Source: Tubulanus polymorphus (Eukaryota > Animalia > Nemertea). Taken from it: DNA of 64,000 nucleotides. The notes below the pieces were generated by a model. The model made no database searches and was not told where the DNA came from. It saw only the letters and a list, made by a program, of their open reading frames with translations. The stretch spans positions 14,356,150-14,420,149 of the forward strand of contig NC_134026.1 in the NCBI RefSeq assembly GCF_964204645.1. Reading direction: 5' to 3'. Made by a program: the position numbers and the translations under genes. Shown here one piece after another: positions 1-64,000 of this stretch. Position 1 is the stretch's first letter, and the number at the start of each line of letters is the position of its first letter.

Positions 1-1203
1 TAGATGGTATTTCTTGTCCTTGATTATTGCCATAATTTTTCCGTCATTAGACCATGTAGCAGATACTGCCTGGTGTTTGAATACATGTTGTAAGAATTGC
101 GCTCTAGCACGGGTCAAGTTTTCGGAAATTCTCCTTTTTGAGCCTTTCTGCGCGCTTTGATGATCCTTTCCTTGTACGTGTGATGTAAGAACTTGACTAT
201 CATCTGTCTCGGAGTTCGCGGGTCTCTTGGTGGTTTACCTATACGATGGGCACGATCGATTGATTGAAAAAATCAACGCATCGATATACCGGATTTTCAT
301 CATTCGGTTCATTTAATCCAAAAATGCGTATCGAATACCTGCGCGTATACATTTCCAGCTCATCGGTATATATGTCTATTGCTGATAGTCTGCTGACATC
401 CGTGAGAGATCTTTCGATTGTATTACATTGTGTCTTTAGAAGATCGATAGAAGCTTGGAATTTTAGTTGGTCCTGCTTTCTGTTCATATCAAAAAGTAAC
501 GAATCAAGCTAATCAAATTTCTCGTCAATTATTGTTTTTGTTTCACGTCTAAATGATACTAGTATTGAGCCCACGATTGCTTGGATTATCTTTTTAACGT
601 GAAAGCTATTAAGTGCTTGCAAGATTCTAACTTCAAATAGTTATTCGTCTATCGATTTATCGGAATTTGGGAATACGTCGTCATATTCGGTTTCCTCGAC
701 TATGGACGGTTTTGATTTCTTTTTCGCATTGGTAGTTTTTGCAGTCTTTGGCATTAACGGCGTAGACGAGGACGACGATGAAAACCACTAGACCTGCTGT
801 CAAATTTTTTCCTTTTGTTACTGTTTTTGTTACTGTTATTATTTTTTCCAGACATTGCAATTTATCTATGATATTTGGCTTTGTGATTCCTAGCGATGAC
901 TTGAACGATCTATATGCTACGATCTATGCTATACGATTATACACATGTAAACTAATGTTGACGGCATTAGCATGACAGCTTGACACTGTACACTTGTCAA
1001 ACACTGATATCGATGAAATTTTTTATACAAATCACCTCGTACAAAACAATCCATCAATCCGATCACTAAAATAATCACATGACGACAAAGAGGAGACAAA
1101 ACTCAATTAATCCACTCGGTTCAAAAATAAGTTTTACAGTCGCATATCCACATAAAATGATCCTAAGGAGGAGCGAAAACAAACCGGTCCTACTTGTTCA
1201 GAG
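1..1203 (-). mobile_element. 5' end of a non-LTR retrotransposon (CR1/L2-like LINE): 5'UTR plus decayed ORF1, running off the window start
   Basis: Minus-strand fragments from ATG ~754 read 'ELEMYTRRYSIRIFGLNE', 'PRQMIVKF', 'ISENLTRARA' and 'TWSNDGKI'. This is the coiled-coil/RRM/CTD pattern of L1-type ORF1 in CR1/L2 LINEs, with stops and frameshifts. Homology to the HINE copy at 38094+ starts abruptly at ~1204. Confidence 0.7.
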
Positions 1204-4200
1204 CTGTGTAAACGTCAAATATGATCAGCTTTGAAACCGAACATACGCGGACGTACAATCAACAAATATTAATTTATTTGACCAGGCATTTATTTTGGCA
1301 TTCAAACATCATGATACTGTATTATCACCATGCTTAAAAATGGATCTGTCCTATTAAGAACTCATCTTAAGCACCTGCTGAGTCGATAGATTGAGTGAAT
1401 TTACAGATAAGAACGTATTATGATTTAGAATAGATTTAAGAAGTTAATGTTTTTATTGAAATATTTGAATAAATACATATATTGTAGTGTAGATTCAATC
1501 AATAAATTATGAATTGATCTGGTCTAGGTTTTCGGCTGATGTTGATTTTCGCTTTTATGGATCACAAATTCTATAGTGATAAACAATTGATACCTGCAAC
1601 ATGTGTGTAAATCAAACCTATTCCACTAGTTGCGTGTGTTTCCCAATAAACGGGAAAGTCACTCTTGCTGAGTTATTAGAAAAATAATGTTCATTTAGTT
1701 ATAGAAATTCATTGCCTTTTTGGAAATTCTGTAATAATATTTGTTCTGTCCTAATTTTTATTACTGTATGAACCAAAGATATGCTTTGTAAATATGATGT
1801 AATAAAATAAATTTGAATTTGAATTAAATTTGAACATGAGAATCAAGCAAAGCTTGTGTTTTTTCAACTTGTCTTAAATCCAAATTGGCTAAAAAGTACA
1901 TAGGACTAAATGAAACGAACTGTTAGTTACTGCAAACCTATTCCAGTGTTATGTCGATCGTGTTGAATCACTTTCCTTGAGTTGAAAGAATCAGATCTTC
2001 TATGGTGCAACATCGGTCGAAGAGAGATATCTTGGTGTTGACTGTCCTTGACCATCTAACTGCATGCATTCGACATTGGAATCAGCATCATACCCATTTG
2101 AACTGCAAAATATTCATTCAACATGAAAACCTACAGTACATGTATACAGTAATCAAACTTTTACCGATGTTGGATATTTGAATGAACGTTGGGCTTATTT
2201 CAGTATTCTAAAGCAGGAAATAATCAGCCCAATCAATAGGCCCTATTCCCATTGGAACAATTGTACATGTATAATGCGTACGCTATACCGTACACTTATC
2301 AGTCAAGAATGGAGAAATCGGTATACCAAACCTACGAACAGCAAAATGTACAGGCCTTCAATGATTTCTGGTATACAAGCCAGGGGCGGATCCAGACCGT
2401 ATTAGCCGTATTGCCCAATACGGTCTAGAATTTTTAAGTGCCCTTCGAAATTTCACCGGCAATATTTTTGACGGCATTATTTCAGCAACCGCTAATTCCG
2501 TGTCCGTAATCCGGGCATAATTATAAAATTAATCGGTATATACTGCTGCCGAGAAAGTGAGGAGAGATAATCATATTTGTAAAGCCTTTAATCATGATAA
2601 ATTAAAAAGGGCACTTTCCTTTTGCAAGGGGCACTCATGCTTTAGATGAGGGCACCTTGTCCTTGCCTTTTTAGGGAGGGCTAAAGGGGCACTCGTACTT
2701 TAGAAGAGGGCACTATACGCGGAAAGTGTTGAAGAAAAGGGCACTTTTTGGCCTAATTTTTAAAAATTTTAAGGGCACTTTTGGTTTGGAAGATGGCACA
2801 CGACATAAGGATAAATGTGAAGACGAGGCAATTTTTGCCGATTGTTAACAATGAAGGGGCACTAAGCCGTATTCTGTATAAATTGTTAAGGGGCACTTTT
2901 AAAGATTATAGGGGCACTAGGCGAAGTTGGCGACAACCATTCTTTCATGGGTTCGCCAGCTTCATTTTTTTATCCGCATCTGTTGAAATATTGTCTCGAA
3001 TTCGTTTCCCAGACCCCCCTCTGAGGACTTCGCGCCTTCGGCGCTCGCATTGACCTGGATACTGGGTGTGCCCTAAGATCAGAAAGGTGCCCTTAAGCAG
3101 GTCAGAGAAGGCCTGGCCAAATTTAATCACATGGCTTAAATCAATTAGCCTTTCTGCGTTTGAATACTTCACTGTATTGTGGGATCATTCATTTATTACG
3201 TACGCATTAGGGGAGGGGGAGGGGTCAGGGCAATTACATTCCGGTAATGCTTAATGTACATGAAAAAATGGCAGATTTTGCGTACAGAGGGAGAGGGGGT
3301 TGAAATAATCAAATTTTATGCGTACGTAATAAATGAATGATCCCTGTTTTAAAAATAGGCCTATCGAGTGAATTAGTACATAGACTGAATTAGACTTTAG
3401 GCTAGTCCTGGCCAAATCCTATCCATGTTATAATTGCACCAGTTATAGTAACATCACTGTAGGGCCGACGAGAGGGAAAAAGTTGTGTTTGTAGTACATA
3501 GGCATGGTAGGCTTGTCGTACTCACTTAATTCCCGGTACTTAAAACGCTGTTGTTACCTGTACGTGACTGTACGGTGATTTCTACAGGTTAGCCGTATGT
3601 GAGTATGTTGACACTCAGACTTGCAATATTGGGATTCGAAACCAAACGAAAAAAAAAATCCAGTTGTAGTCCAGTGATTTACCCACTGTGCCACAGAACG
3701 TAACTGCAGGGTGGATGAAATTTGATTTACAAATAGCCCAGCCTCACCTAACCCAAACTCTATTCTTTCACGCATGCACGTTTGCAGATTATAGGAACTA
3801 ACTTACGGCCTTTTAAGGGAACCCGTGGATATCACCGTACAGTAACGTACGGGTAACAACTTCGTACTTAAAAATGGTATTGGCTACTAGGAACTCACGT
3901 ACGGCGTTAGTAGGGAACTCACGTACGCTTAACCTGTGGAGATCACCATACAGTCACGTTCGAGTAACAACTACGTACTAACTGGTATTGGCTACTATAT
4001 AATAGGCCTATAGACAAATAAATACCGGCACTGCGGTAGGCTTTCTCAGCTTCCACACTTCACAACCGAACCAACTGACCAACCAGTATATTTATTCCCA
4101 GTACGCACCAACCGGCACAGGCCAAACACTGTTTGTCAACTTTGTGTACCGTAGTAGGCTGATCGATAATCACCTGGTACTTTTCTGTCGTTTGTTTTCT

Positions 4201-4809
4201 CTCTGAGACGAACGTAATTCTAGCAGCCCTCCGCGACTCAACGACCTTGATTTTAACTTGATCAATTCAAAATCTTTTTATTGACGCTTTTGGTTACATG
4301 AACTGATCAGCAATATACTTAAATGAAATAACCGGAATAACAAGAAATCAAAAATATTCAAGAGGTAACAAACAAATACCCGTAAACCTGTCAGACACGC
4401 AAACGCCGGACTCGTAAACTCTTGGACTCGGACCCGCTGAGCAATAAATTCATAAAATTGACTTTGAAATTGATTGTGGAGAAGAGAGGGAATAATTCGA
4501 TAGCTCTTCCTCACAAAGAAGAGAGAAATTTCGCAAAGAAAACACAACATGGCTACTAATTGAACGGAGCCAAATTTCCGACGTTTACGGCTCGACGGTG
4601 CCTTTATAACGTGGATTTATCAAAATTCCCATGCAGTATCTGGAGATTGAAGTGAGCTGAAGGATATCATACGGATTGTATCGGCGACAGCGGTAAGGTA
4701 AGGAAGCCTTTACACTTTTAACAAAAACTATGTGGAAAAGAGAAAAAAATAATAATAATAATCACGCGAATTTCAATAGGGTTTTCTGTGAAGCAACAGA
4801 AAACCCTAA
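1204..4809 (-). mobile_element. Non-autonomous Helentron-type (HINE/DINE-1-like) element, copy 1, interrupted by the LINE
   Basis: Colinear with 38094-41840. Ends in the palindromic subterminal repeat TAGGGTTTTCTGT-gaagca-ACAGAAAACCCTA in an A/T context. Confidence 0.75.
2381..3095. mobile_element. MITE-like DNA transposon fragment nested in HINE copy 1
   Basis: Absent from the sister copy at ~39840. Starts CAGGGGCGGATCCAG and contains many AGGGCAC motifs. The second terminus is not seen. Confidence 0.55.
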
Positions 4810-4848
4810 TTAATCAAATGTATTATAATAATAATAATATGTAATATT

Positions 4849-5079
4849 AATCAAATTGATTACTATACTGGTAATAAATATGCGCTATGGTTAGATTTTA
4901 GAACAACAGATGATAATTCATTACATGGTTCTGGTAAAAAAACTACAAAATACAAAAGATGGAATACAATTATTCATGACAAAGAAGAAAGGAAGCTTAA
5001 ATTTCAAAATGCACATTTATATTGTATCTGACGCACAATTAAATATTGTTTATTCTCAATTCATAAGTGTTATGTATTA
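4849..5079 (+). pseudogene. Major capsid protein C-terminal remnant
   Basis: 'NQIDYYTGNKYALWLDFRTTDDNSLHGSGKK...MHIYIVSDAQLNIV' matches the C-terminus of ORF 45464-46105. Confidence 0.8.
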
Positions 5080-5112
5080 AAATTTGAGTTTTAATAAAAA
5101 TTTATATTATAA

Positions 5113-5898
5113 ATGGAGGCAGGTTAAGTATATAAACATATTCCATACATTGATAAACATGAAAATAATGATGGCTTATATTATGTAATACCTTGTAATA
5201 TAGCTTTAATATTTGATCCTATTTTCAAAAATTATAAAACTAAACTAATTGAAATCGATAATAATAAAAGTGAAGTTGTTGATAATTTAAGTAATGAAAT
5301 TGATAATAATGTTTTACCTTCTACATCTAATAATGTTTTACCTTCTACATATAATAATGAAATAATATTAGAATATAGTGAAAATAGAAATTATTATGGT
5401 TATTGTAAAGGTGAATTTTCAAACAGCCCATCAAATTGGAATAACCATATGAATACATTTGTACATATTACTAATGTTATAAAACGTGTTGGTAAAAGAG
5501 AATTTATAGAACACCCATTTAGATATGTTGCAAAGGTTATTTCAAATAAAAAAGTAAATGGTAAAGATTTATATAGAGATTTTTTAGGTAAATTTTTATC
5601 TAAGGAACCTAGTAAAGATGAATTAGATTTAACTGATGCTAATAAAATATTAGGATCAAACATTGTAAAAAAAATATTAAGGCCAAACACTAAGAAAGAG
5701 GATATTGAAGATTATTTAGATACAGATTGGACAAAAGATGAAGTAGTAACTATTGATGATGCGGTAGTTAGGTTAAAAAAGGATTATAATGAAGAAACTT
5801 ATGATGATCCGGTAGAAAGGTTTAATAAATTGTTTGAGTTTGATGATGAATTGGAGGATGATGATGAAAATAATGTTAATTATCTCACATTCACATAA
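5113..5898 (+). pseudogene. Maverick accessory ORF of unknown function (includes ORF 5449-5898)
   Basis: TAAATG start. The 'ALIFDPIFK..KTKLIEIDNNK' segment and NNVLPSTS repeat are shared with ORF 29877-31385. Acidic C-terminus. Confidence 0.6.
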
Positions 5899-6150
5899 TA
5901 TATTAGTTGAAAATGGTATAAAAATAATAGTTAATAAAAAAGGGGGTTTTAAGCATTTAGGTATCTTATACGTATCTAATACGTATTTAAGTATTTATGT
6001 ATCTAATATGTATTAATCTATATAACTTCTATTATTTTCAAACTTAGTTGAAAAAATAAAAATATTTTAGTTGAAAATTAAAATAAATAATATATTAAAA
6101 AAAAATATTTTAAGCATTTACGTATCTAATACATAAATGCTTTAAATGCC

Positions 6151-6762
6151 TTATTTTATAAATTTATATTCATAAGGAAATTGAAGCCTCAGAAGTAATT
6201 TTGAGCCTTTATTACTTTTTAATTTATTCATATATTCATCATGTAATTCAGTAGGTATAATTTGATTTTCTTCCAATGATTGTTGCATAGATTTTCTATC
6301 TTTATTGTAGAATAAAACTAAAAATCTTATATTCTCCCTAAAATCTTTAACAATTGAATTATATTTTTGATTTAAAACCCACGTTGTCATCCCAAAATGT
6401 CTTCCAGAGAAAGCTAAATAGCAAAGTTCACTTTCTCTAACTTTTGAATCATGTAAATTAGCACAATCATCTATAATAAATAATGTAATTGAACCTTTAT
6501 AAATATCAATTGCTATTTTTATACAATTATCTCAATTTTCTTTTACTAGTTTAGGATTTAATATAATAAACTTTTTTATCTTAACTATATCTCTATCATA
6601 TGTTTTATCCATTTCATAAGTAGGGCAGAATAATATTATATTATCATAATGATTCTTATAAATAGTTCCTAATAGATCTAATATAAAATGGGTTTTACCA
6701 CAGTTTGTTACTCCAGTAATTAACATATTATGCGGTTCAAATATAAATAAATCTTTATTCAT
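6151..6762 (-). pseudogene. A32/FtsK-like packaging ATPase (internal stop)
   Basis: Walker A GVTNCGKT and the SGRHFG motif. Nearly identical to 28880-29490. Confidence 0.9.
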
Positions 6763-7849
6763 TTATTCTTTTAATTTTACTAGATAAAATCCATTCATTA
6801 AATTTATCATCATACCCTTTATATTTCACAAAGAATACTTTTTTCCTTTAAGAGTTTTTGTTTTCAATATCTTCTCTATTTTGTATTCTATTTCATCAGG
6901 ATTTGGTACAAGTGATAATTATTGTTCATAAAAGTAACCTAATATTTCTTCATCTTTGAAATCTACTAATTTATAAACAAATGGTTTAGTTAATATTATC
7001 TTTTTAATTTTAAATATTTCTTCAGTAAAATTAGGAGTATAACCTTTATAAAATGTTTTTCGATATTTAGATATTCTTACATGTTGTCCTATTTTAAATT
7101 TAGGTTCTCCAAAATCATGTGTAACAAACGCTCCATATAAATTATTCCAAACAACTTCTGAATTATCTTCTTTTCTAGCTTGTATAGGTTTCATATTTAT
7201 AGAACTATGTTTAGAATTATCATAACCTTTAACTAAATCATCTAACACATCGATATATTTATATGTTTCGTTAGCAGTGAAATATTTCCACATTCTAGTT
7301 CTCAATGTTTAATTAAATCTTTCTATAATAAATGCTTTTATATCTGAGTGTGTTGAAAAATAATCCACATCGTTATCAGATAATAATTTTTTGAAATGTT
7401 TATTATAGAATTCCTTACCTTCATCAAATTGTATCTTACCTGGAATAGCTTCCTTAAATATTGATTTTAAGGCATTAGTAACTTCTATACCAGTTTTATT
7501 TTTGATTGGTATACTCCATGCGTATCTACTGAATATATCTCTAACATTTAATATCCAGAAATATCCTTTGTTGTGTTCTTCTAAGTTCTTCATGTCAATC
7601 AAATCTGCTTGCCATTGTTGGTCAATATATGAAACCATTACTTTTCTCGTTAAATAATTTCTATCCATTTTCTTGTGGATATGATATGTTGGTTGACTTT
7701 GTAACTATAATTTTAATTCACTATATTTTATATTTTCTTTATCAGATTTAATTTTATCCCATAATTCTGAAACACTAGAATATAACACTAGAGTATACTT
7801 CACTTTCTGGGTTATAATATAAATCTCTTAAATATTGTTCTTTTTTCAT
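6755..7849 (-). pseudogene. Retroviral-like (RVE/DDE) integrase with C-terminal chromodomain, disrupted
   Basis: Motifs WQADLIDM, DIFSRYAW, IQFDEGKEF, IERFN and YKIEKILK..VKYKGYDDKFNEWI. Confidence 0.92.
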
Positions 7850-7855
7850 CTTATT

Positions 7856-8219
7856 TTAATCCATTAATAATAATTTCGATTTAGTTTCAATGATTTTATC
7901 ACTTGACTTATTTTCTGGTATATTAGATTCATTATTATCATCATCTTTATTATCAGATTTATACTTATATTTATATGTTACACCGGAGAATATAATAACT
8001 GTTACTAATCCAATTGTAATATATAATTTATTATTACTTCCAGCATTAGAAGAATTAGATGGATTATCATTCGAATCAATATCAGATAATTTCTGTGATT
8101 CATTTATATCAGTTAATTTCTTTTGCTTAGCTCTTTTTAATTCTGAAGATCTTTCACCCAACTCCCTTGCCCATTTAATTTGTTTTCGGATCTAGGCTTC
8201 TTCTTAACGTCATCACTCA
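7856..8219 (-). pseudogene. Small single-TM Maverick protein
   Basis: Homolog of 27405-27773, with the hydrophobic stretch LYITIGLVTVIIFSGV. Confidence 0.7.
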
Positions 8220-8773
8220 TTTATTTTAGTTAATTTTTGTTCTGATTCATTTTCTGTTTCGCCGTGTGGGTGTTGTACGGCACCATCTGTTTCGTTCTTA
8301 CCTGATTTATGTTCTATAGGCTTGATATTCGAAAATGTTACGACACCAGTAGAAATCAATGTCATTATTCCTCCTAATTGGAATGAAGCGTATCCAACCC
8401 ATTTTTGTAATATAGTCATAATTAAATAGTCATTTTTTAAATCGTTATATAATTCATTTTCAATATTAATTGACATTAACCGGTTACATAATTTAGAGTA
8501 ACATTTGACAATACCATCAGAAATAGAATCATTTATTCTAGCTAATCTTGACTCTTCATGAATCTTAAAATATTTTATTACTTTATCCGGTTTCATGGCA
8601 TATTATTCTTGAAAAGTAATAATTCTATTTAAAAATTCCTTAGATTTTCCACCAGCAATTAATAATTCTAGATGGTGCTTACAATATAAATAGTATTCAT
8701 AATCAATATTATAATCAATATTATTTATAACACTGTTTGTAATATTGATAGTTTGTGATTGTTCTGACTCCAT
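8213..8773 (-). pseudogene. Maverick ORF homologous to 26804-27412, starting with the N-terminus of ORF 24432
   Basis: MESEQSQTINITN is joined directly to IDYEYYLYCKHHLELL. Confidence 0.7.
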
Positions 8774-9111
8774 TTATAATATATATTTTTGTTAAAAATT
8801 GATTAACATTTTAGAATCCTCTTCCATTCGTCGGCTAACGTCATCCTTTTTCATTCCTCGCTACTTTTGATAAGTCATTTCAGATCCTTGATATCAAAAT
8901 CATACCAGTTACAATATCCATGCCGCATGCGCACTGGGCAAAAGCGCGCAATCCTTATCTCACTACTATGTCTATCTACGCGGTTTTAGTTTTATTATGT
9001 CTTGATTTTTGGGATTTATCTATATCAATTTTACATGTTGAACAGAAGTTCTTATTTGCTTCCATTTTTTATTAAAATTGATTTTAGAAGTTATTAGATT
9101 AATATTTTAAG

Positions 9112-9224
9112 AGTAATAGGGAATATAGGGGTTCAGATTAAAGGTTGAGAGGGCGAGTTCATAAAAATGAAAAATAAATTCGAGTGTGCGAGAATTTATC
9201 TGAACCCCTATATTCCCTATTACC
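9112..9224. repeat. Maverick terminus-like palindrome (TIR variant)
   Basis: AGTAATAGGGAATATAGGGGTTCAGAT ... ATCTGAACCCCTATATTCCCTATTACC, next to a pPolB start fragment as in B. Confidence 0.75.
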
Positions 9225-9399
9225 GATTTATATATTTTTTACATTTAGAACATGCCTTATAGTAAATATTTATTACACTATTTGTATATTTATAGTTTGT
9301 GGTTGTTTATATCATATTCGCATTTATATTAACATCTTTATAATATGATGAATTGCTTTCATCTATTGGTTTGGATTTTTTATATTTTGTATTATAAAC

Positions 9400-10155
9400 A
9401 TGTAAACTTATAAATATAATTTCATCAAATATCAAACCAGATCCTTCAAAATGCATCTCGTCTCTTTTATTTTTTCACGTCATTATAACATTCATTTAAT
9501 TTATCAACTATATGTTGTTTTGAAATAATATGTTGTGAATGAGAATATATATTATATATTGGTTTATCTTCAGATTTTATAAATCTTATTTAGCATATGT
9601 ACTTATTTTTGGATGTTCTGCATCTGTAATTATTTCAATTGTATTTTTTATATTTTCTAAATGTAATTTATTTTTTCTGATGTTTTAACTTCATAAAATT
9701 TGAATTCAATAGAGGCTGGACCAATGTTTCATTTAAATGCAATTCAGTTATTTCTATTTCTCTTTTATAATCTAATGAATTAATATAATTTCTAACATTT
9801 CCATGTATGGGCTTTTATTTCTTAATTTATTTTTTATTTTTCTAATTGTCTTTTGTTTTTATCATTATCTTTATCAAAAAAATCTTCACCTCAATTATTA
9901 TTATTAATATTTCTAATAGGATTTTTAGATTTGTTGTTTATAATATCTTTTGTTACTGAATGATTGAATTCATGTATCACATGTATATATTCCTTTTTCT
10001 TTAATTCTTCGAATTTAGTTCCTAATATATCATCTGTATATTTTAATATCAATTCATTTTCTCAGTGAGATTAAGTATTATTATGTCTTGCTTTCTGAGA
10101 TTTATCTATATTAACTTTACATGTTAGACAGTAGTACTTGTTATTTGCTTCCATT
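9400..10155 (-). pseudogene. pPolB N-terminal (zinc finger) fragment
   Basis: MEANNKYYCLTCKVNIDKSQKARH matches 37155-37871. Confidence 0.75.
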
Positions 10156-10189
10156 TTAATGACAAATTTTTTATTAAAATTGATTTCAT

Positions 10190-10530
10190 TTTATTGAAAA
10201 TTTATATCATGACATCCTTTTTCATTCTTACCTTTATATATGAAATAGAAATCACCAGAACATAATTCTTCAATATGTTCAGTAGATAATCTATGAAATC
10301 TGTCTGGTAAATACGTTATGAGTTTATATTTATTTCCTTTTAATCCGTCATATTATAAATGAATTACTAATTTATTACCAGATTCATCAATATTTGCAAT
10401 TTAATATTTCTTAAAAATTATTAATTCTGTTAACTTATTAAATTTATAATCTACTGATTTTACATTCGTAGCATCTTTAATTCTAGTTAGAAATGATTTG
10501 TTGTTGTCACTGTGTACTTACTTACTCTCT
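10190..10530 (-). pseudogene. Decayed homolog of ORF 33551-33904
   Basis: Nucleotide match covering the YLPDRFHRLS and LCSGDFYF segments. Confidence 0.7.
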
Positions 10531-10660
10531 ATTTATTATACTAATTTTTAATTAAATTTGATTTAAGAAGTATCAAATTTCATAAATATGATATTCATAA
10601 ATATGGTATTCATTTATATGATATTCATATATATGAAATTCATATATATATAATTGTTAG

Positions 10661-10774
10661 AGTAAGTGCATATATGTCTTTTCAGATTAAAGGTTGAAAG
10701 GTTGAGAGGGTGTGTATTCCCAATTGGGATTACCCTCTCTCAACCTTTTGACCTTTGATCTGAAAAGACTTACT
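10661..10774. repeat. Second Maverick terminus-like palindrome
   Basis: AGTAAG..TCTTTTCAGATTAAAGGTT ... ACCTTTGATCTGAAAAGACTTACT. Confidence 0.7.
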
Positions 10775-10818
10775 GATTGATTATTACTTTCAATTATTTC
10801 ATGTTGAATATTATATGC

Positions 10819-11675
10819 TTTTAGTTCCGCTGTGACCGAAGGTCAGCGGATGAGCTTCGAGTAATTATCGGTCCGACTATCCATCCGTCCGTCAACTTTT
10901 GCTTCAATTTCTTACTTGTGCTACAGTTCTTTTTTAATCTTAACCAAACATGGTATGAAGGTAATATCGGCCAAGAGCTAAAAATCTGTAGGGCCGTTTT
11001 CTTAATTTGCTTACTAGGGGGCGCTGTAGGGGTGGCGCTCCTAAAAATTCTTAAATCGCTACTTTCCTACAATTATAATCCGATCTTGACGAAACTTGGT
11101 TTCTAGATACTTAGGCCAAGGGACAAAATGTTATGGACCCATTTTCCCATTTTGACCTTTAGGGGCGCTGTACAGGTCACATTTGTAAAATCTTTAAATC
11201 GCTATTCGTCATACAATTATAGTCCGTTGTTGACGAAACTTTGTTTGTAGATACTATGGGCCAAGGGCTAAAAACTTATAGAGCGGTTTTCTAAATTTAA
11301 CCTCTAGGGGGGCACTGTACGGTTAGCGCTTGTTAAATCTTTAAATCGCTACTTGTCCTTCAATTATTATCCAATCTTGACGAAATAAGGTATGTCAATA
11401 TTTTTAACCATGGGCTAAATGTTACTGAGCCATTTTCCAAATCTAATATCTAGGGGGCGCTGTACGGGTCACACTTGTTAAATCTTTCAATTGCTACTAG
11501 TCCTACAATCGTTATCTGGTATTGACGAAGCTTTGTATGTAGATACTATGGGCCGAGGGCTTAAAAGTTAAAGAGCTGTTTTCTGGATTTGAACTCTTGA
11601 GAGTGCTGTGTAGGTGGTCCTTGTAAAATCTTATCATAAAACAGCGGAGCTGTATCAGCCGATAGGCTGCTTGTT
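10819..11675 (+). mobile_element. HINE/DINE-1-like element with internal ~150-bp tandem repeats
   Basis: 5' TTTTAGTTCCGCTG..CAGCGGA fold-back and a TCCG microsatellite. Repeated TAGGGGGCGCTGTA units. 3' subTIR ACAGCGGAGC followed by stem-loop CAGCCGATAGGCTG and CTTGTT. Confidence 0.75.
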
Positions 11676-11689
11676 ATATTTCTTGATGA

Positions 11690-14600
11690 ATTATAATCAT
11701 TTAATTTAGAATAATTTTTAATTTAATATTTCAGTTTTAATTTCAGTTGATTGAATATGTTTTTGTTTAAACCATCCATTAATTTTGAAGCAGTAACAAT
11801 TTTTATTTATATCAATAAAACCGAATGATTCATTCATTGTTTATGTTCTAATTAGATTATTATAACCAATTATATATCCCATTTTTCATATAAAATCTTA
11901 GATCTAAAAATATAGCTGCAAAGCAGCGATAACGGGTTTTCTGCACAGTCTTAGAATCCTGTTCAACGGTGAATTTCGACAAAGCATTTGATAAGGCACA
12001 ACATCAGCCATTACTAACTAAACAGGCTATTAGGAAACAGTATCAATGATAGGTCACCCAAATGGCTCAGCAGTTATCTCTGAACGAAAACTTGTAGCCG
12101 AAATCAACGGAACGCCTCATTTTGGAATAAGTCAATCTAACTAGTGGAGTCACGCAAGGAAGTATCCTAGGTCGTCTTCTGTTTAATATCCTGACAAATG
12201 ACATACACAGTAATCCAAAATATACCAGTCGGAGTAAATTTCCAAAACGAACTTAACACGCTGTTGACCAAAAACTTAATGTTCCGACAAGAAAATCGTG
12301 TTCGAGTGAAAACAATTCAGTTTGGTTGAACAATACGCTTTTTTTTTAACCAAAACTTTCTTCATTCTGACAAAAAATGTGTTCGAATGAAAAGCTAAGT
12401 AATTGTTGAAATGAAAAACTTTTTGTCCCGGTAAAAAAATTTGGTTGTGCAAAAACAATTTTTTCGACCGAATGTTTGAATGAAAACAATTCTGTTCGAT
12501 TGAACGAAATACTTAATACTTTTGGTTCGGAGAAAAAACTTTTTACAATATACTTGTTCGAACGAAAAACTTAATGTTCTGACAAGAAAATTCTGTTCAA
12601 ATTAAAACGATTCTGTTCGATCGAACGATTGTTCGAACGAAAAACTTTTCGTTTGGAAAAAAAAAAAGTTTGTTCAACTTTGTTCTAACGATTTTTCGAA
12701 TTGGTACTATCGAAAAGAATATTATTGGTTGGAACGAAATAAATTTTGTTTCGACGAAAGAATTTTCAAGGGAAAGGTCTTTTGAACGAAAAAAAAGATA
12801 TTTCTGGGGCTCCGCAGTAACTTAAAGCCGGACGTAGGTCGGCCTTGTGACGCGATGCGATCCTCGCGTTGCATCGCAAGTTTCGGTGCAAGTCGGTTGC
12901 GATATGATTGTGTGCAACTAGTTTCTGCAAGTCGCAAGGTCGCGTAGGTCGGTTGTGTGACAGTCGTGTCGCGTCGCAGAAAGTAGAACACGTGTGACTC
13001 CTTGAAACTGGCGTTGCTGACAGTCGCAACCCTTCGCAAGGGAGCGTAGGTCGATGAGTCGTTGTGACACAATCGTCGCTGGCGGTCGCAGTGAATGGCG
13101 TCGCAGTGAGTCACAAGCCGTCGCAAAGCTGACCTACGTCCGCCTAAACTCATTAGGAATTAATGAAATACCAGTTTCATTTATGATGAAAAAACTCAAA
13201 TGAAAAGTCTGGCTTATAAAGCTGTCTGCTCAGACGAAATTTTCCAAAAAAAATCTTTGCCAGTAAAATAGATAATTGTGATTGATCGTTGCAAGTCAGA
13301 ACCAGTTAATCACTAATTAACATGCATTTTAATAAATCTGGTTCCTCCTATAAAGTGAACTTAGCTTTAACCTAGTAGAGGCTACTAGCCTATGTAAGCC
13401 TATGTATATGCATAGGCCTAACATCCGGACTGATTTGTCGTAGGCCTATTGAATAACAACCCTCCTAAATATCGTAAATTTTGTTTTGAAGTTCAATCCA
13501 ATGAGTCCGTTAATAAACGCAACATTTATACTGTGTTTGTTTGAGATAGTAAATGTCAGTACCGGTAGGCCTAAAGCTTTAAGGTCGCGTAAAACTCGAT
13601 AAACACTTCAAGCGACACAGCGAACGATCTCCTTTCCCCCACAGCGAACGCTTACTCCGAATGTCAAGTGTGAGTCCAACATATGGATAAAAGTGTTCTA
13701 TATACTTGTATTTAGTAAATACCTTGTGCATTTGACAATGATTGGTATGTACTGTAGGAAATATAGAGAATTGATGGTATTGATATAGAGGTTGAAGCCC
13801 GCGGCCGAATAAAGTAATATATTCTTTTATTTTGATACCTCGTCGACATAACAGCTTTTCGCCGCTATATCTCTTCGGCGTGTTTAGTTTAGGCCTACGA
13901 CTCCGCGGTACACTAAAGATTTATCTTAGTAAATACACGGTTAATTTGGTAAAGAAAAATAGGTATTATTAAACTAACATCTTGAAACCCGCAGCCAAAT
14001 CACTGGTTGTAACAAATTAATTTGTACTCGATTTGATTCTCATGATGAGGAGAAACTCGCAGCTGATCCCCGGAACAACGATGTAGTGACACACGTCGAT
14101 TCGTCGATGTTTACGGCTCGAAAGTGCTTTTAAAATCTAAAGTAGTAAATTTCCAGTGTATCGGTAATATGATTTGATGAGGAAAATGGGCTATTGTTAA
14201 AATTACTGTTTGAAGACCGCGGCTGAATGTGAAGTCTGCGGCAATAAATTAGTTCATTTATACTTGAATTGATAATCGAAGTGACAATCGGCCTGCGGGT
14301 TGATTTCGGGATGACGACTCGAAAAACATGTCGCCCCATTGAATGGGGCTAAATTTTCAATGTTTACGGCCCGACAGTGCTTTTGTAACGATGATTCATG
14401 AAAAAACACGCGGAGTATTTGTAGATCTCAGTGAGCTGAACGATATCATACGGATTGTATCGACAACAGCGGCAAGGTAACAAAGCCTTAGTTCTTTTAG
14501 TGAAAATAGTGTGACATAAAATAATAAATATAGCTGCAAAGCAGCGATAACGGGTTTTCTGCACAGTCTTAGAATCCTGTTCAACGGTGGATTTCGACAA

Positions 14601-15368
14601 AGCATTTGATAAGGCACAACATCAGCCATTACTAAACAGGCTATTAGGAAACAGTTTCAATGATAGGTCGCCCAAATGGCTCAGCAGTTATCTCTGAACG
14701 AAAACTTGTAGCCGAAATCAACGGAACGCCTCATCTTGGAATAAGTCGGTCAAGCTAGTGGAGTCACGCAAGGTAGTATCCTAAGTTGTCTTCTGTTTAA
14801 TGTCCTGGCAAATGACATACACAGTAATCCAACATATACCAGACCGAGTAAATTTCCAAATCGACCTTAACACGCTGTTCGACTTAAAAACTTAATGTTC
14901 CAACAAGAAAATCTTGTTCGAATGAAAATTATTCTGTTTGATCGTACAATACGCTTTTTGCTTGAACCAAAAATTTTCTTCATCCTGACAAAAAATGTGT
15001 TTTCGAATAAGAAGCTATGTTATTGTTGAAATGAAAAATTTTTAGTCCCGGCAAAAAAATTTGGTAGTGAAAATAGTGTGACATAAAATAATAATGATAA
15101 GAAACACGCGAATCTCAATAGGGTTTTCTGTGATGTAACAGAAAACCCTAATTAATAAAATTAGGACCAATACAATAATTTGTTTTTATACGAGATTTAT
15201 CTAAATAATTTTGACATCTTATAATATTTTCTGGAATTGATCTATTTTTATCATTATGAATTGAATCTTCATATAATACTTTAAATGCATTTTGTGCATC
15301 GAATGATGTATTTAAATTTCCAATTATTGGTGATCTTGTTTCAACTTGTGCACCTGAAATACAAATTA
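11690..15368 (-). pseudogene. Fragment of a Maverick gene (homolog of 48124-49302) split by a HINE insertion
   Basis: ~11720-11905 matches ~48300-48480, and 15151-15368 matches 48490-48710. The two pieces are contiguous once 11908-15150 is removed. Confidence 0.75.
11908..15151 (-). mobile_element. Helentron-type HINE (~3.2 kb) with an internal second copy of its end at ~14527
   Basis: One end is AAATATAGCTGCAAAGCAGCGATAACGGGTTTTCTG (stem-loop plus subTIR). The other is TAGGGTTTTCTGT..ACAGAAAACCCTA. Inserted in an A/T run. Confidence 0.75.
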
Positions 15369-15405
15369 AGATATAGTTGCAGAGCAGCGATAATGGGTTT
15401 TCTGA
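15368..15405 (-). mobile_element. Terminus of another HINE of the same superfamily (other end not located)
   Basis: AGATATAGTTGCAGAGCAGCGATAATGGGTTTTCTG truncates the Maverick fragment. Confidence 0.55.
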
Positions 15406-17209
15406 CTTGCTAGTTCAAATATCGTACTAAGATTTGGTCTTAATCCATCTTAAATCAGAAAATAAACGATATTAATTTCATAGGACCTAAAGACCAACAC
15501 TAATACCAGCTATAGAGCTACGGATACATAGTACTCTGTATACCAAGTACGTTGACGTTTAGTCAAAATAAGTTAGTGAAGATATAGTTATAGATATCAT
15601 GAGCTACAATTTTGCAATTGATTGGTGGTAACAATCGATCAAAGCGTCGTTTAAAATTTGCCCATTATAACTTCAAAATGTGCATAAGTGCCGATTTTGC
15701 CGAACAACAATGACCGCGACTCGGCTATCTTGATTCCGATCGAGCTGTAGTTTAGACTAAGGGTATAGACACATGCACAACTAACTATTAAGATCATACA
15801 TCAAAGCAAATCGAAAACTTCCCAAGAAGACTTGTAAAGTTTTATTAGATTTAAAATACTGAATGTAGAACAGATTAATAGGATCATCAAATATGTTTAA
15901 TAGATATGTCTAATCATTATCCGGCAGTTGTTGAGAAGACTCTATCGAGATACGATTGCAATTTGTATCCATTAAACGTCTGAAGACTCTTGCAACAAAT
16001 TGTATCGAGTTAAGGTCCGTAAATGGCAATTTGCTTTCTTTGTTATTACCGGAACCAAATCTGTCCATTTGTTACGACCGCACCTACCGAGTGTTGAGGT
16101 GTGTGTCTTTTCTGTCGAGCGAGTGAGTAACGATGCAAACATAGCCGATTTCGAGGACCTGCTAGCGGCATGAGTCCAAGAATATTGATCTACATATGAT
16201 TTACAAACGTACTATAAATAATTTTTGTCAGCTCAGAAAACACTCTTTCGCTAAGAACCTGAACTATAAAAATCGGTGCTTAAAGAAATACGATAAATCG
16301 GTATTTATAATATGGAGCCAGACCTATTAAATTTGGTAATAGGCTATTCTCTACGGGCCGAATCGGATGAACCCACAACAAATCTTGAACCGATTCCGGG
16401 GTCAACAACCAGGAAGTTGAACAAATTGAGGCGTATTTTTTACATTGATTAATTTGTAGATATGCAGCACCCACATAAAGTAATATTGTTGGAAGGGTCT
16501 ATACCTATGTTCATGATGCCGACCTGTATACCAAGTGAATATGTTTGAAATGCATCCAAATAATGATAATTCTTCTTCCTCTTAAATCTTCCTCTTTAAC
16601 ACTGTTGTTGCGCGTGGGTGAGTTTAGATGACGTATCCGGATCGGAATTCCGGATCGGTTAGACGTTATTTCATTTTCTTATCGGGCAGCAGAGTTTGCA
16701 GGGTGACTAACCCATTCAAGTCGGTATCAGCATTTTCGTCGCTACATGTAAAGAATTATAATCTTCGATTCAGATTGCTCTCACTTCTGAATGCGTTTAG
16801 CAGCAGTTAGTTAACGCAGCAGATTTCATTTCCCTGATTTGGTTTTTTTTTTGACTGACGCAGAGACCAATCTCAAGGTCATTAGATGATGTTAGGGATT
16901 TGAAAATTAGGAATTAACGAAGGGCGAATCTATTATCTAGTCAGGTCTCCGTATTTTCGTCGCGAGATTCATTCGACGATTTCCTTGAAAAAATTCTAAA
17001 CCACGCTTTCAGAGCGCTATAATTATTATCACATTGATTACAGCGCTTTTACCGATTAGTAGTCGAATCTAAGCGAAGATACCTTTTAAAATTAAATATT
17101 TTCAGGACACGGAATGGTTCTCATTGTTCCAATTTTTGTTCTAAAATCTGGATTATTTATATTTATATCAATTTCATTACATATTTCATAAAACATAGAT
17201 ATATTACAT

Positions 17210-17370
17210 TAGTTACATTCTAGACGAATTTTAGTTGTTGGTAGTTAAAACACAATTAAATAAAATTCAACAAGAAATAAAAAAAACAAATTAACGACTC
17301 AACTAGCTTGTTCATCTAGTGTATTTCTAGTAACATTCTAGTAGAATTCTAGTTGTATCAACTAATTCTT
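17210..17370. repeat. Short-period CTAG-rich repeat, inverted relative to 43375-43693
   Basis: Motifs TTCTAGTTG, CAACTAGCTTGTT and TCTAGTAACATTCTAG. Confidence 0.55.
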
Positions 17371-18028
17371 CTGCCATATGAATGGGAGGTGAAAAGAATA
17401 TAAAATCTAAAAATAGTTTTTACAAACTGGTTTTGTAATTTTACTCATTTTAAAACGAATAAAATTTATTCGAAAATAAGCAATTCTGAAACTACCACGG
17501 TTAGAAACGAAAAAACTACTGATATACCAATCACTTTAAGAAAATGGATTAATATTTTAGAATTAAAGCAAAAAAAAAATTAATTTTATTCAATATTTAT
17601 TTTTTTAATTAGTTAAACATCTCACCACTTTTATAATCTATTTGGAGATATGTACGATTGTCTACATAATCTATTTCGGATTCTTGATATTAAAATATGC
17701 TATATTCTATTCCATTTAAATTCCATGATTTTATTACTTTTTCGGCTTTGATAAATTGGTCTTCATACAATTATAAACGAGCGCGAAACTTGTCCACAAT
17801 CGACGCTGATAAACTTCAATGAGTCAAATTTTTACATAACTGCCTACGGCCGTATGAACCAGCAACGCAGAAAACCCGTTGTCGCTACTTTAAGCTTATG
17901 TTGATATCATATACTTCACCGTTACTTCACCGCTTCACCGTTTCAGCATGTCACTTCCGAAAGGAGCAGCCATTTTATGGTCCGTTATGCCAATATTACT
18001 AAATACGTCGTATTTATTTCAATTTTAG

Positions 18029-18246
18029 GCAAAAATATCGAAATTCTGTCACGCCTAGCACTGTCACCGGAAAAAATCCTGAATCTGTCTGAAGGATTGC
18101 ACCAAATAGCAGAAAGATCGCTCACCAACATAGGACGAGTCATAAATCGTACTGAGATCGCAGAAGGTATGATTTTGGAACAAGTGTCGGTGCCTATCGG
18201 TGTTCTTCTCGTTATTTTTGAGTCACGCCCTGATTGTTTACCACAG
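18029..18246 (+). CDS. ALDH18A1: Internal exon of host delta-1-pyrroline-5-carboxylate synthase (gamma-glutamyl phosphate reductase domain)
   Basis: '[20 protein letters not shown]...[38 protein letters not shown]' is the P5CS/ProA signature. Flanked by a TTTTAG acceptor (AG 18027-18028) and a CAG|GTATGT donor. Confidence 0.92.
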
Positions 18247-19912
18247 GTATGTATATTTGTATATTTGACGACTCATTAAATTAATAAAATGAAATCATCT
18301 ATTTGTATAACCAATGTCACGTATCAACTGTGTTCATAAATACATTTAAAGGTGACACTATATAGGAACATCGAGTTGAAGCATCGAAACATCTACGCAA
18401 TTATGAAACAACAAATTGAAAACATGCAGAAAAAAAAACTCGATATACTAAAACCTAATGATAGAAATGAGTACAAAATTCCGCCAACTCGCAATAACTC
18501 CAAAATACAGCAGATGTAATTCCACATATATACTACACATATTTGCCGCTACGCAGGGTAACCAGTTTTCCGGTTCCCCTGTTACGTAATTTGGTAGGTT
18601 CCGTACCGACCAGCGGACCCAACTACCTAAACACAATTTAGAGAGAAACTTATGTGAAAAACATGGATACGTACAGAAAATGGCGTATTAACCACAACTA
18701 AACAATATAAGTAAATACGAAATACCTGATAACATGTGAATAATCTGTGAAAAGTTGTCGAAACTACCTAGTCGAAACTACGGAGAATAAACCTAGTATC
18801 GGTCCCGCTTTGGGATAACGAGGGCTCTTTCAGCTAATCACTGCTCTTCAACGGTTCCGGCCGCGGCCTACATAATCGCGCTTTTTGACGTCATTATGAG
18901 AAAGCTGCTTGGATGTTAAGGGAACACCCTCTGCAGCACGGGGTACTCCCCAAACAACAAGTTGGATGAACAATAAATTGCACAACACGCTGTTTTGACG
19001 ACTTCGGTAAGTGATGATCGTCTTTTTTGCTGAATGTGATTGAATTATCTAATGTAGTGTTAAAATCCAGATAAGTTATGGCAATGCTGGGTTCAATGTT
19101 GATTTATTCCGTCAATGTCTTAACCCCTAAATTCTTAGTAAAAGTTATCAACTGTAACGTTGTGTTTTTTTTTTTCTGTCGACGTCGATTTATCTAGCGG
19201 CGAACCGTCATTAATCTGGACTATTGTATAACGGAGCTACGTTGTATTATTATTGGGGTGATAAATTAGTTGTTTAGATAACGGGAAAGGAAGCAGTGGT
19301 TGCGGTTAACAAGCAACCTTCGTGAATGCTTACGTCACACATAAGACATTCATAGAGGATAGGTGACAGTGATATAGATATCTATGTGGGGAAGCTTGAT
19401 ATACAGGCAGCCTCGAGCAAGTTCAAGTATTAAATTTCGAGCTCGTAACGAATACCACACGTAGGGACGCTTTACATAGCCCGGTGGAATGTTATGGTGA
19501 GATAATACGTCACAGGCTATTGTTGTGGGTATGGATTGTACACCAATGTTATGGTTCTGTTTATCTACCAGTGTTGTGGATCCGGGTTGGGTTCTCCGAC
19601 TAGCGTTGTAGTATTGAATCCCTCGGCGATGTTGTGCGGGATCTGTCTTTAGGTCGGATCTTCAGTCCTCGTTCTTGATTTTCTTCCAAGGCTCCCGTAT
19701 ATAACTTAACGACTTCTTAAATTATATATTCGTTCATTATCTCTTGACTAACATTAGATGTATACAATCTCTTCCTGAAGCTCTGTTATCTCAAACCTCT
19801 AAAATCAAAATCCAACTTTCTTAAACCGTTTTTTAACCTTTCCTATTAACAACTATAAACGCTCCCTTTTTATATCATTTTCTCTTTAGTAACGTGTGCA
19901 GGCAATGTGCGA

Positions 19913-19950
19913 TTCCAAGCCATGTGTGGAGGACCACACATGGCTTGGAA
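19913..19950. repeat. Perfect 17-bp-stem hairpin
   Basis: TTCCAAGCCATGTGTGG-agga-CCACACATGGCTTGGAA. Confidence 0.85.
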
Positions 19951-21879
19951 CTCATGGATTGTGACGCATTCATACGTCACAACATTCATCCCATCCATGT
20001 ATGGGTGATGACGTATCTGCACACGTCACAATAATGTAAAAATATCTTTTCGCACTCATCAGAATCCATGGCCGCACCATATGAAGTTTTCCTACGTAGA
20101 CACATACGTCACTTCCTTGTTTATTTATGTTACTTCTATTTATGTTTATGTATGACGTACGTATCCGCGCAAGTTGTCTGGTAACTGCAACACTGGCCAT
20201 GATGTCCAGCTTCCGTACATTACTTGTTGGTATAGTTTAACTGCTGATAACTGAAACCTTCTAATATGTTCCATAAAAGCTTTTTGATATAATTCATGAA
20301 AGTTCAATGATATATGTGCTGAAAATCTCCACAATATATCCACCGGCCCAGGTCGTTTGGCCTCAAACGACAAAATTATACCCACCTTTTTAAAACCAAA
20401 AGAACCCCTACCTAAATCAAAACCAGAATTGATACTAAAACGCCAGGTATCAGCTACCAACGATAAATGCAATCAGTACACAATAACGAATACAACATTC
20501 TTTTTCTAGTGAACTCAACCGTAAAGCAATAAAACATAATGTCATCTTCATCAACGATATCCCCGCTAAAAATATACATATTTATAACAAGTACGATTCC
20601 AAATCTTAGACATTATAAACCGAACCTAAAACAATCCGGAGATACTATCATGGACTCTTTCATGGAATTTTTTCGTTAAGCAACAAATTATAATTATCTA
20701 AGTGCAAAAATATTAACTGTACTTCAATCCATTACTTAAGAATATTAAACATATGTACACAAAAAGAATGAAGCAAAAAAAATAATCAAATACAACTTCC
20801 TAAAACATTTTTTGATTGTCTTTAAAGTACCAAAATTACAACATGTCAATTTCCCACTGTTCTAACTATCAGCAGTTACCCTAACCGATAGCAGATGATT
20901 CTGAACAGCTATTTGCGGCTTGGAGCCGATGAACATAGACATGCAGGCCGCCATATATTTATGGAAGGAAGTCATAAATTGACAAGGAAAGTCATTACGA
21001 TGCATCAGCCAAAAGTAAGGGGAAATTCCTCTTGACAAAACTCAATCAGTGCCATTCAAACAGCCGATTCTCAAAACTTATCGTTAACTGCTGTGCCTAT
21101 GGTCTTTCGAACCACCCACATCAACTAATTTTCGAATTGTTCTAAGTCCTTCCCGCAAATCAGGGGATATGTACGACGGCCGATGCATCATCCTGTATAT
21201 AAACGGTCAAGACGTACTGATTGTTTGGAAAAAAACATAGCGCACAAATCCCTGCTGTCTACGACCATTCAGTTAAGATACCAAATCTACCGAATAATAC
21301 ATAACATACTTATTGTATTACTCAATGAGCAACCCTTTCTAAGAAAAACAATCCACTGAATGGCCATTTCAGCATACCTAACAAATAGCTGTATCGTGAC
21401 ATTTCTTATTTCCGTATAATCCCCCATATCACGCAATACCGGAATACACTATAACAACATCTATAAAATTGGTTCTGGCCGACGAAATACGTACCATACA
21501 CTACTGGTATGTTCTTAAAAACATTTGACCCTATCGAATACCCACTTGTATAGAAATTCAACCTGGAGGCCAGCCCTATACATATTAAAACGTATTTCTA
21601 AAGAGGATTAATCCATTCCTCAAGCTTCAAATCTCTGCCCTATTTCAGGACTACCCCTTGAGCTTTCCTCGCTCTTTTTAACTGGGGCTCTTCAAATTCA
21701 CTATAATTACGTATTCCTTAATAAACTATAAACTCGTAATTATACCCTCATTTAGACCAATCCGGTAAGCTTCACCTTTGAGCGCTCAATCTGACCTTTG
21801 CACAAATAACATATTCTATTCTTACTCACAATACACATAGTATTTCTTAAAAACACATAAACACCACAGTAATTTGTTA

Positions 21880-23043
21880 GGTATATCTACGAGCAAATAT
21901 CTAACAGGAAGAAGCTCGCCCTTTATCAGTGTACTACACACTGGTACGATCAGTAACGCTGTCAATCATACAGTCAGGGGTGCGTGGGATTCGACATCGC
22001 TGGATAGCAGCGCTGCGCGTTGATTCTAAAAGCAATCCATAAAGGTAGTTTTAAGATGACGTAGCCAACTGACGCATGCGTATTTGGCACCATAATGACT
22101 TCGCTTACGAAATCCACAGCGCGGTGAAAACATTTTGAAAATCGGGTTGATAATTAAGATTTTTACGCTATCATTGCATCTCCCGAGATTTTTAGTACGT
22201 TCTGCAATAAATATATTTTATAAATCACATGTTTTATATGTTCCTGCTGGTTCCTGTGAATAAAATATGCAGTTTTAAGTACATGAAGTGTTAATGAAGC
22301 CGGGATGACATTCCGATGAATGCGGAATTATGCGGAATTAGGGTAAAATGCTGCCAAAATCTTACAAGAATACAATATATTCACCTGAAATATGGCCGAT
22401 CATCATTTCGACCGATTTTTTTCTAGAAATGGTGATCATATAGGTAAATAGTTGGTGTTAAACAGAAATTAATTAGAAACTACATGGACACTGTTTGTTT
22501 ACTAATATGAAAACAGAATTCCAGAAAAATATATCCTTAGAATACATCAATCACGGACAACCAACTCCACAGTTTTTATCAATAATGTTGTATGAAACAT
22601 TGTCGTTCTTTCCAATTTCACATGATGTCATTGAATGTTTTGTTGGTGTACTAAACAAATATAAGTTATCTCGAAAATTTAAACAGAAATATACCGAAAA
22701 TTGTCTTGATGCAATACATGTACACAACATGGAAATATTAGATTAAAAATATGACAGAGAAGTTACCTTCATTATACCTTTAATAGATGAAAATTACTTC
22801 TTGGACCATGAAATACTTTATTGTGTAATTTGTACATGAGTTTTGATATTATTCTATAGTCTGGCTCATTTTATCCATGTCTGACGAGGTGAATACCTCA
22901 CACCCAAAAATCCGAACAATAGGCTAACAATAGGCTCATCAATTAGCCCTGCGCCAACAGTTTGATTGACAGCGTTACTGATCTTGTGTACAGAGATATA
23001 GGGCGAGCTTCCCCCGTTAGATAATTGCTCGTAGGGTATATAC
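21880..23043. repeat. Imperfect ~90-bp inverted repeat pair (21880-21973 and 22957-23043)
   Basis: CTACGAGCAAATATCTAAC..GAAGCTCGCCCT..GATCAGTAACGCTGTCAATCA and its reverse complement. Confidence 0.7.
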
Positions 23044-24006
23044 ATGCAGTGGGCGCTTTCGACTATCGTTACACTGATAACCAAGTGGCTTGCCTAGCTA
23101 GACCTAATAAATCATTCTTTCGTGAAATACCATTTAGCAACTATAACAAACTAGAAAATATTTACGTAGTGCATATTTATATCTAGATACAATAACCCAG
23201 CACACAAGCAACTTAAAGACGCTGAGCATTATTCTATAAAAGCAATCAAACACGCAGACATATATAGCTCTCTTCAAATGCCATTAATTCGGCAATAATA
23301 TCAGTGGCTGCGGAAATGTTTCCTCTTGGCCCTTTAAGGCCTTGCCCTCCATCTCATCAACTAACATTGACGCTTCGAACTTAGCAAAATACGCCTAAAT
23401 TTGTATGCGCTCGGTGGCCAACTTTTTAAGCTGCTCCCTTTCCGAGACATCACCCGGTTTTTTTTCCAAAGGTTTCCATGAGCTAATGAGCTTTGGTAGC
23501 TTCAATATCTATTAGGTTCTTGTATCTGGTCCTCAGACCTTTTTTGTGGGAATATGACATACTTGAAGTTTTTTACACAGACCAAGTGCACCATGTGCGT
23601 TCTAAATTCTATTATTGACCTTTTTTCTGTCCATTTCAGACTCTGCTGTTTTTTTAAACTTGTAGCATGGCTCCCGAGTTTCGGCACCAAATTGTTGCGA
23701 ATAAACTCAATCAGAAAATGAAACCATAAGTGACTACTTCTCTTATGTCGAATTTATTAGAACAGTCTTCATTCTCATGTCATTTTTGTTCCATCTATTT
23801 TGTTTTCACAGGAAGTTTCAAATAAGTTGGAACTATAACCCTAATTTTAGGAAAAAATGAAACTTGCACACCAGAAAAGATGGCAGCACCTTACAGTCAC
23901 ATAAAGTGACTAGAAATGAAAAAAATCGCTTTCGCGACACCAGAGACCTATCTATGTTGAAAAAGGTGTATATGATGCTTAGGAGGGTTGAAATTCAATA
24001 GGCCTC

Positions 24007-24410
24007 AGTAATAGGGATAATAGGCTTTCAGATCAAAGGTCGAAGGGTCGAGCTCGTAAAAAAATGAAAATAACAATAATTTACAGTTGAATTAGTCGCG
24101 CACACTCCTAATTCAACTGTAAATTATTGTTATTTTCATTTTTTACTCACTCGCCCCTTCAACCTTTAACCTGAAAGCCTATTATCCCTATTACTCTTAA
24201 AAAAATCACGTAAAGGAATAACATTTAAATTGACAGATTATTCAATATAAAAGTGTAAGCTGTTATAGAATAGATATATAGATATATTTACAACATTATT
24301 TCAATATTCATATTTGTGTGAGTTAGATTTTTAAACATTAAAAGTGTTAGTAAAGTGTGATTGAAATAATACATGATATAAATCATTGAACTTCATTGAA
24401 AATCAATTTA
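24007..24410 (+). repeat. Left TIR of B; the outer 189 bp (24007-24195) form an imperfect hairpin
   Basis: Reverse complement of 41841-42164 plus ~37893-37967. Confidence 0.95.
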
Positions 24411-24431
24411 GTAAAAAAATATGTATAATAA

Positions 24432-25085
24432 ATGGAATCAGAACAACCACAAACTATAAATATTACAAATAACACTGGTGTTATAAATATATACTACAAG
24501 AAGTGTTCTAAATGTGAATTAGATAAATTAGCTTTAACAGAATTTAGTAAGCGTAAGATTAGCAAAGATGGTTTTCAATATTGCTGTAAAACTTGTATTA
24601 AACTATATACCAAACAATATCGAGAAGATAATAGAGAAGCTTATAATGATTATATGACAGAATATATGAGAGAAAGATATCAAACAGATCTTAATTTTAG
24701 ATTAAAACAATGTTTAAGATCTAGATTAACACAATTATTCAACAAAGAAACGCATTCAGAAATACTATCTAATTTATTGGGTTGTTCAGATGAATTTTTC
24801 ATATCATGGATAATATATCAATTCGATGATAAAATGAATATAGATAATTATGGTGAATACTTTCACATTGATCATGTGTTGCCGATTTCTAAATTTAACA
24901 TGAATGATGAATACAATAGAAAACTTATTTGGAATTGGAAGAATTTAAGACCTTTAGAAAAGAAAGAAAATATAATTAAATCTAATAAACTAGATTTACA
25001 GTTATATTTAGATCAACTGGATAAAGCAAAGACATTTGTTGAATTATGGAATTCAACACATAATGAAAAATACGTTGAAGCTTAA
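24432..25085 (+). CDS. Zn-binding HNH/EndoVII-like endonuclease, intact ORF
   Basis: N-terminal CxxC...CxxC, then 'LGCS..FISWIIYQF..KMNIDNYGEYFHIDHVLP...WKNLRPLEKKENIIKSNK'. This HNH architecture is familiar from large DNA viruses and phages. Confidence 0.8.
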   Translation: MESEQPQTINITNNTGVINIYYKKCSKCELDKLALTEFSKRKISKDGFQYCCKTCIKLYTKQYREDNREAYNDYMTEYMRERYQTDLNFRLKQCLRSRLTQLFNKETHSEILSNLLGCSDEFFISWIIYQFDDKMNIDNYGEYFHIDHVLPISKFNMNDEYNRKLIWNWKNLRPLEKKENIIKSNKLDLQLYLDQLDKAKTFVELWNSTHNEKYVEA

Positions 25086-25496
25086 ACGCTTAGAAAACCG
25101 GTTACTCTCGATCTATGTCAAACCGCCTATATGTAATTGTATTAGGTTGTTTACAAAAACATCTGCGCCGTATTTCATATTCAGTTGAATGGGGTGCACC
25201 TCATTTGAATATTGATCGAATGTGCTATTTCAGTTGAAAAGGATTAATCAATTACATCAAAAAGGAACATCTGTTACAATCCAGGCAAACATGCAGAAGT
25301 AATTAGTTTGGTCGAACGTGCGCCACGTCGGCAGTTAGGAATCAACTTTCACATACATAGTACGTATTGGATATTCTCTCTCAAAACACAGTTTACAGTT
25401 CTAAATCTAAATGTAAGTACATATATTATGGAGTAGGGAAACCTTTAAACATATTTAAGTACAGTAATTCATTTTCACGACATCTTTTAGATTAAA

Positions 25497-25964
25497 ATGG
25501 AATACAGAGATCAACCAGAAATTCCAAGCCAACCAACGGATGAGGAACCAGAAACGACGGATAGTGAAACACAGGAATCAATAGAAATGGAGGATAAAAC
25601 TCTCGTAATTGACGAACAAACTTCACAAAAATTACAAGAACATTTGGAATATCATCAAGAAATGGTGAAAATTCTGAGTGATGTAATACATAATAAACAA
25701 TTACCGCGCGAACTACAATTACCAAAATTACCAGCAACGCGACTTAATTTGCTGTTGGGACTCAAAGAATCGGAAACTAAGAAAATGAGTGGAGATATCA
25801 GTGCCGGTTTTGAAAGAAAACAGAGAAGAGTAGGTAGATTAATAAAATATGAAAAATTCAAAATATTAGGATTAGCATTTAGTGAAGTAGTTAGATATTT
25901 ACCAGAAATTGAAGAAATGATTGGAAACAATCCAGTAATTAAAGAATTCTGGAAAAAATTATAA
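25497..25964 (+). CDS. Hypothetical protein with acidic N-terminus
   Basis: 155-aa open ORF with an AAAATG start, inside B. No motif recognised. Confidence 0.55.
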   Translation: MEYRDQPEIPSQPTDEEPETTDSETQESIEMEDKTLVIDEQTSQKLQEHLEYHQEMVKILSDVIHNKQLPRELQLPKLPATRLNLLLGLKESETKKMSGDISAGFERKQRRVGRLIKYEKFKILGLAFSEVVRYLPEIEEMIGNNPVIKEFWKKL

Positions 25965-26040
25965 ATCATAACACTGAAGGTCTTTGTAATATAGATAACA
26001 ATAAATGTAATCTCGTTTGTATATATCTGTTTTAATATTG

Positions 26041-26396
26041 TATTGTTTACTGTTAACTAAGTATTGCGCAATAACCGGTCCGATTGAACCGCTTTTCTAT
26101 TGTTCTCCATTGTTCTATTATTGATCGTTGTTAATGGCGGCGGTTGTTCTGTATTGATTGTTTACTGTTAACTAAGTATTGCGCAATAACCGGTCCGATT
26201 GAACCGCTTTTCTATTGTTCTCCATTGTTCTATTATTGATCGTTGTTGACGGAAACAGCTGCTCAATATTGATTGGTTACAGTTCTATGTTTGAATGTTG
26301 TAGTTTACAGAATAAAAATATAACTGTGTATTGCGCAATAACCGGTCCGATTGAACAGCTTTTCTATTGTTCTCCATTGTTCTATTATTGATCGCT
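26041..26396. repeat. Three imperfect direct repeats (first period ~116 bp), each containing palindrome TATTGCGCAATA
   Basis: TATTGCGCAATAACCGGTCCGATTGAAC.GCTTTTCTATTGTTCTCCATTGTTCTATTATTGATCG occurs three times. Confidence 0.9.
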
Positions 26397-26803
26397 AAAA
26401 TTTGTATAATAAATATATGTGTTTATGAAATAGTAATTCCACCAGTCGTTTCTTTGAATTAGTTTCAGTTTGAGGATTTATTATCGAGGAACCGAAATGA
26501 CTTATCTGGACAGTTATAATTACTGCTCCTAATAGATAGACAATAGTAGTGAGATATTAAATCGTAATTTAAATAAAATATAATAAAAAAACAATAACTT
26601 CAAGTAGCTAGTGAATTCTATTATATTTTTAATATTTTCTTTTCAAAAAGAGAATACTTTATATTTTAATAGATTCAAATAGAAATTCTTTAAATTCAAA
26701 AAGCTAGTATCAGTAGTCAATACTAGAATTCTTTAACTTTAACTATCTAGTATCATTTGAAGAATACTTATAATATTTTTCTTATTAAATTTCTCTAATA
26801 TAA

Positions 26804-27412
26804 ATGTTAAAGAAATCTAATAAGAATAGTATTGATATTGAAAAAACATTAGATGATTTAGGTATTAGTGATAATAAGGATATTCCAACCAAAATTGAAA
26901 ATAATATTCAAGTTAATTGTAATATAGATTATGAATACTATTTATATTGTAAACACCATCTTGAATTATTAATTGCTGGCGGAAAATCTACGGATTTCTT
27001 GGAAAAAATAATAACTTTTCAAGAATTAGATGCTATGAAACCGGATAAAGTAATAAAATATTTTAAGATTTATGAAGAAGCAAGATTAGCCCGAATAAAT
27101 GATTCTATTTCAGATGGTATTGTCAAATGTTACTCTAAGTTATGTAACCAGTTAATACCAATTGATGATGAAAATAAATTATATAGTGATTTGAAAAATG
27201 ACTATTTAGTTATGACTGAATTACAAAAATGGGTTGGTTATGCTTCATTTCAATTAGGATCGGTTATGACATTAATTTCTACTGGTGTCATTACATTTTC
27301 GAATATCAAGCCTATGGAATATAAATCAGGTAAAAACGAAACAGATGTACTACAACCAAAAGTCAAAACAGAAAATGAATCAGAACAAAAATTAACTAAA
27401 ATAAATGAGTGA
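26804..27412 (+). CDS. Conserved Maverick protein with C-terminal hydrophobic segment
   Basis: Intact 202 aa with a TAAATG start. Homolog present in relic A. Confidence 0.75.
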   Translation: MLKKSNKNSIDIEKTLDDLGISDNKDIPTKIENNIQVNCNIDYEYYLYCKHHLELLIAGGKSTDFLEKIITFQELDAMKPDKVIKYFKIYEEARLARINDSISDGIVKCYSKLCNQLIPIDDENKLYSDLKNDYLVMTELQKWVGYASFQLGSVMTLISTGVITFSNIKPMEYKSGKNETDVLQPKVKTENESEQKLTKINE

Positions 27413-27773
27413 TGGAGTTAAGAAAAAGGCTAGATCCGAGAAACAAATTAAATGGGCAAGAGAATTAGGTAAAAGATCTTCAGAATTAAAAAAAGCTAAG
27501 AAAAAGAAATTAACTGATATAAATGAATCACAGACTTTATCTGATATTGATTCAAATAATAATCCATCTGATTTTTCTAATAGTGGAAGAAATAATCACT
27601 TATATATTTCAATTGGGTTAATCACAATTATTATATTCTCTGGTGTAATATATAAATATAAGTATGAATCTGATGATAAAGATGATTCCAATCATAATAA
27701 ACCTATCATACCAGAAAATAAATCAAATCATAAAGCCATTGAAACTAAATCTAGATTATTATTAATGGATTAA
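27405..27773 (+). CDS. Small basic single-TM protein
   Basis: Basic N-terminus and TM segment LYISIGLITIIIFSGVI. Homolog present in A. Confidence 0.75.
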   Translation: MSDGVKKKARSEKQIKWARELGKRSSELKKAKKKKLTDINESQTLSDIDSNNNPSDFSNSGRNNHLYISIGLITIIIFSGVIYKYKYESDDKDDSNHNKPIIPENKSNHKAIETKSRLLLMD

Positions 27774-27779
27774 AAGAAG

Positions 27780-28887
27780 ATGAAAAAAGAACAATATTTA
27801 AGAGATTTATATTACAACCCAGAAAGTGTCATATTCTAACGTTTCAGAATTATGGAATAAAATTAAATCTGATAAGGAAAATGGTGCCGTACGGCACCCA
27901 CACGGTAATATAAAATATAGTGAACTAAGATTATGGTTACAAAATCAACCAACATATCAAATTCACAAGAAAATGGATAAAACTTATTTAACAAGAAAAG
28001 TTATGGTTTCATAAATCGATCAACAATGGCAAGCAGATTTAATTGACATGAAGAACTTAGAAGAATACAACAAAGGATATTTCTGGATATTTAATGTTAT
28101 AGACATATTCAGTAGATACGCATGGTCAATTCCAATCAAAAATAAAACTGGTATAGAAGTAACAAATGCTTTTAAATCTATATTTAAAGAAGCTATTCCA
28201 GATAAGATACAATTTGATGAAGGTAAAGAATTTTATAACAAACATTTCAAAAAACTATTATCTGATAACGATGTAGATTATTTTTCAACACACTCAGATA
28301 AAAAAGCATCTATTATAGAAAGATTTAATAAAACATTGAAAACTAGAATGTGGAAATATTTTACTGCTAATGAAACATATAAATATATCGATGTATTAGA
28401 TGATTTAGTGAAAGGTTATAATAATTCTAAACATAGTTCTATAAATATGAAACCTATACAAGCTAGAAAAGAAGATAGTTCAGAAATAGTTTGGAATAAT
28501 TTATATGGAGCATTTGTTACACATGATTTCGGTGAACCTAAATTTAAAATAGGACAACACGTTAGAATATCTAAATATAGAAAAACATTTTATAAAGGTT
28601 ATACCCCAAATTTTACGGAAGAAATATTTAAAATTAAAAAGATAATATTAACTAAACCTTTTGTTTATAAATTAGAAGATTTAAAAGATGAAGAAATATT
28701 AGGTTATTTCTATGAACAAGAATTATCACTTGTACCAAATCCAGATGAAATAGAATACAAAATAGAAAAAGTATTGAAAACAAAAACTCTTAAAGGAAAA
28801 AAGTAATCTTTGGTGAAATATAAAGGATACGATGATAAATTTAATGAATGGATTTTATCTAGTAAAATTAAAAGAATAAATGAATAA
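27780..28887 (+). pseudogene. RVE/DDE integrase with chromodomain (frameshift and stops)
   Basis: Motifs YYNP, WQADLIDM, VIDIFSRYAW, QFDEGKEF, IERFNKTLK and YKIEKVLK..VKYKGYDDKFNEW. Confidence 0.93.
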
Positions 28888-29490
28888 AGATTTATTTATA
28901 TTTGAACGGCACAATATGTTAGTTACTGGTGTAACAAACTGTGGAAAACACATTTCATATTAGATTTGTTAGAAACTATTTATAAAAATCATTTTGATAA
29001 TATAATACTATTTTGTCCTACTTATGAAATGAATAAAACATATAATAGAGATATAGTTAAGATGAAAAAGTTTATTATATTAGATCCTAAAACAGTAAAA
29101 GAAAATTTAGATAATTGTATAAAAATAGCAATTGATACTTATAAAGGATCAAATACATTATTCATTGTAGATGATTGCGCAAATTTACATGATTCAAAAG
29201 TTAGAGAAAGTGAGTTATGTAATCTAGCTTTCTCTGGAAGACATTTCGGGATAACAACATGGGTTTTAAATCAAAAATATAATTCAATTGTAAAAGACTT
29301 TAGGGAGAATATAAGATTTCTAGTTTTATTCTACAACAAAGATAAAAAATCTATGCAACAATCATTGGAAGAAAATCAAATTATACCAACTGAATTACAT
29401 GATGAATATATGAATAAATTAAAGAATAATAATGGTTCAAAACTATTACTGAGATTACAATTTCCATATGAATACAAATTTATAAAATAA
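28880..29490 (+). pseudogene. A32-like packaging ATPase (frameshift at the end of Walker A)
   Basis: Walker A GVTNCGK, Walker B FIVDD and SGRHFG. Confidence 0.92.
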
Positions 29491-29518
29491 CTATTTATAA
29501 TTTGGAATATTATAGAAA

Positions 29519-29865
29519 CTAATTTATATATCTATATACTAGACGTACGAGTAAGAAAGTAAGATTCTTACCAAGAAAGTAAGATTCTTAGATTCTTACG
29601 TACGTCTAGTATATAGATATATAAATTATTAAATGAATTATATAAAAATGAATAAATTATATGTTTTCTCTTAATAATAATAAAAATAGATTATATTATA
29701 ACAATTTCTATAATTAGATTAATAATTTTATGTTTTTAATTTTTATGAAAACTATTATATATATATATCTATGTACTAGACGTACGAGTAAGAAAGTAAG
29801 ATTTCTTGGATTCTTGGATTCTTGGATTCTTACTCGTACGTCTAGTATATAGTTATATAAATTAG
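29519..29865. terminator. Twin long hairpins between convergent genes (candidate 3'-end signals)
   Basis: First arm pair is TAATTTATATATCTATATACTAGACGTACG...CGTACGTCTAGTATATAGATATATAAATTA (~29520-29628). A second related copy lies at ~29760-29862. The palindromes are seen directly; the terminator role is inferred. Confidence 0.5.
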
Positions 29866-29876
29866 CTTCATAATAA

Positions 29877-31385
29877 TCATTCTAATTTTGTTTCTAATAT
29901 ATTTATAAAATCATCTCTGTTTATATCTAATTCACCAAAAGTCTTAGGTAGATTTATTAATTTTAATTGATCCATCTTAACATAATTATTAGTAGGTAAA
30001 TTAGCTTTTTCTCTTAATTTTTCTAAGTATTCATCAAAATCATCATAATCAAAATAAAAATGATGTCCAAAATTATTTATCAGATAACTTAAATCTATTT
30101 TTCTAAAATATAATAATTCATATATTTGTTTAGGATTATCATCTGCATAAGCTAATGATTTATCAAATGACAACTTATAGAATATATAATATTGGTTAGT
30201 TTTAGGATTAAAATATTTGATATATTTATTTGGGTTATTTAACAATGGTATCATACTCACCATTTTATAAATATTAATTAGATGTAACTTTGATTTATAA
30301 CGAGTATTTTCATCAACAGGTTCAATTTTCTTATTACAATATTGGCACATTTTATTTCTTTCTATTTCTTCTAATTTCTTTTCATGTTCTTCTAACTTCC
30401 TTTCATTTTCGATATGCGCTTGAGATTTTTTATGTTTAGAAAAATTACTTTTAGAAATATCTAAATCACAAATGTTACAATGTTTTTTAGAATCATCAAT
30501 TGTTTCATTATCATTAGTTTCAATTGTATCAACATTATCTGTTATATTATCTATGGTATCATTTGTTTCAATTGTATTAACATTATCTATGATATTATCT
30601 ATTATATTATTATCAGATATATTATTATCATTATTATTCTTTTCTTTTTCTATATGTTTATTTGATTTCTTACGTGATGCCCAATTTTTATATGATATAT
30701 ATTTCTTACATACATCACAATATTTTCCATTTGTCTTTTTGGTTTTGATATCAGGTTCAATCTTATCATTATTAGATGTAGAAGGTATTACATTATTAGA
30801 TGTAGAAGGTATTACATTATTAGATGTAGAAGGTATTACATTATTAGATGTAGAAGGTATTGCATTATTAGATGTAGTAGGTATTACATTATTAGATGTA
30901 GTAGGTATTACATTATTATCAATTACATTACTTAAATTATCAACAACACCACCTTTATTATTATCGATTTCTATTAGTTTAGTTTTATAAATTTTGAAAA
31001 TAGGATCAAATATCAAAGCTAGAAATCTAAAAAGTGATAACATCAATGGTAAACTTGGTTTGTTTAAATGATCATTCCAACTAATTCCACATCCTGTTGT
31101 TGCGCAATAAACAGCAAAATTTAATTGGTTCTGCCAATACTTCATATTAGATTTTAATAACCATTGTTTTGCCTCATTTAAATTTTTAAAATTAATTGTA
31201 TACACATGAAATATATTTTCCATCTTTACATGAAAATTATTACTTTCAGTAACATAAATATATAAATCAATTAATGAATTTAAAACTTCATTTCTATATG
31301 TAATATCTTTATTAAAATCTATTGCAGGAATATTATATTTAATTGATTTATTATATTGGAAAGCTTTTGGAAAACTATCTGCCAT
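29877..31385 (-). CDS. Chimeric 502-aa ORF: N-terminus of a conserved Maverick protein fused to a repeat/zinc-finger protein
   Basis: N-terminus matches 49435/49302 (MKYWQNQLNFAVYCATTGCG). After 'FRFL' the sequence matches the relic A ORF at ~5200. Contains 24-bp NNVIPSTS repeats and CxxC..H zinc fingers. Confidence 0.75.
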   Translation of the reverse strand: MADSFPKAFQYNKSIKYNIPAIDFNKDITYRNEVLNSLIDLYIYVTESNNFHVKMENIFHVYTINFKNLNEAKQWLLKSNMKYWQNQLNFAVYCATTGCGISWNDHLNKPSLPLMLSLFRFLALIFDPIFKIYKTKLIEIDNNKGGVVDNLSNVIDNNVIPTTSNNVIPTTSNNAIPSTSNNVIPSTSNNVIPSTSNNVIPSTSNNDKIEPDIKTKKTNGKYCDVCKKYISYKNWASRKKSNKHIEKEKNNNDNNISDNNIIDNIIDNVNTIETNDTIDNITDNVDTIETNDNETIDDSKKHCNICDLDISKSNFSKHKKSQAHIENERKLEEHEKKLEEIERNKMCQYCNKKIEPVDENTRYKSKLHLINIYKMVSMIPLLNNPNKYIKYFNPKTNQYYIFYKLSFDKSLAYADDNPKQIYELLYFRKIDLSYLINNFGHHFYFDYDDFDEYLEKLREKANLPTNNYVKMDQLKLINLPKTFGELDINRDDFINILETKLE

Positions 31386-31401
31386 TTATATAACTAAAAA
31401 A

Positions 31402-31795
31402 TTAATAATTTATTAATTCTTTTAACAATTTATCCTGTTCTTCAACTGTTATATGGCCATTTAAACTTATTATATAATCTAGTGTTTTCCTTAATTTATT
31501 AATTTCTTTTATATTAGTTTTAATTTTTTCTTTATTTCTTTTTATATTCAATTTTGAACTTTACACCAATTGATATAGCTAAAGGTGTTACTGGACTGAA
31601 TATTGCTAGAAATGTTATTACAGAACTAATTGTAACCGAACCACTTATAATCAAATAATATATAATTTTACTTTTTAAATATTTTTTCTTTTTAACTTTT
31701 AAATCATTTTCAAATTCTTATATTTGTTTTTCTAAATATATTTTTAATTTAGTTTTATTTATATCATGAGGAATAATATCAATATTATCTTCCAT
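31402..31795 (-). pseudogene. Homolog of 2-TM protein 49452-49886 with internal deletion
   Basis: Direct nucleotide match to 49452-49886. Confidence 0.75.
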
Positions 31796-31813
31796 TTATT
31801 TAGAAAAAAATTA

Positions 31814-32233
31814 CTAATTAGTAAACTTATAAGCAACAAATGTAACTATAACTGTTCCACCTAAAATCCAAATGATTTCATATTTCTGTTGTTCTTTACT
31901 TGGGGTATAATAATCTGGTAATGTAGGTTTATGTAGATATTTTTCTTTATTTGTTACTGCGTTATATAAACTCATTGCATCATCAACTGATTGAAAATCT
32001 CTGTGTGAAATCTGCTGATCATATAATTCTTTGTTAATATAATCCATATAGTTTTGTCTCTTTTCTCTATATTCTTCTGCAGCTTTATTGTATTTCTCTA
32101 ATGCTAAGTTATGTCTTTTTTGTTCTGTTAATGAACCATTTTTATCAATATGCTTAAATAAATAACCGCCACCAGTAAATGCTAAAGCGTTAACAATTGC
32201 CGATCCTATAATAGTTATAACTGCAGAAGCCAT
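31814..32233 (-). CDS. Conserved small membrane/coiled-coil Maverick protein
   Basis: MASAVITIIGSAIVNALAFTGGGYLF..EQKRHNLALEKY with a C-terminal TM. Almost identical to 50002-50328. Confidence 0.8.
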   Translation of the reverse strand: MASAVITIIGSAIVNALAFTGGGYLFKHIDKNGSLTEQKRHNLALEKYNKAAEEYREKRQNYMDYINKELYDQQISHRDFQSVDDAMSLYNAVTNKEKYLHKPTLPDYYTPSKEQQKYEIIWILGGTVIVTFVAYKFTN

Positions 32234-32249
32234 TTATTTAGTAAAATAA

Positions 32250-32450
32250 TTATGTATTTATATGGAAGGAATATATTTTTGTTTTTCCAAATAAAGTAAC
32301 TGCTAACGTTAATTTTAAAATATCATTTATATCAAATCTATCAACATTAACACTTCCCATTTTGAATACTTTTTTTGATACCATTGAATAACCAACAGTT
32401 CCAACTGATAGTAATGCTCCATTATATAATCCAGTTATTATCACTCATTT
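32250..32450 (-). pseudogene. Small hydrophobic protein
   Basis: Homolog of 50353-50574. Confidence 0.65.
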
Positions 32451-32816
32451 ATTTATCAAAAAAATTACTATCTTCAAAATATTTAGTAAACTTATTTATG
32501 ATTAATTCAACATTTATTTCATTACTAGTTTCATTTGTATATATTTCAATTATTATTTTTTTAATATCATCGATGATAAAATCTTCATCTAATTCATAAA
32601 ATCTTCTCTAATTAAAAAAGATTCTCTAATTAAATTAGTAATCTTTTCTACATTTAAAGTTTCTTTATCTATTGTTTTTTCATACTCAAATGTTGTTTCA
32701 TTAGAAAATGCAATATTTTTAATATGTGTAATTACATCATTAATGTTAAATTTCATTTCTTTCTCATGTTTAAAATCAAACCCAAAACATAAGCTCGCTC
32801 CAACAGTTATATTCAT
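32448..32816 (-). pseudogene. Hypothetical Maverick protein
   Basis: Frameshifted homolog of 50575-50930. Confidence 0.65.
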
Positions 32817-32832
32817 TTATATAATGAAAAAA

Positions 32833-33536
32833 TTACTCTTTATATCTTATAACTAATTCATATATCACAGGAAAGTTATTCAAATCAATTAAATATCCAT
32901 TATGATTTCTTATTTCTAATTTAAAATTATTAAATTTAGGAATGCAAGGTTTAAAATCACATTCTGTTAAATTATAATTTATTTGAGTTCCAAATCGTTT
33001 AACATTTTTAGCGGTAAAATATTTAGTTTACTAGTACTACAAATTGTTTCTTTAGTTGCTTTTTGTAGGCTCGATTAAATTGCAATAAATATAAAAGTGT
33101 GTAAAAGGTATTATATTTGAGCTGCCTTCTGCGTTTCCAGTAACTGTAAGAGGTTTAATTCCTAACATTTTAGCCAGTGGTTTGTTTACCATAAATTTAT
33201 GTTGTTCATTAGATATCTTTCAAATACAGAAGTGCCCCCGATTTTCAACCGAGCTCTTCTATTAATTTCCTGCGCTAATGATTCTAAATCATATAATCCT
33301 GGTTTTAAAAATATATGAAACCATTTATCTTTATTTCTCATATAAATCATAAACCCTCTATGTTCAAAAGTTTTATCCGATATATTATAAAAAGAATTAC
33401 ATAAACTTATATTAACTAATTTTAAATCAACACAATTCTTGAATTCTCTATCTAATTGTACTAGTAAATTATGTGATTTATAATTTGTAAGTCTTCTAGA
33501 ATCAACAAATATTCTGTATTCTTTTAATTCCACCAT
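32833..33536 (-). pseudogene. Putative minor capsid (penton, single jelly-roll) protein
   Basis: Motifs 'IFVDSR', 'ISLCNSFYNI', 'LKPGLYDLESLAQEIN', 'YIYCNLI' and 'LEIRNHNGYLIDLNNFPV' resemble Polinton/virophage minor capsid proteins. Confidence 0.65.
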
Positions 33537-33550
33537 TTATTTTACATATT

Positions 33551-33904
33551 TTATTCGAAATCTATTTCATGGTGCCCTTTTTCATTCTTACCTTTGTATA
33601 CGAAATAGAAATCACCAGAACATAATTCTTCTAGATCTTCACTTGATAATCTATGAAATCTATCTGGTAAATATGTTCTGAATTTATGTGTATTTCCTTT
33701 TAATCCTTCATATTCTAAGTGTATAACTAATTTATCTCCATATTTGTTAGTTACTGTATCAATATTTGTAATTAGATATTTCTTATGGATTATTGATTCT
33801 TTAAACTTCTTAAATTTATAATCTACTGATTTGACATTTGAAGTATCTTTTATTCTATCTAGAAATGATTTGTTGTTCTCACTGTGTGTTTGTTTACTCT
33901 CCAT
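33551..33904 (-). CDS. Small protein, possibly OB-fold ssDNA-binding
   Basis: Intact 117 aa next to pPolB, with a beta-rich pattern 'Y.I....TNKYG..L...L...YLPDRF...FVYKG'. The fold is an inference. Confidence 0.5.
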   Translation of the reverse strand: MESKQTHSENNKSFLDRIKDTSNVKSVDYKFKKFKESIIHKKYLITNIDTVTNKYGDKLVIHLEYEGLKGNTHKFRTYLPDRFHRLSSEDLEELCSGDFYFVYKGKNEKGHHEIDFE

Positions 33905-33933
33905 TTATGATACATATTTTTATTAAAATTTGA

Positions 33934-36900
33934 TTAACACGTTAGAATTCTTTTCATTATCTCGTTCTCTTTTGTTTCTTCTCTTTTAAATTTTAAGTAT
34001 TCATCTAAATTACATCCATAAGCAACTGTATGAATTCCATCATCCAGGATATAGCTTTTATCATCAAATGGGTTTAGACTTATCTTTTCAATTTCTTCAA
34101 TAAACATTTCATGATCTTCAGATCTTAAACATCTCATCTTATGTTTTTTAACTTCTTTTTTGAATATACAATTGATGTAATCTTTGAAATGAATATTCTT
34201 TTCTACTACACTTTTGGTTATTCCTTTTAACTTTTTAGCTTCACGTTCTTTAGTTTTATATGAATACATTTTAGATCTAATACCTATGAACTCTATCATT
34301 TCTTCACCACCTAATTCATCCTTAAACTTCCCTGGAACTTTTTTATTATCATTGCTAAACAATTCATGATGTTTAGGATAATTACTGAAATCAAAATGAT
34401 GTTTTAATGTTTTTAAATCATCAGTTATGTTATCAGTTTTTATCTTTAATATATAAGAATCTGTATCAAAATATAATATTTCTATATGTTTTTTCTCCAA
34501 AATGAGGTTGTAATACATTATAATAGAATTCATACATTAGTAAAAATAATTAGTAATTTGATAATGCTAAAACTGAAGCGCCAACATAGATTGGTTTATT
34601 AAATTTCATTGATGTTCTTCTCATCTTAACTGCAGCTAAATTTTCATAAGATATTCTGTTACCTATAAATTTAGGATATGTTTGTAAATGCCTTATCCTT
34701 TTGCCATTACTTACTAACTCAATATCATTTCTATTTCTAATATTTTCACAAGTCTTACCATAGAATGCATTATTCATTCACTTGAAGAAATCTTTCTCGA
34801 AATCAGTTTTAGCTTCAGTTCTCTGTTTGGTGTTAAAATCTATATATTTTTCTAACCACTTAGATTGACTGAATGAAATATATCTATGTACTTTTTTTAG
34901 AATCATTCCTTGACTCAAATAAAACTTTAACATTCTATAATGTACTACATAATTATATTTATCTTCTTGAGTTACCATTAACTTTTCTGTATGAATATGA
35001 TTTTCGGTAAGCTAGATTTCTAGATTTAAATCTTTTATCTTCAGGATATTCTAAATCTACAACAAAGAAGTAACCAGTATCTGAATCATCTGCAATATCT
35101 AGAATTCTTTTCTTCCAATCAAATTTATCATTATTTTCATTCTGTAAAACTTCAGTTAATTCAAATACTCCATAAGGTTGTGGTTCCATCATTGCCCAAC
35201 CATACAAATTATTTGCATCTATATATAATAACTTATATCCAGGGTTATCATTTACATCGAAATATCTATCACCTAATACACCTGAAACTCCTCCTCTTAT
35301 AGATTTTTCAAATAATAATAATTGATCTATATTTGTTAACAAATCCATTTTTATATCTGTAAATTTTAATCCACAATCCCATGTTAATCCTGGTGATGAA
35401 TAACAATGACAAGGATCAATGTTAAAATATTTTAGGTTTACATCTCTAAACCTTTAGAATATATCGGTTAATAATAATACATCTGATTTTAGATATAAAT
35501 CTACTAATTTTCCATGATTTTCTATTTTGAAATGATTCCAAATATTCAATGTTCTATTATATACTTCATTTTTAACATATTCATTTTTTAATTCATCATA
35601 GAATTGTTCTTTTAATAATTCAGTTATATTAAAATCATTATGTGATTTATAAAATGAATATGGAATTGCTCCTTTATATCTCATTAATTGAAAATCATCA
35701 TTATTTGGATAGTGTTGTTTTAATATTTTTAATTCATCATCAACTAATTATTTTGATAAGTTATCTAATGAACTATTTAAAAATCTATATGAATCTATAA
35801 ATCTTAGGCAACCAAATTGGAATGATATATAATTCTCAGATGTTTTAGCTAACATTCTAAATTTATAAGTTGGTATTTTATCTTTTGATCTATTTGAATT
35901 TAATCTTTCTATTTCATTATTAATTTCTTCTATTTTATGGCATAACTGTTTGATAAATAAATGTGCATCGTATCCTGATAGATTATAAAATATAACTGGT
36001 ACAAAGTTAATTTTCTTAGCTTGTAAGTTACAATTCTCATGTGCAGCGCCTCTAAACTTTCCGTTCAAATGATCATGGTCTCTTACTTTTTTATCTCTAA
36101 AATTAAATATCTTTTCACAATAACAACATTTATCTGCAAACTCAAATGCTTCTTTATCTTCTTCTGTCATTATAATTTCTATATTTTTATATAACTTTTC
36201 ATTAAATTTTATTTCATATTCAATTAATAAGTCACAAAAATGATTGATAACATTTTCATTTCTATAATCATAATATTCACTTTCAATTAGTTTGGATAAT
36301 CAGATTTAATATATAACCCGAAAGCAGCAGCTGATTGATGAATCTTTTTAATTGTATTTGTTATCGGTGGTTCATCTGAAAAATCATTTTCATTAGAATT
36401 TAATTCTAGCTTGATCGGTTAATTCTTTATTTAATGATTCAAAATCTCCATATATAACAAATGGTACTTTATTTTTGTAATCATATTTTTTGAATTCAAT
36501 ATTTTATCCTTTTCATTTGGTAAAACTAATTTACAATAATCATGATTTTCACATAATTGTTTATGATTTAATAATGTACTTTCATTACTGAATTTATGTA
36601 AACATTTCCTACATAGATATATTTTATTATGGTGATCACTTTCTGTTCTAAAGAATAAGTCTATTTGTTTAATCCACATATAATGATTCTCATAATATAA
36701 TATATCTATAACATCATTTGAATCATAATCTTTTGATAGATATAAAGGTTCTAATGTATAATGTTTTATATTGTTACCTTTTGTATTTGGTAATTTGATT
36801 AAATCAAATACATTTATTCTTAAATTATTATCTCTTTCTATTTTTGGGATGTTTTTAATTATAACAGGATACTTATCTATCTTATAATTATTTTCAAATG

Positions 36901-37871
36901 GTTTATAATGAGTTAATCTACAAATATTATAAGTTGCAGGATGTAAACAACTTATTATAGCCCATAGAAAACATTTATCATCTTCATTTTGTACATTTAT
37001 TACAGCATTAGTTTTAAATGGTAGTTTAGTATAACTCGATGTTTTAATATATGGTTCTTTATAATACCATACATTATTTTCATCAATTGGTTTTGATTTA
37101 GTTAACTTATTATATTTTGTGTTATAAACATATAAAGTCATAAATATTATTTCATCAAATATTAAACCCAGATCCTTCAGTTTTTACTTCATTATAACAT
37201 TTATCTAATTTATCATCTATATGTTGTTTAGATATAATATGTTGTGAATGAGAATTTATATTATATATTGGTTTATCTTCAGATTTTATAAACTTTACTT
37301 TAACTGATATACTAATTTTAGGATATTCAACATCAGTAATTATTTTTATTATTTCTTTCATATTTTCTAAATGTTTTTTATTTTCTTCTAATGTTTTTCC
37401 TTTATGAAATTTAAACTCGATAGCTGCTGGGCCAATATCACTTTTAAATGCTTCGGTTATCTCTATATCTTTTTTATCATCCAATAAATTAATATATTTT
37501 CTTACATCTTCCATGTATGGTCTTTTATTGTTTAATTTATTTTTTATGCTTTTAATTGTCTTCTGTTTCTTATCATTATCTTTATCAAAATAATCTTCAC
37601 CTAAAATATCATTATTCTTATTTCTAATATGACTTTTAGATTTTAAATGTTCATTATAATATCTTTTATCACTGAATGATTGATTACATGTATCACATTT
37701 GTATGTTTCTTTTTCATTCTTTAATTCATCTAATTTAGTTTCTAATATATCATCTTTATATTCTTGTTTCAATTTATTCTCTAAATGTGTTTTAGTTTTA
37801 TTGTGTCTTGCTTTTTGGGATTTATCTATATTGATATTACATGTTGGACAGTAGTACTTATTTGCTTCCAT
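33934..37871 (-). pseudogene. Protein-primed family B DNA polymerase, intein-free allele, many frameshifts
   Basis: N-terminal zinc fingers, vOTU-like DDKCFLW..HY, EndoVII-like CCYC..RDHDH..AHENCN, FYNLSGYD, FIDSYRF, YLKSDV, YIDANNLYG, MNNAFYGK, YFDTDS and KMYSY. Confidence 0.95.
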
Positions 37872-38572
37872 TTTAATATCAATTTTTTTTTAAATTGATT
37901 TAGAAGTTCAATGATTTATATCATGTATTATTTCAATCACACTTTACTAACACTTTTAATGTTTAAATATAGCTGCAAAGCAGCGATGACGGGTTTTCTG
38001 TAAAGCCATTCAGAATGATGGGAATTGTAGTAAATTGAAATATCGATACATAGAATAAAATGCATTGACAGATTCGAACCTAATATGCAACCACTGTGTA
38101 AACGTCAAATATGATTCAGCTTTGAAACTGAACATACGCGGACGTACAATCACAAATATTAATATATTTGACCAGGCATTTATTTTGGCATTCAAACGTC
38201 ATGATACTGTATTATCAGCATCTTTAAAAATGGATCTGTCCTATTAAGAACTCATCTTAAGCACATGCTGAGCCGATAGATTGGTTGAATTCACAGATAA
38301 GAACGTATTATGATTTAGAATAGGTTTAAGAAGTTAATGTTTTTATTGAAATATTTGAATAAATACATATATTGTAGTGTAGATTCAATCAATAAATTAT
38401 GAATTGATTTGGTCTGGGTTTCCGGCTGATGTTGATTTTGGCTTTTATGGATTACAAATTCTATAGTGATAAACAATTGATACCTGCAACATGTGTGTAA
38501 TTCAAACCTATTCCACAAGTTGCGTGTGTTTCCTAATAAACGGTAGAGTCACTCTTGATCTTGAGTTATTAG

Positions 38573-39128
38573 AACTAGGGGTCCAGGGACACCATGCCCA
38601 CTTGGGAAGTGGTTCCAAATGCTCAACAATCTAACAATTCAGGTATCAAAGGTATAAAACATCCCTTTTCAAAGAATACCCATCACAAACTGCAATGAGA
38701 AATGGCCAACTCAGAATTCGGGCCAAAATTGACATTTTTTGACACTAAAAAAGGTCATAGGACGGCCATCTTGAGTCCGTATCCCAATTTTTGTTATGCT
38801 GATGGGCCCAGGGGGCATTCACATATATCCGAAAGATCAAAGTAATTGATCAAAGCATCTTCAAAATTTCCCTCAAAAAGTTCAAAAATGTGTAAAAAGT
38901 GTTGATTTTGGCGAATAACACTGGCTGCCAGTCGGCCATCTTGATTCTGACAGCCAGTTTTTGGGCTGAAGATGTGTCTAGGATAGATACATGTGTAACC
39001 CAAATATCAAGACATTACATTGAAGCGTCTTCAAAACTTCCTAAAATAACTGATTTCTGATGACGGATGGACGACGGACGAAAAGTGAACGCAATAGCCC
39101 GCTGGGACTAAAGTCCCAAGCGGGCTAA
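38573..39128 (-). mobile_element. Small HINE/DINE-1-like element nested in HINE copy 2
   Basis: Absent from copy 1, which reads AGAAAAATAATG at the site. Carries the hairpin TAGCCCGCTGGGACT-aa-AGTCCCAAGCGGGCTA, a GACG microsatellite and a CTAGTT end. Confidence 0.75.
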
Positions 39129-40677
39129 AAATAATGTTCATTTCGTTATAGAAATTCATTTTTGGAGTTTCTGTAATAATATTTGTTCTGCCCTAATTTT
39201 TATTACTGTATGAACCAATGATATGCTTTGTAAATATGATGTTATAAAATAAATTTGAATTAAATTTGAACATGAGAATCAAGCATAACTTGTGTTTTTT
39301 CAACTTGTCTTACTTGTCTTTTGTTAACAGTTCCAGAGTTTCAATTACAATCAAATCCAAATTGGCTAAAAAGTACATAGGACTAAATGAAATGAACCGT
39401 TAGTTACTGCAAACCTATTCCAGTGTTGTCGATCGTGTTGAATCACATTCCTTGAGTTAAAAGAATCAGATCTTCTATGGTACAACATCGGTCGAAGAGA
39501 GATATCTTGGTGTTGACGGTCCTTGACCATCTAACTTCATGCGTTTGACATTGGAATCAGCATCATACCCATTTGAACTGCAAAATATTCATACAACATG
39601 AAAACCTACAGTACATGTATACTTTCACCGATGTTGGATATTTGAATGAACATTAGGTTTATTTCAGTATTCTAAAGCAGGAAATAATAAGCCCAATCAA
39701 ATAGGCCCTATTCCCATTGGAACAATTGTATAATGCGTACAGCTGTACCGTACACTTATCAGTCAAGAATGGAGAAATCGGTATACTAAACCTACGAACA
39801 GCAAAATGTACAGGCCTACAATGATTTCTGGTATACAAGCCGTGACCACATTGACTATTAATGTCAGCAGGTCAGAGAAGGCCTGGCCAAATTTAATCAC
39901 ATGGCTCAAATCAATTAGCCTTTCTGCGTGTGAATACTTCACTGTATTGTGGGATCATTCATTTATTACGTACGGATTAGGGGAGGGGGATGGGTCAGGG
40001 CAATTACGTACTGTAATGCTAAATATACATGAAAAAATGGCAGATTTTGCGTACAGAGGGAGAGGGGGTTGAAATAATCAAATTTTATGCGTACGTAATA
40101 AATGAATATTCCTGTTTTAAAAATAGGCCTATCGAGTGAATTAGTACATAGACTGAATTAGACTTTAGATTAGTCCTGGCCAAATCCTATCCATGTTATA
40201 ATTGCACCAGTTATAGTAACATCATTGTAGGAGGATGACCGCCGACGAGAGGGAAAAAGTTGTGTTTGTAGTACATAGACATGGTAGGCTTGTCGTACTC
40301 ACTTAATACCCGGTACTTAAAACGCTGTTGTTACCTGTACGTGACTGTACGGTGATAGGTTAGCCGTATGTGAGTATGTTGACGCTTAGACTTGCAATAT
40401 CAATGGGATTCGAAACCAAACGAAAAAAAATGCAGTTGCAGTCCAGTGATTTACCCACTGTGCCACAGAACGTAACTGCAGGGTGGATGAAATTTGATTT
40501 ACAAATAGCCTAGCCTCACCTAACCCAAACTCTATTCTTTCACGCATGCACGTTTGCAGATTATAGGAACTCACTTACGGCTTTTTATGGAACTCACGTA
40601 CGGTTAACCTGTGGATATCACCGTACAGTCACTGGCACGTACGGGTAACAACTTCGTACTTAAAAAATGGTAATTGG

Positions 40678-40894
40678 CGGTAAAAGTGCAGATCCGCACC
40701 TCTCGTGATTGACGCAATCTGCTGAATGACAGAATCCTGGCTAAAATCTTTCTACTCTCTCTAGTGAAGATATCTTAAAATTAACCAATGGCAACGTACT
40801 GAATTGCTGAAGACATTTTGAATCTGAAACAATGATATTTAACGTAATTGATTGAACCGTTTACGCGGAGAGGTGCGGAGCTGCACTTTTACCG
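40678..40894. mobile_element. MITE (217 bp) with ~26-bp TIRs
   Basis: CGGTAAAAGTGCAGATCCGCACCTC / GAGGTGCGGAGCTGCACTTTTACCG, flanked by AATTGG and TATTGG. Absent from copy 1. Confidence 0.85.
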
Positions 40895-41840
40895 TATTGG
40901 CTACTAGAGGAACTCACATACGGCGTTAGTAGGGAACTCACGTACGGTTAACCTGTGGAGATCACCATACAGTCACGTACGAGTAACAACTACGTACTTA
41001 CTGGTATTGGCTACTATATAATAGGCCTATAGTCAAATAAATACCCGTACTGCGGTAGGCTTTCTTAGCTTCCACACTTCACAACCGAACCAACTGATCA
41101 ACCAGTATATGAGTATATTTATTCCCAGTACGCACCAACCGGCACAGGCCTAACTGTTTGTCAACTGTGTGTACCGTAGTAGGCTATCGATAATCACCTG
41201 ATACTTTTCTGTCGTTTGTTTTCTCTCTCTCTCTCTCTCTGAGACGAACGTAATTCAAGCAGCCCTCCGCGACTCAACGACCTTGATTTAAACTTGATCA
41301 ATTCAAAATCTGTTTATTGACGCTTTTGGTTACATGAACTGATCAGCAATATACTTAAATGAAATAACCGGAATTACAAGAAATCAAAAATATTAAAGTG
41401 GTAACAAACAAATGCCCGTAAACCTGTCAGACACGCGAACGCCGGACTCGTAAACTCTTGGACTCGGACCCGCTGAGCAATAAATTCATAAAATTGACTT
41501 TGAAATTGATTGTGGAGAAGAGAGGGAATAATTCGATAGCTCTTCCTCATAAAGAAGAGAGAAATTTCGGAAAGAAAACACAACATGGCTACTAATTGAA
41601 CGGGGCCAAATTTCCGATGTTTACGGCTCGACAGTGCCTTTATAACGTGGATTTATCAAAATTCCCATGCAGTATCTGGAGATTGAAGTGACCTGAAGGA
41701 TATCATACGGATTGTATCGGCGACAGCGGTAAGGTAAGGAAGCCTTTACACTTTTAACAAAAACTATGTGGAAAAGGGAAAAAAAATAATAATCACGCGA
41801 ATTTCAATAGGGTTTTCTGTGAAGCAACAGAAAACCCTAA

Positions 41841-42164
41841 AAATCTAACTCATACAAATATAAATATTGAAATAATGTTGTAAATATATCTATATATCTA
41901 TTCTATAAGAGCTTGCACTTTTATATTGAATAATCTGTCAATCTAAATGTTATTCATTTACATGAATATTTTAAGAGTAATAGGGATAATAGGCTTTCAG
42001 ATTAAAGGTTGAAGGGGCGAGTGAGTAAAAAATGAAAATAACAATAATTTACAGTTGAATTAGGAGTGCGCGCGACTAATTCAACTGTAAATTATTGTTA
42101 TTTTCATTTTTTTACGAGCTCGACCCTTCGACCTTTGATCTGAAAGCCTATTATCCCTATTACT
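41841..42164 (-). repeat. Outer part of right TIR of B; hairpin at 41976-42164
   Basis: Reverse complement of 24007 to ~24330. Confidence 0.95.
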
Positions 42165-43372
42165 GGCCTACAACCAATCTGTCCGGATTTTAGGCCTACG
42201 CATACATAGGCCAACACAGACTAGTAGCCTCTATGAGGTTAAAGCTAAGTTCACTGTAAAGGAGGAATCAGATTTATTAAAATGCATGATAATTAGTGAT
42301 TAACTGGTACTGACTTGCAGTGATCAATCACAATTATCAATTTTACTGGCAAAAATGAAGATTTAAAAAAAAAAAATTTGTCTGAGCAGACAGCTTTATA
42401 AGCCAGACTTTTCCTTTGAATTTTTTCATCATTGATGAAACTGGTATTTCATGTCACTGCGACCGCAAGTGACGATTGCGTCGCAATGACTCATCGGCCA
42501 ATGTTCCTTGCGACAGGTTGCAACTGTCAGCGACGCCAGTCACAAGGAGTCGCACATGTTCTACTTTCTGTGATGCGACGCAACACGACCGTGGCAAGTG
42601 ACCTACGCGCTCTTGGGATGGCAGAAACTAGTCGCACACAGTCACCGAAAATCGTGTCGCAACCGACTTGGGCCCACACTTGCGACGTAATGCGACGCCT
42701 ACATCAATTTTACGAATTGAATACCCCAGAAACCTATCTTTGTTGAATAAGGTGTATGCGATGTTTAGGAGGGTTGAAATTCAATAGGCCTCCGACCAAT
42801 TCGTCCGGATTTTAGGCCTACGCATATACATAGGCCTACATAGGCTAGTAGCCTCTACGAGGTAAAAGCTAAGTTCACTGTAAAGGAGGAATCGGGTTTA
42901 TTAAAATGCATGTTAATTAGTGATTTACTGGTTCTGACTTGCAATGATCAATCACAATTATCAATATAATTGGCAAAAATGAAGGTTTTTTTTTAAATTC
43001 CTTCTGAGCTGACAGCTTTATAAGCCAGACTTTTCATTTGAGTTCATTTCATTTTTTCATTTCTCATCATTTTTCAGACTTTTCATTTTTCATCATTAAT
43101 GAAACTAAAATTTCATATCATTGCGACGCCATTCACTGCGACCGCCAGTGACGATTGCGTCACAACGACTCATCGACCTACGCTCCATTGGGACTGCCAG
43201 CGACAGGTTGCGACTCTCAGGGACGCCAGTCACAAGGAGTCACAGTCGCACATGTTCTTGTTCTACCTTCTGCGACGCGACACGGCCGTGGCAAGCAACC
43301 TACACACTCTTGCAACTGGCAGAAACAAGCCGCACACAGTAGCTGACAATCATGTCGCAACCGACTTACGCC
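42165..43372. repeat. Two tandem copies of a ~600-bp host repeat, the target of B; inverted copy at ~12830-13475
   Basis: 42165-42710 resembles 42787-43370. 42722-42792 matches the left flank of B (~23940-24006). Confidence 0.8.
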
Positions 43373-43374
43373 CA

Positions 43375-43693
43375 CTAATAAATTAGTTGTGTTGTTGCTA
43401 ATAAATTAGTTGTGTTGTTGCAACTAGAATTTAACTAGAATGTAACTAGAATTCAACTAGATTAACAAGCTAGTTGAAATATTGTTGTTTTTATTTATTT
43501 CTTGTTAAATTTAGTTGATTTTTGTTCCAACTACTAACAACTAGAATTCAACTAGAATGTAACTAAAAATACACTAGATTAACAAGCTAGTTAAAATATT
43601 GTGGAATTTTATTTGATTTTTGTTTCAACTACTAATAACTAGAATTCAACTCGAATGTTACTAGAATTCAACTAGATTAACAAGCTAGTTGAA
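43375..43693. repeat. CTAG-rich satellite-like repeat truncating element C
   Basis: ACTAGAATTCAACTAGATTAACAAGCTAGTT units. Confidence 0.75.
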
Positions 43694-43694
43694 T

Positions 43695-44303
43695 TTAAAT
43701 AAATTCATATTTAAATGGGTGTTGTAATCTAAATAGTAATTTTGATCTTTTATTATTTTTCAATTTATCCATATATTCATTATGTAAATCATGTGGAATA
43801 ATATCATTTTCCTCAAGTGCATTTTTCATCGATTTTCTATCTTTATTGTAGAATAAAACTAGAAATCTAATGTTTTCTCTAAAGTCTTTAACAATTGAAT
43901 TATATTTTTGATTTAAAACCCAAGTTGTTATCCCAAAATGTCTACCAGAAAAAGCTAAATAACATAACTCACTCTCTCTAATTTTTGAATCATGTAAATT
44001 TGCCCAATCATCTATGATAAATAAAGTATTTGATCCTTTATGAATATCAATTGCTATTTTTATACAATTATCTAAATTTTCTTTTACTGTTTTAGGATCT
44101 AATATAATAAATTTATTATTTCTAGTAATATTTCTATCATAAGTTTGATTAAATTCATATGTTGGACAAAATAATACTATATTATCAAAATAGTTTTCAT
44201 AAATAGTTTCTAATAAATTTAATATAAAATAAGTTTTTCCACAATTTGTTACGCCAGAAATTAACATATTATGAGGCTCAAATATAAATAATTCCTTATT
44301 CAT
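43695..44303 (-). CDS. A32-like packaging ATPase, open ORF
   Basis: GVTNCGKT, FIIDD and SGRHFG. Confidence 0.93.
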   Translation of the reverse strand: MNKELFIFEPHNMLISGVTNCGKTYFILNLLETIYENYFDNIVLFCPTYEFNQTYDRNITRNNKFIILDPKTVKENLDNCIKIAIDIHKGSNTLFIIDDWANLHDSKIRESELCYLAFSGRHFGITTWVLNQKYNSIVKDFRENIRFLVLFYNKDRKSMKNALEENDIIPHDLHNEYMDKLKNNKRSKLLFRLQHPFKYEFI

Positions 44304-45433
44304 TTATATATTTTTAATTTTACTTGATAATATCCAGTCATTGAATTTATCTGGCGATCCAACCCATTTTACTAAAGAATATTTTTTTCTTTTAATAGTT
44401 TTTGTTTTTAATACTTTTTCAATTTTATATTCTTGTTCTAGATTTTCAGTAGTTAAACTCAATTCTTCTTCATAAAAATACCCATCAACTTCTTCACCAT
44501 CTAAATCTTCTAATTTATAGACATATGGTTTTGTTGTAATTACCTTTTTTATTTTATATATTTCCCTAGTAAAATTTCGATCGTATCCTTTGTCAAATAT
44601 CTTTTTATCCTTAGAAATTCAAACATTTTGACCAACTTTAAATTTAGGTTCACCAAAATCATCTACAAAAAATGCTCCATATAAATTATTCCAAACAATT
44701 TTAGCATTTTCAGGTTTTCTAGCATCAATAGGTTTCATTCCAATAGAAGAATGATAAGAATTATTATATCCTTCAATCAATTTTGGTAAAACATCAATCC
44801 ATTTAAAAGTATTATTTGCTGTAAAATATTTCCACATTCTTGTTCTTAATGTTCTATTAAATCGTTCAACAACTGCTGCTTTTTTATCCGATTTTGTTGA
44901 AAAATATTTAATATTATGATTATCTAAGAGTTCATGAACAAGTGAATTATCAAACTCTTTTCCATCATCAAATTGTATTTTTTCTGGTTTTAGTTTATCA
45001 TCCGAAAGAAATTTTCTTTAAACATTTGATGTTTGTACAGCATCTTTTCTATAAAGTGGGAAGCTCCATACATAACGACTAAAAATATCAATTATATTCA
45101 ATAACCACCAATAATCATCATTATCTTTCTTAACATTTTTCATATCAATTAAATCTCCTTGCCACTGTTGATCTACATAACTTACCATAGTTTTACGAGT
45201 TTTATATTTTCTAACAATTTTTTTATGTGTTGTGTATGTTGGTTGTTCTAACATAAATTCATTTATATCTTTATATTTAACTAAATTTTGTGGGATTATC
45301 TTATCTAATTTATCTTGTTTTACTTGACGCCATATATTTTTAGTAGAAGAATATAAGCAACCGAACTCTCAGGGTTGTAATATAAATTTCTTAAATATTG
45401 TTCTTTAGTATTAGGAGTTTTTTTACCACCCAT
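44304..45433 (-). pseudogene. RVE integrase with chromodomain, disrupted
   Basis: WQGDLIDM, IDIFSRY, QFDDGKEF, VERFNRTL and YKIEKVLK..VKWVG..DW. Confidence 0.92.
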
Positions 45434-45463
45434 TTATATATCCTTAATTTTAACTTTATATTT

Positions 45464-46673
45464 CTAATATTGAATACTATCTAATTGTGAATTTACAATA
45501 TTTAATTGTGCGTCAGATATAATATAAATGTGCATTTTAAAATTTAAGCTTCCTTTTTTCTTTTTTATAAATAATTGTATTCCATCTTTAGTGTTCTGTA
45601 GTTTTTTCCCAGAACCATGTAATGAATTATCCTCTGTTGTTCTAAAATCTAACCATAATGCATATGTATTGCCGGTATAATAATCAATTTGATTAATATA
45701 ACAATTTTCAAATGATTTTACTTTTTCATTCATAAAATGTTTTCTAATTTCTGGCCATTGATCTACCATTCTCATTCCTTGACAAAATATTTTATTTGCT
45801 ATTCCTTCGATAGTTATTTCTACTTTTGTTATTTCAGGATTATAATAATTATCTACCTTTATTGCACCATTAGAATATGTTGCAATGGTAAAAAATATTA
45901 ATATACCTTTAATAGATCTTCTTGGGAAGTTAATATTCTCATTAATTATTTCATCATTTGCATTAATAGTTACAGTTTTAAATGTATCAATATAATCATA
46001 TAATAATGAAAATCCTTGATTGTATTGAGTTTGAATTGTGCTAGCAATATTTTCATTAGTTACTGTGTCATATTCTAAACATATATTTGATAATTTATAA
46101 CCCATATCTTTAACAACGCTAGATAATACAATTTTCTTGAATTACATATTTCTATAAAGGTGCATTATTATTTATCAATTCAAAGTCTAATGGAATTTTA
46201 TATTTGCTTTCATAAATCTTTTTTATCAAATTATCTACAGCATTAGTTACTACTGCATTATTGGCTTCAGATCTTAATTTATTATGGTTTTCCGATTGAA
46301 TACCCTGAAATATCATATTATTTCTATTTTTTTTAGTTAACCATAAATCTTTATAATGCATAAGTAATTTATAATCATCTAATGAGAAAACTGTTTCTGG
46401 ACCAATCTTTATTGTTAATTTTTTAATCAAATATCTTCCAACATTATCAACAACATAATTATTATTATTACCGGTTACTTTTATATCGGCTGATAAATAA
46501 ATACTATTTGGAACATAAAAAGTATTTTGTGTTAATCGAGGAATTCTAACACATAAAGTTTCATCGGGATTAATATTTGAAGGATTATGAGTAGTTATAT
46601 GATGTGATCTTTCTGCTTTAATAGCATTAGATATTCTAGAAATCTTAGAAGGACTTATATAACTCCCACTCAT
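45464..46673 (-). pseudogene. Putative major capsid protein (double jelly-roll), split into two ORFs
   Basis: About 400 codons, beta-rich, with 'VDNVGRYLIKKLTIKIG', 'YKIPLDF', 'YKLSNICLEYD' and 'NINFPRRSIKGILIFF'. Size, context and pattern fit a Polinton MCP. Confidence 0.75.
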
Positions 46674-46715
46674 TTATTTAACAAAAAAATTAATTATTTA
46701 TTTTTGATATCATGT

Positions 46716-48107
46716 TTACTTGATATTTTTTGATATCATATTTACTAACCCAAAAATAATAGCACTTACAACTGTAAATAAAAATAGAATAATATGTTCA
46801 GCAGCAAAGTTAAGAATATTCCCAGCAGATTTCAATATAAAACCAACAATTGATGCAATAATTCCTGGTAAAGCTGCAGCAGATTTTTTAGATAGTTCCC
46901 ATAAATATTTTGCTAATTTTTTCAAACCATCTTTAACTTTATCTTGTATAGAATTATTATCATTCGGGGGTTTATCCGGTTTATTTGGAGTAGGAGTAGA
47001 TTTTAAAGCATTTGATATTGCTAAACCAATTGTTGTAAATAACATAGTTACAGCTGTTAGAATTGAAAGAATTGTTATTCCTTCTAATTTAAATAATAAC
47101 TTTATTCTATCTTTCAATGATATTTCAGAATTTGGTTTTATCAATAAATCTTTAAAAATAACTTTTAATCTATTAATATTATAATCATATGATTTTAAAA
47201 ATAATTTAATTTCTTCTTTTTGTAATTCTGTGTTATATTCTAAATCATCTTTTTCTTTTTCTAAACGTAATTCTTTTTGCCTATATTCTATTTCATCAAT
47301 TACTTGATGATCTTATCAGACTTTAATTGTTCTATTTCTTTATTTTTATCAGTTAATTCTTTTTCTTAAGTTCTAATTTTAAAATCTCTTATACTTTTAT
47401 CATGCGCAATTTTATCAGATGCAAGTCTTATACGTTTAATTTCTCTAATTGCTTCAACAGAAAATATACTATTTAAATCTTCTATTTGTTGATCTGTTGC
47501 ATCAATTAATCCATTCGTTAAAAGTTTTTCAATTGGAAGTTGTTTCTGTTTCTGATTTCTTTTTGATTATTTCAAATAATTCATTAATTATTTAAATACG
47601 TCTATATTATCATCTCTTTCTTTTTGTGTAACATCAGTTATTTCATTACTATTACTTATTCTCTTAATTCTAAATGTTTCTAAATTTTTTAAAGTTGATT
47701 CCGCTAATATTTTTTTTAGTTTTGTCCTTTGATTAGTGATATCAATATAATAATCACCTTTCAAACGAAAAATAACATTTACCATTATCTAAAAATTTTT
47801 ATTTATATGCTAAAGGTCCAACGTTTTCATCATTTATGTTAAATTCAGAATTTTCAATTATATGTTTTAATTTAGGTACTTTGTTTAAATTATCTAAATC
47901 TTGTTTTACTAAATCTGGGTCTAAATTTTCAGGATTTCATCGTGATTCTGCATTTCTAATATAATCAGGCATATTTAAATTATTATTATATTCTGGCTCA
48001 TTACCATCATTAAAACTTGTTTCACTAAAATCAGGTTGTTGTTCATCAGTTTTACCAGGTTCATCTAAAGGATCCATTCCAATATCTTCTCCGCCTTCTA
48101 CATCCAT
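46716..48107 (-). pseudogene. Coiled-coil protein with multi-hydrophobic/amphipathic C-terminus (candidate membrane-active virion protein)
   Basis: TAAATG start at 48107. Fragments at 47588-47785 and 46716-47144 (ITILSILTAV..., LPGIIASIVGFIL...). Confidence 0.65.
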
Positions 48108-48123
48108 TTATATAATAAAAAAA

Positions 48124-49435
48124 TTAAAATTTAAAATATAATATTCCTCCTATAACAATTCCTATACAAGTTAAAGCTAATTTAGTATTTTCATGGAATT
48201 TATTATCATTATCAGTTTTAATTATATTATGTTGAATATCATCAGTTTTTATATTTTCTGATGTATTGTAATCTTTTATTTTAGAATCATTATGCAATTT
48301 AATATTTTTAGTTTTAGTTTCTGTTGATTGAATATGTTTTTTATTTTTTTCACCTTCCATTAATTTTGGAGCAGTAATAATCTTTTTATTTATATCATTT
48401 AATCCAATTGAATTATTTATTGTTGCAGTTTCAATTAGATTATTATAACCAATTATATTTCCCATCTTTAATACTAAATCATTAGAAATAATTAATAGAT
48501 TAGGGCCTATACAATAATTTAGTCTTACATGAGATTTATCTAAATAATTTTGATATCTTACAATGTTTTCTGGAATTGATCTATTTTTATCATTATGAAT
48601 GGAATCTTCAAATAATACTTTAGATTGTTTCTGCGCATCAAATGAAGTACTATTATTTCCAACTATTGGTGATCTTGTTTCAACTTGCGCACCTAAAATA
48701 CATATCAAATAAGTTCTAATTGATTGATTTATTCTTTGTATACCAGGTTTTGTAAATCCTTCACTATAAGATTCAATAAAATTAATCCATCCATTATTAT
48801 TATCAATTCTATAATTATGATAAGCTCCAATTCTATGCATATAATCAATTCTTTTTATTTCATACTGTTCACCAACGCCATGTAATCTACCATGCGTTCT
48901 AAAATCGGAATTAATATTTATATTAAATTCTTTACATATTTTATAAAACTTAGATAGATTAATATTATTATCCAATTCTTTAAAATATTTCGATCCAGGT
49001 AAAGGGCATTCTAATTCATTTAATATTATTGTGATTTGAAAATATATGTGAAATCTAAATATTGTATGAATGAATTTTAAATCAGAATATTTCAAATTTT
49101 TATCTAAGTTATTCAAGTGTTCATGCCAACTTACACCACAACCAGTTGTTGCACAATGAACAGCAAAATTTAATTGATGCTGCCAATATTTCATATTAGA
49201 TTTTACTTTATATATATTATATTCATCTCGAGTAAAAGTAACTTCATATGTATTAAATATATTTTTCCATTTTAGAAATAAAATAGTTTGTTTCAGTAAC
49301 ATAAATTTCTAAATTAATCAATGAAGGTAAAACTAAATTTTTAAATATTATCATGTTACTAAAATCTATTGCTGGAATATTATATTTATAATATTCATTT
49401 GATTTATTATATTGGAAAGATTTTGGAAACCCCAT
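48124..49435 (-). pseudogene. Conserved Maverick protein with C-terminal TM anchor (frameshift near 5' end)
   Basis: WQHQLNFAVHCATTGCG, FRFHIYFQ, GFTKPGIQRINQSIRTY and a terminal TM segment. Confidence 0.75.
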
Positions 49436-49451
49436 TTATATAACTAAAAAA

Positions 49452-49886
49452 TTAATAATCTATTAATTCTTTTAATAATTTATCTTGTTCTTCAACTATT
49501 ATATGACCATTTAAACTTATTATATAATCTAGTGTGTTCTTCAATTTATTAATTTCTTTTATATTAGTTTTAATTTTTTCTTTATTACTTTTTATATTCA
49601 ATTTTGAACTTATACCAGTTAAAACAGTTGAAATTAATCCTAATACACCAATTGATATAGCTAAAGGTGTTAATGGACTGAATATTGCTAGAAATGTTAT
49701 TACAGAACTAATTGTAACCGAACCACTTATAATCAAATAATATATAATTTTACTTTTTAAATATTTTTTCCTTTTAGCTTTTAAATCATTTTCAAATTCC
49801 AATATTTGTTTTTCTAAATATATTTTTAATTTAGTTTTATTTATATCATGAGGAATAGTATCAATACTATCAACTTTATCTTCCAT
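49452..49886 (-). CDS. Two-TM protein with coiled-coil tail
   Basis: Two adjacent hydrophobic helices. TAAATG start. Confidence 0.75.
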   Translation of the reverse strand: MEDKVDSIDTIPHDINKTKLKIYLEKQILEFENDLKAKRKKYLKSKIIYYLIISGSVTISSVITFLAIFSPLTPLAISIGVLGLISTVLTGISSKLNIKSNKEKIKTNIKEINKLKNTLDYIISLNGHIIVEEQDKLLKELIDY

Positions 49887-49907
49887 TTATTTAGAAAAAA
49901 AATTAAT

Positions 49908-50328
49908 AATTAGTAAATTTATATGCTACAAATATAACAACAACTGTTCCACCTAAAATCCATATTATTTCATATTTCTGTTGTTCTTTACTCGGGGTAT
50001 ACTAATCTGATAATTTAGGTTTGTATAGATGTAATTTTTCTTTATTGGTTACTGCGTTATATAAACTCATTGCATCATCAACTGATTGAAAATCTCTTTG
50101 TGAAATCTTCTGATCATATAATTCCTTGTTAATATAATCCATATAGTTTTGTCGTTTTTCTCTATATTCTTCTGCTGCTTTATTGTATTTCTCTAATGCT
50201 AAGTTATGTCTTTTTTGTTCTGTTAATGATCCATTTTTATCAATATGTTTGAATAAATAACCGCCACCAGTAAATGCTAAAGCGTTAACAATTGCCGATC
50301 CTATAATAGTTATAACTGCAGAAGCCAT
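49908..50328 (-). pseudogene. Homolog of 31814-32233 (premature stop)
   Basis: Near-identical protein to 31814-32233. Confidence 0.8.
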
Positions 50329-50352
50329 TTATTTATTGAAATAATTACGCAT

Positions 50353-50574
50353 TTATATGGGAGGAATATATTTTTGTTTTTCCAAATAATCAATAGTTAA
50401 ATTAGATAAAGTAACTGCTAATGTTGATTTTAAAATATCATTTATTTCAAATCTATCAACATTAACACTTCCCATTTTGAATAGTTTTTTTAATACCATT
50501 GAATAACCAACAGTTCCAACTGATAGTAATGCGCCATTATATAATCCAGTTATTATCCACTTATTATCACTCAT
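50353..50574 (-). CDS. Small hydrophobic protein
   Basis: 73 aa, conserved with B. Confidence 0.7.
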   Translation of the reverse strand: MSDNKWIITGLYNGALLSVGTVGYSMVLKKLFKMGSVNVDRFEINDILKSTLAVTLSNLTIDYLEKQKYIPPI

Positions 50575-50930
50575 TTATTTATCAAAAAAATTACTATCAT
50601 CAAAATATTTAGTTATCTTAGTGATGATTAATTCAACATTCATTTCATTACTAGTTTCATTTGTATATATTTCAATTATTATTTTTTTAATATCATCGAT
50701 GATAAAATCTTCATCTAATTCATAAAATCTTAAAGATTCTCTAATTAAATTAGTAATCTTTTCTACATTTAAAGTTTCTTTATCTATTGTTTTTTCATAC
50801 TCAAATGCTGTTTCATTAGAAAATGCAATACTTTTAATATGTGTAATTACATCATTAATGTTAAATATCATTTCTTTCTCACGTTTAAAATTAAAACCAA
50901 AACATATACTCGGTCCAACAGTTATATTTG
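50575..50930 (-). pseudogene. Hypothetical Maverick protein
   Basis: Homolog of 32448-32816. Confidence 0.65.
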
Positions 50931-50947
50931 TTTATATAATGAAATAA

Positions 50948-51734
50948 TTACTCTCTACATCTTATAACTTATTCATAAATTACAGGGAAATTATTTAAAT
51001 CAATTAAGTATCCATTGTGATTTCTTACTTCTAATTTGAAATTATTGAAATGTGGAATACAAGGTTTAAAATCACATTCAGCTAAATTATAATTTATTTG
51101 CGTTCCAAATTGTTTAACGTTCTTCAATGGTAAAATATTTAATATACTAGAATTACATGTTGTATCTTTAGTTGCTTCAAATGTTTTTGTAGGATTAATT
51201 AAATTACAATAAATATAAAAGTGCGTAAAAGGTATTATATTTGAGCTACCGTGTATGTTTCCTAAAATAAGTTTATCTGGAGGAATTCCTAACAGTTTAG
51301 CAAAAGGTTTTTTTTTACCACGTAAGCATGTAGATTTGAATGTGAAAGAGTACCAATATTTTTATCATCAAACTTTGCTTTAATTTTATTAGAGATCTCA
51401 CTTTTTATGAATTTAATATTAAATTTAGAATCACTACCTATTCCAATCCGAGTTTTTCTATTAATTTCTTGCGCTAATGTTTCTAAATTATATAATCCTG
51501 GTGTAAGCATAAGTTGAATCCATTTTTCTTCAAATTTATCAAAAATAAAAAAGCTTCTATGTTCATCAGTTTATCCGATATATTATAAAAAGAGTTATAT
51601 AAACTTATATTTATTAATTTTAAATCAACACAATTCTTAAATTCTCTATCTAATTGTACTAGTAAATTATGTGATTTATAATTTGTAAGTTTTCTAGAAT
51701 CAACAAATATTCTGTATTCTTTTAATTCTACCGT
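50948..51734 (-). pseudogene. Putative minor capsid (penton) protein
   Basis: Homolog of 32833-33536. The start codon reads ACG, and there are frameshifts. Confidence 0.65.
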
Positions 51735-51802
51735 TATTTATAACATAAAAAAATTACCGCTCGTCACTTAAAATTAATTTTAATAAAATTTTTCCTTAAA
51801 TA

Positions 51803-53125
51803 ATGGATGAGAAGATACCATGCGAAATTTGTGGTGAACTTCTAAGAAAAAGTAATATGGCTCGACATATGAAAAAACATGATGAAAATTATAAACCCCC
51901 TAAAATAAACTGCCCAAAATGTAATAAATTATTCTCAAGAAATTATGTTAAAAAACATTCAGAGAAGTGTAAAATTAATGGCGCAACGGCTAATATTGAT
52001 AGTAACGAAAGTAATAGTAATTCTGTTGAAGTTGAACCTGAAATTATTTGGAAAAGACCTTTCTTATTCTATGATAAGGATAATATAAAAGATCATTTCT
52101 GTGAGCCTTGTCGAATAAAGTATAGCCCTGAAAATATAGAAGATTGGGAGAATCATCAATTTCGTAAAGTAAATATAGATAAAATTTCTAATAAATTTGA
52201 AACTGAATTCAATGAAAGAAAAAATAATATATTAGAAAAAACAAAATATGAGAAAACGTTACCAGATAATAAAGAAACAGTTGAAAATTTAGAAAAACAA
52301 TATAATGAATTAACAAGAAAAACATATTATTGTAAATATTGTAAATTGATCATTACAACAAGTAATTCAAATCTACATAATAGAACAATAAAACATAAAG
52401 AAAACGTATGAAAATACCAAGAGCTTAATGAAGATCTATTACCAATAAATTATAAACGAAAATGTCCACAATGTAGTTATCCTTAAGACAAGAAGGTACT
52501 GTGTTATTTTGTGTTGATTGTGGATGGCAAAAGAATTTATGGGGTGAAGAAAAAACAAGAAATTTTCTCATAGATCCAAAATTAAATTATCTAGATGAAA
52601 TTTTTAAAATATTTTCTATAGAAGATCATACACCAGAATATATGCAATGGCTTGAAAAAAACTAAAATAATAGAAAATAAAAATGGTGAAATAACTAAAA
52701 AAGATATTATAAAAACAATTATTTCCTCAACATTTAACACAAAACAAAAGAAAATGTATTTATATTTATTATTTAACGATTATTATGAAAAACCTAAATT
52801 AACAGAAGAAGATATGGAAAATATTAAAAAAATATTTAAACAAATATTAATGTATCATTTGGAAAATAGAATAACAGATTCAATAAATTATGAATTCTTT
52901 TTAAATAAGATTGTAAATTATTTAAACATAGATATTATAATTCCATTTGATGAATTAAGAAACAAAAAGAAACAAAGAGAGCGAGATGAAATGTGGAACA
53001 ATATAACACGTTATTTAAATGAGAAAAATGAAATAGAAGAACCTAAACAAATTATACAAGAACAATTAAATGAAAAAGAAGAAACCAATAGTGATTTCGA
53101 GTTTGATGATATTGATCCATTTTAA
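51803..53125 (+). pseudogene. Multi-C2H2 zinc-finger protein (ORFs 51803-52411 and 52652-53125, probably one broken gene)
   Basis: CEIC..MARHMKKH, CPKC..H..C and YYCKYC..HNRTIKH. Confidence 0.7.
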
Positions 53126-56100
53126 TAACCATAAGGTAATGTTTTTATACCATCATCTAAAATATGTCTTTTATCATCAAATGGATTTAAACTAGTTTTT
53201 TAAACTTCATTAATGTACATCTCGTGATCTTCTGATCTTAAACAATTCATTTTGTGTTTCATTACAATTGAGTTATATAAACACTGTATATAATCTTGAA
53301 ATTCTATATGTTTATCAACCACATGTTTTGTTATTCCTTTAAACTTTTTAGCTTCATGATCTTTTGTTCTGTAACTATACATTTTACTTCTTATCCCAAC
53401 AAATTCAATCATTTCATCACCCCCTAATTCATCTTTAAACTTACCAGGAATCTTTTTATCATCATTGCTAAATAGTTCATGATCTTTGGGATAATTGCTA
53501 AAATCAAAATGATGTTTTAATGTTTTTAAGTCTTTTGTTATGTCATTTGTCTTTATTTTTAGTATGTACGCATCCGTATTGACTGCTATTAATGGAAATC
53601 CACAGTTAAATGTACCATCTTCAGTTGATAAATCATAAACATAATCTGTTGGGTTATATATTTCAAATAAATCTTTAACTACTTCAGTTAAATCTTTTTC
53701 TGTGTGGCTTAAATTAAAGCAATTTGGTTTAGATTTAATCAATCCAATATTCATATTGAAGCCTAATGAATTACATAATATATTTAACCCTGATATAGCA
53801 ACTTTTCCTCTGTGTGCAAAGGTTATCTTTTATCCTTTGTAAATTTTTTAGCACCATCTGCTGCGTAGAATCCAATGAAGAACCATTTTCTTAGATTATT
53901 TTTTGCATTTAATACATAATCTGGAACTATCTTTTCTTTTGTTGAAGTATTACTTTTCACTATTGCGTGAATATAGAATTCATCATTATATTTTATAGCA
54001 AAATCTTTAGGATTATTTACAAGTATTCTATAAACTGCTGATGATTTCATAACATCCATGATTCTAAATGTTTTATGTGAATAAACTTCACAGAATTTCT
54101 CAATTCTTTCTAATAATTTTAAGTCTTGATTGCGAAAATACCAACAATATTTATTACCCCAAACATAATTATACACACCTGCTGAACCATCGCCCATGAA
54201 AAATCCTTTGATAAAATATTCTTTTTCTTCTAATGTTTCAGGTTCTATATTATAAATATTATCAATAATTTCATCAAATGACATATGATTCATTCTTTGG
54301 AAAAATCTTTTATGTAATAATTCGTCTCCAATTTTCATATCAGTTGGTTTTATTTCATCGCCATTTCATTTAATTAAACTATGATCTTCTGTAACATCTA
54401 CAAACCCTAATTTAGTTCTAACTCTATAGATTTTCTTATTTGTTTTATGCCTAATAATATTCTTTAATTTTTTCCATTCATTTCCATTTCTTGTCCAAAC
54501 ATTCATTAATCCATTTATTTGTATTAATTCTTTTTCACCATATGAAATATAACATTCATTTTGTTGTGGAATTATTTCTGAAATTCTTCTTATCAATATT
54601 TTATCATTACATTTTAATAATATTGGGGTGTCAGCTGTTACAGAATCAAAATATAATATTTCAATATGCTTTTCCCCAAAAAGTGGTTGTAAAACATTAT
54701 AATAAAAATCATACATTAATAATTTTGATACTTCTAAAACAGTTGAACCAATGAATATAGGTTTATTAAATTTCATTGACGTTCTTTTAACTGCTGTTAA
54801 ATAATCTTCAAATCTTTTATTTCCTAAATGTCTAGGACTTGATTGTAAATGTCTTAATCTTTCAGAATTATTTACTAATTCAATATCATTTCTATTTCTA
54901 ATATTTTCGCATGTTTTACCATAAAAACTATTATTCATTAATTTGAAGAAATCTTTTTCAAAATCTGTTTTTGATATGGTATCTGTTGAGTATTGAAATC
55001 TATATATTTTTCTAACCACTTCGATTGATTAAATTCAATATATCCATGTACTTTCTTTAATTTCATTCCTTGTTTTAGATAAAATTTTAACATTCTATAA
55101 TGAACGATATAATTGTATTTATTATTTTGAGTAAGTATTAATTTTTCTGTAAAAACATGATCTTTCGGTTTTATTTTCTTCTGGTATTCACTTAAATAAC
55201 TATCATCTACGGTTAAATGTTCTGGGCAATAAGGTAAGTTTCTTGTTTTAAACTTTATATTTTCAGTATATTCTAAATCAACTACAAAGAAATAACCAAT
55301 TGGTGCTTCATCTTCTAAACTCGTAATTGCGCTTTAACAATTAGTTTTATCATCATTTTCAACTTCTGTTAATATAAAATTTTTATATAGTTGAGGTTGC
55401 ATCATTGCCCAACCATATGAATTATTGGCGTCAATATATAATAATTTATATTCACCATATGCTCCCATAACACCACTAATTCCACTTCTAATTGATTTTT
55501 CAAATAATAAAACCATATCTGGTTCTTTTAATAAATCTAATTCTACATTTGTATATTTTAAACCACATTGCCAGGTTAAACCAGGACTAGAGTAGCAATA
55601 ACAAGGATCAACATTAAAATGATTCAAATTAACTTCTCTAAATTTTTCAAATATGTCAGCCAATATCATAACATCTGATTTTAAATATAAATCAACTAAT
55701 TCACCATGATTTTTCATCTTAAAATGGTTCCAAATATTTAATGTTGTATTAAACACTTCGTCTTTCACATACTCCTCTTTTGATTGATCATAAAATTGAT
55801 CTTTTAATAATTCTGTTACATTAAAATCATTGTGTGTTTTATAAAATGAATAAGGAATTGCGCCTTTATATCTCAATAATTTAAAATCTTGTTCATTTGG
55901 ATAATAATATCGAGTTATAACAAAATCATTATCAACTAAACTTTTTCATAAATTATCTAATGAACTTGCTAGAAATCTATAAGAATCTAAAAATCTAATG
56001 CAACCAAATTGAAATGAAATATAATTTTCAGATGTTTTAGCTAATAGTTTAAAATCATATTTTCTTACATTTACACCATTCATAGCATTATATTCTTCTA

Positions 56101-57705
56101 TTTCTTGATTAATTGCGCCCAATTTTCCCGATAATTGTTTTATAAATAGATGGGTATCATAGCCTGATAAATTATGAAATAATATTGGTACGAAATTAAC
56201 GTTCTTAGCTTGTATATTGCAATCTTCATGAGCAGCTCCACGATATTTTGAATTTAAATGATCATGATCTCTAACTTTTTTATCAAATGAATAAAAAGTT
56301 TTTCACAATAACAACAATGAGATGCATAATTAAAATCAATTTCATCTTCTTTTGTCATAACTATTCTTTTATTTTTGTTTAATAATTTTGCAAAATCACT
56401 TTCTAATTCAATCATTTTGTCACAAAAATCATTAACTACATTTTCACCTCTAAAAGAAATATATTGACTTTCATCTTTTCTATAATATAACAAATCTATA
56501 GCATTTTCATCATCATAATATTCTGTTAAATATAAAGCTTCCAATGTATAATCTTTAATATTTTCACCTTTTGTCTTTGGTAATTGCATTAATTCAAATA
56601 CATTTATTCTTAAATGATTAACTTTTTCTATTTTAGGAATCATTTTTATAGCTACTGGATATTGTTCAATTTTATATAATGTTTCGTATTTCCGATAATC
56701 TGTTATTCTACAAACATTTTCCTGTGTTGGATGTAAGCAACTAATAATTGACCATAGAAAACATTTATTATCTTCATTTTGAATATTTATTACTGCTTTT
56801 GTTGTAAATGGTAATTTAATATAAGATGATGCTTTAATATCCTTTTCTGTTGTAAAGTTTGAATCATTTTTAAACATTTTATTACTTTTTGATGTTTTAT
56901 TCCTTTTTGTATTTTAAACATTTAAATCTAAATATATAATTTCGTTCAATGTTAAGCCAGAACCCTCAAAATATCTTTCTTCAATATGACGTTTAAATTC
57001 ATTAAATATTTTTTCTAACTTCTCTTTTATTTGTGTTTTTGAAATTATTTCTTCAGAGTGTGTTTGAATATTATAATTCATTTTTTCTTCTGACTTTATA
57101 AAACTTACTTTCCCAGAGATACTAATTTTTGGATCAACATCTGTTATCAAATCTAGTATTTTTTCTATTATTTCATTAAATGTACTATAATCTTCTATTG
57201 TTGTACCTTTAAAAAATCTAAATATAATAGCTGCAGGACCAATTTTACTACGTAATGTTTCTAAAATTTAAATTGTATCTTTTATTTCTGATGAATCAAT
57301 ATAATTTCTAACATTTTCCATGTAAGGTTTATTTGAAATGGATTTAGTTTTTGAAGTTGGTTTTTTTACTTTTTGAGGTTTATCATCAATATAATCTTTT
57401 CATAAAATATTATTACTCAAATTTTGGTGGTGTTTTTGTGATTCGAGATGTCTATTATAATTCCTTTTTACTATAAATTCATTACAAACTTCACATTTTA
57501 TTTCATCCACATTCATATTTTCTAATCTTTCTTTTCTTTCATTGGAATTTTCTGGAGTTTCAAAATCTATTACATTTTTTATATGATTTGCAGTTTTTTC
57601 ATGTCGTGTTTTATGAGATGTATCGATGTATTTTTTACAATATGTGCAATAATATTGATTTTTATTAACATTATTATTTTCTGGTTGGTGTTCATTCTCC
57701 CCCAT
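53122..57705 (-). pseudogene. Protein-primed PolB, intein-containing allele, disrupted
   Basis: Same motifs as the B polymerase (DNKCFLW, YIDANN, KLMNNSFYGK). The YFD|TD motif is split by a ~1.07-kb insert. Confidence 0.95.
53578..54644 (-). mobile_element. Intein with LAGLIDADG homing endonuclease in pPolB
   Basis: Block A SVTADTPIL and block B VDVTEDHSL. LAGLIDADG motifs FIKGFFMGDG and FFIGFYAADG. Block F YVYDLST and terminal N|T. One nonsense codon (54366-54368) and a frameshift near 53825. Confidence 0.93.
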
Positions 57706-59188
57706 TTATTAGGAAAAAAAATTACTTGTGGTGATGAGTGGTGTCTCGCCCTCTCGCCCTCTGATCTGAAACCTACATCTTCCAATTACTGATGAGGCGT
57801 TCCGTTGATTTCGGCCACCTGTTTTCTGAGTTTCATCACATAAAAATCATCTTCTATTGGATTTGACTACTAACTACTTTGAAACGAAATGTTAAACTCT
57901 GATAATAATACAACAGTCTCTTTCTGCGCGTAGTTTCTATGGATGTACTGTGCTTCCTATTTTAAACTTGAAGTTATTTAAAGATAACACCGGTGGGAAT
58001 AGCAATCATTAATCATGGCGCGCATACTGGCGCGAATCTGAAAGTTTGTGACGTCATTTCATAAATAGATAAAGAAGGAAGGCTCCGAGAATATCCAAAT
58101 CACAGGTTACTGTGAATAACTGGTGCTCGACCACATACAAGTTAAAAATGTACTTCCTTGTTTGTGAAGTAAGTTCATTCATACTGTTATTAAAAGCAGT
58201 TCTTTTTAAACATTCTATAATAGTATAGATTTGTTCGTGGATATCAATACTTCAAAAAATCAGCAGCGGTTCATTTATTTATTGTACCGGTACGCGTTTT
58301 CTTAATTGAATTGAATTTGTCCGGTCCAAAAGGCGGGTCATACTAGTTAGCGTCAGAAAATGTCAGCGTCGGTGATACCTTGTCATCGTCGATATGAAAC
58401 GGTCTAAAGTCAGTTTATACATCACATACATTACAAATTGGAAGTCCCTTGTACATGTACATCACATCGTGACCCAGCGGCGATGGTAATGTCATAGAAG
58501 AACAAAGTCAGTTGAAAATACCTACCCACTGCACCGATAAAGAATGATTGCCAGCCAGAGACCAGTGACAGTCAGTAATGGGCAGTGATGGTACCGGTCG
58601 TGATTATGTTTTTATAATAGTTATTGGACGTCAATTTCATATGTGAATTGTTGTCCCCATCTGATCGCTTGACTTGTCAGACTGACTTGTCACTCCTCTA
58701 CTAATAGTAACATTATAAGGCCTTCCCTCCTGCATAATTTACCCTAGTAAATCCGTCAAGGAATATTGTAATGCTAGCAGAATATAGTCACCATATAGGC
58801 TAAATTCCTCAGTTGCGTTCACTCGAGACTGACCTCATTCAGTGCGCCACAATAGTAGAAGAGATAAAAATACTAAAAAACTACTGATCTAGTACACCAG
58901 CTCTATCAATGCTTATAGGGACACTGACACAAACACACATACTGACGCGCTGTGGGAATGACACACAGGCAATACACATACGTAGATGGATACTGTTCGC
59001 ATCGGGCTTAAATTTCGATGTTTAGAGGCTCACAGTGAGTAAACAGTGGCATTCTGATTAATATCATACGCAGTATAAGTCAATGCAGCGTAGTACTTGT
59101 GATACAGAATTGATTCACCGACAGTGAAAGTAAGTTGCAGTAGTTTATATGCTTTCAGTAAGATCCAGTGTGAAAAAGAATATGATGA

Positions 59189-60360
59189 TAAATATAGCTG
59201 CAAAGCAGTGATAACGGGTTTCTGCCTTGCCGGGTTAAATACCGTTCTAGGTAGGTTGCAAAATATTTCACTGAAATCAGTTCATTACGTACCACTATCC
59301 GTGAAGAAGCGCTATCCTGGGGTCAGCCTGTATCATGGGTCAGCCCATATCATGGATATGTTGACCCATGGCTCTTAAGTTCAAAGTAATGATGTAACAA
59401 GTTTAGGGAAAATGTACCAAGTTTAATAAAGAAAATAGGTGATACAGTGTTCTATCATTCCCTCGTAACAAAGTACATGTGTATCATTTTCATAGAAATC
59501 CCTCCATCCGATAAGTAGATATCAATGAAAATGCATTTTCAACGATTTCTAGGTGGCGCTACTGGAGCACCATATGAGTAACCTACTTAAACCATACACC
59601 TATACAAGTGTCTTGTAAAGGGCTACTAACCACACATTGCAACCTCGATTCTATCACCAACGGTTAAGGACATAGGAGCAAAAATCGTTGTTTTCACAGT
59701 CCCCTGGTGGTAGTTGTATGAACTAATCATGCAGGTTGGCATATAACAAACATGTCTTTGATACCAAGTTTTGTGATTTTCATAATAAACAGACCCCATT
59801 ACATACGAAAAATCGATGCTGAAATCAATTTTTCCAAAAACTTGTAGGTGGCTCTACTGGAGCACCATATGAGTTACCTACTTAAACAATACAAGTGTTT
59901 TGTAAAGGGCTTCTAACCACACATCGCAACCTCGATTCTATCGCCAACGGTTAAGGACATAGGAGAAAAATACGTTGTTTTCACAGTCCCCTGGTGGCAG
60001 TTGTATGAACTAATCATGCAGGTTGGCATATTACACACATGTCTTTGTACTTATACCAAGTTTTGAGATTTTTCAAAATTTACGCCCCCGAGTGGTTAAA
60101 ATTGGAACTAATCATATGAGGGGTTCATTTCGGTTATTAACCCGGTACATGTGTATCAATTTTTATAGAAATCCATTGATACCCTTAGTCGATATAGATG
60201 AAAATACGTATTCCAGCGTCTTATAGGTGGCGCTACTGGAGAACTATATGAGTTGCATAGTTATACCATACATCAATACAAGCGTCTTCGCAAGGGCTAC
60301 TGGTCACTCGTTGCAACCACGGTTCTATCTCCAACGGTTAAGGAGCTAGGAGCAAAAATC
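59189..60360 (-). mobile_element. HINE-like element end with ~300-bp internal tandem units
   Basis: AAATATAGCTGCAAAGCAGTGATAACGGGTTTCTG terminus. AGGTGGC.CTACTGGAG recurs at ~59551, ~59846 and ~60225. Confidence 0.6.
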
Positions 60361-60832
60361 TCATTAAAAAATTTCGGGTCCCATTTTCGAGCCCGTAGAG
60401 CCCAAACGGTTAATCGCAGATAGGGTGTGCCATTGACTTTTTTAACCTCCGGGCTATTATGAACAACTTTCGTGCTCGCTCGAAGCTGAAAAGTCAAAGA
60501 CAAAAAATTTTCTCACACAGTAACTTTTCGACGTCAGAATTTTCAAATGTAAAACACCCCCTGGTGGGTGAACGGGGTCCTCAATCAAAGAACCCTTCGA
60601 CTTACCTCAAGGTACCTGTGTTCCGTACATCTCACGAAAGTTTCAAGTAAATGCGTCAAGGAATATTGTAATGCTAGCAGAATATAGTTATCCAGGCTCT
60701 CGCGTATAGAGAAAAGAGAGCTGCATACATTACCTCTATCCAGGTAAGTTACTGCAAGGATGCTATTGCTTGTATATGCGGCACAAACAAATTCCTCAGT
60801 TGCGTCCACTCGAGAGGGACCCCATTCAGCGC

Positions 60833-60987
<155 letters not shown>

Positions 60988-61313
60988 AATACTAAAAAAC
61001 TACAGATTTAGTACACCAGCTCTATCAATGCTTATAGGGACACTGACACAAACACACGTACTGACGCGCTATGGGAATGACACGCAGGCAATACACATAC
61101 GTAGATGGATACTGTTTGAATCGGGCTTAAATTTCGATGTTTAGAGGATCACAGTGAGTAAACAGTTGAGTTCTGATCGATATTATACACAGTATTTGTC
61201 AATGCAGCATAGTACTTGTGATACAGAATGGTTTCACCGACGGTGAAAGTAAATTGTAGTTGTTTATATCCTTCCAGTACGATCCAGTGTGAAAAAGAAT
61301 ATAATAATAATAA

Positions 61314-61565
61314 TAAATATAGCTGCAAAAATAAAGGGTTTTCTGCACAGTCTTAGAATCCTGTTCAACGGTGGATTTCGACAAAGCATTTGATAAGGCT
61401 CAACATCAGCCATTACTAAACAGGCTATTAGGAAACTATCAATGATACGTCGCCCAAATGGCTCAGCAGTTATCTCTGAACAAAAACTTGTAACCGAAAT
61501 CAACGGAACGCCTCATCTTGGAATAAGACGGTCTAACTAGTGGAGTCACGCAAGGTAGTATCCTT
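61314..61565 (-). mobile_element. HINE end fragment (same subfamily as 11908 and 14527)
   Basis: Matches 14527-14785. Confidence 0.75.
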
Positions 61566-61566
61566 A

Positions 61567-61985
61567 GTCGCCCGCGACAATTCAATATTTTGGTTTTATC
61601 GCACGAGACAATTCATTATTTTGGTTTTATCGCCCGCAACAATTAATTATTTTGGTATTGTCGCCCGCGACAATTCATTATTTTGTCGCACGTGACAATT
61701 CAATATTTTGTTTTTGTCGCCCCAGACAATTCATTATTTTGGTTTTATTGCCCACGACAATTCATTACTTTGGTTTAATCGCCAGCGACAATTCATTATT
61801 TTGGTTTTCTCGCCCACGACAATATTTTTTTTTGGTTTTGTCGCCCGCGACAATTCAATATTTTGGTTTTATCGCCCGCGATAATTCATTATTTTGGTTT
61901 TATCGCCCGCGATAATTCATCATTTTGGTTTTGTTGCCCGCGACAATTCACCATTTTGTTTTTGTCGCCCGCGACAATTCCATTA
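61567..61985. repeat. ~31-bp minisatellite
   Basis: Tandem TTTTGGTTTTATCGCCCGCGACAATTCATTA units with no spacers. Confidence 0.9.
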
Positions 61986-62434
61986 TGAGAATGCCGGTTT
62001 GCTAGCGTATCTATTTAACACCCGTATTACTCGGGTGACTTTTACTACCAACGGGTGGCGCTGTGTGTAAATTTCTCATGAATCAACGACTTTCGGCTAT
62101 TAGCGGTACTTAAGACCACTTGAAAACATCATAGTCAATTACGGTAGTAGTGAAAATAAAAAGTTACAGTTCGGTGTACAGCACCATAGCACCCATATAA
62201 TACCACATACATTTTATTCAGACTAAGGACTTAGTTAACACTGATCTTCATTTCCATTAATTAATGATCTGTTGAATTAATTAGTAATTCAGTCTTTCGG
62301 TGGTTCGAGATAAAATGCCCGCAAAATAAGAACTAACGAACCAGGGCTGACCACAAATTGCCCAACAGATAAATTTTCCGAAACGACACAATAATGTTTA
62401 GTATCAAATAACTCGTGGCGTGGACCTTGGTCTA

Positions 62435-62890
62435 TCAACTGACCAATGCATGACCAGTACTGGCTATATAGTAAATTATCTGTTTTGCAAACAATTAAGT
62501 TATTTGGTGCCAAATAACTAGATATAATGTGGACATTAAACTAAAAATTGTTTAACTGACTAATGCTTGACCAGTACTGACCAGTTACCACTAACTAGAA
62601 CCCACCATATGTAATTTATATGTTTAGTAAAGCAATAAAATCGTGTTTGGGCGTCGAGCTACTAGATACGGTGCGGGCTATGATCTAACAACTATTTAAC
62701 TGACCAATATTTTACCAATACTGACCTTAAAGTAATTTGTTTATTCTAGAAGCAACACAGTCGTGTTTGGTGTCAAATAATTAGAAATGGTGTGGGCTTT
62801 CATCTAACAACTATTCAAGTGACCAAATCTTGACCAATACTGACCACATAGCTATATTTATCTGTTTCGGACACAACTGAGTCGTGTCTC
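62435..62890. repeat. Degenerate ~120-bp tandem repeat
   Basis: Recurring TGACCA.TACTGACC and TCGTGTTTGG.GTC motifs. Confidence 0.6.
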
Positions 62891-64000
62891 GTATCAAATA
62901 ATTTCATTCGGTCTGAACGTAAATATAACAACTCTTTTACCTGTACAAGCTACAGCAGTACTGTCTAATTACCGGTTAAATGTTTTTAGAAATAACACGG
63001 GGTATTGCCTGAATCCTTCGTCAGTACTACTCTTATTAAATGTGTCGTTTTAAAAGTCTTGTCCAATTTTTATTGTAGGAAGCGAGCTAACTTTGAAATT
63101 TCCCACTAAATGCAAAAGATTTTCACATCGGGTTTTGAACGAACAACGTTTCGATTTGTAATTGTAACGTGCGCATTTTAGCCTGTAACGTGCACATTTC
63201 ACTAGTGTGAACGTGCGTATCGGTACCATTATGCGAAACTTGTCAAACTTTTGCGTTCAAGACGTTTAAACTGAACACTAAAGGAGATCATCAAAGTTAA
63301 TCGCCTCATATGAAATATATATTCGTTATAAGGGATGTAGTAGTTCAGTGAGAATTCAAACTTATGGGTAATTTTACGTGATCACAACGCTGACCAATAG
63401 AGAAAGCTGTATCACAACAGAAGTGCGACTAACGTATCTTATTGAAACATTGTAAAATACCGGAGAGTAAATGGGAGAACCCTGAATTCGAAACAATTCC
63501 ACACTCGGATCGTTGACTTTGAAAACACAATTTGCAATTTGTGGACATCCATTATTTCTGCACCAAAAGCATGAAGTATATTATCTTTGCTCGTAAAAAT
63601 TTGAAATTTTGAGGAAGATTTTTGGCCTCGTTAACCTGTGAACACGTCCTTCATATATTTTCTAAGACCGATCTTGATATAATGCTTAGAGTTTAGAGAA
63701 AATTATGGTAGGATGTAAACTTAGGCCGCTTCGTATCCGTGGAAGGTTGCTAATTATTGATCTTATACACAATACGGTACGTAACACGAGACTCCATAGA
63801 ATATCGTTTTTCAATCATACGTACACAAATTATTGCGATATAAAGATAAATAGTACTTTAATATACTTTTTACTTCTTATACTGAATATTTCCTTAGTAG
63901 TATTAATAAAGAGTGGATCAGCAGGCTACCTGAGCCCATTCCACGATTTGAGGTCAGTTGCCAAAAGTTAGTAAGTTTACATACCAGTGGATAGTTAACA

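Follow-up and report, generated by a model that had tools for sequence, protein, structure and literature searches.

The locus analysed here raises the question of whether a complete intein can reside in a gene of an animal chromosome and, if so, how it came there and whether it functions in animal cells. The original prediction held that inteins are not a recognised feature of metazoan genes, in agreement with the available part of the survey of eukaryotic inteins by Green (2018, PMC5784728), which states that they are absent from metazoan genomes. The window, which is the whole stretch of DNA analysed (64,000 nt of the ribbon worm Tubulanus polymorphus), very probably carries a full-size LAGLIDADG intein in motif C of a protein-primed PolB (pPolB) of a Maverick in a worm chromosome; this intein is likely derived from giant viruses, and its intact copies would splice and are predicted to spread by cutting intein-free copies. 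A broader proposal, that giant-virus-derived inteins colonised Maverick polymerases and are functional in animals, with obligatory splicing in ribbon-worm germline replication and homing between Maverick families in one nucleus, is offered tentatively, as a possibility somewhat short of an even chance. The earlier description of the intein stands, but it did not include the empty site, the presence of many copies or the broader set of pPolB inteins.

Features of the window discussed in the text, by position (pPolB, protein-primed PolB; a slash marks the intein insertion point)
Feature	Position	Strand	Basis or remark
Host P5CS exon, AG/GT ends	18028..18249	+	74/74 residues identical to XP_074640408.1 (Tubulanus polymorphus)
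Maverick 2, intein-free	24327-37970		68-nt terminal inverted arms, 99%
Empty insertion site YFD/TD in pPolB of Maverick 2	34459..34473	-	no insert
A32-type packaging ATPase, Maverick 3	43695..44303	-	PF04665, E 8e-14
rve integrase in pieces, Maverick 3	44304..45368	-	PF00665, E 4e-4, below cutoff
Putative major capsid protein in pieces, Maverick 3	45464..46673	-	PF16903, E 0.006, below cutoff, weak
VLTF3-like ORF converging on pPolB	52622..53125	+	PF04947, E 7e-6
pPolB of Maverick 3, interrupted by intein	53122..57705	-	PF03175 on pieces; tblastn of P0003
C-extein +1 Thr of motif C (YFD/TD)	53575..53577	-	sequence
Intein, pol-c allele, Ser1 to Asn	53578..54644	-	1,067 nt, about 356 codons
Intein C-terminal splicing region	53578..53640	-	block F YVYDLST, block G FNCGFPLIAVN
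Second LAGLIDADG motif, GFYAADG	53853..53873	-	sequence
First LAGLIDADG motif, GFFMGDG	54186..54206	-	sequence; PF14528 on intact relatives
Intein N-terminal splicing region	54381..54644	-	block A SVTADTP; block B TEDH at 54392-54381

In the minus-strand frame, the N-terminal junction of the insert reads HIEILYFD/SVTADTPIL at 54644 and the C-terminal junction reads FNCGFPLIAVN/TDAYIL at 53578. Block B (TEDH) lies in the stretch VDVTEDH, and the residues of splicing (S1, TEDH, the block F Asp of VYD, the terminal Asn and Thr+1) are all kept, as are 18/18 of the invariant residues of a 74-sequence intein alignment. The penultimate residue is Val, the usual His being missing; the Mimivirus intein has Lys at this position, and 116 relatives extracted from 121 proteins have Lys in 68 cases and His in 16. 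Since a penultimate His is common but not universal, its loss does not bar membership of the class 1 inteins. Two lesions lie within the intein: its frame meets a stop codon at 54368 and shifts near 53830.

Profile searches, which the original prediction had proposed for both the Hint and the LAGLIDADG parts, gave hits above cutoff for each. When queried with the first 273 intein residues (X in place of the stop), TIGR01445 (intein_Nterm) scored 33.9 bits versus a cutoff of 24.5 and covered residues 2-90, and PF14528 was above cutoff on the intact relative P0003. PF14890 matched the X-read intein piece below its cutoff (E 1e-4), and Pfam gave no match to the three separate intein-containing frames. 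The PI-PkoII intein matched the window intein at E 3.4e-6, and 503 database proteins matched it at E ≤ 1e-3 (best 7e-99, 62% identity). Chance resemblance is ruled out because of the TIGR01445 hit, the PI-PkoII match and the 503 protein matches. Together with the complete set of blocks, these results bear out the identity of the insert, and sequence analysis confirms the stretch from 54644 to 53578 as a canonical class 1 intein with a LAGLIDADG endonuclease, for which splicing is predicted.

The insertion site had been identified with the YxD/TD site of other PolB inteins, and this was confirmed from two sides. YGD/TDS is the archaeal and Mimivirus pol-c site described by Ogata (2005, PMC549080), and our extraction of the Mimivirus intein at 1053-1403 agrees with that study. 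Among the best 120 of the 503 matches, the top 3 were pPolBs and the other 117, Mimivirus included (39%), carry the PolB domain PF00136.

The fold was judged on the intact relative P0003, whose intein is 64% identical to that of the window. Its AlphaFold model reached a pLDDT of 92.4 when 74 sequences were given as input (3 sequences gave a pLDDT of 49). In a Foldseek search, the top four PDB matches of this model were the intein endonucleases TliVMA (the best, E 4e-17), PhoVMA and PI-PkoII, with E values from 4e-17 to 8e-16, and PI-PfuI and PI-SceI were also among the matches. Among viral structures, NCLDV polymerases headed the named matches. The modelled fold of P0003 is a Hint fold with a LAGLIDADG domain.

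The host gene was recognised by its pPolB domain and by its neighbours. PF03175 fell below cutoff on the window piece (E 2e-5) and above it on intact P0003 (62 bits), and the polymerase part of the window gene is 55-61% identical to P0003 (tblastn). The ESM Atlas returned generic pPolB clusters only, at 0.84 or lower. At the nucleotide level, the integrase region of Maverick 3 shares 75% identity with the integrase/ATPase part of Maverick 2. No adenain protease turned up in the decayed Maverick 3 in a simple motif scan, and neither terminal repeats nor a target-site duplication were seen for it; a TA repeat dominated one repeat scan. At 60836-60979 the window has a perfect (TA)n stretch, about 140 nt long. 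By its gene content, the element around the intein qualifies as a Maverick with a pPolB, an rve integrase and a packaging ATPase. The single stop and single frameshift originally described in the intein were both found, but lesions are not limited to it: the host pPolB is broken too, with six further stops and at least 2 further frame changes outside the intein. Decay is therefore element-wide. These gene-wide lesions and the element's genes agree with the earlier view of an integrated, decayed Maverick with an intein-bearing pPolB.

The same site lies empty 19 kb from the intein. The pPolB of Maverick 2 reads ILYFD/TDSYIL without an insert, and blastn matches between the pPolBs of Mavericks 2 and 3 (77-78% identity) stop precisely where the intein is inserted; at that point the flanks agree at 15/15 nt upstream and 11/15 nt downstream. 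This scarless absence in a paralogue indicates that the insert is intein-like and lies in a conserved host motif. Maverick 2 carries an rve integrase (PF00665, E 1e-9), an ATPase and a broken pPolB, in a gene order unlike that of Maverick 3.

Other remains of such elements were seen nearby. A third Maverick remnant, at 5100-11600, shares 2.6 kb of sequence at 89% identity with the integrase and ATPase genes of Maverick 2. A 217-aa ORF (24432-25085, plus strand) near the left terminus of Maverick 2 has Cys pairs and an HIDH...N motif; by eye it resembles a free-standing HNH endonuclease, and Pfam gave no match to this ORF at E 0.01. Nested palindromic repeats of 30-57 nt are found at 24007-24195, at the left end of Maverick 2, and at 29515-29869, in its middle.

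Intact or near-intact relatives of the intein were found in four other pPolB families of metagenome records. P0003 is an intact pPolB of 1,693 aa with an intein 62-64% identical to that of the window, P0005 is an intact pPolB of 1,603 aa (intein 47-49%), and P0004 is a pPolB with an intein of 48-50% identity; the P0453 intein is 71% identical, and P0541 (1,476 aa) is an intact pPolB of the P0412/P0541 family. In that family, motif C of P0541/P0412 reads ASD/TDS instead of YxD/TDS, and the intein has 333 aa. The 17 full-length pPolB inteins, which represent 4 families with many near-copies, have Ser1 and the terminal Asn in 17/17, Thr+1 in 16/17 and TEDH in 16/17. The pPolB fragment P0429 carries an intein whose end reads FQAGVGEIIVHN and which is nearer to other giant-virus inteins.

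A profile search of shorter proteins extended this set: 116 of the best 120 of 254 matches were examined, 57 were closest to a pPolB-clade intein, and 41 of these 57 had pPolB extein sequence attached. Most of these inteins come from one decayed family, present in high copy number on long contigs. The P0004, P0397 and P0398 clusters are decayed high-copy intein-bearing pPolBs (55 and 41 members, contigs up to 825 kb), mostly with inteins ending His-Asn, and they probably represent another eukaryotic host genome. Elsewhere such inteins were sparse. Viral contigs scanned with the window endonuclease piece yielded no relative. Alignment A1 and a C-terminal pattern, run against viral and metagenome sequences, retrieved at least 171 loci, and none of 164 junctions from these was a pPolB, all being YGD and of giant-virus type by eye. 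In a search of 50% representatives, none of the 141 new matches among the best 150 of 2,706 was assigned to pPolB by its extein (113 were rPolB and 28 were without assignment); two P0004-type intein pieces were among them. The pPolB intein clade is real but rare.

Reads from a separate WGS study gave a depth of 237-243x over the polymerase flanking the intein, 233x over the N-terminal part of the intein and 142x over the endonuclease. With 1,934 Mb of reads and a 1C of 358 Mb (from the accessible part of PMC8468679), this amounts to about 26-45 intein-bearing copies per genome, if the species of the run is Tubulanus polymorphus and no free viral DNA inflates the depth. Of 50,557 aligned reads, 1,660 were at least 99% identical to the window, 21,407 fell at 95-99% and 27,490 at 90-95%; the family has thus diversified, since most reads lie at 90-99%. 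Read joints skipping the intein were absent from the matches listed, which exclude 136 further rows. None of the matching data sets listed was of RNA, which carries no information on expression. These data suggest a multi-copy intein-bearing Maverick family in the worm genome. The drop in depth at 53680-54213 (142x versus about 235x) may reflect faster divergence or deletions in some copies, and one read contig skips 224 nt within this interval.

Copy number is no proof of splicing in worm cells, because polymerase could come in trans from Mavericks of an intein-free family. The intein may never have functioned in animal cells: the element would have come from a protist or other non-animal host, would ride as a passenger in the worm and would be multiplied by helper polymerases or segmental duplication. 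We judge this explanation, the main rival, unlikely but not remote. In its favour, the nearest intein relatives come from giant viruses, which are known mainly from protists, the window copy is dead and an intein-free Maverick family is present as a possible helper. On the other hand, nearly all copies of the Maverick 3 family appear to bear the intein (233x versus 243x), the spread of reads over 90-99% identity suggests long residence and diversification, and the gene set and sequence of Maverick 3 are near those of neighbouring Maverick 2 (70-86% nucleotide identity).

The origin of the intein was addressed with trees, as the original prediction had proposed. The tree contains 42 of the 68 rows that dereplication left (the rows omitted are L165 and 25 more of NCLDV type, the near-copy P0397 among them) and is unrooted, with no archaeal outgroup. 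A branch at 100/99 sets the six main pPolB inteins apart as a single clade among the giant-virus PolB inteins of the same site. This clade joins NCLDV inteins ending FN[TS]G[FYT]PL at 81/83, and at 95 with the Hint columns only. Because the sister group differs between trees (P0007 in earlier ones, the FN[TS]G group in later ones), no single donor is assigned. Judged from these alignments, the pPolB inteins are likely affiliated with giant-virus PolB inteins. The predicted giant-virus affinity is thereby upheld, while the proposed direction of transfer, with the giant virus as donor and the Maverick as recipient, is read from nesting in a tree that has no root. P0429 falls outside the pPolB clade in the trees and is possibly a second, independent capture, as its sequence placement would suggest.

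Comparison of inteins with their exteins bears on how the clade spread. A single ancient gain in a Maverick ancestor, followed by purely vertical descent with precise losses and no homing between families, would be consistent with the one clade formed by the main pPolB inteins and with the AU test, in which a single origin of P0429 with that clade is not rejected (p 0.365). Intein and extein identities also run parallel for the window, P0003, P0004 and P0412: to the window, the inteins are 64, 50 and 41% identical and the exteins 62/59, 42/48 and 43/53%, which fits co-descent without recent homing. In the case of P0005, however, the exteins are 24/30% identical to those of the window and the intein 49%; over all intact or in-frame comparisons, the P0005 exteins are 19-30% identical, yet its intein is 41-49% identical and nested in the pPolB clade. 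Since the P0005 intein is far more alike than its exteins, lateral spread is suggested. The C-extein of the window is also closer to that of the empty Maverick 2 (77%) than to that of intein-bearing P0003 (59%), and this together with the P0005 mismatch indicates mobility or precise loss. For homing itself, the patchy occurrence of the intein is at most indirect evidence. Purely vertical inteins usually lose their endonuclease, whereas both endonuclease motifs fit the expected pattern in 12/17 full-length pPolB inteins. We consider purely vertical descent unlikely.

An assembly chimera or contaminating non-animal DNA is very improbable. No long read or contig spans the whole stretch among the matches listed, and the link to the P5CS exon, 35 kb off, rests on the window sequence itself. 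However, that exon is 100% identical to the nemertean RefSeq protein XP_074640408.1, encoded on a 31.9-Mb scaffold, as expected for the animal host originally proposed; the separate-study reads fill 30/30 bins of 43000-59000 and include a contig across the N-extein/intein junction; and three related Mavericks lie among host repeats in the window. No further P5CS exons were found in the 64-kb window, so the Mavericks are probably inside P5CS introns. The single exon in 64 kb implies very long flanking introns full of Mavericks and other repeats. The weakest alternative takes the insert for a Hint/endonuclease domain that does not splice and that became part of the polymerase, as the HNH and VSR inserts did in nematode pPolBs. 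This reading could appeal to the nuclease inserts known in pPolBs (available part of PMC10748475) and to the missing penultimate His, but it is scarcely credible given that the insert splits catalytic motif C exactly, is absent without scar in a paralogue, keeps all splicing nucleophiles and lacks a His that is in any case rare among its relatives.

Our preferred explanation, an intein of giant-virus origin active in Maverick polymerases, would operate as follows. In a replicating element, the polymerase would be made as a precursor with its catalytic YxD-TD motif split by the intein, and since the intein splits motif C, the polymerase would work only after splicing. Splicing would proceed by an acyl shift at Ser1, transesterification to Thr+1 and cyclisation of the Asn, and block B TxxH and the block F Asp would aid it, replacing the penultimate His. 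In the most economical history, the intein would have made a single ancient jump into a pPolB out of the RNA-primed PolB of an NCLDV infecting the same cell, by way of the short motif C sequence common to rPolB and pPolB. Later it would have been inherited along with Mavericks, at times absent and at times homing from one family to another; in homing, the endonuclease would cut empty alleles and repair would copy the intein in. Entry into the worm germline would have been mediated by the rve integrase, followed by amplification with the element and then neutral decay of the window copy.

If the broader proposal of function in animals is true, it would describe the first natural intein life cycle within a metazoan genome, and the intein would mark gene flow linking giant viruses with the Polintoviruses of animals. 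Tens of intein copies are likely present in an animal genome despite the absence from metazoans stated in the available part of PMC5784728, and an integrating virus as carrier would offer a way through the germline barrier. The intein would have crossed between two major PolB classes, a jump between distant homologues of the kind thought implausible for direct homing (Ogata 2005, PMC549080), and would record contact between giant viruses and Mavericks. With filled and empty sites in one genome, homing specificity becomes directly testable. Krupovic speculates, in the accessible parts of PMC11071308/PMC11161782, that the nuclease inserts of pPolBs stem from intein invasions, and our data support this speculation on intein invasion of Polinton polymerases (PMC11161782).

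To go by the listings of full-text searches and by passages of PMC12220804, PMC3671162, PMC13768754, 10.1101/299784 and the papers cited here, no report of a Hint-bearing intein in a Maverick or an animal nuclear genome turned up. For eukaryotic transposons, the available part of PMC5718144 gives GIY-YIG and REL nucleases and not LAGLIDADG. Adintoviruses and other Mavericks/Polintons (available part of Starrett 2021, PMC8502044) share with Maverick 3 the pPolB, rve integrase, packaging ATPase, putative capsid gene and integration in the animal germline; intein, homing and LAGLIDADG have 0 occurrences in the main text of that study. HNH and VSR inserts of Polinton pPolBs (Jeong 2023, PMC10748475; Krupovic 2024, PMC11161782; each in its accessible part) are, like the window insert, endonuclease domains within a pPolB, but they are permanent domains elsewhere in the protein, whereas here a complete intein interrupts the active site. 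Intein, Hint and LAGLIDADG have 0 occurrences in the main text of Jeong 2023 (PMC10748475). The Chilo iridescent virus intein, cited in PMC549080, is likewise an intein in an animal-infecting virus; that virus, however, is a non-integrating NCLDV with a Gln-type intein that is not in the host germline, whereas the element here is integrated.

The closest precedent, going by the available part of Gallot-Lavallee (2023, PMC10710043), is the set of inteins in endogenous giant-virus polymerases of algae. That study describes inteins of Klebsormidium, Tetrabaena and a labyrinthulomycete that lie in endogenous viral DNA polymerases, and as in those cases the intein enters a eukaryotic nuclear genome within the polymerase gene of an endogenous virus; the hosts there are algal or protistan, whereas the present one is an animal. 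The words animal, metazoa, Polinton and Maverick have 0 occurrences in the main text of that paper. By its own features, the window intein is like the pol-c inteins of NCLDV PolB (Mimivirus APMV Pol intein, 39-42% identical) and Thermococcales PolB, with which it shares the YxD/TD site, Ser1, TxxH, Asn and Thr+1, two LAGLIDADG motifs and a length of about 350 aa. Unlike them, it resides in the pPolB of an integrating Maverick rather than in an RNA-primed PolB, and in an animal chromosome with tens of copies; its site reads YFD, YMD, YLD or ASD besides YGD. It is a real, canonical pol-c intein for which both the class of host protein and the kind of genome are new.
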